Source: Candidatus Omnitrophota bacterium (GTDB taxonomy: Bacteria; Ratteibacteria; UBA8468; MWAK01). Taken from it: DNA of 45,705 bases. The notes below the pieces were generated by a model. That model made no database searches, was not told where the DNA came from, and was given only the letters and a program-made list of their open reading frames with translations. How positions within the stretch are numbered: the first letter of the stretch is position 1; the number at the start of each line of letters is the position of its first letter. The position numbers and the translations under genes are program-made. This document shows, one piece after another, positions 1-45,705 of the stretch. Location: NCBI GenBank assembly GCA_043797665.1, contig JAZDPL010000040.1, forward strand, positions 1 to 45,705, written 5' to 3'.

Positions 1-67
1 CAATAATTTCTGATTAAGCCGAAAGGCTAATCCCTGTCTTATATTATATCGCATCCTCCCTCCAAAC

Positions 68-96
68 TTGACACAGGTTTTTATTTATGTTAAAAT
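68..96 (+). promoter_or_regulatory. Sigma70-type promoter for the IS genes
   Basis: TTGACA (68-73), 17 bp, TAAAAT (91-96), upstream of ATG 133. Confidence 0.7.
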
Positions 97-132
97 CCTA
101 ATAGTAAATAAAATAGTATACAAGCGGAATAT

Positions 133-549
133 ATGGAGTCCAGCAGAATCAGGCAACAATTAGGCTTTCTTAAAAAGGAGCGCAACTACTTAGAATATAA
201 ACTTACCCGTCCCTATCAAATGGTACCTTATTCTTTAGTAAGTTTGGCTAATATCTGCGGGAAACCCAACTGCCGTTGTAAGAAGGGCAAGCCTCACGGT
301 CCTTATTGGTACCTTTCCACTAAAGAGAAAGGAAAAACCAGAATGATATATCTACCCAAAAAAGAAGTGGCTTTTTTTATTCCTTTGGTCGAGCGCTACA
401 AAGAATATCAATCCTCTCTCACCAAACTAAGAAGATTAAACCAAGAGATTATTCAGTCTCTCACCCGGATTGAAAAAGCCTCTTTTACCAAACCCGAGCA
501 GAAAATAAGGAAAAAGAGAAAGACCGATGAAAAAAGAAAAAGAGGTTAA
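133..549 (+). CDS. DUF6788-like IS accessory protein
   Basis: CGKPNCRCKKGKPHGPYWYLS motif typical of this small basic family found upstream of transposases; overlaps the transposase start. Confidence 0.8.
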   Translation: MESSRIRQQLGFLKKERNYLEYKLTRPYQMVPYSLVSLANICGKPNCRCKKGKPHGPYWYLSTKEKGKTRMIYLPKKEVAFFIPLVERYKEYQSSLTKLRRLNQEIIQSLTRIEKASFTKPEQKIRKKRKTDEKRKRG

Positions 550-2023
550 GATAATAAAACTGGGTCTGTTTCCTTACGACAAGGAAAAGGTGTTGTGGAA
601 ACTGAAGCAAAAGGAATACGATGATGTCTTCTTGCGGGGCCGGGGCAGATTAGACGATTTTATCGGTTTTCTTTATCAAACTAAAACATTAAACCTTTTT
701 GAACAGATTAAAAGCCCAATGCAAAGAAGGCCAGAAATTCCCCGGAAATTCCTCCACTACTGCCTGTGCCTGAAGCCAGTGGTGGAATCTGCCAGCATCA
801 ATCAGTTACCAGGCCGACTCCTTGAAGATACCGATACTCTGCAGGAATTAGGATTTACCATTGCGGAGATTGAAGATGGTTTTTCGGTCAAAAACAAAGA
901 AGGCAAAAATGTGCCGGTCAATATTAACGCTTTTTACGACGAACTGGAAAGACTTCCGGAAAGTGAGACCAAAAGATTCTTTGAGGAAGGACTCTTACTT
1001 TTAAAAAGTGGAAAATTCCTTCCCAGGAAGAAAGGGGTCTATGCTTTGGATGCGGTTAAGCTTCTGATTACCGGAGACAAAAAGTACCAAAACTACGGTA
1101 AGATTACCTACCGGAAAGACGGTAAGGTAATCAAGGAAAAAGGCTATAAACTGGTTTTTGTCCAGAGGGTGGATGGTGAAGACTACTATGTCGTAGCCGC
1201 TATTGTTTTACCCCTAAACCAACACGAATCTACGGTAGGTGAATTTCTGGTAGAATCAACCTTGAAGACATTAGGAGAAGGTGCCATTGATATCCTTCTG
1301 TTTGACCGGGGGTTTTCCTCTGGTCCATTCTTTGATTTTCTAAAAGAAAAGGAGATTGATTTTGTCTGTCCCACCAAAGAAGATGAACACCTAACCAGGC
1401 ATATGCAGGGACTACACCGGGCCGGAGAAGAAACAATAGCAAAACTTTCTGATGGTACCATTCTGGCTGGTTATGACCACCTGATTAAGATGGAAACCTG
1501 CCAAAGAAAGATCAACGGCATCTTAATATTAAAGCAAGGCAAGAAAGGGAGAAAACAGGTGAAAGAAGGAGAAGAATTTGGTTTTCTTACCAGCCTTCCG
1601 GTAAGTTTCTCTTCTCAGGTTGAAGGAGGCTACTCTCTTTATAGCCGGCGTTGGAAGATAGAAACCAACGGCAACCGGGAATTAAAACAAGGCTGGTATC
1701 TGAACAAATTTCCTTGCCAGTCGTGGAATGGAATCTGCACGCATATCTACTTTACCCTCTTTATGTTTAATACGGTAACCGCCTTCCGGAGCAAAAAAGG
1801 CCGCTCTCTTACCGAAAAGGGTATCATCTCATTACGACATAAGTATTTTAAACCATTTCCCCGTGGGCATGACGTTACAGTGGTGACTGGTGGATGCTGC
1901 GCCACCTTTTCCTTAAAAGAGTTTTTAGAGACTCTCAACCTGCCTCCACCCGGAAAATACCATGGTATAGGTCCTATCTGGGTTCAATATCCAAACGGAA
2001 AAAAGGAACTGTGGGTACTGTAG
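527..2023 (+). CDS. DDE transposase (IS4-like)
   Basis: ALDAV...LLFDRGF...YSRRWKIE...ELK: DDE triad with a YREK-like motif, inside terminal inverted repeats. Confidence 0.85.
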   Translation: MKKEKEVKIIKLGLFPYDKEKVLWKLKQKEYDDVFLRGRGRLDDFIGFLYQTKTLNLFEQIKSPMQRRPEIPRKFLHYCLCLKPVVESASINQLPGRLLEDTDTLQELGFTIAEIEDGFSVKNKEGKNVPVNINAFYDELERLPESETKRFFEEGLLLLKSGKFLPRKKGVYALDAVKLLITGDKKYQNYGKITYRKDGKVIKEKGYKLVFVQRVDGEDYYVVAAIVLPLNQHESTVGEFLVESTLKTLGEGAIDILLFDRGFSSGPFFDFLKEKEIDFVCPTKEDEHLTRHMQGLHRAGEETIAKLSDGTILAGYDHLIKMETCQRKINGILILKQGKKGRKQVKEGEEFGFLTSLPVSFSSQVEGGYSLYSRRWKIETNGNRELKQGWYLNKFPCQSWNGICTHIYFTLFMFNTVTAFRSKKGRSLTEKGIISLRHKYFKPFPRGHDVTVVTGGCCATFSLKEFLETLNLPPPGKYHGIGPIWVQYPNGKKELWVL

Positions 2024-2092
2024 TCTACTCAAAGGTGGTCCACTTTTGCTTGAGCGATTACCGATGGGTTGGTGACTACCCTCAAATAGGGG

Positions 2093-2180
2093 GTGGGGAA
2101 AATTTACCGCCACTTTTTCTAACTCATTTAGAAAGTGGGGGATTTTCACCGCCACAAACTGGGGAAAAGTAAACCGCCAC
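2093..2180. repeat. Three imperfect 21-22-bp subterminal repeats in the IS right arm
   Basis: GTGGGGAAAATTTACCGCCAC (2093-2113), GTGGGGGATTTTCACCGCCAC (2135-2155), CTGGGGAAAAGTAAACCGCCAC (2159-2180). Confidence 0.7.
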
Positions 2181-2260
2181 TGACAAAAATACCCCTCCTG
2201 GTTACAGGAATGTTACTTTTGCCTTGCTTAATCAGAAATTATTGATAAATGTTACGCCAA

Positions 2261-2289
2261 TTGACATCCTTTGTTTTTTAGTTTATAAT
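2261..2289 (+). promoter_or_regulatory. Consensus sigma70 promoter
   Basis: TTGACA (2261-2266), 17 bp, TATAAT (2284-2289); AGGAGG ribosome-binding site before GTG 2328. Confidence 0.75.
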
Positions 2290-2327
2290 ATTTTGTGGTA
2301 TAATACAAAACACAAGGAGGGGGTATC

Positions 2328-2576
2328 GTGAAGACTAAATTAGAAATAAAGGAGAGATTAGATAAGGCGAAACAAGAAAATAATTTTTTTGAACATATCC
2401 TGCTCGGTTTTGCTTATGAATTTTACGACAAAGGTGTAGAGATAGGATTTCAAAATACCCTCAGCGAATACAGTGGTCTTCTTCAGATATTGAAGTCTAG
2501 AGAAATAAAAGACTTGGCGGGTATAGAAATTTGTGAAAAATTTATAGATATAGCGAAGTGGGTTTTAGAAAATTAG
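2328..2576 (+). CDS. Hypothetical protein (island cargo)
   Basis: 82-aa ORF with strong ribosome-binding site and promoter; AT-rich. Confidence 0.6.
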   Translation: MKTKLEIKERLDKAKQENNFFEHILLGFAYEFYDKGVEIGFQNTLSEYSGLLQILKSREIKDLAGIEICEKFIDIAKWVLEN

Positions 2577-2586
2577 GGGAATTTCG

Positions 2587-3063
2587 ATGGGGGAAATTAA
2601 ACCACTATCTGAATTTATAAAACCTGACAAGATCCTTGCTTCACTGGCAACAATTGAACCGCTTTCAGATAAAGGAAGGCGGATAACTATTGAAGATTTA
2701 CAAAAATATGTCAGCGAAGCAGAATTGAAAAAAGAAGTACCAGAAAAAATAGATGGAATTTTTGAAGCAGCAAAGATGGCTTTCGTTTATAGTTATTTCT
2801 ACTATCCTTTCTTCACAATAGCAGCTCATTATTCTTTACTGGCTGTCGAAGGTGCCCTGAAATTGAAACATAGAACTGAATTTCCCAAGGAACCTATAGA
2901 AAATTCAATATTGCATAAAATTATAGGAAATTTAGTTAAAGAAAAAATTATCAAAGAAAAAGATAAGGAGAAATATGATGTAAGCAGAAAATTAAGAAAC
3001 ATGTTTTCTCACACTGCAAAATTACAATTACTACCTCCTGGGCATTACGTTAGCAATCATTAA
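2587..3063 (+). CDS. Putative HEPN-like protein
   Basis: Helical pattern LLAVEGALK and a C-terminal RxxxxH motif (LRNMFSH). Confidence 0.55.
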   Translation: MGEIKPLSEFIKPDKILASLATIEPLSDKGRRITIEDLQKYVSEAELKKEVPEKIDGIFEAAKMAFVYSYFYYPFFTIAAHYSLLAVEGALKLKHRTEFPKEPIENSILHKIIGNLVKEKIIKEKDKEKYDVSRKLRNMFSHTAKLQLLPPGHYVSNH

Positions 3064-3111
3064 AGAATCTTGTCAACAGATAAACTCCCTCTATTGCAAA
3101 AAGGAATTCCA

Positions 3112-5088
3112 ATGACCGCAGCCCTCTATATCAGGGTTTCAACCCTCAACCAAATCGAGCGCGAAAGCCTCAAAAACCAGGAAGAAAGACTTGTTGCTTA
3201 TTGTAAGGCAAGCAATATAGCAGAACACAAGGTTTACAAAGATGCTGGTGTCTCAGCAAAAGATATTAAAAGACCTGCCCTCGAAGAACTGATGCAAGAC
3301 ATCAAGCAGAAAAAAATCAGTCTGGTGATAGTGACAAAGTTAGACAGAATTACCCGTTCCCTCAAGGATTTGATCGAACTGATGGAGTTTTTCGAGGAAA
3401 ACAAAATCAAATTCATAAGCATAACCCAGAGCATAGACACAACAGGACCAATGGGCAGATTCATGCTCAATCTGCTCGGCTCTGTTGCCCAGGTGGAAAG
3501 AGAAATGACAGCAGAAAGAGTAGGCGAGGACATGCTCCACAGAGCCTTGGCAGGAAAATGGAACGGAGGCCCTGTTCCTTATGGCTACACGATAAAAAGA
3601 AGGATAATCCGGGAATTAAAAGAAAAAGGCCTGCCGGAACACGAAGCAATAGAGCAGGCAAATAAAACAGCACTTGAAGCAAGAAGGCTTTATATTGATG
3701 AAAAAGAAGCAGAAACAGTCAAACAAATTTTTGATTTCTATTTGCAGGAAAGAAGTTTAAGAGGAGTAACCAACAGACTAAACACCGAAGGCATAAAAAC
3801 AAGAGAGAATTTCCCCTGGGCAACTTCTTCAATTTTAAGAGTATTGTCAAACCCAACTTATACAGGCAAAATCTGGTATGGCAAAAGAAAAACCAATCTT
3901 TCTGGCAAATTGGAACCGGTTTCAAAGCAGGAATGGAAAATAGTTCAGGGCGAGCATGAAAGAATAATCCCTGACGATACCTTTTACAGGGTTCAAGAGC
4001 TAATTAAGGAGAGAAGTTTCAAAAATACAAGAGCAAAAGAAACCTATCTCCTGTCTGGATTAGTAAAATGCGGCAAGTGTCAAGGTCCGATGTATGGCTA
4101 TACCTATAGAAGAAAATACAAAAGCAAAACAACCGGCGAGGAAAAAACTGAGAATTATTTCTGGTATAAATGCCACAACTATGCCTCAAAGGGCAGTTCT
4201 GTATGTACAGGCTTAACTCTGCCAGGAAAAGAACTTGAGGGTTTTGTTATTAAAAATATGAGTGAGCTTTCAAAAAACAAAAACTTTCTCAATGACAAGA
4301 AAGAGTTGCTTGATACTCTGAATAAAAAGGGCAAACCTGAAGATTCAACAGAACAGGAACTTAAAAATCTCGTTTCTGAGGAGAAAAACCTCCTTGAACG
4401 CCAAAAAGTGCTTCTGGACAAGTTGGAATGCCAGGTAATAGACGATCTCGTGTTTAAGAAGGAATTTGAGCGTTTAAAAGGGCTTTTGGACCAGAATTAT
4501 ACTATCCAGGATAAGTTAAAAGCACGCTCTAAAAACTTTGAATTTAACAAGATAGCACTTAATAACGCTTTTGAGCAGCTTGCAAACTTCAACAAGAACT
4601 TGGAGTTCCTTGACATAGAGGGCAAAAAAGCGCGGCTCGGGGCAATTATAAGCAAGGTTATTGCAGGTGAAGGTAAAGTAGTTGATGTGGAAATGTTTTT
4701 TGATGTACCTGAGGTTGTGGAGATGCTGGCAAGGGTGCCAAGTACTGGTTTGGGTGGGTTCAGACTTGTTGAGGATGTGTCCCGCACGGTTGCCCCTGCG
4801 GGAACCTGGGCCACCCCAAAAAGGCCTGCCGGTGCGGAGCGGCTCAGATTGCCAAGTACCGCAGTAAACTCTCCGGTCCCCTTCTTGACCGGATTGACCT
4901 GCACCTTGAAGTCCCGCCGGTACCCTTCAGCCACCTTTCCGACAACCGTCCGCCCGGAGAGACCTCCGCGGCCATCCGCGCCCGCATCTGCCACGCAAGA
5001 AAAGTTCAGTCCGCCCGCTATTCTTCTTCCCCCTCTGATTCTACCTCCCCCTTTGCAAAAGGCGGGTTCCCTATCCCCTGCGGGATAG
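3112..5088 (+). CDS. Large serine recombinase (integrase); C-terminal ~99 aa read through the att junction
   Basis: YIRVST catalytic serine, KLDRITRS, recombinase domain, CGKC...YKC...C zinc ribbon, coiled coil. ATG 3112 after AAGGA is preferred over TTG 3070. Confidence 0.93.
   Translation: MTAALYIRVSTLNQIERESLKNQEERLVAYCKASNIAEHKVYKDAGVSAKDIKRPALEELMQDIKQKKISLVIVTKLDRITRSLKDLIELMEFFEENKIKFISITQSIDTTGPMGRFMLNLLGSVAQVEREMTAERVGEDMLHRALAGKWNGGPVPYGYTIKRRIIRELKEKGLPEHEAIEQANKTALEARRLYIDEKEAETVKQIFDFYLQERSLRGVTNRLNTEGIKTRENFPWATSSILRVLSNPTYTGKIWYGKRKTNLSGKLEPVSKQEWKIVQGEHERIIPDDTFYRVQELIKERSFKNTRAKETYLLSGLVKCGKCQGPMYGYTYRRKYKSKTTGEEKTENYFWYKCHNYASKGSSVCTGLTLPGKELEGFVIKNMSELSKNKNFLNDKKELLDTLNKKGKPEDSTEQELKNLVSEEKNLLERQKVLLDKLECQVIDDLVFKKEFERLKGLLDQNYTIQDKLKARSKNFEFNKIALNNAFEQLANFNKNLEFLDIEGKKARLGAIISKVIAGEGKVVDVEMFFDVPEVVEMLARVPSTGLGGFRLVEDVSRTVAPAGTWATPKRPAGAERLRLPSTAVNSPVPFLTGLTCTLKSRRYPSATFPTTVRPERPPRPSAPASATQEKFSPPAILLPPLILPPPLQKAGSLSPAG
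4780..4803. other. Putative att junction (island/comM boundary)
   Basis: Dyad TCCCGCA-cggttgcccc-TGCGGGA centred on TG 4791-4792, exactly where comM homology (TGC CCC TGC GGG = CPCG) begins. Confidence 0.7.
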
Positions 5089-5342
5089 GGGGATGGAGGG
5101 GGATTTCCACCAACGCCCTCCTGCCCTCCCGCCACATCAAGGAATGCTGTGTTCTCACCCCGGAAGCCGCAGACCTCTTGAAGCAGGCGATGGAGAGGTT
5201 TGAATTGAGCGCCCGCTCCTACGACAAACTGCGCAAAGTCTCCCGCACCATCGCAGATTTGGACGGCTCCAGTCAGATAGAAGTCCAGCACATCTCCGAA
5301 GCCCTCCAGTACCGCGCCCTAGACCGCAAGGTCTGGCTGTAA
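4791..5342 (+). pseudogene. comM: 3' half of comM/yifB Mg-chelatase-like AAA ATPase, split by the island
   Basis: Frame absent from the ORF track translates CPCGNLGHPKKACRC...YRSKLSGPLLDRIDLHLEVP...LSARSYDKLRKVSRTIADL...HISEALQYR-stop. In-frame TGA at 4770 and no start codon before the junction. Confidence 0.92.
5028..5106. repeat. REP-like palindrome (CCCCCTTT...AAAGGGGG type) in frame inside comM, with a nested 27-bp hairpin
   Basis: TCCCCCTTTGCAAAA[GGCGGGTTCCCTATCCCCTGCGGGATA]GGGGGATGGAGGGGGATTT; comM frame stays open. Confidence 0.7.
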
Positions 5343-5371
5343 CTCTTTTTACTGCTGTTCCACTTCAATTA

Positions 5372-5380
5372 TGGTATAAT
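5372..5380 (+). promoter_or_regulatory. Extended -10 promoter of cassette 1
   Basis: TGGTATAAT (TGnTATAAT) 16 nt before ATG 5397. Confidence 0.5.
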
Positions 5381-5396
5381 ATTTAAATGGTGAAAC

Positions 5397-5615
5397 ATGA
5401 AACCCATAGACTATACCCCGATTGAACGTAATAAAAAGTATAAAGGCAAGTTTCTTGCGACGGTACGTCAGCGTGGTAAAATCAAGGTCCTTGCTGTTGG
5501 CAACAATCCAGAACAAGTCCTGAATGAAGCCTGGGCGAAAGGATACAAAAAACCCCACCTTACCCGGGTACCGTCAAGAAAATCTACTGCGGTTGTTTTT
5601 TACCATGTCCCTTAA
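5397..5615 (+). CDS. Small DUF5678-like protein (partner of aspartyl protease)
   Basis: KYKGKFLA...VLAVG...A...G pattern; overlaps the downstream protease gene. Confidence 0.55.
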   Translation: MKPIDYTPIERNKKYKGKFLATVRQRGKIKVLAVGNNPEQVLNEAWAKGYKKPHLTRVPSRKSTAVVFYHVP

Positions 5616-6000
5616 ATTCCCTTATGTTCTCCATGAAGGTTTCTATCGTCCGATTATTAACATTGATTTTCTAAAACCTGAAGGTGGACTATTTGAATTT
5701 GATGGTTTGATAGACTCAGGCGCACCTTGGTGTCTCTTCCCTGGATTTATTGCCACTCTTTTAGGTCACAAAATCCTGAAAGGAAAACTCCGCCATATGA
5801 AGATAGGAGGACATACGATTACCGCCTACATGCACAAAACCAGTACTTCTGTGATTACCAAAGACTTTGTCTGGGACATTTACTTTTCTCACGATATTGA
5901 TGACTGGGATTTTGGCATTTTAGGTCAGGACCTTTTCTTTTCAAATTTTGAAGTTACCTTCAATTACCCCAGGAAGGAAATTCTATTAAAACCTTTTTAA
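5605..6000 (+). CDS. Retropepsin-like aspartyl protease
   Basis: LIDSGA catalytic motif and GILGQD motif; ATG 5605 overlaps the upstream gene end. Confidence 0.8.
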   Translation: MSLKFPYVLHEGFYRPIINIDFLKPEGGLFEFDGLIDSGAPWCLFPGFIATLLGHKILKGKLRHMKIGGHTITAYMHKTSTSVITKDFVWDIYFSHDIDDWDFGILGQDLFFSNFEVTFNYPRKEILLKPF

Positions 6001-6099
6001 ATCCTCACTCCGGACGCTGCAGACCTGCTGAAACAGGCGATGGAGAGGTTTGAACTCAGCGCCCGTTCCTACGATAAACTCCGCAAAGTCTGGCTGTAA
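6001..6099 (+). repeat. Diverged copy 2 of the comM 3' end, with a 93-bp internal deletion
   Basis: Aligns to 5151-5240 then 5334-5342; translates ILTPDAADLLKQAMERFELSARSYDKLRKVWL-stop. Confidence 0.93.
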
Positions 6100-6112
6100 A
6101 ATCTCTTACCTT

Positions 6113-6142
6113 TTGACGAAGCAATTACAGATAATTTATAAT
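6113..6142 (+). promoter_or_regulatory. Promoter of cassette 2
   Basis: TTGACG (6113-6118), 18 bp, TATAAT (6137-6142); ATG follows only 10 nt later, so a near-leaderless mRNA is likely. Confidence 0.6.
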
Positions 6143-6152
6143 ATCATCCGAA

Positions 6153-6560
6153 ATGGTGAATAATAAGTCTAAACAAAAAGCTATCAATTTCTGGCTGGCA
6201 TGCACCCAAGATAATTTAGAAGCCGCCAAAGCGATGTTTGTATCGGGAAAGTGGAGCCTATGTATGTTTATGTGTCAGCAAACGGTAGAGGCTTTATTGA
6301 AAGCAGTATTTATCGTTAACAAAGGGAGTCGTCCAGAATATATCCATAAACTTCCAAATCTACTTCAGTTGACGGGCATAACCGTACCAAAATCCATTGA
6401 TACGAAAATACTCAGGATTGATGCGCATTATATCAAGGCACGGTACAAAGAGGACCGGTTTGACCCGCGTATTTATAACAAAAAGAACGCAAAAAATTTG
6501 CTTAAGGACACTGAGGATGTATTACAATGGTTTATTCGCAATCTGAAATTAAAAATATAA
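6153..6560 (+). CDS. HEPN domain protein (HEPN-MNT pair)
   Basis: W...DNLEAA...FMCQQTVEALLKA...YIHKL...YIKARY pattern; coupled to a nucleotidyltransferase. Confidence 0.88.
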   Translation: MVNNKSKQKAINFWLACTQDNLEAAKAMFVSGKWSLCMFMCQQTVEALLKAVFIVNKGSRPEYIHKLPNLLQLTGITVPKSIDTKILRIDAHYIKARYKEDRFDPRIYNKKNAKNLLKDTEDVLQWFIRNLKLKI

Positions 6561-6874
6561 CCAGACAGTTGGTAAAACTGCTCCGTAAAAAGATACCGGT
6601 TGAAACGGTAATCCTTTTTGGTTCCTATGCCTATGGTAAACCATGTAAGCATAGCGACATAGACTTGGCTGTAATTTCCCAAAAATTTAATCGGATGAAT
6701 GACATTAAAAGAATTATGTTACTTTCTGATTTAACCAGGAGAGTCAAAACTCGTTATCCTGTTGATATTGACCCGCTTGGATTTACCGCCGAGGAATTAG
6801 AAAAGGGGGATTATTTTAATATTACAACCATCATCCGCGAAGACGGGAAAATAATTTACGAATCTGTCCATTAA
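6527..6874 (+). CDS. Minimal nucleotidyltransferase (MNT) antitoxin-like protein
   Basis: ILFGSYAYG...SDIDLAVIS motif. Confidence 0.9.
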   Translation: MVYSQSEIKNITRQLVKLLRKKIPVETVILFGSYAYGKPCKHSDIDLAVISQKFNRMNDIKRIMLLSDLTRRVKTRYPVDIDPLGFTAEELEKGDYFNITTIIREDGKIIYESVH

Positions 6875-6884
6875 GCCCGGTTGT

Positions 6885-7028
6885 TTTAAATTATCTATCC
6901 GCTCCTATGATAAACTCCGCAAAGTCTCCCGCACCATCGCCGATTTGGACAACTCCGACCGGATAGAAGTCCAGCACATTTCCGAAGCCCTCCAGTACCG
7001 CGCCCTAGACCGCAAGGTCTGGCTGTAG
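6885..7028 (+). repeat. Diverged copy 3 of the comM 3' end
   Basis: Clear alignment from 6900 to comM 5214-5342: RSYDKLRKVSRTIADLDNSDRIEVQHISEALQYRALDRKVWL-TAG; left boundary approximate. Confidence 0.93.
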
Positions 7029-7037
7029 TTTTGCTGA

Positions 7038-7145
7038 TTGAAATTTGATGCAGAAAAGACGGTTTCTTATTGGGCCGCAGGTGCTGAATACGATCTTGAT
7101 ACTGCCAAAAAACTTTTTAAAGCAAAAAGGTATATCAATGGTTAA
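7038..7145 (+). pseudogene. N-terminal fragment of a second HEPN gene
   Basis: MKFDAEKTVSYWAAGAEYDLDTAKKLFKAKRY followed by an early stop; not in the ORF track. Confidence 0.7.
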
Positions 7146-7350
7146 AAAAGAAATTATAAGGAATTTACAAAAACTTCACAAAGCAGTGGAGGAGACCGGA
7201 ATACGAATAACAAAAATTGTTCTGTATGGTTCATACGCGAACGGCACGTTTAACCGGGACAGCGATATAGATGTTGCTATAGTGTCGCCAGTATATATAG
7301 GTCACTCCGCACCATCCATAGATATTCAAACCCGCCTTTATACTCTATAA
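7138..7350 (+). pseudogene. 3'-truncated MNT nucleotidyltransferase
   Basis: MVKKE...VLYGSYANGTFNRDSDIDVAIVSP, after which similarity is lost. Confidence 0.75.
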
Positions 7351-7422
7351 AATCTATCCATAGGTCAGGTTATCGGTAATTCTTATAGTCTATTAAAAAT
7401 GACCGGGCTATAAGCGATAATA

Positions 7423-7782
7423 TTGCTTATGGAAAAGAAAAACATCTACCATGATTTGGGTGTCAGAGTAAAAAAGATAAGAAAGGAATTAGGTATCAGC
7501 CAGGAAAAGCTGGCCTTCAAGGCCCGGATAAGTCCCACCTTTTTAAGCCATATTGAACGGGGAAGCAAAAAAGCCAGCCTCCGGACCGTGCAGAAATTAG
7601 CCGCGGCTTTAAATGTGCCCGTTCAGAATCTTTTTTCCCCACCCGGGGAACCGGTTGCCTACCTCAAGACCGAAGAAGACCTTTTCCTGCGGCGCCTGAA
7701 AGGTCTGATTGGAGAAAAGGGGGAGGATTTTAAGAAACTCCTCTATAAAATGGCCAGTTATCTGGCAGAGAGGGAAGGATAG
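7423..7782 (+). CDS. XRE-family HTH transcriptional regulator
   Basis: RKELGISQEKLA...LSHIERG...LAAALNV; start may be ATG 7429. Confidence 0.9.
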   Translation: MLMEKKNIYHDLGVRVKKIRKELGISQEKLAFKARISPTFLSHIERGSKKASLRTVQKLAAALNVPVQNLFSPPGEPVAYLKTEEDLFLRRLKGLIGEKGEDFKKLLYKMASYLAEREG

Positions 7783-7919
7783 CGGTGCGATTCCTGCCAC
7801 CAGAGACCACCTAACCACTTTTCACCTAATCTTGCGGCGACTTCACGCATTTGAACCGGAAGGTTCTATTGTAATACAATATCAGGAAAAACCGGGGCTA
7901 CCGGATTCAACTGCCGGAG

Positions 7920-9016
7920 ATGAATAAGAAATATATTATAGAAAAAGTTCGTCTGGACTGGGGGAAAATCCCGGTCCGGTTAACATTCAGTTACGGAAAG
8001 GTGGATTTTTTTCCTTCCTTATCGTCAGGCTGTATGCCGGTCAGGAAGTAGGACTTGGCGAGGTACTGGTAATCCCCAATGATTTCCTGATGTCTTTGGC
8101 CGCCTCACTGGTAGGAAGAGACGCCCGGAGTCTGGATGGTTTACTTCCTCCGACGGATAATGATGTTGACCGCATTCTTTGTGAAGCAATTTCTATTGCC
8201 CTTCACGACCTGACCGGTAAAATTTCCGGTCTATCCCTCAGTACTCTGGTTGGAGGCAGAAAAGCAGATTATATTTCTATTATGCCCTGTATTTTTCCCA
8301 ATAACCCGCAGGAAGCAGGAGAGAAAGCACACTACTTTTTCAAACAGGGCTACCGGTACCTGAAAACAAAACTTGTCGGCAGATTTGAGGAGGACCTGGA
8401 TAGAATTCGGGCTATCAGGGCGGTGGCTCCCCCGAAAGCAATACTGCAGGGAGACGCTAACAACGGCTACAAAAACTTTAAGGCCGCCGCCAGGGCGGTT
8501 AAAAAATTCGGGGAGGCCGGCCTGGATTTCTTTGAAGACCCACTGGAAGGCAGTACCGAAGACTACTGCAGGTTGAGGAAGATTGGCGGTGCCAGAATTA
8601 TGGTGGATGCGAAAGCGCGGCGTACCCGGGACCTTCTGATTACCCTGACGGCCGGAGCCGCGGACATAATTAATATTCATCCGGACCAGCCCGGCAGTCT
8701 GAGTAAGGTGGCCGCCCACGTACAGATTACCAGAGCATTTAACATTCCGGTTGCCATAGGCGGCACCGGTTATACGGGAATAGGCACCGCGGCCTACCAG
8801 CAGATGTCCGCGGCACTCACGCCGGATATGGCCTGCGGCGAAATGGGAGGTTTCTTTGACCACGGCATGCCCTGTTCTTTTGTCAGGAAACCTTTCAAGA
8901 TGGCAAAAGGATATGTTTACCTTCCGGAGACGCCGGGCAACGGAGTGGAACTGAATGAAGAAGCGATGAAGGAATTTCAGAAAGGCAGCCGTGAATGGAG
9001 ACAAAAACGTAATTAA
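7920..9016 (+). CDS. Mandelate racemase/muconate-lactonizing (enolase superfamily) enzyme, frameshifted near its 5' end
   Basis: KTK, DAN, EDP, D motifs in 8090-9016; the N-terminus MNKKYIIEKV... from ATG 7920 joins IVRL...GLGE in another frame across T7 at 8006-8012. Confidence 0.75.
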
Positions 9017-9060
9017 GCGGGAATATTCAGGCATTGACGTACCCGACCGGCAGAACGGAA

Positions 9061-9089
9061 TTGACTTGATGTATAATATGCTGTATAAT
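9061..9089 (+). promoter_or_regulatory. Sigma70 promoter of the AAA/DUF4143 remnant
   Basis: TTGACT, 17 bp, TATAAT (9084-9089). Confidence 0.65.
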
Positions 9090-9125
9090 TCACATCAAGA
9101 TAACTATTTAACAGGAAAATAAACA

Positions 9126-9598
9126 ATGAAAATCCCGAAACCCCGTTGGATAAGAACAACACTTGAGGGACCCTTATCCCGGCATAAAGTTAAGTTACTT
9201 TTTGGAGCGCGCCAAACCGGTAAATCAACCCTGCTTCATTCCCTGGTCTCATCCGACACTCTGTTTATTAACCTTCAGGACCGCCGGGAACGTTATTTCA
9301 ACAATGGGTAATAACCGAATTATGGCATCGGTGCACTTATCTGGGACGGAATTACCGGCTTTACTTCTGGCGTACGGTTTCCGGCGCCGAAGTTGATGTG
9401 GTTCTGGAAACACCGGAATCACTCATCCCCATTGAGGTGAAATGGACCGATAACCCCCGCCTGCCAGACGTTCGGCATCTGCTTACTTTTATCCAGACAT
9501 ATCCACAACAAGCGAAACACGGGTTCATTGTATGCAGGGTACCCCACCGGCTTCAAATTACTCATAACGTGACCGCGATACCCTGGCAAGAATTATAA
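9126..9598 (+). pseudogene. AAA/DUF4143 ATPase with a large internal deletion
   Basis: Walker A GARQTGKST fused out of frame at about 9290 to the C-terminus LFQQWV...YFWRTVSGAEVDVVLE...IEVK; the intact paralog at 25586 is 416 aa. Confidence 0.85.
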
Positions 9599-9619
9599 CG
9601 TGAATATTTAAGGAATTCT

Positions 9620-10144
9620 ATGCAGATTATCAGCCGGGACCCGGAAAACCGGATTTTCTACTGGGACCAGAGACCAACGCTCCTGACCGACGGAACCCTC
9701 CTTGACCTTTTCTGGACCTATGACAATCATCAGGCGATTTACCGGAATATTCATGCCCGGGAATCCGGGGACAACGGCAGGACCTGGTCGGAAATACGGG
9801 ACACCGGGGTGCCGGGACAGCCTGCACCGCCGGTATCCCTGAAAGACGGCCGGATTGCGATGGTCTACGTTGACCGTACTTCGGCGCCGGTTATTAAAGT
9901 GCGTGTAAGCAAGGACCGGGGCCGGACCTGGCCCGCAGAGACCGAAAGCCTCATCTATCGCAAAGAAAACCTGTCTCAAACTCAGAACAAGACAAGGATG
10001 CAGGATGCCTGGGCCGAGATGGGGAAATTTTCCGTGGGTTTGCCTGATACCGCAGGCTTACCTGACGGTGGGTTTGTGGCGGTTTATTACGCGGGCCCGG
10101 AGACCGACTGTACCAGTATAGAGTGGGTCCGTCTTAACGAATGA
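9620..10144 (+). CDS. Sialidase/BNR (Asp-box) protein, probably only the C-terminal part
   Basis: Asp-boxes SGDNGRTW and SKDRGRTW; 174 aa is too short for a full propeller. Confidence 0.65.
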   Translation: MQIISRDPENRIFYWDQRPTLLTDGTLLDLFWTYDNHQAIYRNIHARESGDNGRTWSEIRDTGVPGQPAPPVSLKDGRIAMVYVDRTSAPVIKVRVSKDRGRTWPAETESLIYRKENLSQTQNKTRMQDAWAEMGKFSVGLPDTAGLPDGGFVAVYYAGPETDCTSIEWVRLNE

Positions 10145-11079
10145 AAACCACCTGTTTTGCTGATTTGTCATTGTCGCGATTGATGTTGGGCACGGTCCAG
10201 TTCGGCCTCCCTTACGGTATCGCCAACCGCCTGGGGCAGCCTTCTTATAAAACGGTCCGGGATATTATCTGTTGCGCCTACCAGGGAGGGGTCAACTGCC
10301 TTGACACCGCCACCACCTACGGCACCAGCGAGGAGGTTATCGGGAAAGTACTTTGGGAATCAGGTCTCCAGGATAAGGTCGTAGTGGTAACCAAAATAAT
10401 GAGAGAGATTCCGGACAAAAACATTTCCTCAAGAGATGCGGATAATCTGGCCGGAAATGCGGTCCGGCTCTCCCTGAAGCGGTTACGCCTGAAAAGATTG
10501 CCGGTCTGCCTCTTTCACTCGGAACAGAACTTTAGATACATTGAATCTCTCCTGAAGTTACGGGAAAAGGGGGTAATCGGTCACGTCGGCGTCTCCGTGG
10601 AGACACCGTCTGCCGCCGCAAAAATCATTTCTTCCGGTCTTGCGGAAGCAATTCAAATGCCGACCAATGTTTTTGATTCCCGTTTTACCAAAAGAGGACT
10701 TTTTCAAAAGGCAAAACACAGAAAAATAGCGGTTTTTGTGAGGAGTGTTTATCTCAAGGGGCTCCTTTTCTTGAAAGATATCGAGATTCCCCCGGCGTTA
10801 AAAAGAGTTATTCCGGTTAGAAAGAAGATTCTATCTCTGGCAGACGAAGCCGGAATAACGCCGGCCGAATTAGCGGTCAGGTATATTCTGGGTATCCAGG
10901 GAACGACTTCCGTAGTAATCGGAATGGAATCATTAGAACAGACGCGCCAGAACCTGTCTCTTTTCGCCAGAGGGCCACTGGAACCGGACCTGATGAAACG
11001 TATTTCCGATGCGGTACCGGATTTGCCCGATACCATCCTTATGCCCTGCAAGTGGCCCCCATCCGAACGCCGTTGTTAA
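10141..11079 (+). CDS. Aldo/keto reductase
   Basis: LGTVQFG, DTATTYG.SE, TK, IGHVGVS motifs. Confidence 0.9.
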   Translation: MKTTCFADLSLSRLMLGTVQFGLPYGIANRLGQPSYKTVRDIICCAYQGGVNCLDTATTYGTSEEVIGKVLWESGLQDKVVVVTKIMREIPDKNISSRDADNLAGNAVRLSLKRLRLKRLPVCLFHSEQNFRYIESLLKLREKGVIGHVGVSVETPSAAAKIISSGLAEAIQMPTNVFDSRFTKRGLFQKAKHRKIAVFVRSVYLKGLLFLKDIEIPPALKRVIPVRKKILSLADEAGITPAELAVRYILGIQGTTSVVIGMESLEQTRQNLSLFARGPLEPDLMKRISDAVPDLPDTILMPCKWPPSERRC

Positions 11080-11096
11080 TCAACCGGAGGTAATTT

Positions 11097-12167
11097 ATGG
11101 AACCGTATGAACGCGTTTTAAAATCGGTCCGGCATCAAATTCCGGACCGGCTGCCGATTGACTACCTATCAACACCGGAAGCCGACCGCAATCTCAAAAA
11201 GTACCTTAAAATTGAAGATGATGAAAACCTGCAGAAAAAATTAGGGTTTGACCTCCGCCGGGTAACCGAAAGGTTTGTCGGCCCTGAAAATTTGTGCGGC
11301 GGCGCCGGCGTAAATGCAGTCGGCAGGGACTTCTGGGGTGTAGTCTGGAAACCGCAGGAGTATGGCCTGGGTACTTACAACGAGATTGCTTTCCACCCCT
11401 TGGCCGAGGCGAAAACCGTAAAAGAAATAAAAAATTATGCCTGGCCTGAATTAGACTGGTTTGACTTTTCCTGTTTGAAGGAAAAAATTGCCCGGATAAA
11501 CCGGGAAGAACGCTATGCCATCCTGTTCTTTGCCGGCGGCGCCTTTGAAACGCCCTGGTATCTCCGGGGCCTGGAACGGTTCCTGATGGACCTGGTAGAA
11601 TGTCCGGAGATTGCCGAGACAATCATAGACTGCGTGGTGGATTTTTATCTGAAGCGGACACTGCGGGCAATTGAAGAAAGCGACGGTAAAATTGACATTG
11701 TCTATAGCGGCGGTGATATCGGTACCCAGAAAGGAATGATGCTTTCCCCTGATTTATGGCGGAAGCATATCAAACCCTACAGCACCAAATTAATCCGTAC
11801 TTTCAAGGATATGGGTCTGATAACCTACTATCATTCCTGCGGAAGCATTAAGCCGGTAATCAATGATTTTATTGAAATGGGACTGGATATTCTGGACCCG
11901 ATTCAACCCCGGGCTTTTGATATGGAACCGGAAAAACTAAAGAAAGAGTTTGGAGACCGTCTCACCTTTCACGGCGGCATTGACGTCCAGGAACTCTTGC
12001 CTTTTGGCAAACCGGAAGACATAAAAAAAGAAGTAAATAGACTGATGGAGATACTCGGTTCCGACGGTGGGTACATTGTTTGTCCGGCCCATGCCATTCA
12101 ACCGGATACGCCGCCGGAGAACATTCTGGCTCTTTACGAAGCCGCCCGGCATTTCAGGAAAACTTAA
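11097..12167 (+). CDS. Uroporphyrinogen decarboxylase / MtaA-CmuA family protein
   Basis: YHSCG, LDPIQP, FHGGID, PAHAIQPDTPPEN motifs. Confidence 0.88.
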   Translation: MEPYERVLKSVRHQIPDRLPIDYLSTPEADRNLKKYLKIEDDENLQKKLGFDLRRVTERFVGPENLCGGAGVNAVGRDFWGVVWKPQEYGLGTYNEIAFHPLAEAKTVKEIKNYAWPELDWFDFSCLKEKIARINREERYAILFFAGGAFETPWYLRGLERFLMDLVECPEIAETIIDCVVDFYLKRTLRAIEESDGKIDIVYSGGDIGTQKGMMLSPDLWRKHIKPYSTKLIRTFKDMGLITYYHSCGSIKPVINDFIEMGLDILDPIQPRAFDMEPEKLKKEFGDRLTFHGGIDVQELLPFGKPEDIKKEVNRLMEILGSDGGYIVCPAHAIQPDTPPENILALYEAARHFRKT

Positions 12168-12192
12168 CCGTTAACTATTCAATAAACGCCGT

Positions 12193-12217
12193 GTAGTGCG
12201 ACCCTTTTCAGGGTCGC
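12193..12217 (+). repeat. GTAG-type REP hairpin, possibly also a terminator
   Basis: GTAG-T-GCGACCCT-TTTC-AGGGTCGC. Confidence 0.6.
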
Positions 12218-12232
12218 TTCCTTAACCATTAC

Positions 12233-12383
12233 CGTAATAGATTAGCGTCAGAAAGTCAGACATCAGACTAAACGTAGCGGGTAGATTCATCGCGGAAATA
12301 GTCGGATAAATCTGTCCCTGTGTGTAGTAAACAGGGATCCGACCGCTACATCCTCGGATACTATTTGACGCTAATGTGTTACG
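12233..12383. repeat. MITE-like element with 23-bp imperfect inverted ends enclosing a GTAG-REP pair
   Basis: CGTAATAGATTAGCGTCAGAAAG versus CTATTTGACGCTAATGTGTTACG (19/23 complementary); internal GTAGCGG...CCGCTAC. Confidence 0.6.
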
Positions 12384-12395
12384 AAAACTGAAGAA

Positions 12396-14336
12396 ATGAT
12401 GAACATGGTGGAGAAGTATGACCAGGGCTGGCGGATTAGAGCCGGAGGTCTCATTCTGGACCTGGATGCAAAGACCGGCAGTCTCTCCAATCTGCGGATA
12501 GGTAACGGCAAAGGATTTTTGTGGGCAGCCTTTCCGGGAAAGGTTACGGTGCGCGATGACCTTCTCGGGAAGACCTTTGGAGGGGGTCAGTTAAAGCAGG
12601 TTCTATTTTCTCGGCGGTCTGCCGGTTTGGAGGTAACCAAAGTTTTTGAAGGGGCGCCATGGATTCTGAAGGAATCTTATCTGATTGAGGAAGAGGCTCT
12701 CCGCTGGGAGGCAGAAGTATTTATGGAGAGCGGAGAGTTTCGTTCCTGTGCGCTCGGTTATCATCTTCCCTGGCCTCAGCCCCTTTGGCCGCTCTCTTTC
12801 TGGGCCGCCCGGGAGAATATGCCTTCCGCACCGCACCAGTTTTTCGGCAGCCGCCTGGAATACGGAGAAATTAACGGTGGGATTTCCATGCCCGCTCTCT
12901 GTTCTTATCATCAAGATAAAGACGTCGGTCTTTTAATCGCCATGCCTTTTGACTTCCGCACTCCCCGGTTCAGTTTCTTAAGTGATTATCGGCACCCGGA
13001 CCTGCGGGTGGAATTTGACTGGTTAGCGCTTGCTCCGGGCCGTTCAGCAAAGGCCAACCTGCTCTTTCGGGCAACCGGCGGAGACTGGCGGCCGGCGTTA
13101 GGCTGGCTCTATCAACGCTATCGGGAATATTTTGAACCCCGGTCAAGCCTTATCCATAGCCTCTGGGGCGGTCATCTTTGCGGCACATTTCACCTTTCAC
13201 CAGAAGAGGCTTCTACCATGGCGGCTCTTGGCCTGACCTGGTATGAAATCCATGAACATTTCCCGGCCTACGGAAACTATCATCCGGAAAAATTTTCCTG
13301 GAAACGTAGCGGCGGTTCCCCGGATGAGAGAAAAAACAAAACCCCTCGTAGCGTCAAACTCATTCGGCAGACTATTAGAACTCTTCATAACGTTGGTGCG
13401 GCCGCTTTGCCCTACATTCAAATTACCGGAGACGCCGACGCCAAAACCGTCTCTCCGAAATTCCCTGATTCTCTGATTCTGGACCGCCAGGGTCAGCCCA
13501 TCTACGTAGAGCTCTACGATGTCTATCAACTTAACTCGGACCCCTCTTTTTCTTTTGGAAAGGATGTTGTTCGGCAGATTAAGGGAATGGTGGGCCGGTA
13601 TCCTGAAATGGACGGAGTTTTTCTTGACCAGGCGTGTTACAACTGGCTGGATACCGGTCACCACGATGGAATTACCGCAGTCAACAATAGGCCCGGCTAC
13701 ATGACCGGTTTTAATTACTTGCCTCACCTGAAACTCCTCTCTTCTCTTTTACATCCCGATAAAGTAATTATCGCCAACGGTCCATTCGGTATCGGCATTA
13801 TGAAGTATATTGATGGTTTTATGGCTGAAGGTTCCGATTGGTTGTGTGAGCAGTCCCAGTATTACGGGCTTGCCAAACCGATGTTTTTTCTTGTTTATGA
13901 TACCACCGACCGGGATATTGAACTGATGTTCCAGCGCTGTCTTATCTACGCCGCCGGTTTTACCAGTTATCCCGCAGCCATAGGCTCAAAAGATCTTTAT
14001 GAAAAATATGTGCCCTTGCTGAAAAGACTCTTTCGCCGCCGATGGGTTTTTGACCCCAACCCGCTCCTTCTGCCGACCGGGTATAAAGGCGGTATCTACC
14101 GGAGTTTTTCCGGAACGCTGATGGCTACCATTGTAAGCGTAGAACCGCGTCTTGCCAACCGTATGTTAAGGGACAACTCCGTCGTGGTTCAAACTTCAGG
14201 CCTGGGGGACATTAAACAGGTTACCGTTCAGCAACCCGGAACCAAAATTATTCCGATTTCCTTCAAGAAGGAGCACGGCAAGGTTCTCTTTGATATCCCG
14301 GGCGATACGGTTGCCGGGGTGGTGGAGCTGAAATAA
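12396..14336 (+). CDS. Uncharacterised putative glycoside hydrolase-like (TIM-barrel) protein
   Basis: 646 aa; GDWRPALGW and DGVFLDQ motifs; similar to the protein at 36193. Confidence 0.55.
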   Translation: MMNMVEKYDQGWRIRAGGLILDLDAKTGSLSNLRIGNGKGFLWAAFPGKVTVRDDLLGKTFGGGQLKQVLFSRRSAGLEVTKVFEGAPWILKESYLIEEEALRWEAEVFMESGEFRSCALGYHLPWPQPLWPLSFWAARENMPSAPHQFFGSRLEYGEINGGISMPALCSYHQDKDVGLLIAMPFDFRTPRFSFLSDYRHPDLRVEFDWLALAPGRSAKANLLFRATGGDWRPALGWLYQRYREYFEPRSSLIHSLWGGHLCGTFHLSPEEASTMAALGLTWYEIHEHFPAYGNYHPEKFSWKRSGGSPDERKNKTPRSVKLIRQTIRTLHNVGAAALPYIQITGDADAKTVSPKFPDSLILDRQGQPIYVELYDVYQLNSDPSFSFGKDVVRQIKGMVGRYPEMDGVFLDQACYNWLDTGHHDGITAVNNRPGYMTGFNYLPHLKLLSSLLHPDKVIIANGPFGIGIMKYIDGFMAEGSDWLCEQSQYYGLAKPMFFLVYDTTDRDIELMFQRCLIYAAGFTSYPAAIGSKDLYEKYVPLLKRLFRRRWVFDPNPLLLPTGYKGGIYRSFSGTLMATIVSVEPRLANRMLRDNSVVVQTSGLGDIKQVTVQQPGTKIIPISFKKEHGKVLFDIPGDTVAGVVELK

Positions 14337-14365
14337 GGAGAAATTCATGGTTTACAATTCCCCGC

Positions 14366-14394
14366 TTGACATTCCGGAAATAATATGTTAACAT
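14366..14394 (+). promoter_or_regulatory. Promoter of the gntR-prepilin operon
   Basis: TTGACA (14366-14371), 17 bp, TAACAT preceded by TG; implies the gntR start is ATG 14421. Confidence 0.55.
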
Positions 14395-14420
14395 ATTACT
14401 ATAATAAATCGGACATAAGA

Positions 14421-15071
14421 ATGGGAAAAGAAGAATCTTTGGTTTTATCTGGAAAAATTAAAAACTATCTGTTAAATTCCAACGGCGGAAGAGTTAAGGA
14501 GATAGATTTAGCCCGGCTATTGGGAGTCAGCCGCGGCTCCATAAGGGATGTCTTAACGGGGTTGTTAGAGAAGGGGTTAATTGAAAGAAAAAAAAAGGCC
14601 GGCACATCCTTAAGGAAACTCACCCTGTTAGAGTTAAACGAAATTTATGATTTGAGAAGTGTCCTGGAGGGCCTGGCCGCCAGGCTCTTATCGGAAAGAA
14701 TAACTCCAGGGATTATCGGGGAATTAAAGAAAATCAACCGGGAACACCGAAAGGCAATTGCGAAAGAAGACCCTTATCTGGCAGACAAGACCGACATCGC
14801 CTTCCACGGCAAAATTATCGGCAACTGCGGAAATGCAAGACTGGCCAGGATGACCGAAGACTTCCATGTTCTCACCCGGGCATTCAAAATCAACCACCGG
14901 ATTGACCCTTTTGTTCCCCGGACCAAAACGCCTTACCCCCACGAAAAGACAATCCGTTATTTGGAAGAAATGGCCCCGGAAAAAGCCGAACGGGCCGCCA
15001 GAAAACATGTTGATTGGGCAAAAGAATGTATGATTAAACTCTACCTGAAACAGGGTGGAAAGGAGGCATGA
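14421..15071 (+). CDS. GntR/FadR-family regulator (FCD domain)
   Basis: [38 protein letters not shown]. Confidence 0.9.
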
Positions 15072-15700
15072 TGGTACGAAAAACCTGTCATTCCGTACTT
15101 GATACGGAATCTATCTTTGACTACGAGATTCTTCGGCAAAATACGCCTCAGAATGACAACAGTACCGCGTTTACCCTCATAGAATTGCTGGTTGTAATTG
15201 CCATAATCGCCATTTTAGCGGCGATGTTGTTGCCCGCGTTAAGCCAGGCCAGGGAGAAAGCCAGGTCGGCAAAGTGCATCAGCAACCTCAAACAACTTGG
15301 GTTGGCCTACTCAATGTATGCTCAGGATTATGATGAAAGATTACCAATAATTTTCGACGGGGTAAATGTCTGGATTTCACTCCTATGGCCCTATAACGGA
15401 ACTGACCAAACAAAGTACGACTCCGGAAGGAGTATCTATAAATGTCCAAGTTTCAATTATAACTATGGATATGGGCAAAACCTGAATTTAGAGGAGGATG
15501 GTGTAACCTTCAAAAATGTATTAAATTCCTCAAATAAGTTGTTGGTCGTTGACACGTATGGCGGTAGTGGCGGTTATTATGTAAGGAAGGACATGAAATA
15601 TAAACTTACGTATCGCCATAATAATGGCCTTAACATCCTCTGGATGGATTTCCACGCCGGATGGACCAACGAAAACCCAATTCCCGACGAAAAATTCTGA
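15068..15700 (+). CDS. Prepilin-type N-terminal cleavage/methylation protein (DUF1559 / H-X9-DG type)
   Basis: [32 protein letters not shown]...C.SNLKQ; C-terminal [14 protein letters not shown]. Confidence 0.92.
15086..15158. repeat. 73-bp palindromic element TGTCATTC...GAATGACA in the prepilin leader (copy 1)
   Basis: 8-bp inverted ends and internal hairpin ATTCCGTA-CTTGA-TACGGAAT; related copies at 35500 and 40826. Confidence 0.85.
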
Positions 15701-15751
15701 GGCGGCTGAAGAAAATAGAGGAGATGGGAAATTGACAACCCGGGGGGCTGA

Positions 15752-17524
15752 ATGTTTAATCAGGCAAGAAAAAGGGTTATATTTTGTCTGTTGATACTCA
15801 TTACTGAGAATTCAGGTACAAATGCGATGGAGATAGTAAAAGAGGGCACTGCGAAAGCGGTAATTGTCACCGCTGTGAATCCTACACATATCTCGGATTT
15901 TGCCGCGAAAGAATTACAACTGTATCTAAAAAAGATTACCGGAGCCACAATTGAGATTGTAAAAGAAGGCCATGAAGCTAAGGAATTGCCAGGAGATCTT
16001 AACCGAATATATGTGGGAAAGAGTGAGATTCTCAGGAGTTTAGGCTTGGAGTTTGAAAATTTGAAATCCAATGAAGTTAGAATTAAAACTGGTAAAGGCT
16101 GGGTGGCTCTCTACGGAAAAGATTATGATGGACCTGATAAGGTGGGTTGGCTACACCCCGGCAAAGGCATTCACTCATATAGTGACGAACTAAAAATGAG
16201 CAAATTTGGTGAGAAAGGAACATTATACAGCGTTTACCGGTTCTTAGAAAATTACTGCGGGGTAAGGTGGTTTATGCCCGGAGAATTAGGTGAAGTGGTT
16301 CCGGGAAAAAAGACCTTAATCATAGGAGAAATAGACTATCGTAAATTTCCTGATTTTGAACACCGGTTTTTTTCTGCCTTCACGGCTAATGATGACAGGG
16401 ATGCCATGCTCTGGTACTTCAGGGTCGGCTATGGCTCAGTGGATGTGGTAGAAATCAACCATACAATGTGGAATTTCAAGGATAGGTTTAAGAATACCCA
16501 TCCGGAATATTTTGCTCTTTATGATGGACAGAGAAACTATTCCTATGTTTGTTTGAGCGAACCCGGGGTTTTCACGCAAGTGGTAGAAGATTGTGAAAAT
16601 TACATTCGGGAATGCCCGCACAGCAATATTATTCCGGTGATGCCCAACGACGGATTTGTCAAACCCTGCGAATGCCCGTTGTGTAAACCATTTGATACAC
16701 CAGAACGCGGATTTGGTGGCCGGGTTTCTGATTATGTCTGGGGTTTCGTTAATAGAGTAGCAGAAGAAATAGCCAAAACCCATCCGGATAAACTCATCGG
16801 CTGTTGTGCTTATGGTGGATACCTGTTACCCCCGGAAAAGATTAAAAAATTGAACAAAAATGTTGTAGTTATGTTATGCCGGTGGCCTGTGTACAGTTGG
16901 CTGCCTGATTCCAGCCGTTTCTCCATGGCTATTAACAATGAAACCTTAAAAGGGTGGCAGGAAAAGTGCCGGAATATATATAACTGGATATATTATGATA
17001 TGCGTGCCTGGACCCCGTCTCAAGAATATGTGCCTAATGATTGTCCGCATAACCTGGCATCTGATTTCAAATTCCTTAAGGGAAAAAGCAGAGGCTTTAA
17101 TATAGAAGCCGAAACCGGCCATCCTGATTATCCACCATGGCGTTGGATTCACCTTGGTATGTCCCACCTTAACGCCTATGTTACCGCCAAGTGTCTGTGG
17201 GATGCGGACTTAAATGTTGATGAGTTATTAGCCGACTACTACGAAAAGTTCTATGGTCCCGCCAAGGATATTATGGCGGGATTTTTTGGAAGGATAGAAG
17301 ATATCTGGATGCAGGAAAACTTAGAAGAACCTCTAAATGTAGAAGGGGAGAACAGTTTAGAAAAGAAAGTCTGGGAAGTTCTCTATCCGCCGGAGGTTAT
17401 GGAAGAACTCTTAAGTTACCTGCAAGAAGCCAAGGAACTGACCAGGGATACTATCTACGGAAAGAGGATTGACCTGTTACTTTTTGAATACCAACAGGCT
17501 TATAAGGAAAGTCTAAACCATTAG
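15752..17524 (+). CDS. DUF4838-type protein with GH20/GH67-like N-terminal domain
   Basis: AAKELQLYLKKITGA, GTLYSVYRFLE...GVRWFMPG, HPEYFAL, PNDG...CECPLC. Confidence 0.8.
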   Translation: MFNQARKRVIFCLLILITENSGTNAMEIVKEGTAKAVIVTAVNPTHISDFAAKELQLYLKKITGATIEIVKEGHEAKELPGDLNRIYVGKSEILRSLGLEFENLKSNEVRIKTGKGWVALYGKDYDGPDKVGWLHPGKGIHSYSDELKMSKFGEKGTLYSVYRFLENYCGVRWFMPGELGEVVPGKKTLIIGEIDYRKFPDFEHRFFSAFTANDDRDAMLWYFRVGYGSVDVVEINHTMWNFKDRFKNTHPEYFALYDGQRNYSYVCLSEPGVFTQVVEDCENYIRECPHSNIIPVMPNDGFVKPCECPLCKPFDTPERGFGGRVSDYVWGFVNRVAEEIAKTHPDKLIGCCAYGGYLLPPEKIKKLNKNVVVMLCRWPVYSWLPDSSRFSMAINNETLKGWQEKCRNIYNWIYYDMRAWTPSQEYVPNDCPHNLASDFKFLKGKSRGFNIEAETGHPDYPPWRWIHLGMSHLNAYVTAKCLWDADLNVDELLADYYEKFYGPAKDIMAGFFGRIEDIWMQENLEEPLNVEGENSLEKKVWEVLYPPEVMEELLSYLQEAKELTRDTIYGKRIDLLLFEYQQAYKESLNH

Positions 17525-17538
17525 CGACAGACTCCAAA

Positions 17539-19089
17539 ATGGCCACATCAGGTTTACACTGGCTGGACTGGTTGATAATCGGCGTTTACTGCCTGGTGAT
17601 GATCGGCATAGGAATATTCTTTTCCCGTAAGCAGGAAACGACTGAAGAATACTTCCTGGCCGGTCGTTCTATGAACTGGTTTCCCATCGGCATCTCCCTT
17701 GTTGCCACCCTCATCAGCACCATCAGTTATCTGGCTGTTCCCGGTGAGATGATTAGATATGGACCTGCCTTTCTACTGGGTTATCTACCCGTGCCTTTCG
17801 CCTTTATTATTATCAGTACCATCTTTATTCCTTTTTTTGTGAAATTAAGGATAACCAGCGCCTACGAATACTTGGAAAAGCGCTTCAGCGGTAGCGTGCG
17901 AACCCTGGGCAGTTCCTTATTCATTCTCATCCGCCTGACCTGGATGGGTGTAGTTGTTTATACCGCTTCTCTGGCGGTAGCCAAGATGGCTGGTGCTCCT
18001 CTCGTTCCCACTATTTTTGCCGTTGGTTTTGTCGCCACCGTCTATACCTCCCTGGGAGGTATCCAGGCCGATATCTTTACCGACATCATTCAGTTCTTTA
18101 TCCTCTTTGGCGGTGCTCTCTTTGCGGTATTATATGTTGTCATTCGTCTGGGCGGAGTCTCCGGCTGGTGGGGTATGATTTTACAAGAGGTGCACCTTGA
18201 CTATCCGGTCGTCTCATTTGACCCCACTACCCGGCTTTCAGTTATGGGGTTATTTATATTTGGCTTCTTCTGGCAGATGTGCACTTATGGTTCTGACCAG
18301 ATAGTCCTCCAGAGATATTTGTGTACCCGCAATCTTAAGCAGGCTCGTCTCAGTGTTGCTACCAATTACATCGCTGACTTTTTTTTAACCATGGTCCTGG
18401 CTCTGGTCGGTTTCTCCCTTCTGGTTCTTTATCAACAACATCCTCAATTACTTTCGGCTGACATAGCGGGAGGATTGAAAGACAAGGCTGACCTCATCTT
18501 TCCTCATTTTATCGCTTTTACCATGCCCACCGGACTTACCGGATTTGTAATTGCGGCGCTTCTGGCTGCAGCCATGTCCAGCCTGGATTCCGGTGTTAAT
18601 TCCATCTCCGCGGTGGTCACGGTGGACTTCTATCAGCGCCACTCCCATAAGGTAAGGAATTTTGACCCCTTATCTTTTGCTAAAAAATTCTCTTTTATTA
18701 TCGGTTTGATTGTGACCGTCTGGGCCTGCTTTGTCAACCGGATCGGCGGAAACATCGTGGAAGTAACCAATAAGGCGAACGGCTGTTTGGTTGGTCCCTT
18801 ATTCGGAATATTTGCCTTAGGAATCCTTATCAAGAGAGCCAATTCTTTTGGTGTTGTTAGTGGCGGGCTTTTAGGTATCATAACCGGTGTCCTGGTTACT
18901 TACTCGGGGCCATTCTTTAACCGAGCCATATCTTTTATGTGGATTATTCCCTTTTCCTCCATCGTTACTTTCCTTGTGGGCTGGCTCCTTAGTTTCTTTA
19001 AACTTCCGCCATCTCAGGCGCAAATTGCCGGACTTACCTATGAAAATAACCGGAAGAATCCAAGCAAAAATATGGGAGGAATTACGTGA
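17539..19089 (+). CDS. Sodium:solute symporter (SSS; SiaT/NIS-like)
   Basis: EEYFLAGRSM, SAYEYLEKRF, DQIVLQRY, AAAMSSLDS; many transmembrane segments. Confidence 0.92.
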   Translation: MATSGLHWLDWLIIGVYCLVMIGIGIFFSRKQETTEEYFLAGRSMNWFPIGISLVATLISTISYLAVPGEMIRYGPAFLLGYLPVPFAFIIISTIFIPFFVKLRITSAYEYLEKRFSGSVRTLGSSLFILIRLTWMGVVVYTASLAVAKMAGAPLVPTIFAVGFVATVYTSLGGIQADIFTDIIQFFILFGGALFAVLYVVIRLGGVSGWWGMILQEVHLDYPVVSFDPTTRLSVMGLFIFGFFWQMCTYGSDQIVLQRYLCTRNLKQARLSVATNYIADFFLTMVLALVGFSLLVLYQQHPQLLSADIAGGLKDKADLIFPHFIAFTMPTGLTGFVIAALLAAAMSSLDSGVNSISAVVTVDFYQRHSHKVRNFDPLSFAKKFSFIIGLIVTVWACFVNRIGGNIVEVTNKANGCLVGPLFGIFALGILIKRANSFGVVSGGLLGIITGVLVTYSGPFFNRAISFMWIIPFSSIVTFLVGWLLSFFKLPPSQAQIAGLTYENNRKNPSKNMGGIT

Positions 19090-20222
19090 CATCCAAAGAG
19101 AGGTTTTTAACCGCGTTAAGGGGGGGGAAACCCAACCATATCCCGGCATCTCCTGATACTTCAAATATGCTTCCTTGCAAACTTACCGGCAAGCCTTTCT
19201 GGGATATCTATCTTTACAAAAATCCTCCCTTGCATCAGGCATATTTAGAGGTATTGAAGAAATACGGTTTTGATGGCGGTTGGGAAGCCGGCCCTGGTTT
19301 GAAAGAGGGTAACGATGGTAAGGTGGAAATTAAACAGGAGATTCTTGAGAAGACTGAAGAAAAAATCGTTGTTTGTGACCACGCTGATACTCCCGGGGGC
19401 CAGTTATGGCAGGAAGTAGTTTACCAGCGGGACAACCCACCTACACCCACCAGAAAATATATAAAAGACGTCCAGAAGGACTTTCCCTTATATTTGAAGT
19501 ATTTCTATTTTAACCCTGATTTATATGATGACCAGGAGTTTCAGCAGTGGAAAAAAGAGTTGGGAGATTTGGGTGTTAGTCGCTTATGCGTATCTCTTCC
19601 AGGGCTTCATCATTTAGTGCATTTTTTTGATGGAGGAGCAGAACAACTTATTTACGCATATTATGACTATCCCAAATTATTCCGGGAGTTTAGGGATATT
19701 CACCACGACTGGGCGATAAAGATGACCAGACGGATAATTCAGGCAAAACCGGATATTATCCTTACCGGTGGTTCTGGAACCTTGGTCTTTCAGACCCCAA
19801 AGATATTTCGGGAACTTGGTTTGCCAACCTTAAAAGAGATTACCCTGATGGCCAAAGAGGCTAATATTCCCACCTTAATCCACTCCTGCGGTAGAGAAAA
19901 GGAACTGGTGAAGATATGTGCGGAAGAAACAGACCTATCCGGAATAAATCCTTTAGAGGTACCGCCGATGGGTGACTGCACTCTAAAAGAGTTAAAGGAG
20001 AAATATGGTGATAAATTATGCCTGATGGGTAATTTGCACACTACCGATGTAATGTTAAGGGGAACCCCCAAAGACGTAGAGTGCGAGGCCAAAAGAGCGA
20101 TAGATGATGCCGGTGCAAATGGTGGATTTATCTTATCTACCGGGGACCAGTGTCCCAGGGATACCCCAGAAGAGAACCTCTATAAATTTATAGAGGTGGC
20201 AAAGACCTATGGTAAATATTGA
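19086..20222 (+). CDS. Uroporphyrinogen decarboxylase / MtaA-CmuA family protein
   Basis: MTSKERFL, IHSCG, LMGNL, STGDQCPRDTPEEN. Confidence 0.85.
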   Translation: MTSKERFLTALRGGKPNHIPASPDTSNMLPCKLTGKPFWDIYLYKNPPLHQAYLEVLKKYGFDGGWEAGPGLKEGNDGKVEIKQEILEKTEEKIVVCDHADTPGGQLWQEVVYQRDNPPTPTRKYIKDVQKDFPLYLKYFYFNPDLYDDQEFQQWKKELGDLGVSRLCVSLPGLHHLVHFFDGGAEQLIYAYYDYPKLFREFRDIHHDWAIKMTRRIIQAKPDIILTGGSGTLVFQTPKIFRELGLPTLKEITLMAKEANIPTLIHSCGREKELVKICAEETDLSGINPLEVPPMGDCTLKELKEKYGDKLCLMGNLHTTDVMLRGTPKDVECEAKRAIDDAGANGGFILSTGDQCPRDTPEENLYKFIEVAKTYGKY

Positions 20223-20239
20223 GGGAAAAAGGAGGCATT

Positions 20240-21919
20240 ATGCATGTGAAAAGGGGTGGATGGGTGGCATTGCTGGTGATGGTATTTTTGGTGAACTGTC
20301 TCAAGATTCATGCTGATATTTCTGGTTCTACAGCCAATTACGGGGGGCTCGGTCCGAATCTGGCCGCCGCCTCGTCCGGGGCAAAAATAGAGGCTGTCAG
20401 TTCGGAATACAGTATTTCTTACAACAAAGAAAAAGCCATAGATGGCAACAGGAACTATGAACATAACTGGACAAGCAAGGGAGAGGGAAATAAAGCCTGG
20501 ATTAAAATCAGTCTGGCATCTCCTGCCAAACTAACTGTTATCGGTTATAAATCCATTGGTTTTGACCCGGGCGGAAAGCCGTGGATATCTGACCGGGTTC
20601 ATAAGTTTAAAATTACTTTCAGTGATGGTAGTTCACAACTCTGTATTGTTAATCCGAACACTCTGGATGATTTTCAGTATTATGACATTGAAGATGTGAC
20701 CACCTCATTTATAAAATGGGAAGTGATTGAGAGTGGTGGTGGTAACACGGGTGCTTATGAAATTGAGGCGTATTCTTCTATCATCAACCCCCAAAAAACT
20801 GAAAAGATGCTTGAAATCGGGTATAGACGAGGACCCGACTTGCCGCAGGGCTTTCAGGATAGTGCCGGTGGTTTCCTTGGGAACAGATTAATCACTGCGT
20901 GTGGATTTTGCGGAGGTAAAGACAAAGGTACACGCCCGGAACGCTACCCGCGGGGTTTCTTAAAAAAGGTGTGGGCATTGGATTTGGCCAAAAAGGATAG
21001 TGGGTGGATTTCACTTCCGGACTTCCCGGGAGTGGAACGCCAAGGACTCTTCTGTGCCGTTGTAAATAATTCCATTTACTACTGGGGAGGTTTTAGTTAC
21101 ACGGAACCATGTTGCTACGACGACGGCTACCGTCTCTCTTACCAGAACGAGGAATGGGTCTGGGAACCCTTACCTTCTCTACCCTGGCGTCTCACTTTTA
21201 GTGGAACCTGTGCCATCGGCACTAAAATTTATGTTTTCGGGGGGCACGATTATGACAATAAGGAAGAGGGCGGAAACCACACATTAACTGACCGAACCGG
21301 AAAGATTAAGCGTATGGGTGCCCGATTTTTAATGTTAGACACTGATAACCTGGAAGCGGGTTGGCAGCATCTTGCCGAATGTCCGGGGACGCCACGGGGC
21401 GCGCCAGCCATGGCCGCCGTAGCAGGAAAAATCTATGTACTCGCAGGTACCAGCAGACCATCGGATATCAACATCGCCTGCAGTGTGGTGGACAACTGGA
21501 TGTATGACCCGGACACAAACAAATGGTCACCGCTCCCCGATATGCCGGTTTCCAGCGGTGGTTTTCCTTCCGGAAACATCGTCTTCAAAAACAGGTATAT
21601 CCTTTTAATAGGCGGATACCCGTATGACAAAATCTTAAATCCGGACGGGACCCTTCGTGATAAATATGGAACAGCATCCACATCTATAGAGAATCCTAGC
21701 TCGTACTATAATAACGTTTTTGTTTATGACACGCAGACCAACCGGTTCGGCACCGCCGACAGTTTACCGTTGAATAATTTTTTTCCTATGGCCGTGGTTC
21801 GTGGGGATGAAATCTTCTTGATTGGCGGTGAAACAGGCGGCGGGAAGATTGATGGTGTGTATTATGCACACCACCCCGACCTTCTTCTCATCGGCAAAAT
21901 AAACGAACTCAAATGGTAA
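20240..21919 (+). CDS. Secreted discoidin (F5/8-like) plus Kelch-repeat protein (NanM mutarotase-like propeller)
   Basis: Signal peptide, KAIDGN...W domain, repeated IY.FGG/W..LP Kelch units; ATG 20240 follows GGAGG. Confidence 0.75.
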   Translation: MHVKRGGWVALLVMVFLVNCLKIHADISGSTANYGGLGPNLAAASSGAKIEAVSSEYSISYNKEKAIDGNRNYEHNWTSKGEGNKAWIKISLASPAKLTVIGYKSIGFDPGGKPWISDRVHKFKITFSDGSSQLCIVNPNTLDDFQYYDIEDVTTSFIKWEVIESGGGNTGAYEIEAYSSIINPQKTEKMLEIGYRRGPDLPQGFQDSAGGFLGNRLITACGFCGGKDKGTRPERYPRGFLKKVWALDLAKKDSGWISLPDFPGVERQGLFCAVVNNSIYYWGGFSYTEPCCYDDGYRLSYQNEEWVWEPLPSLPWRLTFSGTCAIGTKIYVFGGHDYDNKEEGGNHTLTDRTGKIKRMGARFLMLDTDNLEAGWQHLAECPGTPRGAPAMAAVAGKIYVLAGTSRPSDINIACSVVDNWMYDPDTNKWSPLPDMPVSSGGFPSGNIVFKNRYILLIGGYPYDKILNPDGTLRDKYGTASTSIENPSSYYNNVFVYDTQTNRFGTADSLPLNNFFPMAVVRGDEIFLIGGETGGGKIDGVYYAHHPDLLLIGKINELKW

Positions 21920-23424
21920 TAAAAAATAAAAAAACAGGCGGTGAAGAAGTAATCTGGCGAGTAAAAAAGGGTGAAATCCAACCATTCCTTGACTGGAACA
22001 ATATTTCCCCTGGTGGGGTGATTTTCAAGAAAAGAGGGGAAAGTTATTTCCCTGAAACTCATGGGATTCCTGTTGGGATTCAGTTCGTTTCTCAAGAAGC
22101 GATGAAATCCGGATTTTGGCTGAAAGCCGACCGGCCATGGGAAGAACTTGCTTTAGGTGGATATACTACGGTAATTTATGAAAACGGGAAATATCGTTTA
22201 TGGTATGAATCTTGTGCCCGGGACCAAAAGTCGGACTTTGATTCCAAGTTGTGTTATGCCGAGTCAAACGACGGTTATAACTGGAATAAGCCCGACTTAA
22301 ATTTGATAGAATTCCGCGGCAGGAAAAAGAATAATATCGTATACGATAAAACCGTAAAAGGCGGTTATGGTTATCATGGTGGAACCGTCTTTGTAGACCC
22401 GGTTGCATCACCTGCAGAAAGGTATAAAATTATGTATCTGGGAGGCCATTATCCTGAAAAATTCGGACCGGACTGGCTGGAAACAATTCATATGCGCGGC
22501 GCTGTGTCTTCCGATGGGATTCACTGGAGACCATTAAAGAATAACCTTTTGGACAATTACTGCAGTGATACTCAAACAACGACCTACTATAATACGAAAA
22601 GCAATTCCTACGTGGCATATCTCCGCGGGGGGAGTGATTACTACGGCAGGCGGCGCGCGATAATGCGGTCAGAAACCATTGATTTTCAAAAGTGGCCCCG
22701 GCCGGAGTGTGTTTTGTCTCTTGGTGCGAATTACCATCCTTCACACGACCTTTACACCAATGCCCATGTTATTTATCCGGGAAGAGATGATCTGCATTTG
22801 ATGTTCCCGGCCCAGTATAACCGGGAAATAGATACGCTTGAAGTTTATCTGGCCACAAGCAGTGACGGAATCAGGTGGGAATATTTCGGAGAAAACCCCG
22901 TTATTCCCCTCAGCAAAGGCGAGGGTTCTATTTATGCCGGCTGCGGAGTAGTTCCTTTAAAAGAAAATGAAGCAGCCGTTCCTTACTGTGTCTATCCATT
23001 TACTCATAACTTCCCGGTTTCCCTTTATACTTCAGGAGCTCCATCGTCAAACCCTATTGAAGCGCAAAAAGGTTACGCCGGAAGGTATGGCTGGGCAATC
23101 TGGAAGAGGGATAGATTCGTGGCAGTTGAAGCGAAGACGAAGGGAGAATTCTTCCTTTTTCCGATGTTAATCCCACAAAATGGTTCCTTACTGCTAAATG
23201 CACGTGTGGAAAAATGGGGAGGTATGGGAATCCAGATAGAAGATACGGAAGGCCGGCCGATTAAAAATTATCGTTTTTCTGAATGCGACCCAATTAGCGG
23301 TGATTTTTTTGACAAACCCGTGACCTGGAAAGGGAAACGCGTTATGCCGGCGGCAATAAACAAAGAATTACGTATTCACGTCAAGCTCCAATCTGCAAAA
23401 ATATATGCTTTCAAAATTGCCTAA
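21913..23424 (+). CDS. Putative five-bladed beta-propeller glycoside hydrolase-like protein
   Basis: YAESNDGYNW, SSDGIHW, SSDGIRW repeats, SDTQ; C-terminal beta-sandwich. Confidence 0.65.
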   Translation: MVIKNKKTGGEEVIWRVKKGEIQPFLDWNNISPGGVIFKKRGESYFPETHGIPVGIQFVSQEAMKSGFWLKADRPWEELALGGYTTVIYENGKYRLWYESCARDQKSDFDSKLCYAESNDGYNWNKPDLNLIEFRGRKKNNIVYDKTVKGGYGYHGGTVFVDPVASPAERYKIMYLGGHYPEKFGPDWLETIHMRGAVSSDGIHWRPLKNNLLDNYCSDTQTTTYYNTKSNSYVAYLRGGSDYYGRRRAIMRSETIDFQKWPRPECVLSLGANYHPSHDLYTNAHVIYPGRDDLHLMFPAQYNREIDTLEVYLATSSDGIRWEYFGENPVIPLSKGEGSIYAGCGVVPLKENEAAVPYCVYPFTHNFPVSLYTSGAPSSNPIEAQKGYAGRYGWAIWKRDRFVAVEAKTKGEFFLFPMLIPQNGSLLLNARVEKWGGMGIQIEDTEGRPIKNYRFSECDPISGDFFDKPVTWKGKRVMPAAINKELRIHVKLQSAKIYAFKIA

Positions 23425-25573
23425 AGAGAAGTATTTTTATTATGGGGTGGCGTATTTTCGTCCGCCTAATCCTCCAAGGCAACAGCATCGTTTTCACCTG
23501 ACCAAGATTAAACGGGAACTAAAATTCTACTTGATCAGAATCCGCATGCAATGGAATGCAATCCATCAGCAAAAAAACCGGTTTGTCTGGGACGAATACG
23601 ACGAGATATTTAACATCTGTGAAGAACTTGGACTGCGGGTATTGCTGGAAACAAATATTGAAAACGCCCCTTATTGGTTGGAGCGAGCCCATCCGGAAAG
23701 CCGTTATGTAAGCGCCAACGGCCAGGTCCTGGAGCTAGGTCCCTATGATTCTACTCAGTTCGGAGGTTATCCCGGTTTGTGTTTTCATCACGGAATTGTT
23801 ATTGAAGAATCTAAACGTTATCTGACCGAACTGGCCAACCATTTCAAAGACCGGCCAGGTTTAATGGGATATGATTGCTGGAATGAGCCGCACCTGGAGC
23901 CTGCCTGGGTCTGCAATTATTGGGCCAACATGGGAGACAGGCTTTTCTGCTATTGCGAAGAGAGCCGCCGTGCTTTCCGGCGCTGGCTCGCCGGGAAGTA
24001 TCGGGATATAGAGACGTTAAACACCGCCTGGGGGCGAGCCTACGGTGAATGGGACGACATAAATCCACCCAACCGTCATGGCTGCTACGCTGACTGGCTG
24101 GACTGGGGTCGTTTTTGGTTTGACCAACTCAGCTGGCATATGCAATGGCGTTATGAAACACTTAAGGCTGCCGACCGGCAGCATTTCGTAATGAGCCATT
24201 CTGGTGCGGTGCCTCCTTTTCTGGGGCGGCCCAATGCTTTCATCCACAACTGGTCTCTGGCCAAACCTGTGGACATGTGGGGTACCAGTTTTGCTCCTAA
24301 GGCTCATAATTGGGACCTGGCAACCTGTGCGGGTGTCATGGATGCTACGCGTAGTGCAGCCCGGGGAAAACCTTTCTGGATCAGCGAGATGAGCGGTGGG
24401 AGTTGTTATATACGTGGTTTTGCCAAAACCCCTCTGACAACAGCGAACGATTACCGCTCCTGGAATTGGATGGCTGCATTTTACGGAGCCAAAGCGACGA
24501 TACATTGGTGCTACCTGGAAGAGAGTACCGGTCCGGAGGCCGGAAATTTTGGTCTAATCCGCGCCAATGGTCAGACCACTGAACGTGCTCGCGCGGCCTC
24601 AAAAACTGCGGAGTTACTTCGTAAATATAGCCACATCCTGAAAGATTGGCAGCCTGTCCCCCATATTGGTATCCTCTATGACCCCGATAACTCAATGCAA
24701 TTGTTTGCCATGGAGGGTAATGATGATTTGTATGTGCAATCGCACATCGGTTATTACCGGGCCGTATGGCAGGCAGATCTTTACGCCCGGTATGTGACTT
24801 ACGATTCTCTTGACGATTTAAAAGGACTGAAAGTTTTGATTGTGCCGATGTGCCTGACGCTGCCGGAACGTGTGGCCGCGTCCATTGCCGGGTTTGTTAA
24901 CTCGGGCGGTGTTCTGCTCGCCGATACCAGAATGGGATTACTTGATGAACGCGGCTATATCCGACCCACTCTACCTGCCGGTGGTTTGACCGAGGTCGTC
25001 GGTGCAGTGGAACAGGAATCTCTTTGCAGCGACCCGGAAAATAGACCTTCCCTGAACAATCCCGATAATGAATCCTGGCCTGAACCGATTTACAATGGAC
25101 CCGAAATTGATTTCGTTGTTCCGGTGCGTGTCAGCGTTCGGGCGCACGGTTACCTGACTCCGTTAACGATTACCACCGGAGGGCAATCCATCGCAGAGTG
25201 TCTGGGGCATTGCGTTGGAGTGATGAAACGATACGGCAAGGGTTGCTCATACTACTTCGGTACTTATCTCGGTCTTTCTGTTTTTCATAAACAAGCGGGT
25301 GCCGGTAAACTTATTGCCCATATTCTTTCCGAGAATGTACAACCAAAGGTTAGAGGGGGAAATCTCAGACCCCGCTTGATAGAAAAAGGGGAAGATGGCC
25401 TCTTGGCCATATTTAATGATAGCCGGGTTGATACTTACACCGAATCAATTGCTGTACCCGTTAAGTATAAAAAGGCTGTTGACATCTATACCGACAAAAA
25501 GATGCTATTCCAGAATGCTCACGTGAAAGTCAAAGTGCCTCCCGATGATGCTGTTGTCCTTCACTTATGGTAA
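23405..25573 (+). CDS. GH42-like beta-galactosidase
   Basis: WNEP, CYCEES...FRRWL..KY..IETLNTAWG, FWISE, trimerisation domain. Confidence 0.85.
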   Translation: MLSKLPKEKYFYYGVAYFRPPNPPRQQHRFHLTKIKRELKFYLIRIRMQWNAIHQQKNRFVWDEYDEIFNICEELGLRVLLETNIENAPYWLERAHPESRYVSANGQVLELGPYDSTQFGGYPGLCFHHGIVIEESKRYLTELANHFKDRPGLMGYDCWNEPHLEPAWVCNYWANMGDRLFCYCEESRRAFRRWLAGKYRDIETLNTAWGRAYGEWDDINPPNRHGCYADWLDWGRFWFDQLSWHMQWRYETLKAADRQHFVMSHSGAVPPFLGRPNAFIHNWSLAKPVDMWGTSFAPKAHNWDLATCAGVMDATRSAARGKPFWISEMSGGSCYIRGFAKTPLTTANDYRSWNWMAAFYGAKATIHWCYLEESTGPEAGNFGLIRANGQTTERARAASKTAELLRKYSHILKDWQPVPHIGILYDPDNSMQLFAMEGNDDLYVQSHIGYYRAVWQADLYARYVTYDSLDDLKGLKVLIVPMCLTLPERVAASIAGFVNSGGVLLADTRMGLLDERGYIRPTLPAGGLTEVVGAVEQESLCSDPENRPSLNNPDNESWPEPIYNGPEIDFVVPVRVSVRAHGYLTPLTITTGGQSIAECLGHCVGVMKRYGKGCSYYFGTYLGLSVFHKQAGAGKLIAHILSENVQPKVRGGNLRPRLIEKGEDGLLAIFNDSRVDTYTESIAVPVKYKKAVDIYTDKKMLFQNAHVKVKVPPDDAVVLHLW

Positions 25574-25585
25574 ACTATTCACGTT

Positions 25586-26836
25586 ATGAATGATTACCAT
25601 ACGAAAGGTGAATTGAAATACAGGAAAAGGTGGATAGTCCCGGCGCTGTTATCGGCTACCAAAGAACATCCGGTTGTGGTTTTGACCGGAGCCCGGCAGG
25701 TAGGGAAGAGTACTATTCTGTTGGAAGACCCTGCTTTTCAAGACTGGAAGTATTTTACCCTGGATGATTTCAATCTTCTATCTATGGCTCATCAGGAACC
25801 GGAGGCGATTTGGCAAAATCAAAAGAAGGTAATTATTGATGAAGTACAAAAGGAACCGCGTCTCCTTTCTACCATAAAACAAGCTGTGGATAGGGACCGG
25901 ACCGTCAGATTTATTCTGTCCGGTTCAGCCAACCTGCTCTTAATGGAAAAATCTTCGGAGAGTTTGAGTGGAAGAGCCGTCTATTTTAATTTACTTCCCA
26001 TGTCTTTGGCGGAAATTGAAGGTCGCCCCTGCCCGAATATTTTAAGTGATTTATTGGCCGGGAAGTTTCCTTCGGTCGGAAAGGCAACTAAGCCGGTCCC
26101 CAAACCTTGTCATTTGATGGTTGAAGGATTTATGCCGCCAATCCTGACTATAAAAACTTCCCAGGGCCAACTTCGCTGGTGGGAAGGTTATATCGCCACG
26201 TACTTAGAGCGTGATTTAAGACAACTTTCCCGGGTGGAATCTCTCACCGATTACCGCCGCGTAATGGAGGCAATTGCCCTGCGCAGTGGTCAGTTGCTTA
26301 ACCAAACCGAGGTATCCCGGGATGTAGGGGTGACGCAGACCAGGGTATACCGGTACCTTAATCTTTTGGAGGTAACCTGCCTTTTGAAAAAAGTGCCGGC
26401 GTTTCACCTGAATCGTACCAGCCGGCTTATTAAACATCCCAAATATTATTTTATTGACCCGGCTCTTGCTTCATACTTAGCCGGCTATTTTACCCCGGAG
26501 GACTTACGGGCCGCCAGGGAATTGGGAGGTATCTTTGAAGCGTTGGTTCTTTTGCATCTTACCATTTTAAGTGAGCTTTTGTTGCCCGCGGGCCGTATTT
26601 TTTACTGGCGGACTGTGGCGGGCCAGGAAGTAGATTTTATTTTGGAACAAGGGAAAAGTTTAATCGCCTTTGAAGTAAAATATTCCGATACTCCAAGATA
26701 CGATGATACCAAAGGTCTCCGGGCCTTTGTGAAAGAATTTCCGGAAGCGACTGCAGGTGTTCTTGTCCACACCGGTGAAGAAGTAAAATTCTTAGGGGAA
26801 AAAATTATCGCTCTTCCCTGGAGTTTTTTGGGTTAG
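25586..26836 (+). CDS. AAA ATPase with DUF4143 domain
   Basis: GARQVGKST, IIDEVQ, SGS, PKYYFID, YWRT...EVDF...FEVK. Confidence 0.92.
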   Translation: MNDYHTKGELKYRKRWIVPALLSATKEHPVVVLTGARQVGKSTILLEDPAFQDWKYFTLDDFNLLSMAHQEPEAIWQNQKKVIIDEVQKEPRLLSTIKQAVDRDRTVRFILSGSANLLLMEKSSESLSGRAVYFNLLPMSLAEIEGRPCPNILSDLLAGKFPSVGKATKPVPKPCHLMVEGFMPPILTIKTSQGQLRWWEGYIATYLERDLRQLSRVESLTDYRRVMEAIALRSGQLLNQTEVSRDVGVTQTRVYRYLNLLEVTCLLKKVPAFHLNRTSRLIKHPKYYFIDPALASYLAGYFTPEDLRAARELGGIFEALVLLHLTILSELLLPAGRIFYWRTVAGQEVDFILEQGKSLIAFEVKYSDTPRYDDTKGLRAFVKEFPEATAGVLVHTGEEVKFLGEKIIALPWSFLG

Positions 26837-26855
26837 GCTCTTATCCGATAACGCC

Positions 26856-28259
26856 GTGGAGACGATTAAAGGGCTTTCCGAAGGTCAGATTGAAGAGATT
26901 AAAAGGGCCACCGAAGATATCCTGGAAAACGTTGGGTTTCAGGTCCATCACCAAGAAATTCTGCGCCGTTGTCAGAAGGCCGGAGCTAAGGTGGCCGACG
27001 TTAATGTCCGCATACCAACACCGTTGTTACGGGAATTACTGGCTCGGGTACCCCCTGTCTACTCTGTTTATTCCTGTGACGGAACCGAGCACCGAATCGG
27101 GGGCGAAAACCGGTATGGTCAGGCGATTGTGACCGACCCCTGGATTATTGATTACCAAACCCGCCGGCCCCGCAAACCATGCCTTCAGGACATCAGAAAC
27201 CACACTATTATCGCCCAGAAACTCCAGCAGGTTGTCGCCTTGAGCCGGATGGACTTTCCGGTTATTGACATCCCGGAACCTCTTTCCAGCCTGCGGGCAT
27301 TGGAAGAATTTTTTCTCTATAACCATAAGCATATTCTTGCTTACGTGACCTCTCCGGAAAGTCTCCGTCAGTATTTAGACGTTGCTCAGATTTTACTCCC
27401 GGGCAAGGAACTGAAAAAAACCAGATTGATGGGTGTGGCAGTTGGTGTGGTTTCGCCCCTGGTAATTACCGAATTTAACGCCGAACTCCTGTTATCTGCC
27501 TGCAATTACAATTTTGAGGTCATCCCTACTATCTGCCCGATGGCCGGGACAACCGCTCCCTACACCCTGGCCTCAACCTTACTCATCGGTAATACCGAAA
27601 ATATCTTTGTTGCCGCCCTGACCCAGATTATTAATCCCGGCAATCCCTTTCTCTATGTTTTTGGACCATCGGTCTCCAACATGCGTTCCGGTCACGATAT
27701 GTACTATACGCTGGATAAGGTACTCTGGAAGATCGCCGGCGTCCGGTTAGGCCGTTCCTACAATCTGCCGGTAGCCGCGGAATGCGGCGGGACGATGACC
27801 GGCCGGTATGACCAGCAGAACGGTGCCGAAGGAATGCTTTTTATGCTTTCCGCTTTTGCCTCGGGCGCCCATCTTCTGTGCGGTATCGGCTCGTGTTATA
27901 ACGCGGTTGGCATGTCCGCAGAAATGATGCTTATCCAGACTGCCTGGCTGGAAGCCGCAGAGTTTTTAAGCCGGGGAATCAATATAGATGAATTACACCT
28001 GGGGATTGAAAATATTAAAAAAGCCGGGCCCGGAGGTAATTTCCTGACCGATGATTTAACCTTAAATCTCCTGCGTCGGGGAGAATTCTTCTCCAGCGAG
28101 TTTTTTGATTACTCCGGTGATTTTGGAAAAAGCACCTCTTTGCTGGACCGGGCGCACCAAAAAGCAGAGGATTTGATTTCTACTTTTGAATCCCCGATTC
28201 CGGAAAAGGTTCGGGAAGAAATCCGCCGTTACTTCCGTAATGTAAAGGGGAAGATTTGA
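26856..28259 (+). CDS. Trimethylamine methyltransferase (MttB) superfamily protein, non-pyrrolysine
   Basis: ILENVGF, PMAGTTAPYTLA, DQQNGAE, GPGGNFL; no in-frame amber codon. Confidence 0.85.
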   Translation: METIKGLSEGQIEEIKRATEDILENVGFQVHHQEILRRCQKAGAKVADVNVRIPTPLLRELLARVPPVYSVYSCDGTEHRIGGENRYGQAIVTDPWIIDYQTRRPRKPCLQDIRNHTIIAQKLQQVVALSRMDFPVIDIPEPLSSLRALEEFFLYNHKHILAYVTSPESLRQYLDVAQILLPGKELKKTRLMGVAVGVVSPLVITEFNAELLLSACNYNFEVIPTICPMAGTTAPYTLASTLLIGNTENIFVAALTQIINPGNPFLYVFGPSVSNMRSGHDMYYTLDKVLWKIAGVRLGRSYNLPVAAECGGTMTGRYDQQNGAEGMLFMLSAFASGAHLLCGIGSCYNAVGMSAEMMLIQTAWLEAAEFLSRGINIDELHLGIENIKKAGPGGNFLTDDLTLNLLRRGEFFSSEFFDYSGDFGKSTSLLDRAHQKAEDLISTFESPIPEKVREEIRRYFRNVKGKI

Positions 28260-28261
28260 CC

Positions 28262-28290
28262 TTGACAAAAGGATAAAAATGCAGTATTAT
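28262..28290 (+). promoter_or_regulatory. Promoter of the second AAA/DUF4143 gene
   Basis: TTGACA, 17 bp, TATTAT, followed by the dyad GTCCTT...AAGGAC. Confidence 0.6.
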
Positions 28291-29584
28291 GTCCTTCTAC
28301 AAAGGACAAATATCTATGAAGGAAATTTTTAAAGAGGTCATCTTATCCAACCGGGAGTTCATTCTAAAAAATGCGGGGCACGTCGTCCGGAGAGAGTCCT
28401 TCCCCTCTTTGGGAGCCCCGAACAAAGTCGCGGTGCTGTACGGTGTAAGACGCAGCGGCAAAACGTTTATTCTTTACGATTTATTCCGGAATTATAAAGA
28501 TACTGCTCTATACGTGGATTTTGAGGATGAACGGCTCGCCGATTTCCAGGTCAACGACTTTGAAAACCTGAGGGAATCTTTCCTTGAATTGGACCCCTCG
28601 CTTCTTTCCAAGGATACATTCTTCCTTTTGGACGAAATTCAGAATGTCCCGGGCTGGGAGAAGTTCTGCCGGAGAATGGTAGAAAAAGAAAAAATGAAAG
28701 TGGTAGTAACCGGCTCTTCTTCCCGGATGATGCCCTATGAAATTCACACTTCTTTGAGAGGCAGAAGTTGGAGCACGGAAATTACCCCGTTCTCTTTTCG
28801 TGAATACCTGAAAACCAGAAACATCAATATAGACAGAAACCTTATTTACACATCCCGAAAGGTCATTTTAAAAAAGTTCTTCTCCGAGTATCTAAAATGG
28901 GGCGGTTTCCCCGAAGTGGTATTTTCTAAAAGTCCGTTTGACCGAACCAAAATCCTCTCGGAATATTTGTCCGCAATTTTCTTCAGGGATTTAGTGGAAC
29001 GGTATAAAATAGACAATATTACCTTACTGGAATCCCTGCTGGATAGATTATTAACCGGTTTTGCCCGCAAGTTTTCTCTCTCTTCTTTTTATAAACAATA
29101 CCAGGGAAAGTTTCCTTTCTCAAAAGACAGCCTATTCAATTACTACAAATGTTTTTTAAGAAGTATGCTCATCTTTGAGGTGAAAAAATTTTCCGAGTCT
29201 TCCTACACCAGGATGAGGAATCCTGCCAAAATTTACCTGATAGACCAGGGGCTTGCCAAAAGAGTTACCTCTGACGATTTAGGATGGTTGTTAGAAAACG
29301 TAGTCTTCCTTGAATTGAGAAAAAAGAGTTCTGCTATCTTCTATTTTGAGGAAGAAAAAGAATGCGACTTTATAACCAGAGAAGGGAACAGGTTTTCCGC
29401 CTACCAGGTCTCCTTTGAATTAAATGAAGGAAATAAAGAACGTGAGGTTGCCGGACTGGTTTCATGCTGTAAACGTTTGCACTTGAAGAATGGCACCATC
29501 CTTACCTATGACCAGGAAGAAGAAATACGCAGACCGGGAGTGAAAATAATGGTGACTCCCGTCTGGAAGTGGTTACTTCTCTAA
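28289..29584 (+). CDS. AAA ATPase with DUF4143 domain
   Basis: GVRRSGKT, LLDEIQ, TGSSS, GGFPE, KIYLID, ECDF; true start is probably ATG 28316. Confidence 0.92.
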   Translation: MSFYKGQISMKEIFKEVILSNREFILKNAGHVVRRESFPSLGAPNKVAVLYGVRRSGKTFILYDLFRNYKDTALYVDFEDERLADFQVNDFENLRESFLELDPSLLSKDTFFLLDEIQNVPGWEKFCRRMVEKEKMKVVVTGSSSRMMPYEIHTSLRGRSWSTEITPFSFREYLKTRNINIDRNLIYTSRKVILKKFFSEYLKWGGFPEVVFSKSPFDRTKILSEYLSAIFFRDLVERYKIDNITLLESLLDRLLTGFARKFSLSSFYKQYQGKFPFSKDSLFNYYKCFLRSMLIFEVKKFSESSYTRMRNPAKIYLIDQGLAKRVTSDDLGWLLENVVFLELRKKSSAIFYFEEEKECDFITREGNRFSAYQVSFELNEGNKEREVAGLVSCCKRLHLKNGTILTYDQEEEIRRPGVKIMVTPVWKWLLL

Positions 29585-29612
29585 TATCCGACATTTTTCA
29601 GATATATTACCG

Positions 29613-30482
29613 ATGATACCGGATAAAATTTCAATTATGGTGTTTCACCGGGTAGGCGACCTTCTGGTAAATACGTCTTACCGGAAAGTATTCCTGGATA
29701 AAATTCAGGCGTTTGGAATTCGGGGAATTGAAATATTTTTGGGAGAAACAGAAGACGCTTACCGGGACATAGAGGCGCTCCTTAATTTTTCAAAAGAACT
29801 CCAGGCCCGGGACCTGTACGTTCCCTGTGTGGATGTTTATGTGAATTATCTCAAACCGGGACATTTTGACCGGGCCTGTAAAATTGCCGAGGAAATGATT
29901 GAGTCGGCCGCAGTATTGAAATCGCCGCTGGGAATGGTCTGCGGCAGCGTACTGCCGGAAGGGATGTCTCCGGATAGAGGAAGAGAGATGGTGGCCCGGG
30001 GAATAGATGAGTCAATAAAAACAGGAAGAAAGAAAAACGTGGAGATTGCTATTGAATCGTTCGGACTTTCTTTTAATCTCCAGTCAACCACGGAAATGCT
30101 GTCTGATTTATACGGCCGTTTAAAAGAAATCCCCTGTTATTTTGTGGGGGATTTGGGAAATCCGTGTTATGGAGGCGAACAGCCGGTTGTTTCTCTGGAA
30201 GAATTTTTTGACCGGTTAAGACACGTTCATGTAAAAGACGTGAAAAAGGCGCCACCGGGTCAGGGCTTGCCTTCAGCCGGAAGCTGGTGGCTGGATAATG
30301 AAAAAATCGGTTCCGGCATTGCCGACGTCCGGACTTCAATGCAATTTTTGAATAAAAACGGGTATTCCGGCTGGTATTCGCTGGAGATTGCCCTGGCAGA
30401 TAACCCGGATGTAATCGGGGATGCTTTAGATTGTCTCGGACAATTGTTGAGCAACCCCTTAAAGGAGGAGAAAACGCAATGA
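29613..30482 (+). CDS. Sugar phosphate isomerase/epimerase (xylose-isomerase-like TIM barrel)
   Basis: IAIE, DLGN, HVHVKD, GWYSLE. Confidence 0.85.
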   Translation: MIPDKISIMVFHRVGDLLVNTSYRKVFLDKIQAFGIRGIEIFLGETEDAYRDIEALLNFSKELQARDLYVPCVDVYVNYLKPGHFDRACKIAEEMIESAAVLKSPLGMVCGSVLPEGMSPDRGREMVARGIDESIKTGRKKNVEIAIESFGLSFNLQSTTEMLSDLYGRLKEIPCYFVGDLGNPCYGGEQPVVSLEEFFDRLRHVHVKDVKKAPPGQGLPSAGSWWLDNEKIGSGIADVRTSMQFLNKNGYSGWYSLEIALADNPDVIGDALDCLGQLLSNPLKEEKTQ

Positions 30483-32779
30483 AACTAACCGCGGTTGACC
30501 GGAAGATTGCCCAAGAGATACAGCCTTTTGTTCCCGATAATGTTTTTGATGTCCACAGCCACATCTACCGCACTAAAGACTTAGACATTGCTCCGTCTTC
30601 TTTCTGGAAGGAGAATCCGGCCGAGTTAGGCATTGAGGACTGGCGCCGCCAGATGGAAGGGCAGATGGGCCGGGGTAAATTGCGGGGAGGACTTTTTATC
30701 CCCCCCCCTTTCTGTACATCTGATAAAGCCAGCGATTTTGTAGTAAACCAGTTAAAAAAGTTTCCGGAAAGCAAGGGTTTAATCCTTACCTCTCTATACC
30801 ATTCTAAGGAAACCGCTCTCAGATATTTAGAAAATCCCCGGATAGCGGGATTTAAACCCTATCATACCTTCAGTAAGGACAAACCGACCTGGCAGGCAGA
30901 CCTGAACAGTTACCTGCCGGAGTGGGCCTGGAAGACGGCCCATGACCGGGGCCTGGTCATTCTGCTCCATCTGGTGAAAGACCTGGCGCTGGCTGACCCG
31001 GATAATCAGCGGGCGATTAGAGAAAAATGCCGGAAGTACCCCCGGGCCAAACTGATTCTTGCTCACGCGGGAAGAGGGTTCCACTATTTGAATACGATTA
31101 AGGGTATTTCGGCTCTGCGGGGTCTGGAAAATATCTGGTTTGATACCGCGGCCATCTGTGAACCCTTCGCCTTAATCGCCATCCTGCAGGAGTTCGGACC
31201 AAAAAAACTTCTCTGGGGCAGCGACTTCCCGGTTTCCAATGACCGGGGCCGATGCGCTACCGCGGGTGATGGCTTTGTCTGGTTAACCAAAAACAGCGTT
31301 AAATGGGAACAGGTATCCCCGGTCTGTAACCCTACTCTGGTAGTTTTTGAGTCTTTGCGCGCCTTAAAGGAAGCCGCGGATATTTTTGGTTTAAACACCG
31401 AAGATATCCGGGATATCTTCGGTGACAACAGCCGTAGACTTTTAGGTCTGAAAGAGGAATCCGGTACCAGAACCCAGGAGTTATACCGGTACGCCAAAAA
31501 GAGAATTCCCGGCGGCAACCAACTTTTAAGCAAGCGTCCGGAAATGATGGCTCCGGACGTATGGCCGGCCTACTTCAGCGAGGCGCGCGGCTGTGAAGTC
31601 TGGGACCTGGACGGCAAGCACTACTGGGATATGAGTATCTGCGGAATCGGGTCCTGCCTGTTGGGTTTTCGGGACCCGGACGTTACCCGGGCGGTCCGGC
31701 GCCGGATAAATTTAGGCAGTATGTGTACCCTTAACCCGCCGGAGGAGGTGGAATTAGCCGATTTACTCTGTAAAATCCATCCCTGGGCAGACTGCGTACG
31801 GTTTGCCCGAACCGGCGGAGAAAGCGCCGCGGTTGCCATCCGGATTGCCCGGGCTACCACGGACCGGTCCCTGATCGCCTTCTGCGGCTACCACGGCTGG
31901 CATGACTGGTATCTGGCCGCCAATCTGGGTGAAGCAGACGCGCTGAGGGGACATCTCCTGCAGGGTGGTCTGCACCCCCTGGGTGTTCCCCGGGAACTGC
32001 GTAATACCGCGATTCCTTTTCATTACAATAACCGTCAGGAATTTCAGGCGGTTCTTGACCGGTACGGTGACCGTCTGGCCGGGGTCGTGATGGAACCCTG
32101 CCGGAACAATCCGCCGGAACCCGGGTTTCTGGAGTTCGTCCGGGACGGCATTCATAAATGCGGGGGTCTGCTTGTTTTTGATGAAATTTCTATCGGTTGG
32201 CGCCTTTGCTTTGGTGGCGCCCACCTGAAATTGGGTGTAAACCCGGATTTGGCTATTTTTGCCAAGGCGTTAGGCAACGGTCACCCCATTGGTGCGGTAG
32301 TCGGTACCCGGAAAGCGATGGCCGGTGCTCATGATTCCTTTATCAGCAGTACCTACTGGACCGAAAGTGTCGGACCGGCGGCCGCGCTGGCGACGCTTAA
32401 GAAGATGCAAAAAACAGACCTACCCGCTCACATTGCGGAGATTGGTACCCGGGTCAAGAACCTGTGGAAGAAATCGGCAAAGAAAACCCATCTGCCGGTG
32501 AAGGTGGATGACGGATACCCCTGTTTCGCCCATTTTGGGTTTGACCACCCGCTATCCGAAGAACTGCGCACCCTCTACACCCAGCTGATGTTAGAGCGGG
32601 GTTTTCTGGCCGGCAGTTCCCTTTTTCCCACCTTAGCCCACAACGATGCGGTCGTATCTGCTTACGGAAAAGCCATTGCCGAGGTTTTCGCAGAAATCAG
32701 TCTGACGCTTAAACAGGATAAGGTAAAAGAAAAATTAAAGGGTCCGGTGGCGCACACCGGCTTCCAGCGCCTCCTTTGA
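30479..32779 (+). CDS. Fusion of amidohydrolase and class III (GSA-like) aminotransferase
   Basis: DVHSH, LAHAG, WGSDFP, then VWDLDGKHY.D, RTGGE, YHGWHD, FDEI, FAKALGNG; ATG 30479 follows AGGAGG. Confidence 0.88.
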   Translation: MKLTAVDRKIAQEIQPFVPDNVFDVHSHIYRTKDLDIAPSSFWKENPAELGIEDWRRQMEGQMGRGKLRGGLFIPPPFCTSDKASDFVVNQLKKFPESKGLILTSLYHSKETALRYLENPRIAGFKPYHTFSKDKPTWQADLNSYLPEWAWKTAHDRGLVILLHLVKDLALADPDNQRAIREKCRKYPRAKLILAHAGRGFHYLNTIKGISALRGLENIWFDTAAICEPFALIAILQEFGPKKLLWGSDFPVSNDRGRCATAGDGFVWLTKNSVKWEQVSPVCNPTLVVFESLRALKEAADIFGLNTEDIRDIFGDNSRRLLGLKEESGTRTQELYRYAKKRIPGGNQLLSKRPEMMAPDVWPAYFSEARGCEVWDLDGKHYWDMSICGIGSCLLGFRDPDVTRAVRRRINLGSMCTLNPPEEVELADLLCKIHPWADCVRFARTGGESAAVAIRIARATTDRSLIAFCGYHGWHDWYLAANLGEADALRGHLLQGGLHPLGVPRELRNTAIPFHYNNRQEFQAVLDRYGDRLAGVVMEPCRNNPPEPGFLEFVRDGIHKCGGLLVFDEISIGWRLCFGGAHLKLGVNPDLAIFAKALGNGHPIGAVVGTRKAMAGAHDSFISSTYWTESVGPAAALATLKKMQKTDLPAHIAEIGTRVKNLWKKSAKKTHLPVKVDDGYPCFAHFGFDHPLSEELRTLYTQLMLERGFLAGSSLFPTLAHNDAVVSAYGKAIAEVFAEISLTLKQDKVKEKLKGPVAHTGFQRLL

Positions 32780-32911
32780 CCCGCAAAAGGGGTAACTTTT
32801 TTAGTACCTTAGTAAAAACAGACTTGACACGTCAATCAGTTAGGATTCCGAGGTTTGACTTAAAAACTATAGTTTTAGGGTGCTTAGAAATAAAAACTCA
32901 GGGTGTTTTAA

Positions 32912-32940
32912 TTGACAGACAGATAAGTCCGGCGTAAAAT
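32912..32940 (+). promoter_or_regulatory. Sigma70 promoter
   Basis: TTGACA, 17 bp, TAAAAT. Confidence 0.6.
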
Positions 32941-33005
32941 ATGATACGTAAGGCAAAATATCAGGCTAAAATGTTTCTTTTTTATGGGTAAATGGAGGCT
33001 CCCAA

Positions 33006-34196
33006 ATGAATAATATTGTTAAAGGAAAAAGCCCTTTTTACCCTGGCCAACCTGTACCAATAGAATTTTTTATTGGCAGGCTCACTGAAGTCCAGCGGAT
33101 TGCCAGAGCAATCGGTCAAGTTGAGTTGGGAAAACCCCAGGCAATTTTTCTTACTGGTGAGTACGGTATTGGTAAAAGCTCCCTGGCCGGTGTTATGAGA
33201 TTCTACGCTGAAAAAAACAACCATATTTTGGGCATCCATGTCTTTCTTGGAAGTGCCGAAACACCAGAGGATGTTGCCACCAAAACTGTAGAATCGGTAA
33301 TTAAAACACAAGTTTATGAACCTACGCTTACTGAGAAAATTCGCAATATTTTTTCCAAATATATTGGCCGACAAGAAATTTTTGGATTTAGTGTAAATTT
33401 TGAAGTCTTAAAAGCAGATGGACCAAATCTTTCGCTCGGTTTTTTGCCTTTTCTTCGTGAACTATTGAGTAGAACTAAAGACATAGGAATCAAAGGCTTG
33501 ATGTTAATTTTTGATGAAATCAATGGGATTGCGAATAACCCCCAATTTGCCCATTTTATCAAAACATTGGTAGACGAAAATGCACTTAGCAACGCTCCAT
33601 TGCCTTTGATGTTAATGCTTTGTGGTGTAGAAGAGCGTCGGCGTGAAATGATTCACCACCATCAACCTGTGGAACGAATTTTTGACATAGTGGAGATAAA
33701 ACCGATGAATAAATCTGAAATGGAAGAATTTTTTACTAAAACATTTAATTCTGCAGGTATCCAGATAAAGGACGAAGCGATATTAACGTTATTTCATTAT
33801 TCCGCCGGATTTCCGAAGATTATGCATATCATCGGCGATGCCGTCTTTTGGTTAGACCGGGATAATATTATTGATGAACATGACGCACTTCAGGGAACAT
33901 TGGAAGCCACAGAAGCAATTGGAAAGAAATTCGTTGACCAACAAGTTTACAAGTCTTTACGCAGTAAAGACTATCACTCAATCCTTACAAAACTCGGAAA
34001 AACTGATTTCGACCTATCGTTCCAAAAAAGAATTATAGAGAAAGGTCTTTCTGACGTGGAAAAACGCAAGTTTAATAACTTTCTTCAGCGTATGATACAA
34101 CTTAAGGTTCTAAAATTGGGTGATGAACGAGGTGAGTATATATTTAACAACCGGTTAGTGCGACTTTATATACTTCTCAAATCCATCGCTTCCTAA
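33006..34196 (+). CDS. P-loop AAA/STAND-like ATPase
   Basis: SPFYPG...FIGR, GEYGIGKSS, LIFDE, SAGFP; AT-rich. Confidence 0.85.
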   Translation: MNNIVKGKSPFYPGQPVPIEFFIGRLTEVQRIARAIGQVELGKPQAIFLTGEYGIGKSSLAGVMRFYAEKNNHILGIHVFLGSAETPEDVATKTVESVIKTQVYEPTLTEKIRNIFSKYIGRQEIFGFSVNFEVLKADGPNLSLGFLPFLRELLSRTKDIGIKGLMLIFDEINGIANNPQFAHFIKTLVDENALSNAPLPLMLMLCGVEERRREMIHHHQPVERIFDIVEIKPMNKSEMEEFFTKTFNSAGIQIKDEAILTLFHYSAGFPKIMHIIGDAVFWLDRDNIIDEHDALQGTLEATEAIGKKFVDQQVYKSLRSKDYHSILTKLGKTDFDLSFQKRIIEKGLSDVEKRKFNNFLQRMIQLKVLKLGDERGEYIFNNRLVRLYILLKSIAS

Positions 34197-34248
34197 ACCC
34201 AATTAATGAAACTTGTAGTCCTTTTTCCTTGTATATAGTTGAACCCGT

Positions 34249-34481
34249 TCACGTCTTCGTTCTAAACTTACGGAGATATTTCCGTATTTCATTATGGTTA
34301 CCTACTATTACCAGATAGAAGATTTCTCCTTCTAATTTCACAATTATCCGAAGTCTAATGTCAACCCTCAATTCGTACTTGTCTCCGTTTATCTTTTTGA
34401 AATGTAAACCGGAAGGGAGAATTCCGGAAAGGAGAAACTGGTTGAACGTTCAAAAGAAGGTAATGGCTTAACCAGTTTCAT
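34249..34481 (-). pseudogene. RelE/ParE-like toxin remnant (internal deletion/frameshift)
   Basis: MKLVKPLPSFERS, then in another frame NQFLLSGILPSGLHFKKINGDKYELRVDIRLRII...YLVIVGNHNEIRKYL; not in the ORF track. Confidence 0.65.
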
Positions 34482-34660
34482 CCGGTAATCTTTTTTATGT
34501 AATCGTTAAATTCCTTGCCGGGCTTCAGGGGCCTTGCCTGAAGTTTTTCCTTGGCTACAATCTGGTCTATGGCCTCTAATTCTACTGGTCCAAAACGAGG
34601 CTCCACGTCCACAGGAATAAGTTTAATATAATTATCTTCTGTTTCTACATTAACTTTACA
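34478..34660 (-). pseudogene. 5'-truncated antitoxin-like gene (AbrB/MazE-like tail)
   Basis: KVNVETEDNYIKLIPVDVEPRF...DYIKKITG-stop, overlapping the toxin start as ATGA; no start codon. Confidence 0.5.
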
Positions 34661-34687
34661 CTATCCCTTTTGGATTTGACGACTGAT

Positions 34688-34736
34688 TTGACACAAAAAC
34701 AGATTCGTGGTATACTTGGTATACAGTGCATACAAC
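34688..34736 (+). promoter_or_regulatory. Promoter plus probable GntR operator
   Basis: TTGACA (34688), 17 bp, TATACT (34711), followed by repeated GTATAC/GCATAC boxes. Confidence 0.6.
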
Positions 34737-34780
34737 ACATTGAGAAATAGAGGTGAAACACCCGGCACCAAAGGAGTAAA

Positions 34781-35455
34781 ATGGTAGACCTTTTAACTCA
34801 GAAAGAAATCGTTTACCGGAAGATTAAAGAAGGCATCCTGAACTCCGAGTGGGTACCCGGCACTAAATTGGTGGAACGCGAATTGTGTGAAAAACTCAGG
34901 GTGAGCCGGACCCCTATCAGAGAGGCGTTTAACCGGTTGGAAAGTGAGGGTTTGTTAGAGCGGATGCCCCGATGGAGTGCTTTTGTTAAAAAACCTGACC
35001 GGGCGGAGATTATGGAGATGTACGAAGTCAGGGAAGCACTTGAAGGTGTCGCGGCCAGGTTGGCGGTTTTAAGAGCAACACCGGATGACCTGAACAAGAT
35101 GAAAGAGGCTATTGACAAAACAGAACAGGCCTTGGCAAAGGAAGGCGGGGAGGACGTCAAGGCATACAACCAGGGTGATAATGAATTTCACGAGGCTCTG
35201 GTAAACGCCAGCCACAACAGAAAACTGATAAATCTGGCTTCCCTGGGACATCTGCATGTAGAGGAAATCCCGGTAGCGTTGGATGTTAAACCGATAGAAG
35301 AACACGGACGATTAGTGGAAGACCACCGGTGTATTCTGGCATCCGTAACAGAAAGGAACGGGGAGCTGGCTGAAAAATTAATCCGGAAACACATTTCTGG
35401 TGCTATGAAAGGTGCCGCGCGGTTTTTTGACGAATCGGCCAATAAGGAGGCCTAA
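34781..35455 (+). CDS. GntR/FadR-family regulator (FCD domain)
   Basis: [40 protein letters not shown]. Confidence 0.93.
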
Positions 35456-35685
35456 TGGGATGGATAAGAGAAGTAGTGCAGAAAAGGTGTCATTCTTCCT
35501 GTCATTCCGTACTTGATACGGAATCCATCTTTAAATACGGGATTCTTCGGCGAAATACGCCTCAGAATGACAGAAAGAGAAGCAGTTTTACATTGATCGA
35601 GTTACTGGTGGTGATTGCCATAATCGCCATCCTGGCCGCGATGCTGCTGCCGGCGCTCAGCCAGGCAAGGGAGAAGGCCAGACAG
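35346..35685 (+). repeat. Direct repeat copy A: gntR 3' end plus prepilin 5' end
   Basis: Highly similar to 40672-41035. Confidence 0.93.
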
Positions 35686-36186
35686 GCAAAATGCATGAAT
35701 AACCTTAAACAAATAGGACTGGCTATTTTCTTGTATGTGCAGGACGAAGATGACTGGCTTCCGTGGTCGATAAAGCCTATTAGTCCCAGGCTCTGGGGTC
35801 GCTCCGGCCACCCGATTCCTAACTTAATCGGTCAAAAAGTTCTTATCTGTCCTACGTCCAGGACTTCGAGGGATGATATGAATATGAACTACAACGATTA
35901 CTCAGCTAACTGTTGGTGCATGGGAGATTTGTATGGTCTTACCTGGGAGCAGGAACAGCGCAAATTATCTTCCATCAGAGCTCCTTCGAAGATTATCATT
36001 ATAGCAGACGGTGTGGACGATAATGGCGATGAAGATTATTTTGGTGTATCTAAACCTGGAGCAACCTTGTGGAGTAGTAATAGAATAGGTGTCCGTCATG
36101 CAGAAGGATCTAACTTTCTCTTTGTGGATGGTCATGTGGGTTGGATGAAAAGAGATGATATAACCTCTGACATGCTTTCTGAATAG
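35455..36186 (+). CDS. Prepilin-type N-terminal cleavage/methylation protein (H-X9-DG)
   Basis: [13 protein letters not shown]...; [15 protein letters not shown]. Confidence 0.92.
35500..35572. repeat. 73-bp palindromic element in the prepilin leader (copy 2)
   Basis: TGTCATTC...GAATGACA; an extra TGTCATTC lies at 35488. Confidence 0.85.
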
Positions 36187-36192
36187 ATAAGA

Positions 36193-39100
36193 GTGAATCT
36201 GAAAGGACTCCTGAAAATGAGGGGATTAGGTAATGTTTTGTTAGTGCTGGCCATATTTTCCTGGGTAGCACGGGCTGCCGGCGGGGATGAGTTCACGATC
36301 CGGTTTGCCGACGTTATCGTCCGGATTGCAGGCGACGGGTCGGTGAATCAAATTCTTTACCAGGGTGAGGAACTCCTTGCCTGTCCGGTGGAGATGAGGA
36401 TTCTTGCCTCATACGACAAAAGCCCGATATCAGGGGAGGTTGTGAAGGTTCATTCAGACGAACAAATTGCGAGGGTGGAGATGACGAACTACCCGGCGAA
36501 ACTATCCTGGCAACACAAGTACGAGGTGACGGATGCCCTATCGTGGGCAGTTACCTTTCAGAACCTTACCGACAGGCGCCGGGTGATTGATGCAGAGTTC
36601 AAGTTCACGCTCAAGGGACGCGACCAGATGCCTTTTTTTGCGGGTGAAGGGGATCTGTTTGAGTGGCCTGATGAGGGTAGACTCCACTACATGTATCCCC
36701 GTACACAGGAGAGTTTGGAGGATTGGTACTCATGGTCTCCGATGATCTATCCGTTTGGCTGTTTGTTCAGTCGGGAGCGTGATGTAGGGCTATCATTTGT
36801 CGCAGACCTGACGACCCCCATTCCAACGACTCAGTTCCACGCCGGGTTGGCCGGGAAGAACACCGAGATGGTAATATGTCTGCCCCGCCTGCGTCTGGAA
36901 TCCAACGGTACACGCACAGCCACGTTCTACATCGTGCCGCATGCCGGCGACTATCGTGCCGGGCTCGGTTGGATGCGTGAGAGATGGCGAGACGCGTTCT
37001 ATGTGCGCGCCGGACTTGAGAAATACCAGAACTGCGCTTTCTGGCAAGCGTCGCACGGGCTCGGGCAATCGGGGATAGAGAAAGAAGCTTTACACGATTC
37101 ATGGTGGGATGAGGTGATGCGGATTTATCCGCACGGCGGTGGGTTAATCCAGTACCGTGTTCAACCCTTCTACGGATGCCATTTTCCCGAGAAGGAGCCG
37201 TTCCGAATCTATGCCGATTTATGGCTGCGGGTGATGCGCCACTATCCGGAGTACTGGCCCGGTGGGAAGGAGAAAGTTCCGGCAGGGCTACCTCCCAACG
37301 ATGCGCCCTGGCGCGAGCAACTGGCGTGGCTGTCCATCATCAATCCGAACTGGACACCTGCCCAGCGGCGTTCTTTCATGGCCGCAGGTCTACCAGGGGG
37401 GATGCAAGGCATGGGTATGTGCCACGAGTGGTACACCCACGATGACATCCATAAATTTGTGGACATCGCCCACCGATACGGATTCTTTCCCATCAATCAC
37501 TGCGATATTGATGAGGGATGGGATCCGTTCTTGCGTCAGGAATTTCCTGAGAGCTGTTTCATGGGCCGAGTCTACGCCGAAGAGGGGGTCTGGACGGTTC
37601 CGGATCCATTCCCGGGCAGTCGCTGGAAAAGCTACGTCATCGACCAGATTCGCCAGGTGTTTGAGCAGTGGCCCTCGGACGGCATCTTCGTGGACCAGCT
37701 TTACTATCAGTTTGATGACATGAAAAACGATGATGGCATTTCGGCCACCAGCGATGGAAAGCCTTACTCGGTGTTGCAACGCAATATCGGTATCACGCTG
37801 GGAGAGATTCACAATATCGCCGAGAAGCACGGGAAGATTATTATGGGAAATCCATCGCGCCCACCGATTGACATCGTGCGTCACACAGATATGACCAACT
37901 GCGAAAGCACGCATTTACCGGGCGTCGCCGATGAAATAGGGTTTTTCATGACTATCGGGAATCGTCTTTGCATACAGATGCATCAGTCAGAACTGATGTG
38001 GCAGTTGTGCGCGTTGCGGGGAAAATTGGCGTGGCTTGGCAGTCCGGCGGACAGACTGCTTTCAACGCTGGGGCGAGATAGCATGAGCCACCTCTCTTAT
38101 GGTTACTATCCGATATTGAACCTCTTACGCGGACGGCAATGGTTGCTCGAGCCACACGCACTGGAGGTGGGCGACGGCGCTGAGGGAAACATCTTTGAGC
38201 AACCCGACGGGAATATAATTGTCAACGTGGTCAGCCTCTGGACAGGCACTCGGGTTCCGTGGTGGCGGTTTGATGTCCCGGTGACCGTTCGCCTCAAGGC
38301 CGCGGAGGACATCTTTGCCGCATACGTGCTCTCGGCGGATACTCTCGGTCCGCGCAAGATTGACTTTCAGCGCCAGGGCAGCGTGCTCCATTTCAGTATC
38401 CCGCGACACCGCTCGGTGAGCTCGGTGCTTCTGGCAAAGACCGGGAGGTTTGTGACCCTGGAGAGCGACAGTGGTGTTGTTGGAACGGAGTCCAAATTCA
38501 ATCTGGCGATAGACAACTGGACAGACCGTCCCTGGACCTGGGAGGGCCGCGTGGTGAAAGAGGACATGAACCACGATAAAGGTGAACCGACCAGGCTCAC
38601 CGCGGAAGTGGGCGTGGGCCAGAGCACTACGGTTGAATTTCCTCTAATAATTGATGAATCTTCACAGGATGGGATTGACTACTTTCGTCTGACAGATTAC
38701 GGAGACTGCAGCCTCCCGACGTCTGACCGCTATGACGTGCAGTCGGCGACCTTCGAGGTCTTCGCTGAGAGCACTGTTTCTCTACACATTGCGCCGCCCG
38801 AGGAGATGGTGAAGCGGTGCTGGTCGAACACGGATTGGGCCAGGGAAGAGGGTGTTTTTATGCGTTGGACCACTCCCCTTTCGATATTTGTGGGAGAAGA
38901 GGCGACGTTCATCGTCGGGTTGCAAAATAACGCGGATACGCCTGCGAACGTTACCCTTATGACAGAAGGTATCGGCTGGAGATGCAATTTGCCCACGGCC
39001 CCGATCCCGATTCCAGCCCACGGACATAAGAGAGTTCCTGTCGTCGTGAAGGCATTGGTGCCCGGCACACGCAGGCTGGCGCTCGTCGCAAAGACCCCTG

Positions 39101-39594
39101 ATACGGTGGTCGCCCGGGGGGAAATCGCAATCCGCGTCGTGGCAACGACACTCGCTGAGGAAGATCTGGTCCGCGTACGTTCCGTGCGGATGCTCTCCGA
39201 TATCTGGAGGAATCCCGGTGGAGATGTGCAAATTTTTCTTAACTGGAAGAATGTGGGGATGCTTCCGTCCGCAGGGGGGGCTCCAATCTGGACACGCCGC
39301 CTGTTTACAGACCTGGCAGCGGAATCGCCTAAACTCCTTGGCTCCTGTAACACGATTACCGTTGAGCCTCGTGGGGTCCCTATCAAAATCCGTAATGTCG
39401 CGCTTGAAGTGACTTTAGACGATGGTACGGTCGCCCTTCTGAAGGCAACTGATTCCCGCGCCCAAAGCTCTCCGGCAGATTGGGCCTTTGCCGAGGGTCT
39501 CCGCAGGAAGTCCGGAGAGCCATTGCAATGGATCGTGCCGATCGGTGCGGCGTCTGTAAAAGTGAAAAGGGTCACCGATTGGAAAGAAAAGTAG
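36193..39594 (+). CDS. Large secreted putative glycoside hydrolase-like protein
   Basis: Signal peptide (start may be ATG 36217); HAGDYRAGLGW and DGIFVDQ motifs; similar to the protein at 12396. Confidence 0.6.
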   Translation: MNLKGLLKMRGLGNVLLVLAIFSWVARAAGGDEFTIRFADVIVRIAGDGSVNQILYQGEELLACPVEMRILASYDKSPISGEVVKVHSDEQIARVEMTNYPAKLSWQHKYEVTDALSWAVTFQNLTDRRRVIDAEFKFTLKGRDQMPFFAGEGDLFEWPDEGRLHYMYPRTQESLEDWYSWSPMIYPFGCLFSRERDVGLSFVADLTTPIPTTQFHAGLAGKNTEMVICLPRLRLESNGTRTATFYIVPHAGDYRAGLGWMRERWRDAFYVRAGLEKYQNCAFWQASHGLGQSGIEKEALHDSWWDEVMRIYPHGGGLIQYRVQPFYGCHFPEKEPFRIYADLWLRVMRHYPEYWPGGKEKVPAGLPPNDAPWREQLAWLSIINPNWTPAQRRSFMAAGLPGGMQGMGMCHEWYTHDDIHKFVDIAHRYGFFPINHCDIDEGWDPFLRQEFPESCFMGRVYAEEGVWTVPDPFPGSRWKSYVIDQIRQVFEQWPSDGIFVDQLYYQFDDMKNDDGISATSDGKPYSVLQRNIGITLGEIHNIAEKHGKIIMGNPSRPPIDIVRHTDMTNCESTHLPGVADEIGFFMTIGNRLCIQMHQSELMWQLCALRGKLAWLGSPADRLLSTLGRDSMSHLSYGYYPILNLLRGRQWLLEPHALEVGDGAEGNIFEQPDGNIIVNVVSLWTGTRVPWWRFDVPVTVRLKAAEDIFAAYVLSADTLGPRKIDFQRQGSVLHFSIPRHRSVSSVLLAKTGRFVTLESDSGVVGTESKFNLAIDNWTDRPWTWEGRVVKEDMNHDKGEPTRLTAEVGVGQSTTVEFPLIIDESSQDGIDYFRLTDYGDCSLPTSDRYDVQSATFEVFAESTVSLHIAPPEEMVKRCWSNTDWAREEGVFMRWTTPLSIFVGEEATFIVGLQNNADTPANVTLMTEGIGWRCNLPTAPIPIPAHGHKRVPVVVKALVPGTRRLALVAKTPDTVVARGEIAIRVVATTLAEEDLVRVRSVRMLSDIWRNPGGDVQIFLNWKNVGMLPSAGGAPIWTRRLFTDLAAESPKLLGSCNTITVEPRGVPIKIRNVALEVTLDDGTVALLKATDSRAQSSPADWAFAEGLRRKSGEPLQWIVPIGAASVKVKRVTDWKEK

Positions 39595-39603
39595 AGGGGG
39601 TAA

Positions 39604-40674
39604 ATGGAAAAGAGCGTGAAATTGGGAATGATGGTTATTGAAATGTACACGGTTTTGTTGTTTGCCGGAGGGACATCTTTCGGCACAGAATTGATTTGGA
39701 ATTTTGAAGAAGACACGGGATGTTGGGTGCCGGTCGGTGAAACAACCTTGACTCGAGACGATAAGGAAAAACATGATGGAAATTATTCAATACGGATAAG
39801 TGCCGGCGAAGGTCAAACCAATACTGCCCGTATTAGTGTGGAACCGGGGGGGGAATATTTGATTGAAATGTGGGTGAAGATAGACCCGACATTATCCGGC
39901 AAAATTCAAGCAGATGTAACACTGTGGGATGAACAAAAAAAATATACGGGATGTGCGCCGATTATAGGTATTGTCTCTAAACCCGGTGAGTGGAGCAAGG
40001 TATCAAAAATATTGGACATCCCGATGGAAGTGCATTCTCTGTTTATCCGGGCGCTACCGGCGGATTTTCAAGGAGAGGGTAAGATCGCGTGGTGGATTGA
40101 TGATGTCAGACTAAAAAAGGTTTTAGATACAGTTGCCACGCGGGAAGTTCTCCAATTTGATCCCGCAGGAAAGGGACATCGGCCTTCTCAATACAGGTCT
40201 GATTGGTTTAAGACCACTCCTACTATTGATTTTGAAGACATGTCGGGGTGGAAGATGGAGATCTGCGGCGAAGTGGATGCCGAATGTTACCGTAGCCAGA
40301 AGGAACTGTTGCAGGGAAGCTATACCGCCCGCCTGAGATATAAAAACGGCAAAGCATCCGATTACGTGGATTTGATACCGCCAGCACCTGTTTCTATAAA
40401 CGAGAAGTGGGACAAGGTAGAAATCTGGCTCTGCGGTTTTTCCGACCCGACCGATGACGGGCCGGTTGTAACTGTTTTCGTTGAAGATGGTAAAGGTACA
40501 GAGTACGTTATTCCGGTAGGACAAATCAATTGGACCGACTGGGCAACGATTGAGGTTAAGCCTCCTGTTTCGGTAGTGCAACCGACAAAGGTAAAAAAAA
40601 TTAGAATCTCCAACCTGGTGGCCGATACTGAAGAACGAACGATTTATCTTGATAATCTGGTATTTGCTCAATAA
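39604..40674 (+). CDS. Secreted protein with two carbohydrate-binding-like (galactose-binding fold) domains, possibly 3'-truncated
   Basis: WNFE...WIDDVRL and IDFE...IYLDNL jelly-roll signatures; its stop codon is the first three bases of repeat copy B. Confidence 0.6.
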   Translation: MEKSVKLGMMVIEMYTVLLFAGGTSFGTELIWNFEEDTGCWVPVGETTLTRDDKEKHDGNYSIRISAGEGQTNTARISVEPGGEYLIEMWVKIDPTLSGKIQADVTLWDEQKKYTGCAPIIGIVSKPGEWSKVSKILDIPMEVHSLFIRALPADFQGEGKIAWWIDDVRLKKVLDTVATREVLQFDPAGKGHRPSQYRSDWFKTTPTIDFEDMSGWKMEICGEVDAECYRSQKELLQGSYTARLRYKNGKASDYVDLIPPAPVSINEKWDKVEIWLCGFSDPTDDGPVVTVFVEDGKGTEYVIPVGQINWTDWATIEVKPPVSVVQPTKVKKIRISNLVADTEERTIYLDNLVFAQ

Positions 40675-41035
40675 CAGAAAGGAACGGGGCTCGGGCTGAA
40701 AAATTAATCCGGAAACACATTTCTGGTGCTATGAAAGGTGCCACCCGGTTTTTTGACGAATCGGGTAGTAAGGAGGCCTGATGGGATGGATAAGAGAAGT
40801 AGTGCAGAAAAGGTGCCCTTCTTCCTGTCATTCCGTACTGGATACGGAATCCATTTTTAAATACGGGATTCTCCCTACCTTGATGGTAGGGAACCCGTGG
40901 CGAAATACGCCTCAGAATGACAGAAAGAGAAGCAGTTTTACATTAATCGAGTTACTGGTGGTGATTGCCATAATCGCCATCCTTGCCGCGATGCTGCTGC
41001 CGGCGCTCAGCCAGGCAAGGGAGAAGGCCAGGCAG
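40672..41035 (+). repeat. Direct repeat copy B: orphan gntR 3' end plus prepilin 5' end
   Basis: [39 protein letters not shown] matches the gntR C-terminus; 24 bp longer than copy A. Confidence 0.93.
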
Positions 41036-41482
41036 TCCGGTTGTATTAACAACCTCAAACAGTTAGGGCTGGCGCTCGCTTTTTATCAGCAGGATTACGA
41101 TGACTGGTTTCCAAATGGAGATGGTGGTATCTTTAGGGATAGAATCAGCTCTTATCTCCCGGCACGATACCAGCAAGATATTACCTCTATTGAGGGACTC
41201 TGGCGTTGCCCGGCAGGCAAGCCGCACGTGGTGAGCTACAGAATGTACACGGGAAATAGATTGATATTTGGGGCGAGTTTTCCGACGCGTCTCTCCACGC
41301 TTGCTAATCCTTCGGGAACATTCATTATGTGGGACAATAAGGACAATACATTTTTGGATGGCCCCTCATTTGATCCGGTTAACTCGGCGGCGGCTTTAAC
41401 TCGGCATAGTGGAGGATGTAACTGGCTATATGCGGATAATCATGTTGAGTGGCGTAGTTCTTACCCCCCCTGGCCCCCTTAA
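40781..41482 (+). CDS. Prepilin-type N-terminal cleavage/methylation protein (H-X9-DG type)
   Basis: [13 protein letters not shown]...; [15 protein letters not shown]. Confidence 0.92.
40826..40922. repeat. Palindromic element copy 3 (97 bp) with nested hairpin
   Basis: 73-bp unit plus net 24 bp: CCCTACC-TTGAT-GGTAGGG-AACCCG. Confidence 0.85.
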
Positions 41483-41524
41483 AGGGGTGGTTGGTCCTTA
41501 GCCATTAAACCGAGTGAGGTTATA

Positions 41525-44500
41525 ATGTTTAGTAGACAAACGTTAAGAGCAATAGTGGTGATGGGATGCTTGCTGTTCTTGAGCGTAATTGGGACTGCTC
41601 AAGCAGAACCAACCACGATGTCCAAAGGGTTCTTAACCGAGGTAGAGATATTGGAGGGAAAGTCTACCGCCTTTATGGCAACGGTTAGTGACCCGGCGGG
41701 GTTAGACAAGTGGGCTCTCGTTCTAAATGGCGAGGAGAGCAAGCGGGAATGGATCTATGGCCGGGGAAAAAGTCTAACAACTGCAACATTCGGATGGACC
41801 ATAGACACGACCACATGCGGTTTAGGACCGGGAACCTATGTGGCAACTTTAGGCGTTTGCAATTGGGATGGGAAGTGGACCTTTGATTTTCCCTTAGGCT
41901 CCTTCACTGTTCTAAGTGTCAAGGGTTCTGTTTTGGATAACGGGGACAAGCGTTCCGTCATCTCTTCTCCCTATACTGTTCCGGAAATGGGGCAAGACCT
42001 ATTATTTAAAGAAGGCAACTTTGACAGTGACCCGGAGAAAGAGCTTTTTATGGGTAACCGGTTTGTCTCTGTGATTATTGAACCTCAGTTAGGAGGGGTG
42101 ATTTCAAGCTTTCGCTACCGCGGCGGTGAATTTACCCAGCCCCAGAGTTTTGACATCGCCGGTGGCGGAGGAGGTTTCTTCAGCGATCATGTAGTCAGCC
42201 AGGCTACGTATGGGGATTGGTGGCAGGTACCTTACAGGTATGAGATTTCGGAGAACAACCCGGAGAAAATACGCCTCCGGCTATCCTGCCCGGGAAAATC
42301 CAGCAATATGGCCTGGGTTACCTTTAACAAAACATTTACGCTGAGGCGAAATGAAAGCTGCCTTCAGGTTGACTATGACGTGGCTGTGTCTACGGCGGCC
42401 CAGGCGCCTCTCATGTGCGGTCTCTGGTTTCACAACTTTGTCGGCGTCAATCGGGGATGGTACGACCGGAAGCAAGTTACCTACTTTTTCCCGCTGGAGG
42501 ATGGAATTAAGACCGTACAGTGGGGCCAAGGGCCGACCGAGCAGTGGTACTATCAACCTGCCAGGGGCTGGACCGGGCTCGTAGATAGGGAAGAAAAAGA
42601 CCGCTTGGGTCTGGTATTTCAGATGGAATACAAGTATTTGAAGTGTTTCTATATCTGTGGCGTCCAGCGCGCCGGGGGGATGCCGACTCAGGAATGGCGT
42701 TTCAACGACATTGCGATTCCCCACGGTGATTCTTTTAAGACCACGATTTTCCTGATGCCTTTCCACGGCCTGAATGGGATTTCGGGGAGCGGCTCGGGTA
42801 TGGTCGGCAATCTGAATTGCGAAGATAACAAGGTTACGGCCACGCTGGTCTCGGGCAGAAAGAACGAGGCGGTGGCAACCTTAAGGTACCGGGTCCTTCC
42901 GGATCAGAAATGGCAAACAGTGGAGGAGCGGAAGGTCTCTTTCTTACCTGATGAACCGCTCTCTCTGGTATTTGACTTAAAGCAAGAGAGAAAGGGAACG
43001 CACGTCTTCTCTCTGCTTCTTCAGAAAGATGGTAAGGATCTGCTTGATCTTGAGGTGCCGAAGGATATTCAGGGAGCCAGTGGCATCTATGCCCTTGAAC
43101 CCAAGGAAGTGCGCTACGCGCCGCCGGCAAAAGAGGTGGTGGATTTAGCAGACAAATATATTTCAATGGAAGTTGAGACACCACACATCAAGTGGGCGAA
43201 ACCGTATTACAAAGGCAAGACCAAGGCAATCGTCCTTATGAAGGGCCATTACGAACGGGATATTATTGAACTTGCCCAGAGAGTGGACCTGGACCTGCAC
43301 TCCACGTACATCTTTGATTATGGCGGGAGCATAGGAGAGTTTGGTGACCTCCCTGGTCTATTGACCGAAGACGACCTTAAGGAGGGGATGAAAAAGCTGT
43401 TGAAGGACAATCCGGACTGGGAAGTTTTTGTTGCCCCCGGCTATGTCTTTGAACAATTTCCGGACGAGCAGCAGAGGCGGATTCTGGAGCGCGTGAAGGA
43501 AGGAGGTGGGTTGGTTCTGATTAATTTACCCAAGCACGGTCCCCTGGCCTCCATCTCTTCTTTGAACGCTGTCGCCGGGCCCGGGAGCCAGGGCAGTTGG
43601 GAGAAGGCGAAAGACCACTTCATCACCGCCGGAATTCCATTCTCTGTCCTGCCGGAACAGGGCCGGCCGGGTTTGGACATCGGTGAATACGGGAAAGGCC
43701 GTATAGCCGTGTTTGCGTATGTGACCGGTTGGAACAACCAAGAGTCCTCTCTTCTGCCGCTTATGAACAACCCTTTTGAGGAGCGGGGCCCTGAGCCGCT
43801 CCTCTTTAAATATTTTGAATACCAATTTTCTATCCTGGCAAAAGCGGTCCTGTGGGCGGCCGGGAAGGAGCCGCATCTACGGATTGAGCAAATTTCTGCG
43901 ATTCCTACCGCTCTTAATTTGCGTCTTGTAAATCAGGGAGGTCCGGAAAAGGTGAATCTCACCCTGAAAATTAAGGACAAATACTATGAGCCGCTCGGTG
44001 AGATAGAAAAGGTCGTGGAGCTCCCGGCCGGCGCAACCAGTATTGAGATTCCCTACTCTACAGACCTGCCCAACGGGTTAAACCTTTTTGACCTCTTCAT
44101 AAAAGACAGGCAGGAAAAGGTCATCAACTGGGGCTCAACCTCTCTGGAAGTCACCCATCCTGTCTGGATAGCGAAGATGGAATCTGACAAAGCAATCTAT
44201 CAGCCCGGCGACGAGGTAAAGATGGAGGTGCGCCTTGAAGGGGAGGTATCATCAGGAATTACCCTCCTGGCCCGGATGAGTGATGGTTATGGAAGAATAA
44301 TGGTAGAGGAAAAGAAAACGGTCAGCTCCAAGACCGAGGTGTTTTCCCTGAAGATGGAGCATCCACTGAACTACCTGCTTCTGCTGGAGACAGAGTTGAG
44401 AGCAGGTGGGAAAAAGATAGACAGCCGTTGTTTCTACCGACCGGTTAAGTTTGCCTTGAAAGAATCCGCGCACCGGGGAGACCCGGACTTAGTCGCCTGG

Positions 44501-45577
44501 ACAAGTTTCCAACGGTTTGGCATGAATAGCTACCTCTTTGACTATTACTGCCAAGGACTGGAAGAGTTGGGAATTAACGTAGGTTTCATGACTTCGGTCA
44601 ACGTTGTACCAACCTATGCGAATAGTTTTCTGAAACACAACCTCAGTCAGACCCTGTACAACTATGGCTTGGGGCCGCCTGAGGTCAAAGGGGACCCTGA
44701 GCATCCTGAGCGGGTGCCTTGTCTTAATGTTTCCTTACCTTTTGATGAAAAAATCAAGGAAGAGATACGTTCGTACCTGAGGAAGATGACGAGCGGAATC
44801 AGGGCAGTCGCCATTACGGCAGCGGACGAGGGCAGCTACTCTCCGTGGTTGCATGATTTCTGTTTTTGTTCCTACTGCATGCAAGCGATGCGGAACTGGC
44901 TGCGCGAAGAATATGCCAATTTGGATGCTCTCAATCACGAGTGGGGTACCAGTTTCAAAAACTGGGACGAAGTACGACCGCTCACCCTCAAGGAGAGCAA
45001 AGCAAGGGGCAATAATAACTTTGCCTCCTGGAGCGACCACCGAACCTTCAACGAGGTCACTGTGGCCAACTATTTCAGGGCATTGCGCGAGGCGGCGGAA
45101 GAGTTTGACCCAAGACTACGCCTTAACACCAGCGGCACGCAGCTCCCCCATCCATATGATGGATTGGACTACTGGCTCCTTACGAAAGCACTCTCGGGCG
45201 TGTTAACCTATTGCGGGTCTGATTGGTTTAATTGCTGGGCTCCCGAGAGTTTTGACCTGGGTAAGTGGACCGTTAACTTCTTCAAAGCACCGGACGCCTG
45301 GGACTGGGGAAAGTGGGAGACGTACGATCATCTGTTCCGGGGCGGCACCAGTTTTGCCGTTTGTGGAGAGCACCGGCTATTTACTCCGGACATGAGATAT
45401 TCTACCGTCGGGCAGGTATGGAAACAGTTATTCGGGCCAATAGCGTGCGGGGTAGGGCGTCTCCTGATAGAAAGCGAGTTAGTCAGGGATGACGTCGCCA
45501 TCCTCTACTCTCAGCGGTCGTTACACATCGCCTACGCTACCGGGCATCCTGATTCGCAACAGAACTGGTGGGGGTAA
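41525..45577 (+). CDS. Large secreted multidomain protein with a C-terminal GH42-like domain, probably truncated
   Basis: Signal peptide; ETPHIKWAKP; DFCFCSYCMQAMRNWLREEYANLDALNHEWGT; ends shortly after VAILYS, 34 bp before an IS end. Confidence 0.7.
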   Translation: MFSRQTLRAIVVMGCLLFLSVIGTAQAEPTTMSKGFLTEVEILEGKSTAFMATVSDPAGLDKWALVLNGEESKREWIYGRGKSLTTATFGWTIDTTTCGLGPGTYVATLGVCNWDGKWTFDFPLGSFTVLSVKGSVLDNGDKRSVISSPYTVPEMGQDLLFKEGNFDSDPEKELFMGNRFVSVIIEPQLGGVISSFRYRGGEFTQPQSFDIAGGGGGFFSDHVVSQATYGDWWQVPYRYEISENNPEKIRLRLSCPGKSSNMAWVTFNKTFTLRRNESCLQVDYDVAVSTAAQAPLMCGLWFHNFVGVNRGWYDRKQVTYFFPLEDGIKTVQWGQGPTEQWYYQPARGWTGLVDREEKDRLGLVFQMEYKYLKCFYICGVQRAGGMPTQEWRFNDIAIPHGDSFKTTIFLMPFHGLNGISGSGSGMVGNLNCEDNKVTATLVSGRKNEAVATLRYRVLPDQKWQTVEERKVSFLPDEPLSLVFDLKQERKGTHVFSLLLQKDGKDLLDLEVPKDIQGASGIYALEPKEVRYAPPAKEVVDLADKYISMEVETPHIKWAKPYYKGKTKAIVLMKGHYERDIIELAQRVDLDLHSTYIFDYGGSIGEFGDLPGLLTEDDLKEGMKKLLKDNPDWEVFVAPGYVFEQFPDEQQRRILERVKEGGGLVLINLPKHGPLASISSLNAVAGPGSQGSWEKAKDHFITAGIPFSVLPEQGRPGLDIGEYGKGRIAVFAYVTGWNNQESSLLPLMNNPFEERGPEPLLFKYFEYQFSILAKAVLWAAGKEPHLRIEQISAIPTALNLRLVNQGGPEKVNLTLKIKDKYYEPLGEIEKVVELPAGATSIEIPYSTDLPNGLNLFDLFIKDRQEKVINWGSTSLEVTHPVWIAKMESDKAIYQPGDEVKMEVRLEGEVSSGITLLARMSDGYGRIMVEEKKTVSSKTEVFSLKMEHPLNYLLLLETELRAGGKKIDSRCFYRPVKFALKESAHRGDPDLVAWTSFQRFGMNSYLFDYYCQGLEELGINVGFMTSVNVVPTYANSFLKHNLSQTLYNYGLGPPEVKGDPEHPERVPCLNVSLPFDEKIKEEIRSYLRKMTSGIRAVAITAADEGSYSPWLHDFCFCSYCMQAMRNWLREEYANLDALNHEWGTSFKNWDEVRPLTLKESKARGNNNFASWSDHRTFNEVTVANYFRALREAAEEFDPRLRLNTSGTQLPHPYDGLDYWLLTKALSGVLTYCGSDWFNCWAPESFDLGKWTVNFFKAPDAWDWGKWETYDHLFRGGTSFAVCGEHRLFTPDMRYSTVGQVWKQLFGPIACGVGRLLIESELVRDDVAILYSQRSLHIAYATGHPDSQQNWWG

Positions 45578-45611
45578 GATTTGGTTGGTTAACCCAGACA
45601 GACTATCCTTA

Positions 45612-45705
45612 TGTTCGTAGTCAAGTAAAAGTGTACCACCGTAGGCGTGCAAAAATGTACCACCCCCAAAGTCTCTTAAGATGTATCTTATAGGATGGCG
45701 ACCTC
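45612..45705. mobile_element. Terminus of an IS21-family-like element (partial)
   Basis: Begins TGT; tandem AAAA(G/A)TGTACCACC boxes at 45627-45640 and 45651-45664, the repeated-end pattern of IS21 elements; no transposase within the window. Confidence 0.7.

Follow-up and report, generated by a model that had tools for sequence, protein, structure and literature searches.

A likely variant of serine-recombinase tandem genomic islands, stacked with diverged comM 3' ends and toxin-antitoxin-type cassettes, in a Candidatus Omnitrophota genome

The window analysed here, a stretch of 45,705 nucleotides from a Candidatus Omnitrophota bacterium, holds three small modules divided from one another by in-frame, diverged copies of the 3' end of comM, and all of the genes and comM copies described below lie on its forward strand. 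Its left contig edge is occupied by the genes of an insertion sequence (133 to 2023), encoding a DUF6788 protein (Pfam, 2e-20) and a DDE transposase (DDE_Tnp_1, 2.4e-16), which is the likely cause of the contig break. A large serine recombinase (LSR) gene (3070 to 5088; Pfam Resolvase 8e-40, Recombinase 9e-25, and Zn_ribbon_recom 2e-12) shows homology to other such enzymes over about 567 codons, up to about position 4770, and its open reading frame, having no stop ahead of the junction with comM, extends some 105 codons further, in another frame, through the comM sequence. The latter (fragment C, 4791 to 5342) runs from the CPCG codons to the stop and by translation comprises the end of the Mg_chelatase domain (positions 159-204 of PF01078) and Mg_chelatase_C. 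A preliminary description, made from the sequence alone, had taken the stop at 5342 as the end of a whole comM gene; what lies there is instead a 3' fragment abutting the recombinase gene, and no comM 5' half was found in the whole assembly, which is 86% complete. Fragment C is 77-86% identical to two such fragments, A and B, on contig C83 of the same genome. Its linker contains a palindromic, dispersed repeat of about 75 bp, in frame (5040 to 5113), of which 11 more partial copies occur on nine other contigs (C1, C8, C22, C36, C52, C61, C77, C85, and C92) and none in the C83 fragments. A group II intron or RNA gene as the source of the repeats upstream of the fragments was dropped because Rfam yielded no family at gathering scores in window positions 1-12000 or in the C83 locus.

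The first cassette opens with a gene for a small DUF5678-like protein (5397 to 5615), whose Pfam match (E 0.004) is under the Pfam cut-off and whose counterpart in genome G013 matches DUF5678 at 1.2e-10. The second gene (5608 to 6000), the start of which overlaps the first by 8 bases, encodes a retropepsin-like protein with a DSGA motif, without a Pfam match of its own and related to a G013 protein with weak Asp_protease_2 matches. In G013 this pair likewise lies between two comM fragments; a recent transfer of the cassette between the window genome (G000) and G013 was rejected because the respective proteins are only 39% and 31% identical. Tail copy 2 (6001 to 6099) begins 0-3 bases past the preceding stop (TAA, 5998-6000), at a point equivalent to 5151-5154 of fragment C, and ends in TAA (6097-6099); its positions 6004-6091 are 88% identical to 5154-5241 (BLAST E 1e-24), and an internal stretch of it, lying between short repeats (CGCAAAGTCT and CGCAAGGTCT), has been deleted. 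The second cassette consists of a HEPN-domain protein gene (6153 to 6560; Pfam HEPN 2.1e-20) and an overlapping gene for an MNT-type nucleotidyltransferase (6527 to 6874; Pfam Polbeta 3.2e-13 and NTP_transf_2 1.4e-9), adjacent, overlapping genes which make up a putative HEPN-MNT toxin-antitoxin-type pair. Tail copy 3 (6885 to 7028) starts about 10-24 bases past the MNT stop (6872-6874), with DNA homology from 6899 (6899-7027 against 5213-5341, 91% identity, BLAST E 6e-47), and contains a hairpin and T-run at 7005-7022 before its terminal TAG (7026-7028). The third cassette retains a HEPN N-terminal remnant of 35 codons (7038 to 7145; aligning weakly, at E 0.019, with residues 1-23 of the HEPN protein in G011) and a truncated MNT gene (7138 to 7350; Pfam NTP_transf_2 2.2e-11, residues 11-52), which is MNT-like to about codon 51 (about 7291) and whose blastp alignments with three MNTs are confined to their N-terminal halves.

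The order of cassettes and tails in the preliminary description, the placing of the copies close behind the preceding stop, their comM frame and their ending at the comM stop are thereby borne out, as is the eroded state of the distal cassette. Its statement that both proximal cassettes are intact with promoters of their own holds in part: the second has a promoter-like site (6113 to 6142, TTGACG-18-TATAAT, 11/12, a consensus match only), and for the first there is only a TGgTATAAT box, read by eye. Past the last tail lies a region of decayed cargo (7423 to 9598), with an HTH_3 gene (7423-7782, Pfam), an enolase-superfamily gene from which most of the N-terminal domain is missing (8090-9016, Pfam), and a broken AAA_14/DUF4143 ATPase gene (9126-9598; Pfam, and tblastn with the G007 ATPase). 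No further comM pieces were found within it, and tblastn recovered no more tails past 7028 even at an E-value of 50. Within this region, 131 letters of the window correspond to 885 in a related contig of run X1.

The window and C83 copies lie 8-20% apart, mostly at third positions, with pN/pS of 0.06-0.37 over 11 comparisons, so that they have diverged under purifying selection, evolving as coding sequence; tail copy 2, for example, differs from fragment C by nine synonymous and two non-synonymous changes. Since the differences are mostly synonymous, each tail copy was once part of a working comM allele. The G013 fragments are mutually 11-18% apart. Read by eye, fragment C shares an identical run of 47 nt with tail 3 and of 21 nt with tail 2. 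Erosion by deletion is seen not only in tail 2 but also in an internally deleted fragment on G013 contig C201, in the 3'-truncated fragment B and, within the window, in the broken HEPN, MNT, and AAA_14 genes, and a decayed fragment with its arm (see below) remains in G021. Of the internal truncated tails, 12 were tabulated across the phylum, two pairs among them being near-duplicates, and every one starts at residue 81 or later of the 162-residue query, within the second half of the fragment. The G007 tail copy and the tail of its own gene are 95% identical. A foreign origin of the comM 3' third in G007 received no support, since divergence from three congeners shows no shift at CPCG, a comparison that is uninformative because the tail pair is only 5% apart.

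The left boundary of fragment C is of another kind. At the junction (4778 to 4801) an arm, TGTCCCGCACGGT, which here forms the last codons of the LSR gene, is followed directly by the first comM bases, TGCCCCTGCGG, encoding CPCG; the match to the junction pattern is exact, the junction is also placed by alignment with intact comM genes and other junctions, and the sequence layout is that of a putative attR. The conserved arm (..TGTYYCGCANGGY) stands ahead of every long comM 3' fragment examined, whether from the window genome, its relatives, or other phyla, even right after tiny cassettes, and it is the 3' end of an LSR gene in three genomes. Homologues of the window LSR, with 63% (G013, contig C248) and 48% identity (G066, contig C27), meet comM at this same point, their 3' ends abutting the comM 5' part, residues 1-355. 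Fragment C, C83 fragments A and B, and the fragments of G006, G013 (five), and G009 all begin at the same codon, and the intact comM genes of G002, G003, G005, G007, G008, and G011 read AAMN(P/S)|CPCG across the junction point. Altogether one fixed insertion codon is used in G000 (three junctions), G006, G009, G013, G054, G065, G066, and 14 of 14 public loci; comM is thus a recurrent insertion site, entered at a single fixed position. The combined arm and CPCG pattern was found in 4 of 65 genomes of the phylum and at seven loci in genome_contigs and 11 in metagenome_contigs, including metagenome-assembled genomes labelled Thermodesulfobacteriota, delta proteobacterium, and Aerophobetes. All 14 public loci examined carry comM from residue 343-350 after the arm, a result that is partly built into the search, as comM supplies 11 of the 24 pattern bases. 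With a conserved arm at the junction and an LSR gene next to it, an att-like site and a candidate enzyme are both present, and stacking without any att site is not supported. The gene tail was proposed as the anchor, and this is not upheld: there are at least 10 different tail left ends, with no junction common between genomes, and the sole fixed junction is mid-gene at CPCG. The LSR adjoins the site in only three junction-bearing genomes; LSR homologues are absent within 5 kb at all 14 public loci and, at an E-value of 1e-10, from G065.

About 10 of the 65 genomes of the phylum have additional comM 3' pieces. What follows comM, when tabulated, differs among relatives (AAA_14/DUF4143, MNT and HEPN, HicAB, ParDE, DUF4258 and DUF2283, DUF5678 and protease, or nothing), in agreement with the polar and variable locus first proposed. 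The proposal that each newcomer supplies a new comM 3' end found its counterpart in G065, G007, and G011, in which an intact comM is followed by cargo and then by a displaced comM 3' copy, the target reading frame being kept whole by the element-supplied end. The well-assembled G065 has an intact comM of 509 aa, 6.8 kb of cargo, an arm, and a complete displaced fragment of 477 nt that is 97.7% identical to the working 3' part (nine synonymous and two non-synonymous differences), and its restored junction retains the native site sequence. Other genomes carry units of comM 3' third, cargo, and arm in tandem, or such units behind an intact comM: G013 contig C259 reads fragment, DUF5678/protease, arm, fragment; its contig C201 reads fragment, MNT/HEPN, arm, fragment, ParDE; and G009 reads HicA, arm, fragment. 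G013 includes very compact units, of 1.3 kb, that have complete arms. Full units and truncated tails share one array in C83 and in G009, where two tails have a common left end. Both the C83 array and the G007 locus end beside an opposite-strand ADP-ribosylglycohydrolase gene. Longer, fused relatives of a 146-aa HTH protein, which would bear on C83-type joints, were sought and not found, as weak evidence. One public groundwater run, available as contigs only, shares 5% of sampled words with the stretch, and its contigs, at 85% and 80% likeness, hold comM tails of relatives with the same tail-cassette joints; one contig is identical to 7124-7291 and farther along carries comM-like sequence from about 5132.

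The reading that we favour, though tentatively and at somewhat less than even confidence, is a stack of segments, each made up of a comM 3' third, cargo, and arm, at an LSR site in comM, with the short tails as truncated relics of older fragments. A unit would enter at the CPCG site, either by an LSR acting in trans on recombinase-less units or within larger elements, and the comM 3' third that it brings would leave the gene complete and rebuild the target site. The next unit would then enter at the same place and push the older ones downstream, where the displaced fragments, no longer needed, would lose their arm and 5' part through deletion, toxin-antitoxin-like pairs being the cargo likeliest to outlast the erosion. 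The outcome would be an alternation of cassette and tail, with the oldest and most eroded cassette farthest from comM, and the short tails of the window would likely be the 5'-truncated remains of replacement comM ends of about 0.5 kb that came with each module. A search for arm remnants beside the window tails gave 17 matches with up to two mismatches against 17.8 expected, the only exact one being that at 4778-4790, so that the descent of the tails from full-length fragments is inferred rather than seen. Several observations count against this explanation: tail starts confined to the last half of the fragment are not expected from random deletion end points, and to these are added the G007 tail pair, the shared left end in G009, and the few LSR-adjacent genomes. 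The circle site of a recombinase-less unit, moreover, would read arm, core, and comM, which is attR by sequence, and canonical LSRs are not known to recombine attR with attB without a directionality factor.

It is doubtful, albeit conceivable, that the stack amounts to an integron-like cassette system run by a serine recombinase at comM. Units of about 1.3 kb, each with a comM 3' third, two-gene cargo, and an arm of about 35 nt, would be captured in trans at CPCG, where attL would equal attB and attR would equal attP by sequence; because the left end of a unit copies the right half of the target, insertion would regenerate the target, and stacking, excision, and reshuffling would proceed without a directionality factor, with leftover tails serving as RecA homology arms between strains and phyla.

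A tail-anchored exchange, which puts the model of the preliminary description in concrete form and which we also consider unlikely and to about the same degree, would make the CPCG site a separate phenomenon in the same gene: cassettes would carry part of a comM tail, and its homology with the resident tail would let them in, through a single RecA crossover with a looped-out circle, a double crossover with the distal tail of the donor as right arm, or homology-facilitated illegitimate recombination in transformation. It would account for truncated tails that start only in the conserved Mg_chelatase_C block, past the variable linker, for the lack of arms beside them, and for near-identical tail pairs around one cassette in G007 and G009, and the identical runs shared by fragment C with the window tails may suffice for RecA. 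Each of the many left ends would, however, still need an illegitimate founding event of its own; the DUF5678 and protease family also sits between full-length fragments with an arm in G013; and full units occur in the same arrays as truncated tails.

Less probable again are cycles of disruption and repair, in which comM is interrupted by an autonomous LSR element, the 3' end of a donor comM and the cassette downstream of it later restore the gene by illegitimate joining into the element, and the recombinase is deleted, leaving cargo and right-hand arm, so that scars stack and units never move. The units do lack recombinases, and in G013 and G066 the LSR lies on the comM 5' side, exactly where repair would delete it. 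Random illegitimate joints would nevertheless not be expected to give the compact G013 units with their complete arms, nor a fairly regular, short distance from the comM stop to the cassette start (54, 53, 52, 51, 62, and 30 nt by our own count). ComM has a role in transformation, and poor transformation is to be expected of a cell with split comM.

Local tandem duplication of the comM end with subsequent in situ decay is already disfavoured and must be regarded as very improbable: the closest relative of a copy is indeed its array neighbour (fragment C and tail 3, 92%; fragment A and C83 tail 3, 90%), but a neutral copy should have a pN/pS near 0.5, on our own rough expectation, and three of four within-array pairs give 0.06-0.07, with two non-synonymous against eight or nine synonymous differences and third positions dominating. 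No more credible is an assembly artefact chaining strain variants of one comM end, the refutation that had been offered from the outset, for although the source is a 93-contig metagenome-assembled genome and the contigs of several relatives break inside comM, the copies are 8-16% apart with differing lengths and unique flanks, and the layout recurs in independent assemblies (including contigs of 627 kb and 823 kb) and in the joints of the groundwater contigs.

Polar stacking of small cassettes by a recombinase is familiar from integrons, and recombinase-less units with att-like bounds from the accretion of CIMEs with ICEs. The present locus differs from an integron in having neither IntI nor attC, its repeated boundary being a host gene piece with a recombinase-type arm, and in cassettes that may have promoters of their own, as suggested by the consensus match in the second. 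The PF00589 profile for IntI-type tyrosine recombinases has six matches in the genome and none on the window contig (C37) or C83, and of attC-type inverted repeats none were found at the cassette borders, positions 4700-7500 yielding only four inverted pairs, all weak. Phage 21 and e14 at icd in E. coli bring an alternative 3' end that keeps the gene intact and leaves the old end as a pseudogene at the far border; unlike the units here, they employ tyrosine integrases, occur singly without stacking, and duplicate a shorter segment.

The belief that no named system has such a layout does not stand, since two described classes of island share its logic. McMurdie et al. (2011, PMC3146451) described ssrA islands in Dehalococcoides that lie in tandem downstream of a single-copy conserved gene, with direct repeats of the target gene's 3' end as the bounds of each, as here. 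Their movement is the work of CcrB-like serine recombinases, the part for which the LSR is the candidate here; many are without an integration module and are read as cis-mobilisable or fixed, recombinase-less units being found here too; and the recombinase gene overlaps the att site with its stop only past the junction, like the window LSR reading frame. The ssrA repeat is a 20 bp segment at the end of an RNA gene, whereas the crossover here is in the middle of a protein gene, which obliges each comM unit to bring along about 480-560 bp of coding sequence; units are also as small as about 1.3 kb with two-gene cargo, and older repeats are cut to 80-190 bp. Similarly, the composite islands of SCCmec and the Enterococcus cassette chromosome at rlmH, served by the CcrAB large serine recombinases, resemble the present locus in their fixed site within the 3' part of a conserved housekeeping gene, att repeats of about 50 bp, multiple attR, and recombinase-less remnants (PMC6222049). 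Their site is at the extreme 3' end of rlmH, with islands of 20-80 kb, no long coding replacement and, within the sections of PMC6222049 drawn on, no minimal two-gene cassettes.

Durrant et al. (2022, PMC10083194) reported "magnesium chelatase/ATP-dependent protease" homologues as the most enriched LSR target, at 12.4% of predicted site-specific integrases. The LSR-comM junction of the window is one case of this targeting, and the sections of PMC10083194 drawn on make no mention of replacement 3' ends, tandem recombinase-less units, or tail relics; our full-text literature search found no paper on replacement comM ends or recombinase-less stacks at comM. The locus combines LSR domains, a fixed point in a conserved single-copy gene, and 3' direct repeats bounding units of which some are recombinase-less, and is likely a variant of the known serine-recombinase tandem genomic islands.

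These observations suggest that a conserved gene may serve as a repeated landing pad without being lost, as each newcomer brings a spare of the part that it severs and so rebuilds the site. This is a possible reason for the accumulation of defence-type and toxin-antitoxin-like pairs downstream of comM in several little-studied phyla, and the arm followed by CPCG offers a simple sequence signature for locating such stacks. The diverged tails would record past comM alleles and therefore past gene flow. Should the small recombinase-less units prove mobile in trans, the system would be a serine-recombinase counterpart of the integron and, if true, a natural self-regenerating att pair of interest for recombinase-based genome engineering.

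Repeats of the comM 3' end do punctuate the cassettes, as the preliminary description had it: window positions 6004-6091 are 88% identical to 5154-5241 (BLAST E 1e-24) and 6899-7027 are 91% identical to 5213-5341 (E 6e-47). Both tail copy 2 (6001-6099) and tail copy 3 (~6885-7028) keep the comM frame and close with a stop codon, tail copy 2 having an internal deletion flanked by short repeats, CGCAAAGTCT and CGCAAGGTCT. The last comM codons contain a short hairpin (AGACC GCAA GGTCT) with a T-run at 7005-7022, also present at 5319-5336; that of tail copy 3 scores as terminator-like, and the retained tails might insulate cassettes against read-through. The three modules comprise paired DUF5678-like and retropepsin-like genes (5397-6000), an overlapping HEPN and MNT pair downstream of an 11/12 promoter-like site, and what is left of a HEPN gene (35 codons) with, after it, an MNT gene truncated after about codon 51. 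The first of these pairs, bearing a DSGA motif in its retropepsin-like member, recurs 3' of comM fragments in two families (window 5397-6000; extracted locus L046, 1634-2250) and may represent an addiction or defence module of two genes that has yet to be described. Beyond 7350, where no additional comM piece was found, lie an HTH_3 gene, an enolase-superfamily gene whose N-terminal domain is largely missing and a disrupted AAA_14/DUF4143 ATPase gene. The last (9126-9598) is broken by deletion, a related contig from the public groundwater run X1 having 885 letters there against 131 in the window, and intact paralogues occur at 25586-26836 and 28289-29584.

In translation, comM homology in the window begins at the CPCG codons at 4791, giving a 3' fragment only (fragment C, 4791-5342). 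Immediately 5' of it lies the gene for a large serine recombinase (LSR), in which Resolvase, Recombinase and Zn_ribbon_recom domains are recognised; its ORF (3070-5088) reaches the junction without a stop codon and continues out of frame into comM for ~105 codons. The LSR homologues of genomes G013 and G066 likewise terminate only past the junction, the same behaviour is reported for dsiB of Dehalococcoides (PMC3146451), and the complete C-terminus may be present only on a circular form. The comM 5' half was not found in the 86%-complete source assembly by PF01078 and PF13541 profile searches, which matched three C-terminal pieces only and Lon only, respectively. No comM piece lies within 4 kb of a second serine recombinase of this genome (560-aa ORF, G000:C75:25798-26232). 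Within its linker, fragment C carries an in-frame palindromic repeat of ~75 bp (5040-5113), of which 11 more partial copies are spread over 9 other contigs; the comM fragment of G006 carries an insertion at the same place, and the palindrome as a possible deletion hot spot is only an idea.

Fragment C and the comM 3' fragments A and B on contig C83 of the source genome begin at an identical position, the opening base of the CPCG codons; those in G006, G013 (five) and G009 begin there too, and the intact comM genes of G002, G003, G005, G007, G008 and G011 read AAMN(P/S)CPCG across this point. A related element-side arm (..TGTYYCGCANGGY) precedes every fragment that starts at CPCG. In the window it forms the final codons of the LSR gene; in G013 and G009 it directly follows tiny cassettes, in the orders fragment, DUF5678 + protease, arm, fragment, and fragment, MNT + HEPN, arm, fragment, ParDE (both G013), and HicA, arm, fragment (G009). 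The 3' ends of the LSR homologues in G013:C248 (63% identity) and G066:C27 (48%) abut the comM 5' part (residues 1-355) and, read in reverse, resemble the fragment start, the relation expected between the two halves of a serine-recombinase site. These two genes (L056, 1326-4068; L084, 3737-6314) lie on the opposite strand adjoining the comM 5' part, unlike the window LSR gene, which adjoins the 3' fragment; the family thus includes elements in both orientations with respect to comM.

The arm and CPCG pattern, which at ~41 bits by our own arithmetic should give ~0.5 chance matches in 596 Gb, was found in 4 of the 65 genomes of the phylum, at seven loci in genome_contigs and at 11 in metagenome_contigs, including MAGs labelled Thermodesulfobacteriota, delta proteobacterium and Aerophobetes. 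At 14 of 14 loci examined comM continues from residue 343-350, to some extent by construction, 11 bases of the pattern being comM, and no LSR homologue lies within 5 kb at any of the 14. In Aerophobetes-labelled contigs (L070 from G067, ~4471-7227 on the oriented strand; L078; L072) an arm and a short comM-fragment start stand upstream of an intact comM, with an AbiEii + DUF6922 pair on the opposite strand between them, an order that the stacking model does not explain.

Tabulating what follows comM in relatives, the check proposed in the preliminary description, gave the variation that stacking predicts. Nothing extra follows comM in G008, an unknown 233-aa gene in G003, an aldose epimerase in G005, AAA_14/DUF4143 plus a tail in G007, MNT/HEPN plus a tail in G011, and several tails with HicAB and other cargo in G009, while the element splitting comM in G006 encodes a TraG-like coupling protein and G013 holds at least five fragments on three contigs; cargo and piece number thus differ. 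Extra comM 3' pieces occur in ~10 of the 65 genomes of the phylum (G000, G007, G009, G011, G013, G014, G021, G023, G054, G056), in a survey where several assemblies break within comM. On its reverse strand, C83 carries a second array: an XRE-type HTH gene (opposite strand), fragment A, MNT + HepT-like, an 83-nt tail, DUF4258 + DUF2283, a 109-nt tail, ~5 kb of cargo (a protease-like gene, AlbA_2/HATPase_c_4 genes and HTH genes), the 3'-truncated fragment B and an ADP-ribosylglycohydrolase gene (opposite strand). This array is syntenic with a relative's comM locus, because G007, of a neighbouring genus, has comM, cassette, tail and then the same glycohydrolase gene. The possibility that the HTH gene at such joints derives from a severed recombinase tail was not borne out.

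A clean form of the unit was found on a 627-kb contig of G065: behind an intact comM of 509 aa come 6.8 kb of unrelated genes, then the arm and a complete displaced 477-nt fragment, and 3' of this an AAA_21 ATPase and DUF4276 pair, which resembles a known defence pair, and an MNT gene (L083, oriented 10959-13119). Between the displaced fragment and the working 3' part, identity is 97.7% (nine synonymous and two non-synonymous differences), native sequence is kept across the junction of the working gene, and no LSR homologue was found in this genome at E 1e-10. A segment of comM 3' third, cargo and arm is thus inserted exactly at CPCG, in a gene that is whole.

Differences among the window and C83 copies fall mainly at third codon positions, with pN/pS of 0.06-0.37 in 11 comparisons, against a ratio of ~0.5 expected, by our own estimate, had a copy decayed in situ next to a gene under constraint; fragment C and tail copy 2 differ by nine synonymous and two non-synonymous changes. 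The four full G013 fragments compared differ pairwise by 11-18%, and in its comM 5' part G013 shares 88.8% identity with its congener G011. From the low pN/pS and the G013 divergence it follows that most divergence of each copy arose within the working comM of another lineage; judged by these substitutions, the copies are best read as old alleles and not products of local decay.

The origin of the window's short tails, which have no arm beside them and differ in their left ends, is the weak point of this explanation. They would be full fragments that lost the arm and 5' part. Other deletions at these loci are plentiful (internal ones in tail copy 2 and one G013 fragment; the 3' truncation of fragment B), G021 has a decayed fragment still with its arm, broken cargo genes are also seen, and the DUF5678/protease cassette family lies between complete fragments in G013, which supports deletion. 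None of the 12 internal truncated tails tabulated, two pairs of which are near-duplicates, starts before residue 81 of the 162-residue query; all begin past the variable linker. This counts against simple random deletion, as do a G007 tail 95% identical to its gene's own end and a left end common to two G009 tails. Serious rivals to loss from full fragments are a route anchored in homology (by one crossover or two, or by homology-facilitated illegitimate recombination) and repeated cycles of recombinase insertion followed by comM repair. An integron is ruled out by the lack of a tyrosine integrase on the window contig or C83 and of attC-like inverted repeats; at least one cassette has a promoter-like site of its own.

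The interpretation in the preliminary description is thus borne out in part: polar stacking with replacement gene ends holds, the likelier anchor being a recombinase site at CPCG and not the tail. The statement that no named system has such a layout is superseded by close analogues. LSRs targeting 'magnesium chelatase/ATP-dependent protease' genes make up 12.4% of predicted site-specific integrases (PMC10083194); tandem serine-recombinase islands at Dehalococcoides ssrA are bounded by repeats of the host gene's 3' end, some lacking recombinases, with a recombinase ORF crossing the att site (PMC3146451); and SCC/ECC elements at rlmH are alike in outline (PMC6222049). Unlike these islands as described there, the comM stack has its crossover midway along a protein-coding gene, and each unit therefore carries ~0.5 kb of replacement coding sequence; its units can be as small as ~1.3 kb with two-gene cargo, and its older copies erode to short tails. 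Our literature search found no description of replacement-end stacks at comM. It is the possible mobility of small recombinase-less units that carries most of the remaining value of the finding.

Follow-up and report, generated by a model that had tools for sequence, protein, structure and literature searches.

Small toxin-antitoxin-like gene modules were probably captured one after another behind comM through one homologous and one illegitimate joint, either by HFIR or by circularisation and a single crossover, with no integrase involved. The scars lie in a window of 45,705 nucleotides (the whole stretch of DNA that was analysed; contig C37 of an 86%-complete assembly, G000). There, a comM half is followed by cassette 1, tail 2, cassette 2, tail 3, and the decayed cassette 3 (Table 1). 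The tails are short direct repeats of the comM end (6004-6091, 88%; 6899-7027, 91%), and codon alignment makes it likely that both once formed the 3' ends of other, diverged comM alleles and were later displaced. Homology to the resident comM is found on one side only: the right end of each tail falls at the comM stop, and the left end abuts an unrelated cassette. These left ends are ragged and lack the att motif described below, and the starting points differ among the four comM tails of G000.

Table 1. Features of the comM array and the adjoining recombinase (window coordinates)
Feature	Position	Strand	Basis
Large serine recombinase body	3112..4790	+	Pfam Resolvase, Recombinase, Zn_ribbon_recom
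att junction, element arm joined to comM 3' half	4783..4801	+	att motif and aligned junctions
comM 3' half, CPCG to stop, open frame	4791..5342	+	Pfam Mg_chelatase, Mg_chelatase_C; TIGR00368
Cassette 1, DUF5678-like gene and 131-aa gene	5343..6000	+	ORFs, weak DUF5678 match, paralogous pair on contig C61
Cassette 1, DUF5678-like gene	5397-5615	+	DUF5678 E 0.004, below cut-off
Cassette 1, 131-aa gene with DSG motif	5605-6000	+	paralogous pair on contig C61
Tail 2, likely displaced comM end	6001..6099	+	0-3 nt past cassette-1 stop
Cassette 2, promoter-like site, HEPN gene, and minimal nucleotidyltransferase gene	6100..6874	+	Pfam HEPN, Polbeta; promoter match
Cassette 2, HEPN gene	6153-6560	+	Pfam HEPN
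Cassette 2, minimal nucleotidyltransferase gene	6527-6874	+	Pfam Polbeta/NTP_transf_2; MntA-like match below cut-off
Tail 3, likely displaced comM end	6885..7028	+	10-24 nt past cassette-2 stop
Cassette 3, decayed, HEPN-like remnant and truncated nucleotidyltransferase	7029..7350	+	ORFs; sequence
Cassette 3, HEPN-like remnant, 35 codons	7038-7145	+	label by eye
Cassette 3, truncated nucleotidyltransferase	from 7138	+	Pfam NTP_transf_2, this part only

Cassettes and a model for their capture

Three cassettes make up the array. In cassette 1, the 131-aa gene has a DSG motif and no Pfam or NCBIfam match, and may be retropepsin-like; an extended -10-like box was seen by eye at 5372-5380. Cassette 2 opens with a putative sigma70-like promoter (6113-6142, match 11/12). 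Its HEPN and minimal nucleotidyltransferase genes are adjacent and overlap, as in a HEPN-MNT pair within one operon, and are predicted to form a toxin-antitoxin module. A Pfam scan found no IntI among the 17 window proteins of 133-10141.

A general model would run as follows. A donor fragment, consisting of a comM end, its stop, and a cassette, would enter the locus and recombine either as linear DNA (HFIR) or after circularisation and one crossover. Homologous recombination within comM would close one side, and an illegitimate joint the other. The locus would gain a new comM end, and the old end, together with the older cassette, would be shifted outward. Successive captures of small, promoter-bearing, toxin-antitoxin-like cassettes would thus place the newest nearest comM and the oldest, cassette 3, farthest away. 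This order fits, because the outermost cassette is the decayed one. A cassette that has gained a tail would be flanked by homologous sequence on either side, and ordinary recombination could then spread it. Both comEC and dprA are present in the genome as open frames.

A comM half at a recombinase junction

The initial annotation treated the local comM as complete, but it is an attR-type half: it has no start of its own, begins at the CPCG codons, and is fused behind a large serine recombinase, whose ORF (3070-5088) continues out of frame into comM. Aligned junctions point to a TG core at 4791-4792, and the att motif matches once in the window with up to two mismatches allowed (0.04 expected). 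The assembly, 86% complete, yielded no comM 5' half, no rplS, and no yraN-like gene.

The comM half also contains an in-frame, REP-like palindromic insert (approximately 5042-5107), with ten other BLAST hits in the genome. A similar insert occupies the same loop in the intact comM of the relative G007, which rules it out as a sign that the half is decaying.

Mg-chelatase-like (comM/yifB) genes are targets for 12.4% of predicted site-specific serine integrases in the accessible part of one paper (PMC10083194), and the available text of another describes comM disrupted by mobile elements (PMC12378983). The comM half of the window likewise begins at the CPCG att site (4791), with the cognate recombinase beside it (3112-4790). 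The short tails differ from such elements: their starting points vary, lie hundreds of bases beyond the att site, and show no att motif; neither tail 2 nor tail 3 begins at the CPCG boundary. The recombinase junction is probably an event separate from cassette capture. The unusual divergence of the comM alleles may go back to this comM-targeting recombinase family as their supplier.

The closest recombinase homologue, 63% identical, adjoins a comM 5' half in the relative G013. The recombinase-side arm (4783-4801), joined to the comM 3' half in the window, there meets an inverted comM 5' half (G013:C248, L082), and so has the opposite orientation. This suggests inverted integration, or inversion across att sites, despite the non-palindromic TG core. 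A search with the recombinase in a collection of genome contigs gave five distant loci (23-28% identity).

Two further window features flank this region. A DUF6788 gene and a DDE transposase occupy 133-2023; contigs C44, C29, and C11 terminate in repeats of its left end, which accounts for the assembly break. Fragments of an AAA_14 ATPase gene, its middle absent, lie at 9126-9598.

Selection on the tails

Codon alignment reproduced exactly the counts given initially for both tails. Tail 2 (6001-6090) differs from positions 5151-5240 over 30 codons by nine synonymous changes and two replacements, V/I and E/D. Tail 3 (6900-7028) differs from positions 5214-5342 by five synonymous changes, a TAA/TAG swap, and three clustered replacements, G/N, S/D, and Q/R (42 codons). 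Homology of tail 3 is clear from 6899, and a probable extension of five codons to about 6885 is more diverged, with one change affecting an Ala that is conserved elsewhere. Tail 2 has an in-frame 93-nt deletion at 6082-6091, located between near-identical 10-nt repeats (9/10 match); apart from this clean deletion, it differs from the local comM by no frameshift or nonsense change, despite a dS of 0.74.

Values of dN/dS were computed by the Nei-Gojobori method with Jukes-Cantor correction, and p from base-preserving permutation. They are 0.06 for tail 2 (dS 0.74; p 0.0008), 0.25 for tail 3 (dS 0.22; p 0.05), and 0.13 for the two pooled (p 1e-4). The claim that divergence was shaped by selection at the protein level is thereby upheld. 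The accompanying yardstick, a neutral dN/dS of 1 for a local duplicate, is not: since one copy stays under selection, the proper null would be about 0.5. Against this stricter null, p is 0.005-0.036 for tail 2, 0.24-0.39 for tail 3, and 0.006-0.047 for both together.

These values bear on a plainer history, in which the genome's own comM end was duplicated in tandem, with or without gene conversion, and then decayed neutrally while cassettes were inserted independently. Tail 2 argues against it, both by rejecting a dN/dS of 0.5 and by having reached its high dS with the reading frame spared. Moreover, all five replacement states in the spans aligned earlier are present in other comM alleles, so that none is private. 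Tail 3 is more accommodating. Taken alone, it does not reject 0.5, and its nearest sequence is the local comM half (91%). Over the last 57 nt, a split chosen post hoc, it differs from that half at one site, against six to nine sites for six other alleles. This is a hint that these 57 nt were recently shared or converted; a mosaic test of tail 3 gave a permutation p of 0.08, at a different breakpoint. The AU tests described below likewise do not reject monophyly of the local copies. With all of this taken together, local duplication is very unlikely.

Alleles, relatives, and the search for donors

The tail trees comprise 90 and 123 columns, with two starred branches in each. Tail 2 is sister to the comM of a metagenome contig, L061 (support 92/93); tail 3 has no supported placement. 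Local grouping was not rejected by AU tests (p 0.059 for tail 2 and 0.32 for tail 3), nor was a grouping of all comM copies of this genome (p 0.17 and 0.20). The proposal that the tails represent other alleles draws its strength from the dN/dS of tail 2 and from replacement states shared with other alleles; the AU value of 0.059 weighs on the other side, and tail 3 alone is not decisive.

The initial expectation that the following cassette would lie directly behind an intact comM in another strain was disappointed: neither cassette 1 nor cassette 2 has that position among 65 genomes of the phylum, many of them incomplete. The comM half is matched in 37 of 40 relatives. Of 64 other genomes, five have a match to the cassette-1 protein and three to the HEPN protein; among these matches, one locus adjoins comM, in G013, where the cassette protein (31% identity) lies behind a comM half.

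The arrangement itself does recur. An intact comM followed by a cassette and a ragged tail is present in the relatives G007, G011, and G003, and the G007 tail is 96% identical to that genome's own intact comM. Tail starts differ among relatives (about aa 456-497 of 523). G009 has two comM tails in tandem; these (G009:C35, L049 2084-3160) have an identical start base and flank a HicAB pair on the opposite strand. On L061, an intact comM precedes a gene that we take, from its repeats, to be ankyrin-like, and then a tail that runs from the att core and has an internal deletion. One metagenome scan with a strict pattern yielded two loci, apparently of a single allele. Separately, a comM 3' half in G006 has a different att arm and comes after the gene for a type IV coupling protein (G006:C30, L040 9391-12489).

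Stacked halves and a second array

Contig C83 carries two further att-bounded comM halves and two further ragged tails, with MNT-HepT and DUF4258-DUF2283 pairs as cassettes. The dN/dS values of these tails are 0.04 and 0.02, at dS of 0.75 and 0.52. The last C83 half adjoins an ADP-ribosylglycohydrolase gene, and G007 has the identical neighbour. At 17078-24889 of this contig, Schlafen/RecG-like ATPase genes are interspersed with three HTH paralogues that are encoded on the opposite strand from comM, two of them starting at att junctions.

Because the local comM is an attR-type half, a second account of the tails opens: they would indeed derive from other alleles, but brought by a recombinase rather than by homology. 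Units composed of a comM 3' half, cargo, and an element arm would have been inserted in stacks at the CPCG att site, after which deletions would have taken away the arm along with 370-460 nt from the start of the half behind it, sparing the addictive cargo. Much of the setting suits such erosion. The window array adjoins an att junction next to a recombinase, and several att-bounded halves with toxin-antitoxin cargo are found on C83 and in G013. In G013, a short piece of arm and then a complete comM half come after the cassette that belongs to the cassette-1 family. On L061, the tail with the internal deletion begins at the att core; tail 2 itself has undergone a microhomology deletion; and a comM piece starting at aa 332-350 is present in 7 of 13 viral-contig loci. 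The att-junction setting, the stacked halves, and the L061 tail all count against integrase-free capture. So too, against homologous exchange, does the high dS at comM, which is 0.52-0.75 for three of the four comM tails, far above the 0.11-0.28 of the tails at other genes described below.

Erosion of stacks nevertheless requires four separate deletions, two in the window and two on C83, whose left ends all fell within 24 nt of a stop. It does not account for the scars at metG, ychF, and other genes or for the copies of gene heads, and the near identity of the G007 tail to its intact comM also speaks against it. We regard it as rather unlikely, and less likely than capture through one homologous and one illegitimate joint.

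The same scar at other genes

The displaced-tail pattern is not specific to comM. Five tails belong to other genes of the genome: metG; ychF; a HEPN gene; a gene on contig C88; and a GntR gene in the window (34781-35455). Their pooled dN/dS is 0.25 (p 2e-4), with dS of 0.11-0.28. The GntR tail alone has a dN/dS of 0.76, which counts against integrase-free capture. Directly after metG, 8 of 8 relatives have what we take to be a pyrH-like gene; in G000, cassettes follow metG.

These tails come from a genome-wide scan, with 17 matches in one listing and 18 rows in another, of which nine were inspected and five kept. Candidates on C11 and C58 were dropped as tandem paralogues, one on C50 as the template repeat of a diversity-generating retroelement (DGR), and one on C78 as a repeat beside an integrase (presumably a tRNA end). 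Rows for C6, C30, C52, C55, C85, and C87 were set aside without inspection, either as paralogues of long genes or as dispersed repeats; a row for C79 lies outside the five kept and is described below. The comM arrays themselves escape the scan, because the comM halves were not called as genes.

Mirror-image copies, of gene heads rather than tails, are present at C60 and C67. Together with the non-comM tails, they indicate that either flank can be the anchor and that an att site is dispensable. The helicase role of ComM, to which the initial annotation had pointed, is likewise dispensable, since metG and ychF carry the same scar. As for the capture route that it had proposed, with one homologous and one illegitimate joint, one-sided scars at genes with no recombinase site speak for it, and the failure to find a donor locus among 65 genomes of the phylum speaks against it. 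Overall, the earlier reading of the tails was partly supported: largely right in kind, tentative in detail, and blind to the recombinase junction.

A bolder version of integrase-free capture can be imagined, in which cassette and tail form a self-spreading unit that builds arrays resembling integrons, with comM, metG, and ychF among the genes affected. An undescribed process would join a small module, at its stop codon, to a point within the tail of a conserved gene, and the tail would then be a built-in homology arm with which the module could hop behind any allele of that gene. We regard this version as doubtful.

Two loci deserve separate description. In the window, a diverged 441-nt repeat (35346-35762 and 40672-41112), composed of the GntR tail and a prepilin-like gene's head, lies on either side of a cassette of 5.2 kb, and the joint overlaps the stop of the last cassette gene. 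At G000:C79:57316-59066, a tyrosine-recombinase-like gene has a 59-nt copy of its own end upstream, before a small two-gene cassette.

Relation to known systems

Integron cassette arrays consist of small, co-oriented cassettes with tight ends, the newest first, and the window array is alike, with a probable newest-first order. It differs in having no fixed attC-like site, its separators being comM coding fragments of variable length, and in that promoters lie within the cassettes themselves.

The kind of scar is already known. The available portion of PMC3240628 describes both HFIR and circularisation followed by a single crossover, the latter leaving duplications of 109-950 bp. In common with the window are one homologous anchor, one non-homologous joint, and the absence of an integrase; the partial duplications there resemble the 62-161 nt tails here. 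The illegitimate joint is variable and non-site-specific, as in an HFIR scar. HFIR is also defined by microhomology of 3-10 bp at the illegitimate joint, by RecA dependence, and by entry through transformation or conjugation; the window scars are candidate members. What differs is that a single anchor was used repeatedly, that the alleles are separated by dS values of up to 0.7, and that the joints lie at stop codons.

A second parallel is found in V. cholerae's T6SS (type VI secretion) immunity arrays and the orphan 3' ends of Rhs and CDI genes, for which sequential displacement has been proposed (PMC5361080, as far as its accessible text goes). There too, a new module is placed by a conserved anchor, and older modules and 3' ends move outward; in those arrays, copies within one genome do not cluster on a tree. 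The same text also draws integron arrays into the comparison. By contrast, the anchor here is an ordinary chromosomal gene, the tail is a functionless piece, and the cargo is an unrelated toxin-antitoxin-like pair. A literature search, with subscription journals mostly outside its coverage, found no account of ragged comM tail arrays.

On this reading, the scars document how an uncultured bacterium, lacking an integrase dedicated to the task, acquires toxin-antitoxin-like modules behind its conserved genes, and they preserve the sequence of earlier transfers together with the alleles of the donors. The capture route meets a serine-recombinase hot spot at comM, so that both can be compared at a single locus.

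Joints at stop codons

For 11 measured tails (nine in G000, plus G007 and G011), the left joint lies between -8 and +43 nt from the stop of the last cassette gene. Ten of these 11 joints fall at -10 to +30 nt, an interval that takes in 1.9% of strand positions drawn at random. To the right, homology ends within 1 nt of the anchor stop in 9 of 10 cases. Outside this count are the tails of G003 and L061 (near a stop by eye), the second G009 tail (near a stop), and the first G009 tail, which starts not at a stop but beside the promoter end of the opposite-strand HicAB cassette.

HFIR makes no prediction that joints should hug stop codons, so the placement of 10 of the 11 is unexplained by it. One explanation would be an undescribed, gene-boundary-aware route, for example RNA-templated or translation-coupled, that makes the illegitimate joint where a reading frame ends. 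The tight placement of the joints on both sides is what such a route would leave, and the genome does encode a reverse transcriptase, within a DGR. However, the cassettes retain promoters, which a copy of a transcript would lack; one G009 tail starts beside a promoter end; and no enzyme is tied to the scars. In addition, 56% of stops in the genome have the next gene within 30 nt, so survival of tight, non-polar inserts may explain the stop-codon bias. A boundary-aware route is very unlikely, about as much so as local duplication. The strong bias of the joints is the part of these observations that could still matter.

The DGR (G000:C50:5469-10040, L109) contains a caspase/FGE-sulfatase target gene, bAvd, the template repeat, and the reverse transcriptase, with an addiction-module/ParE pair situated between target and avd.
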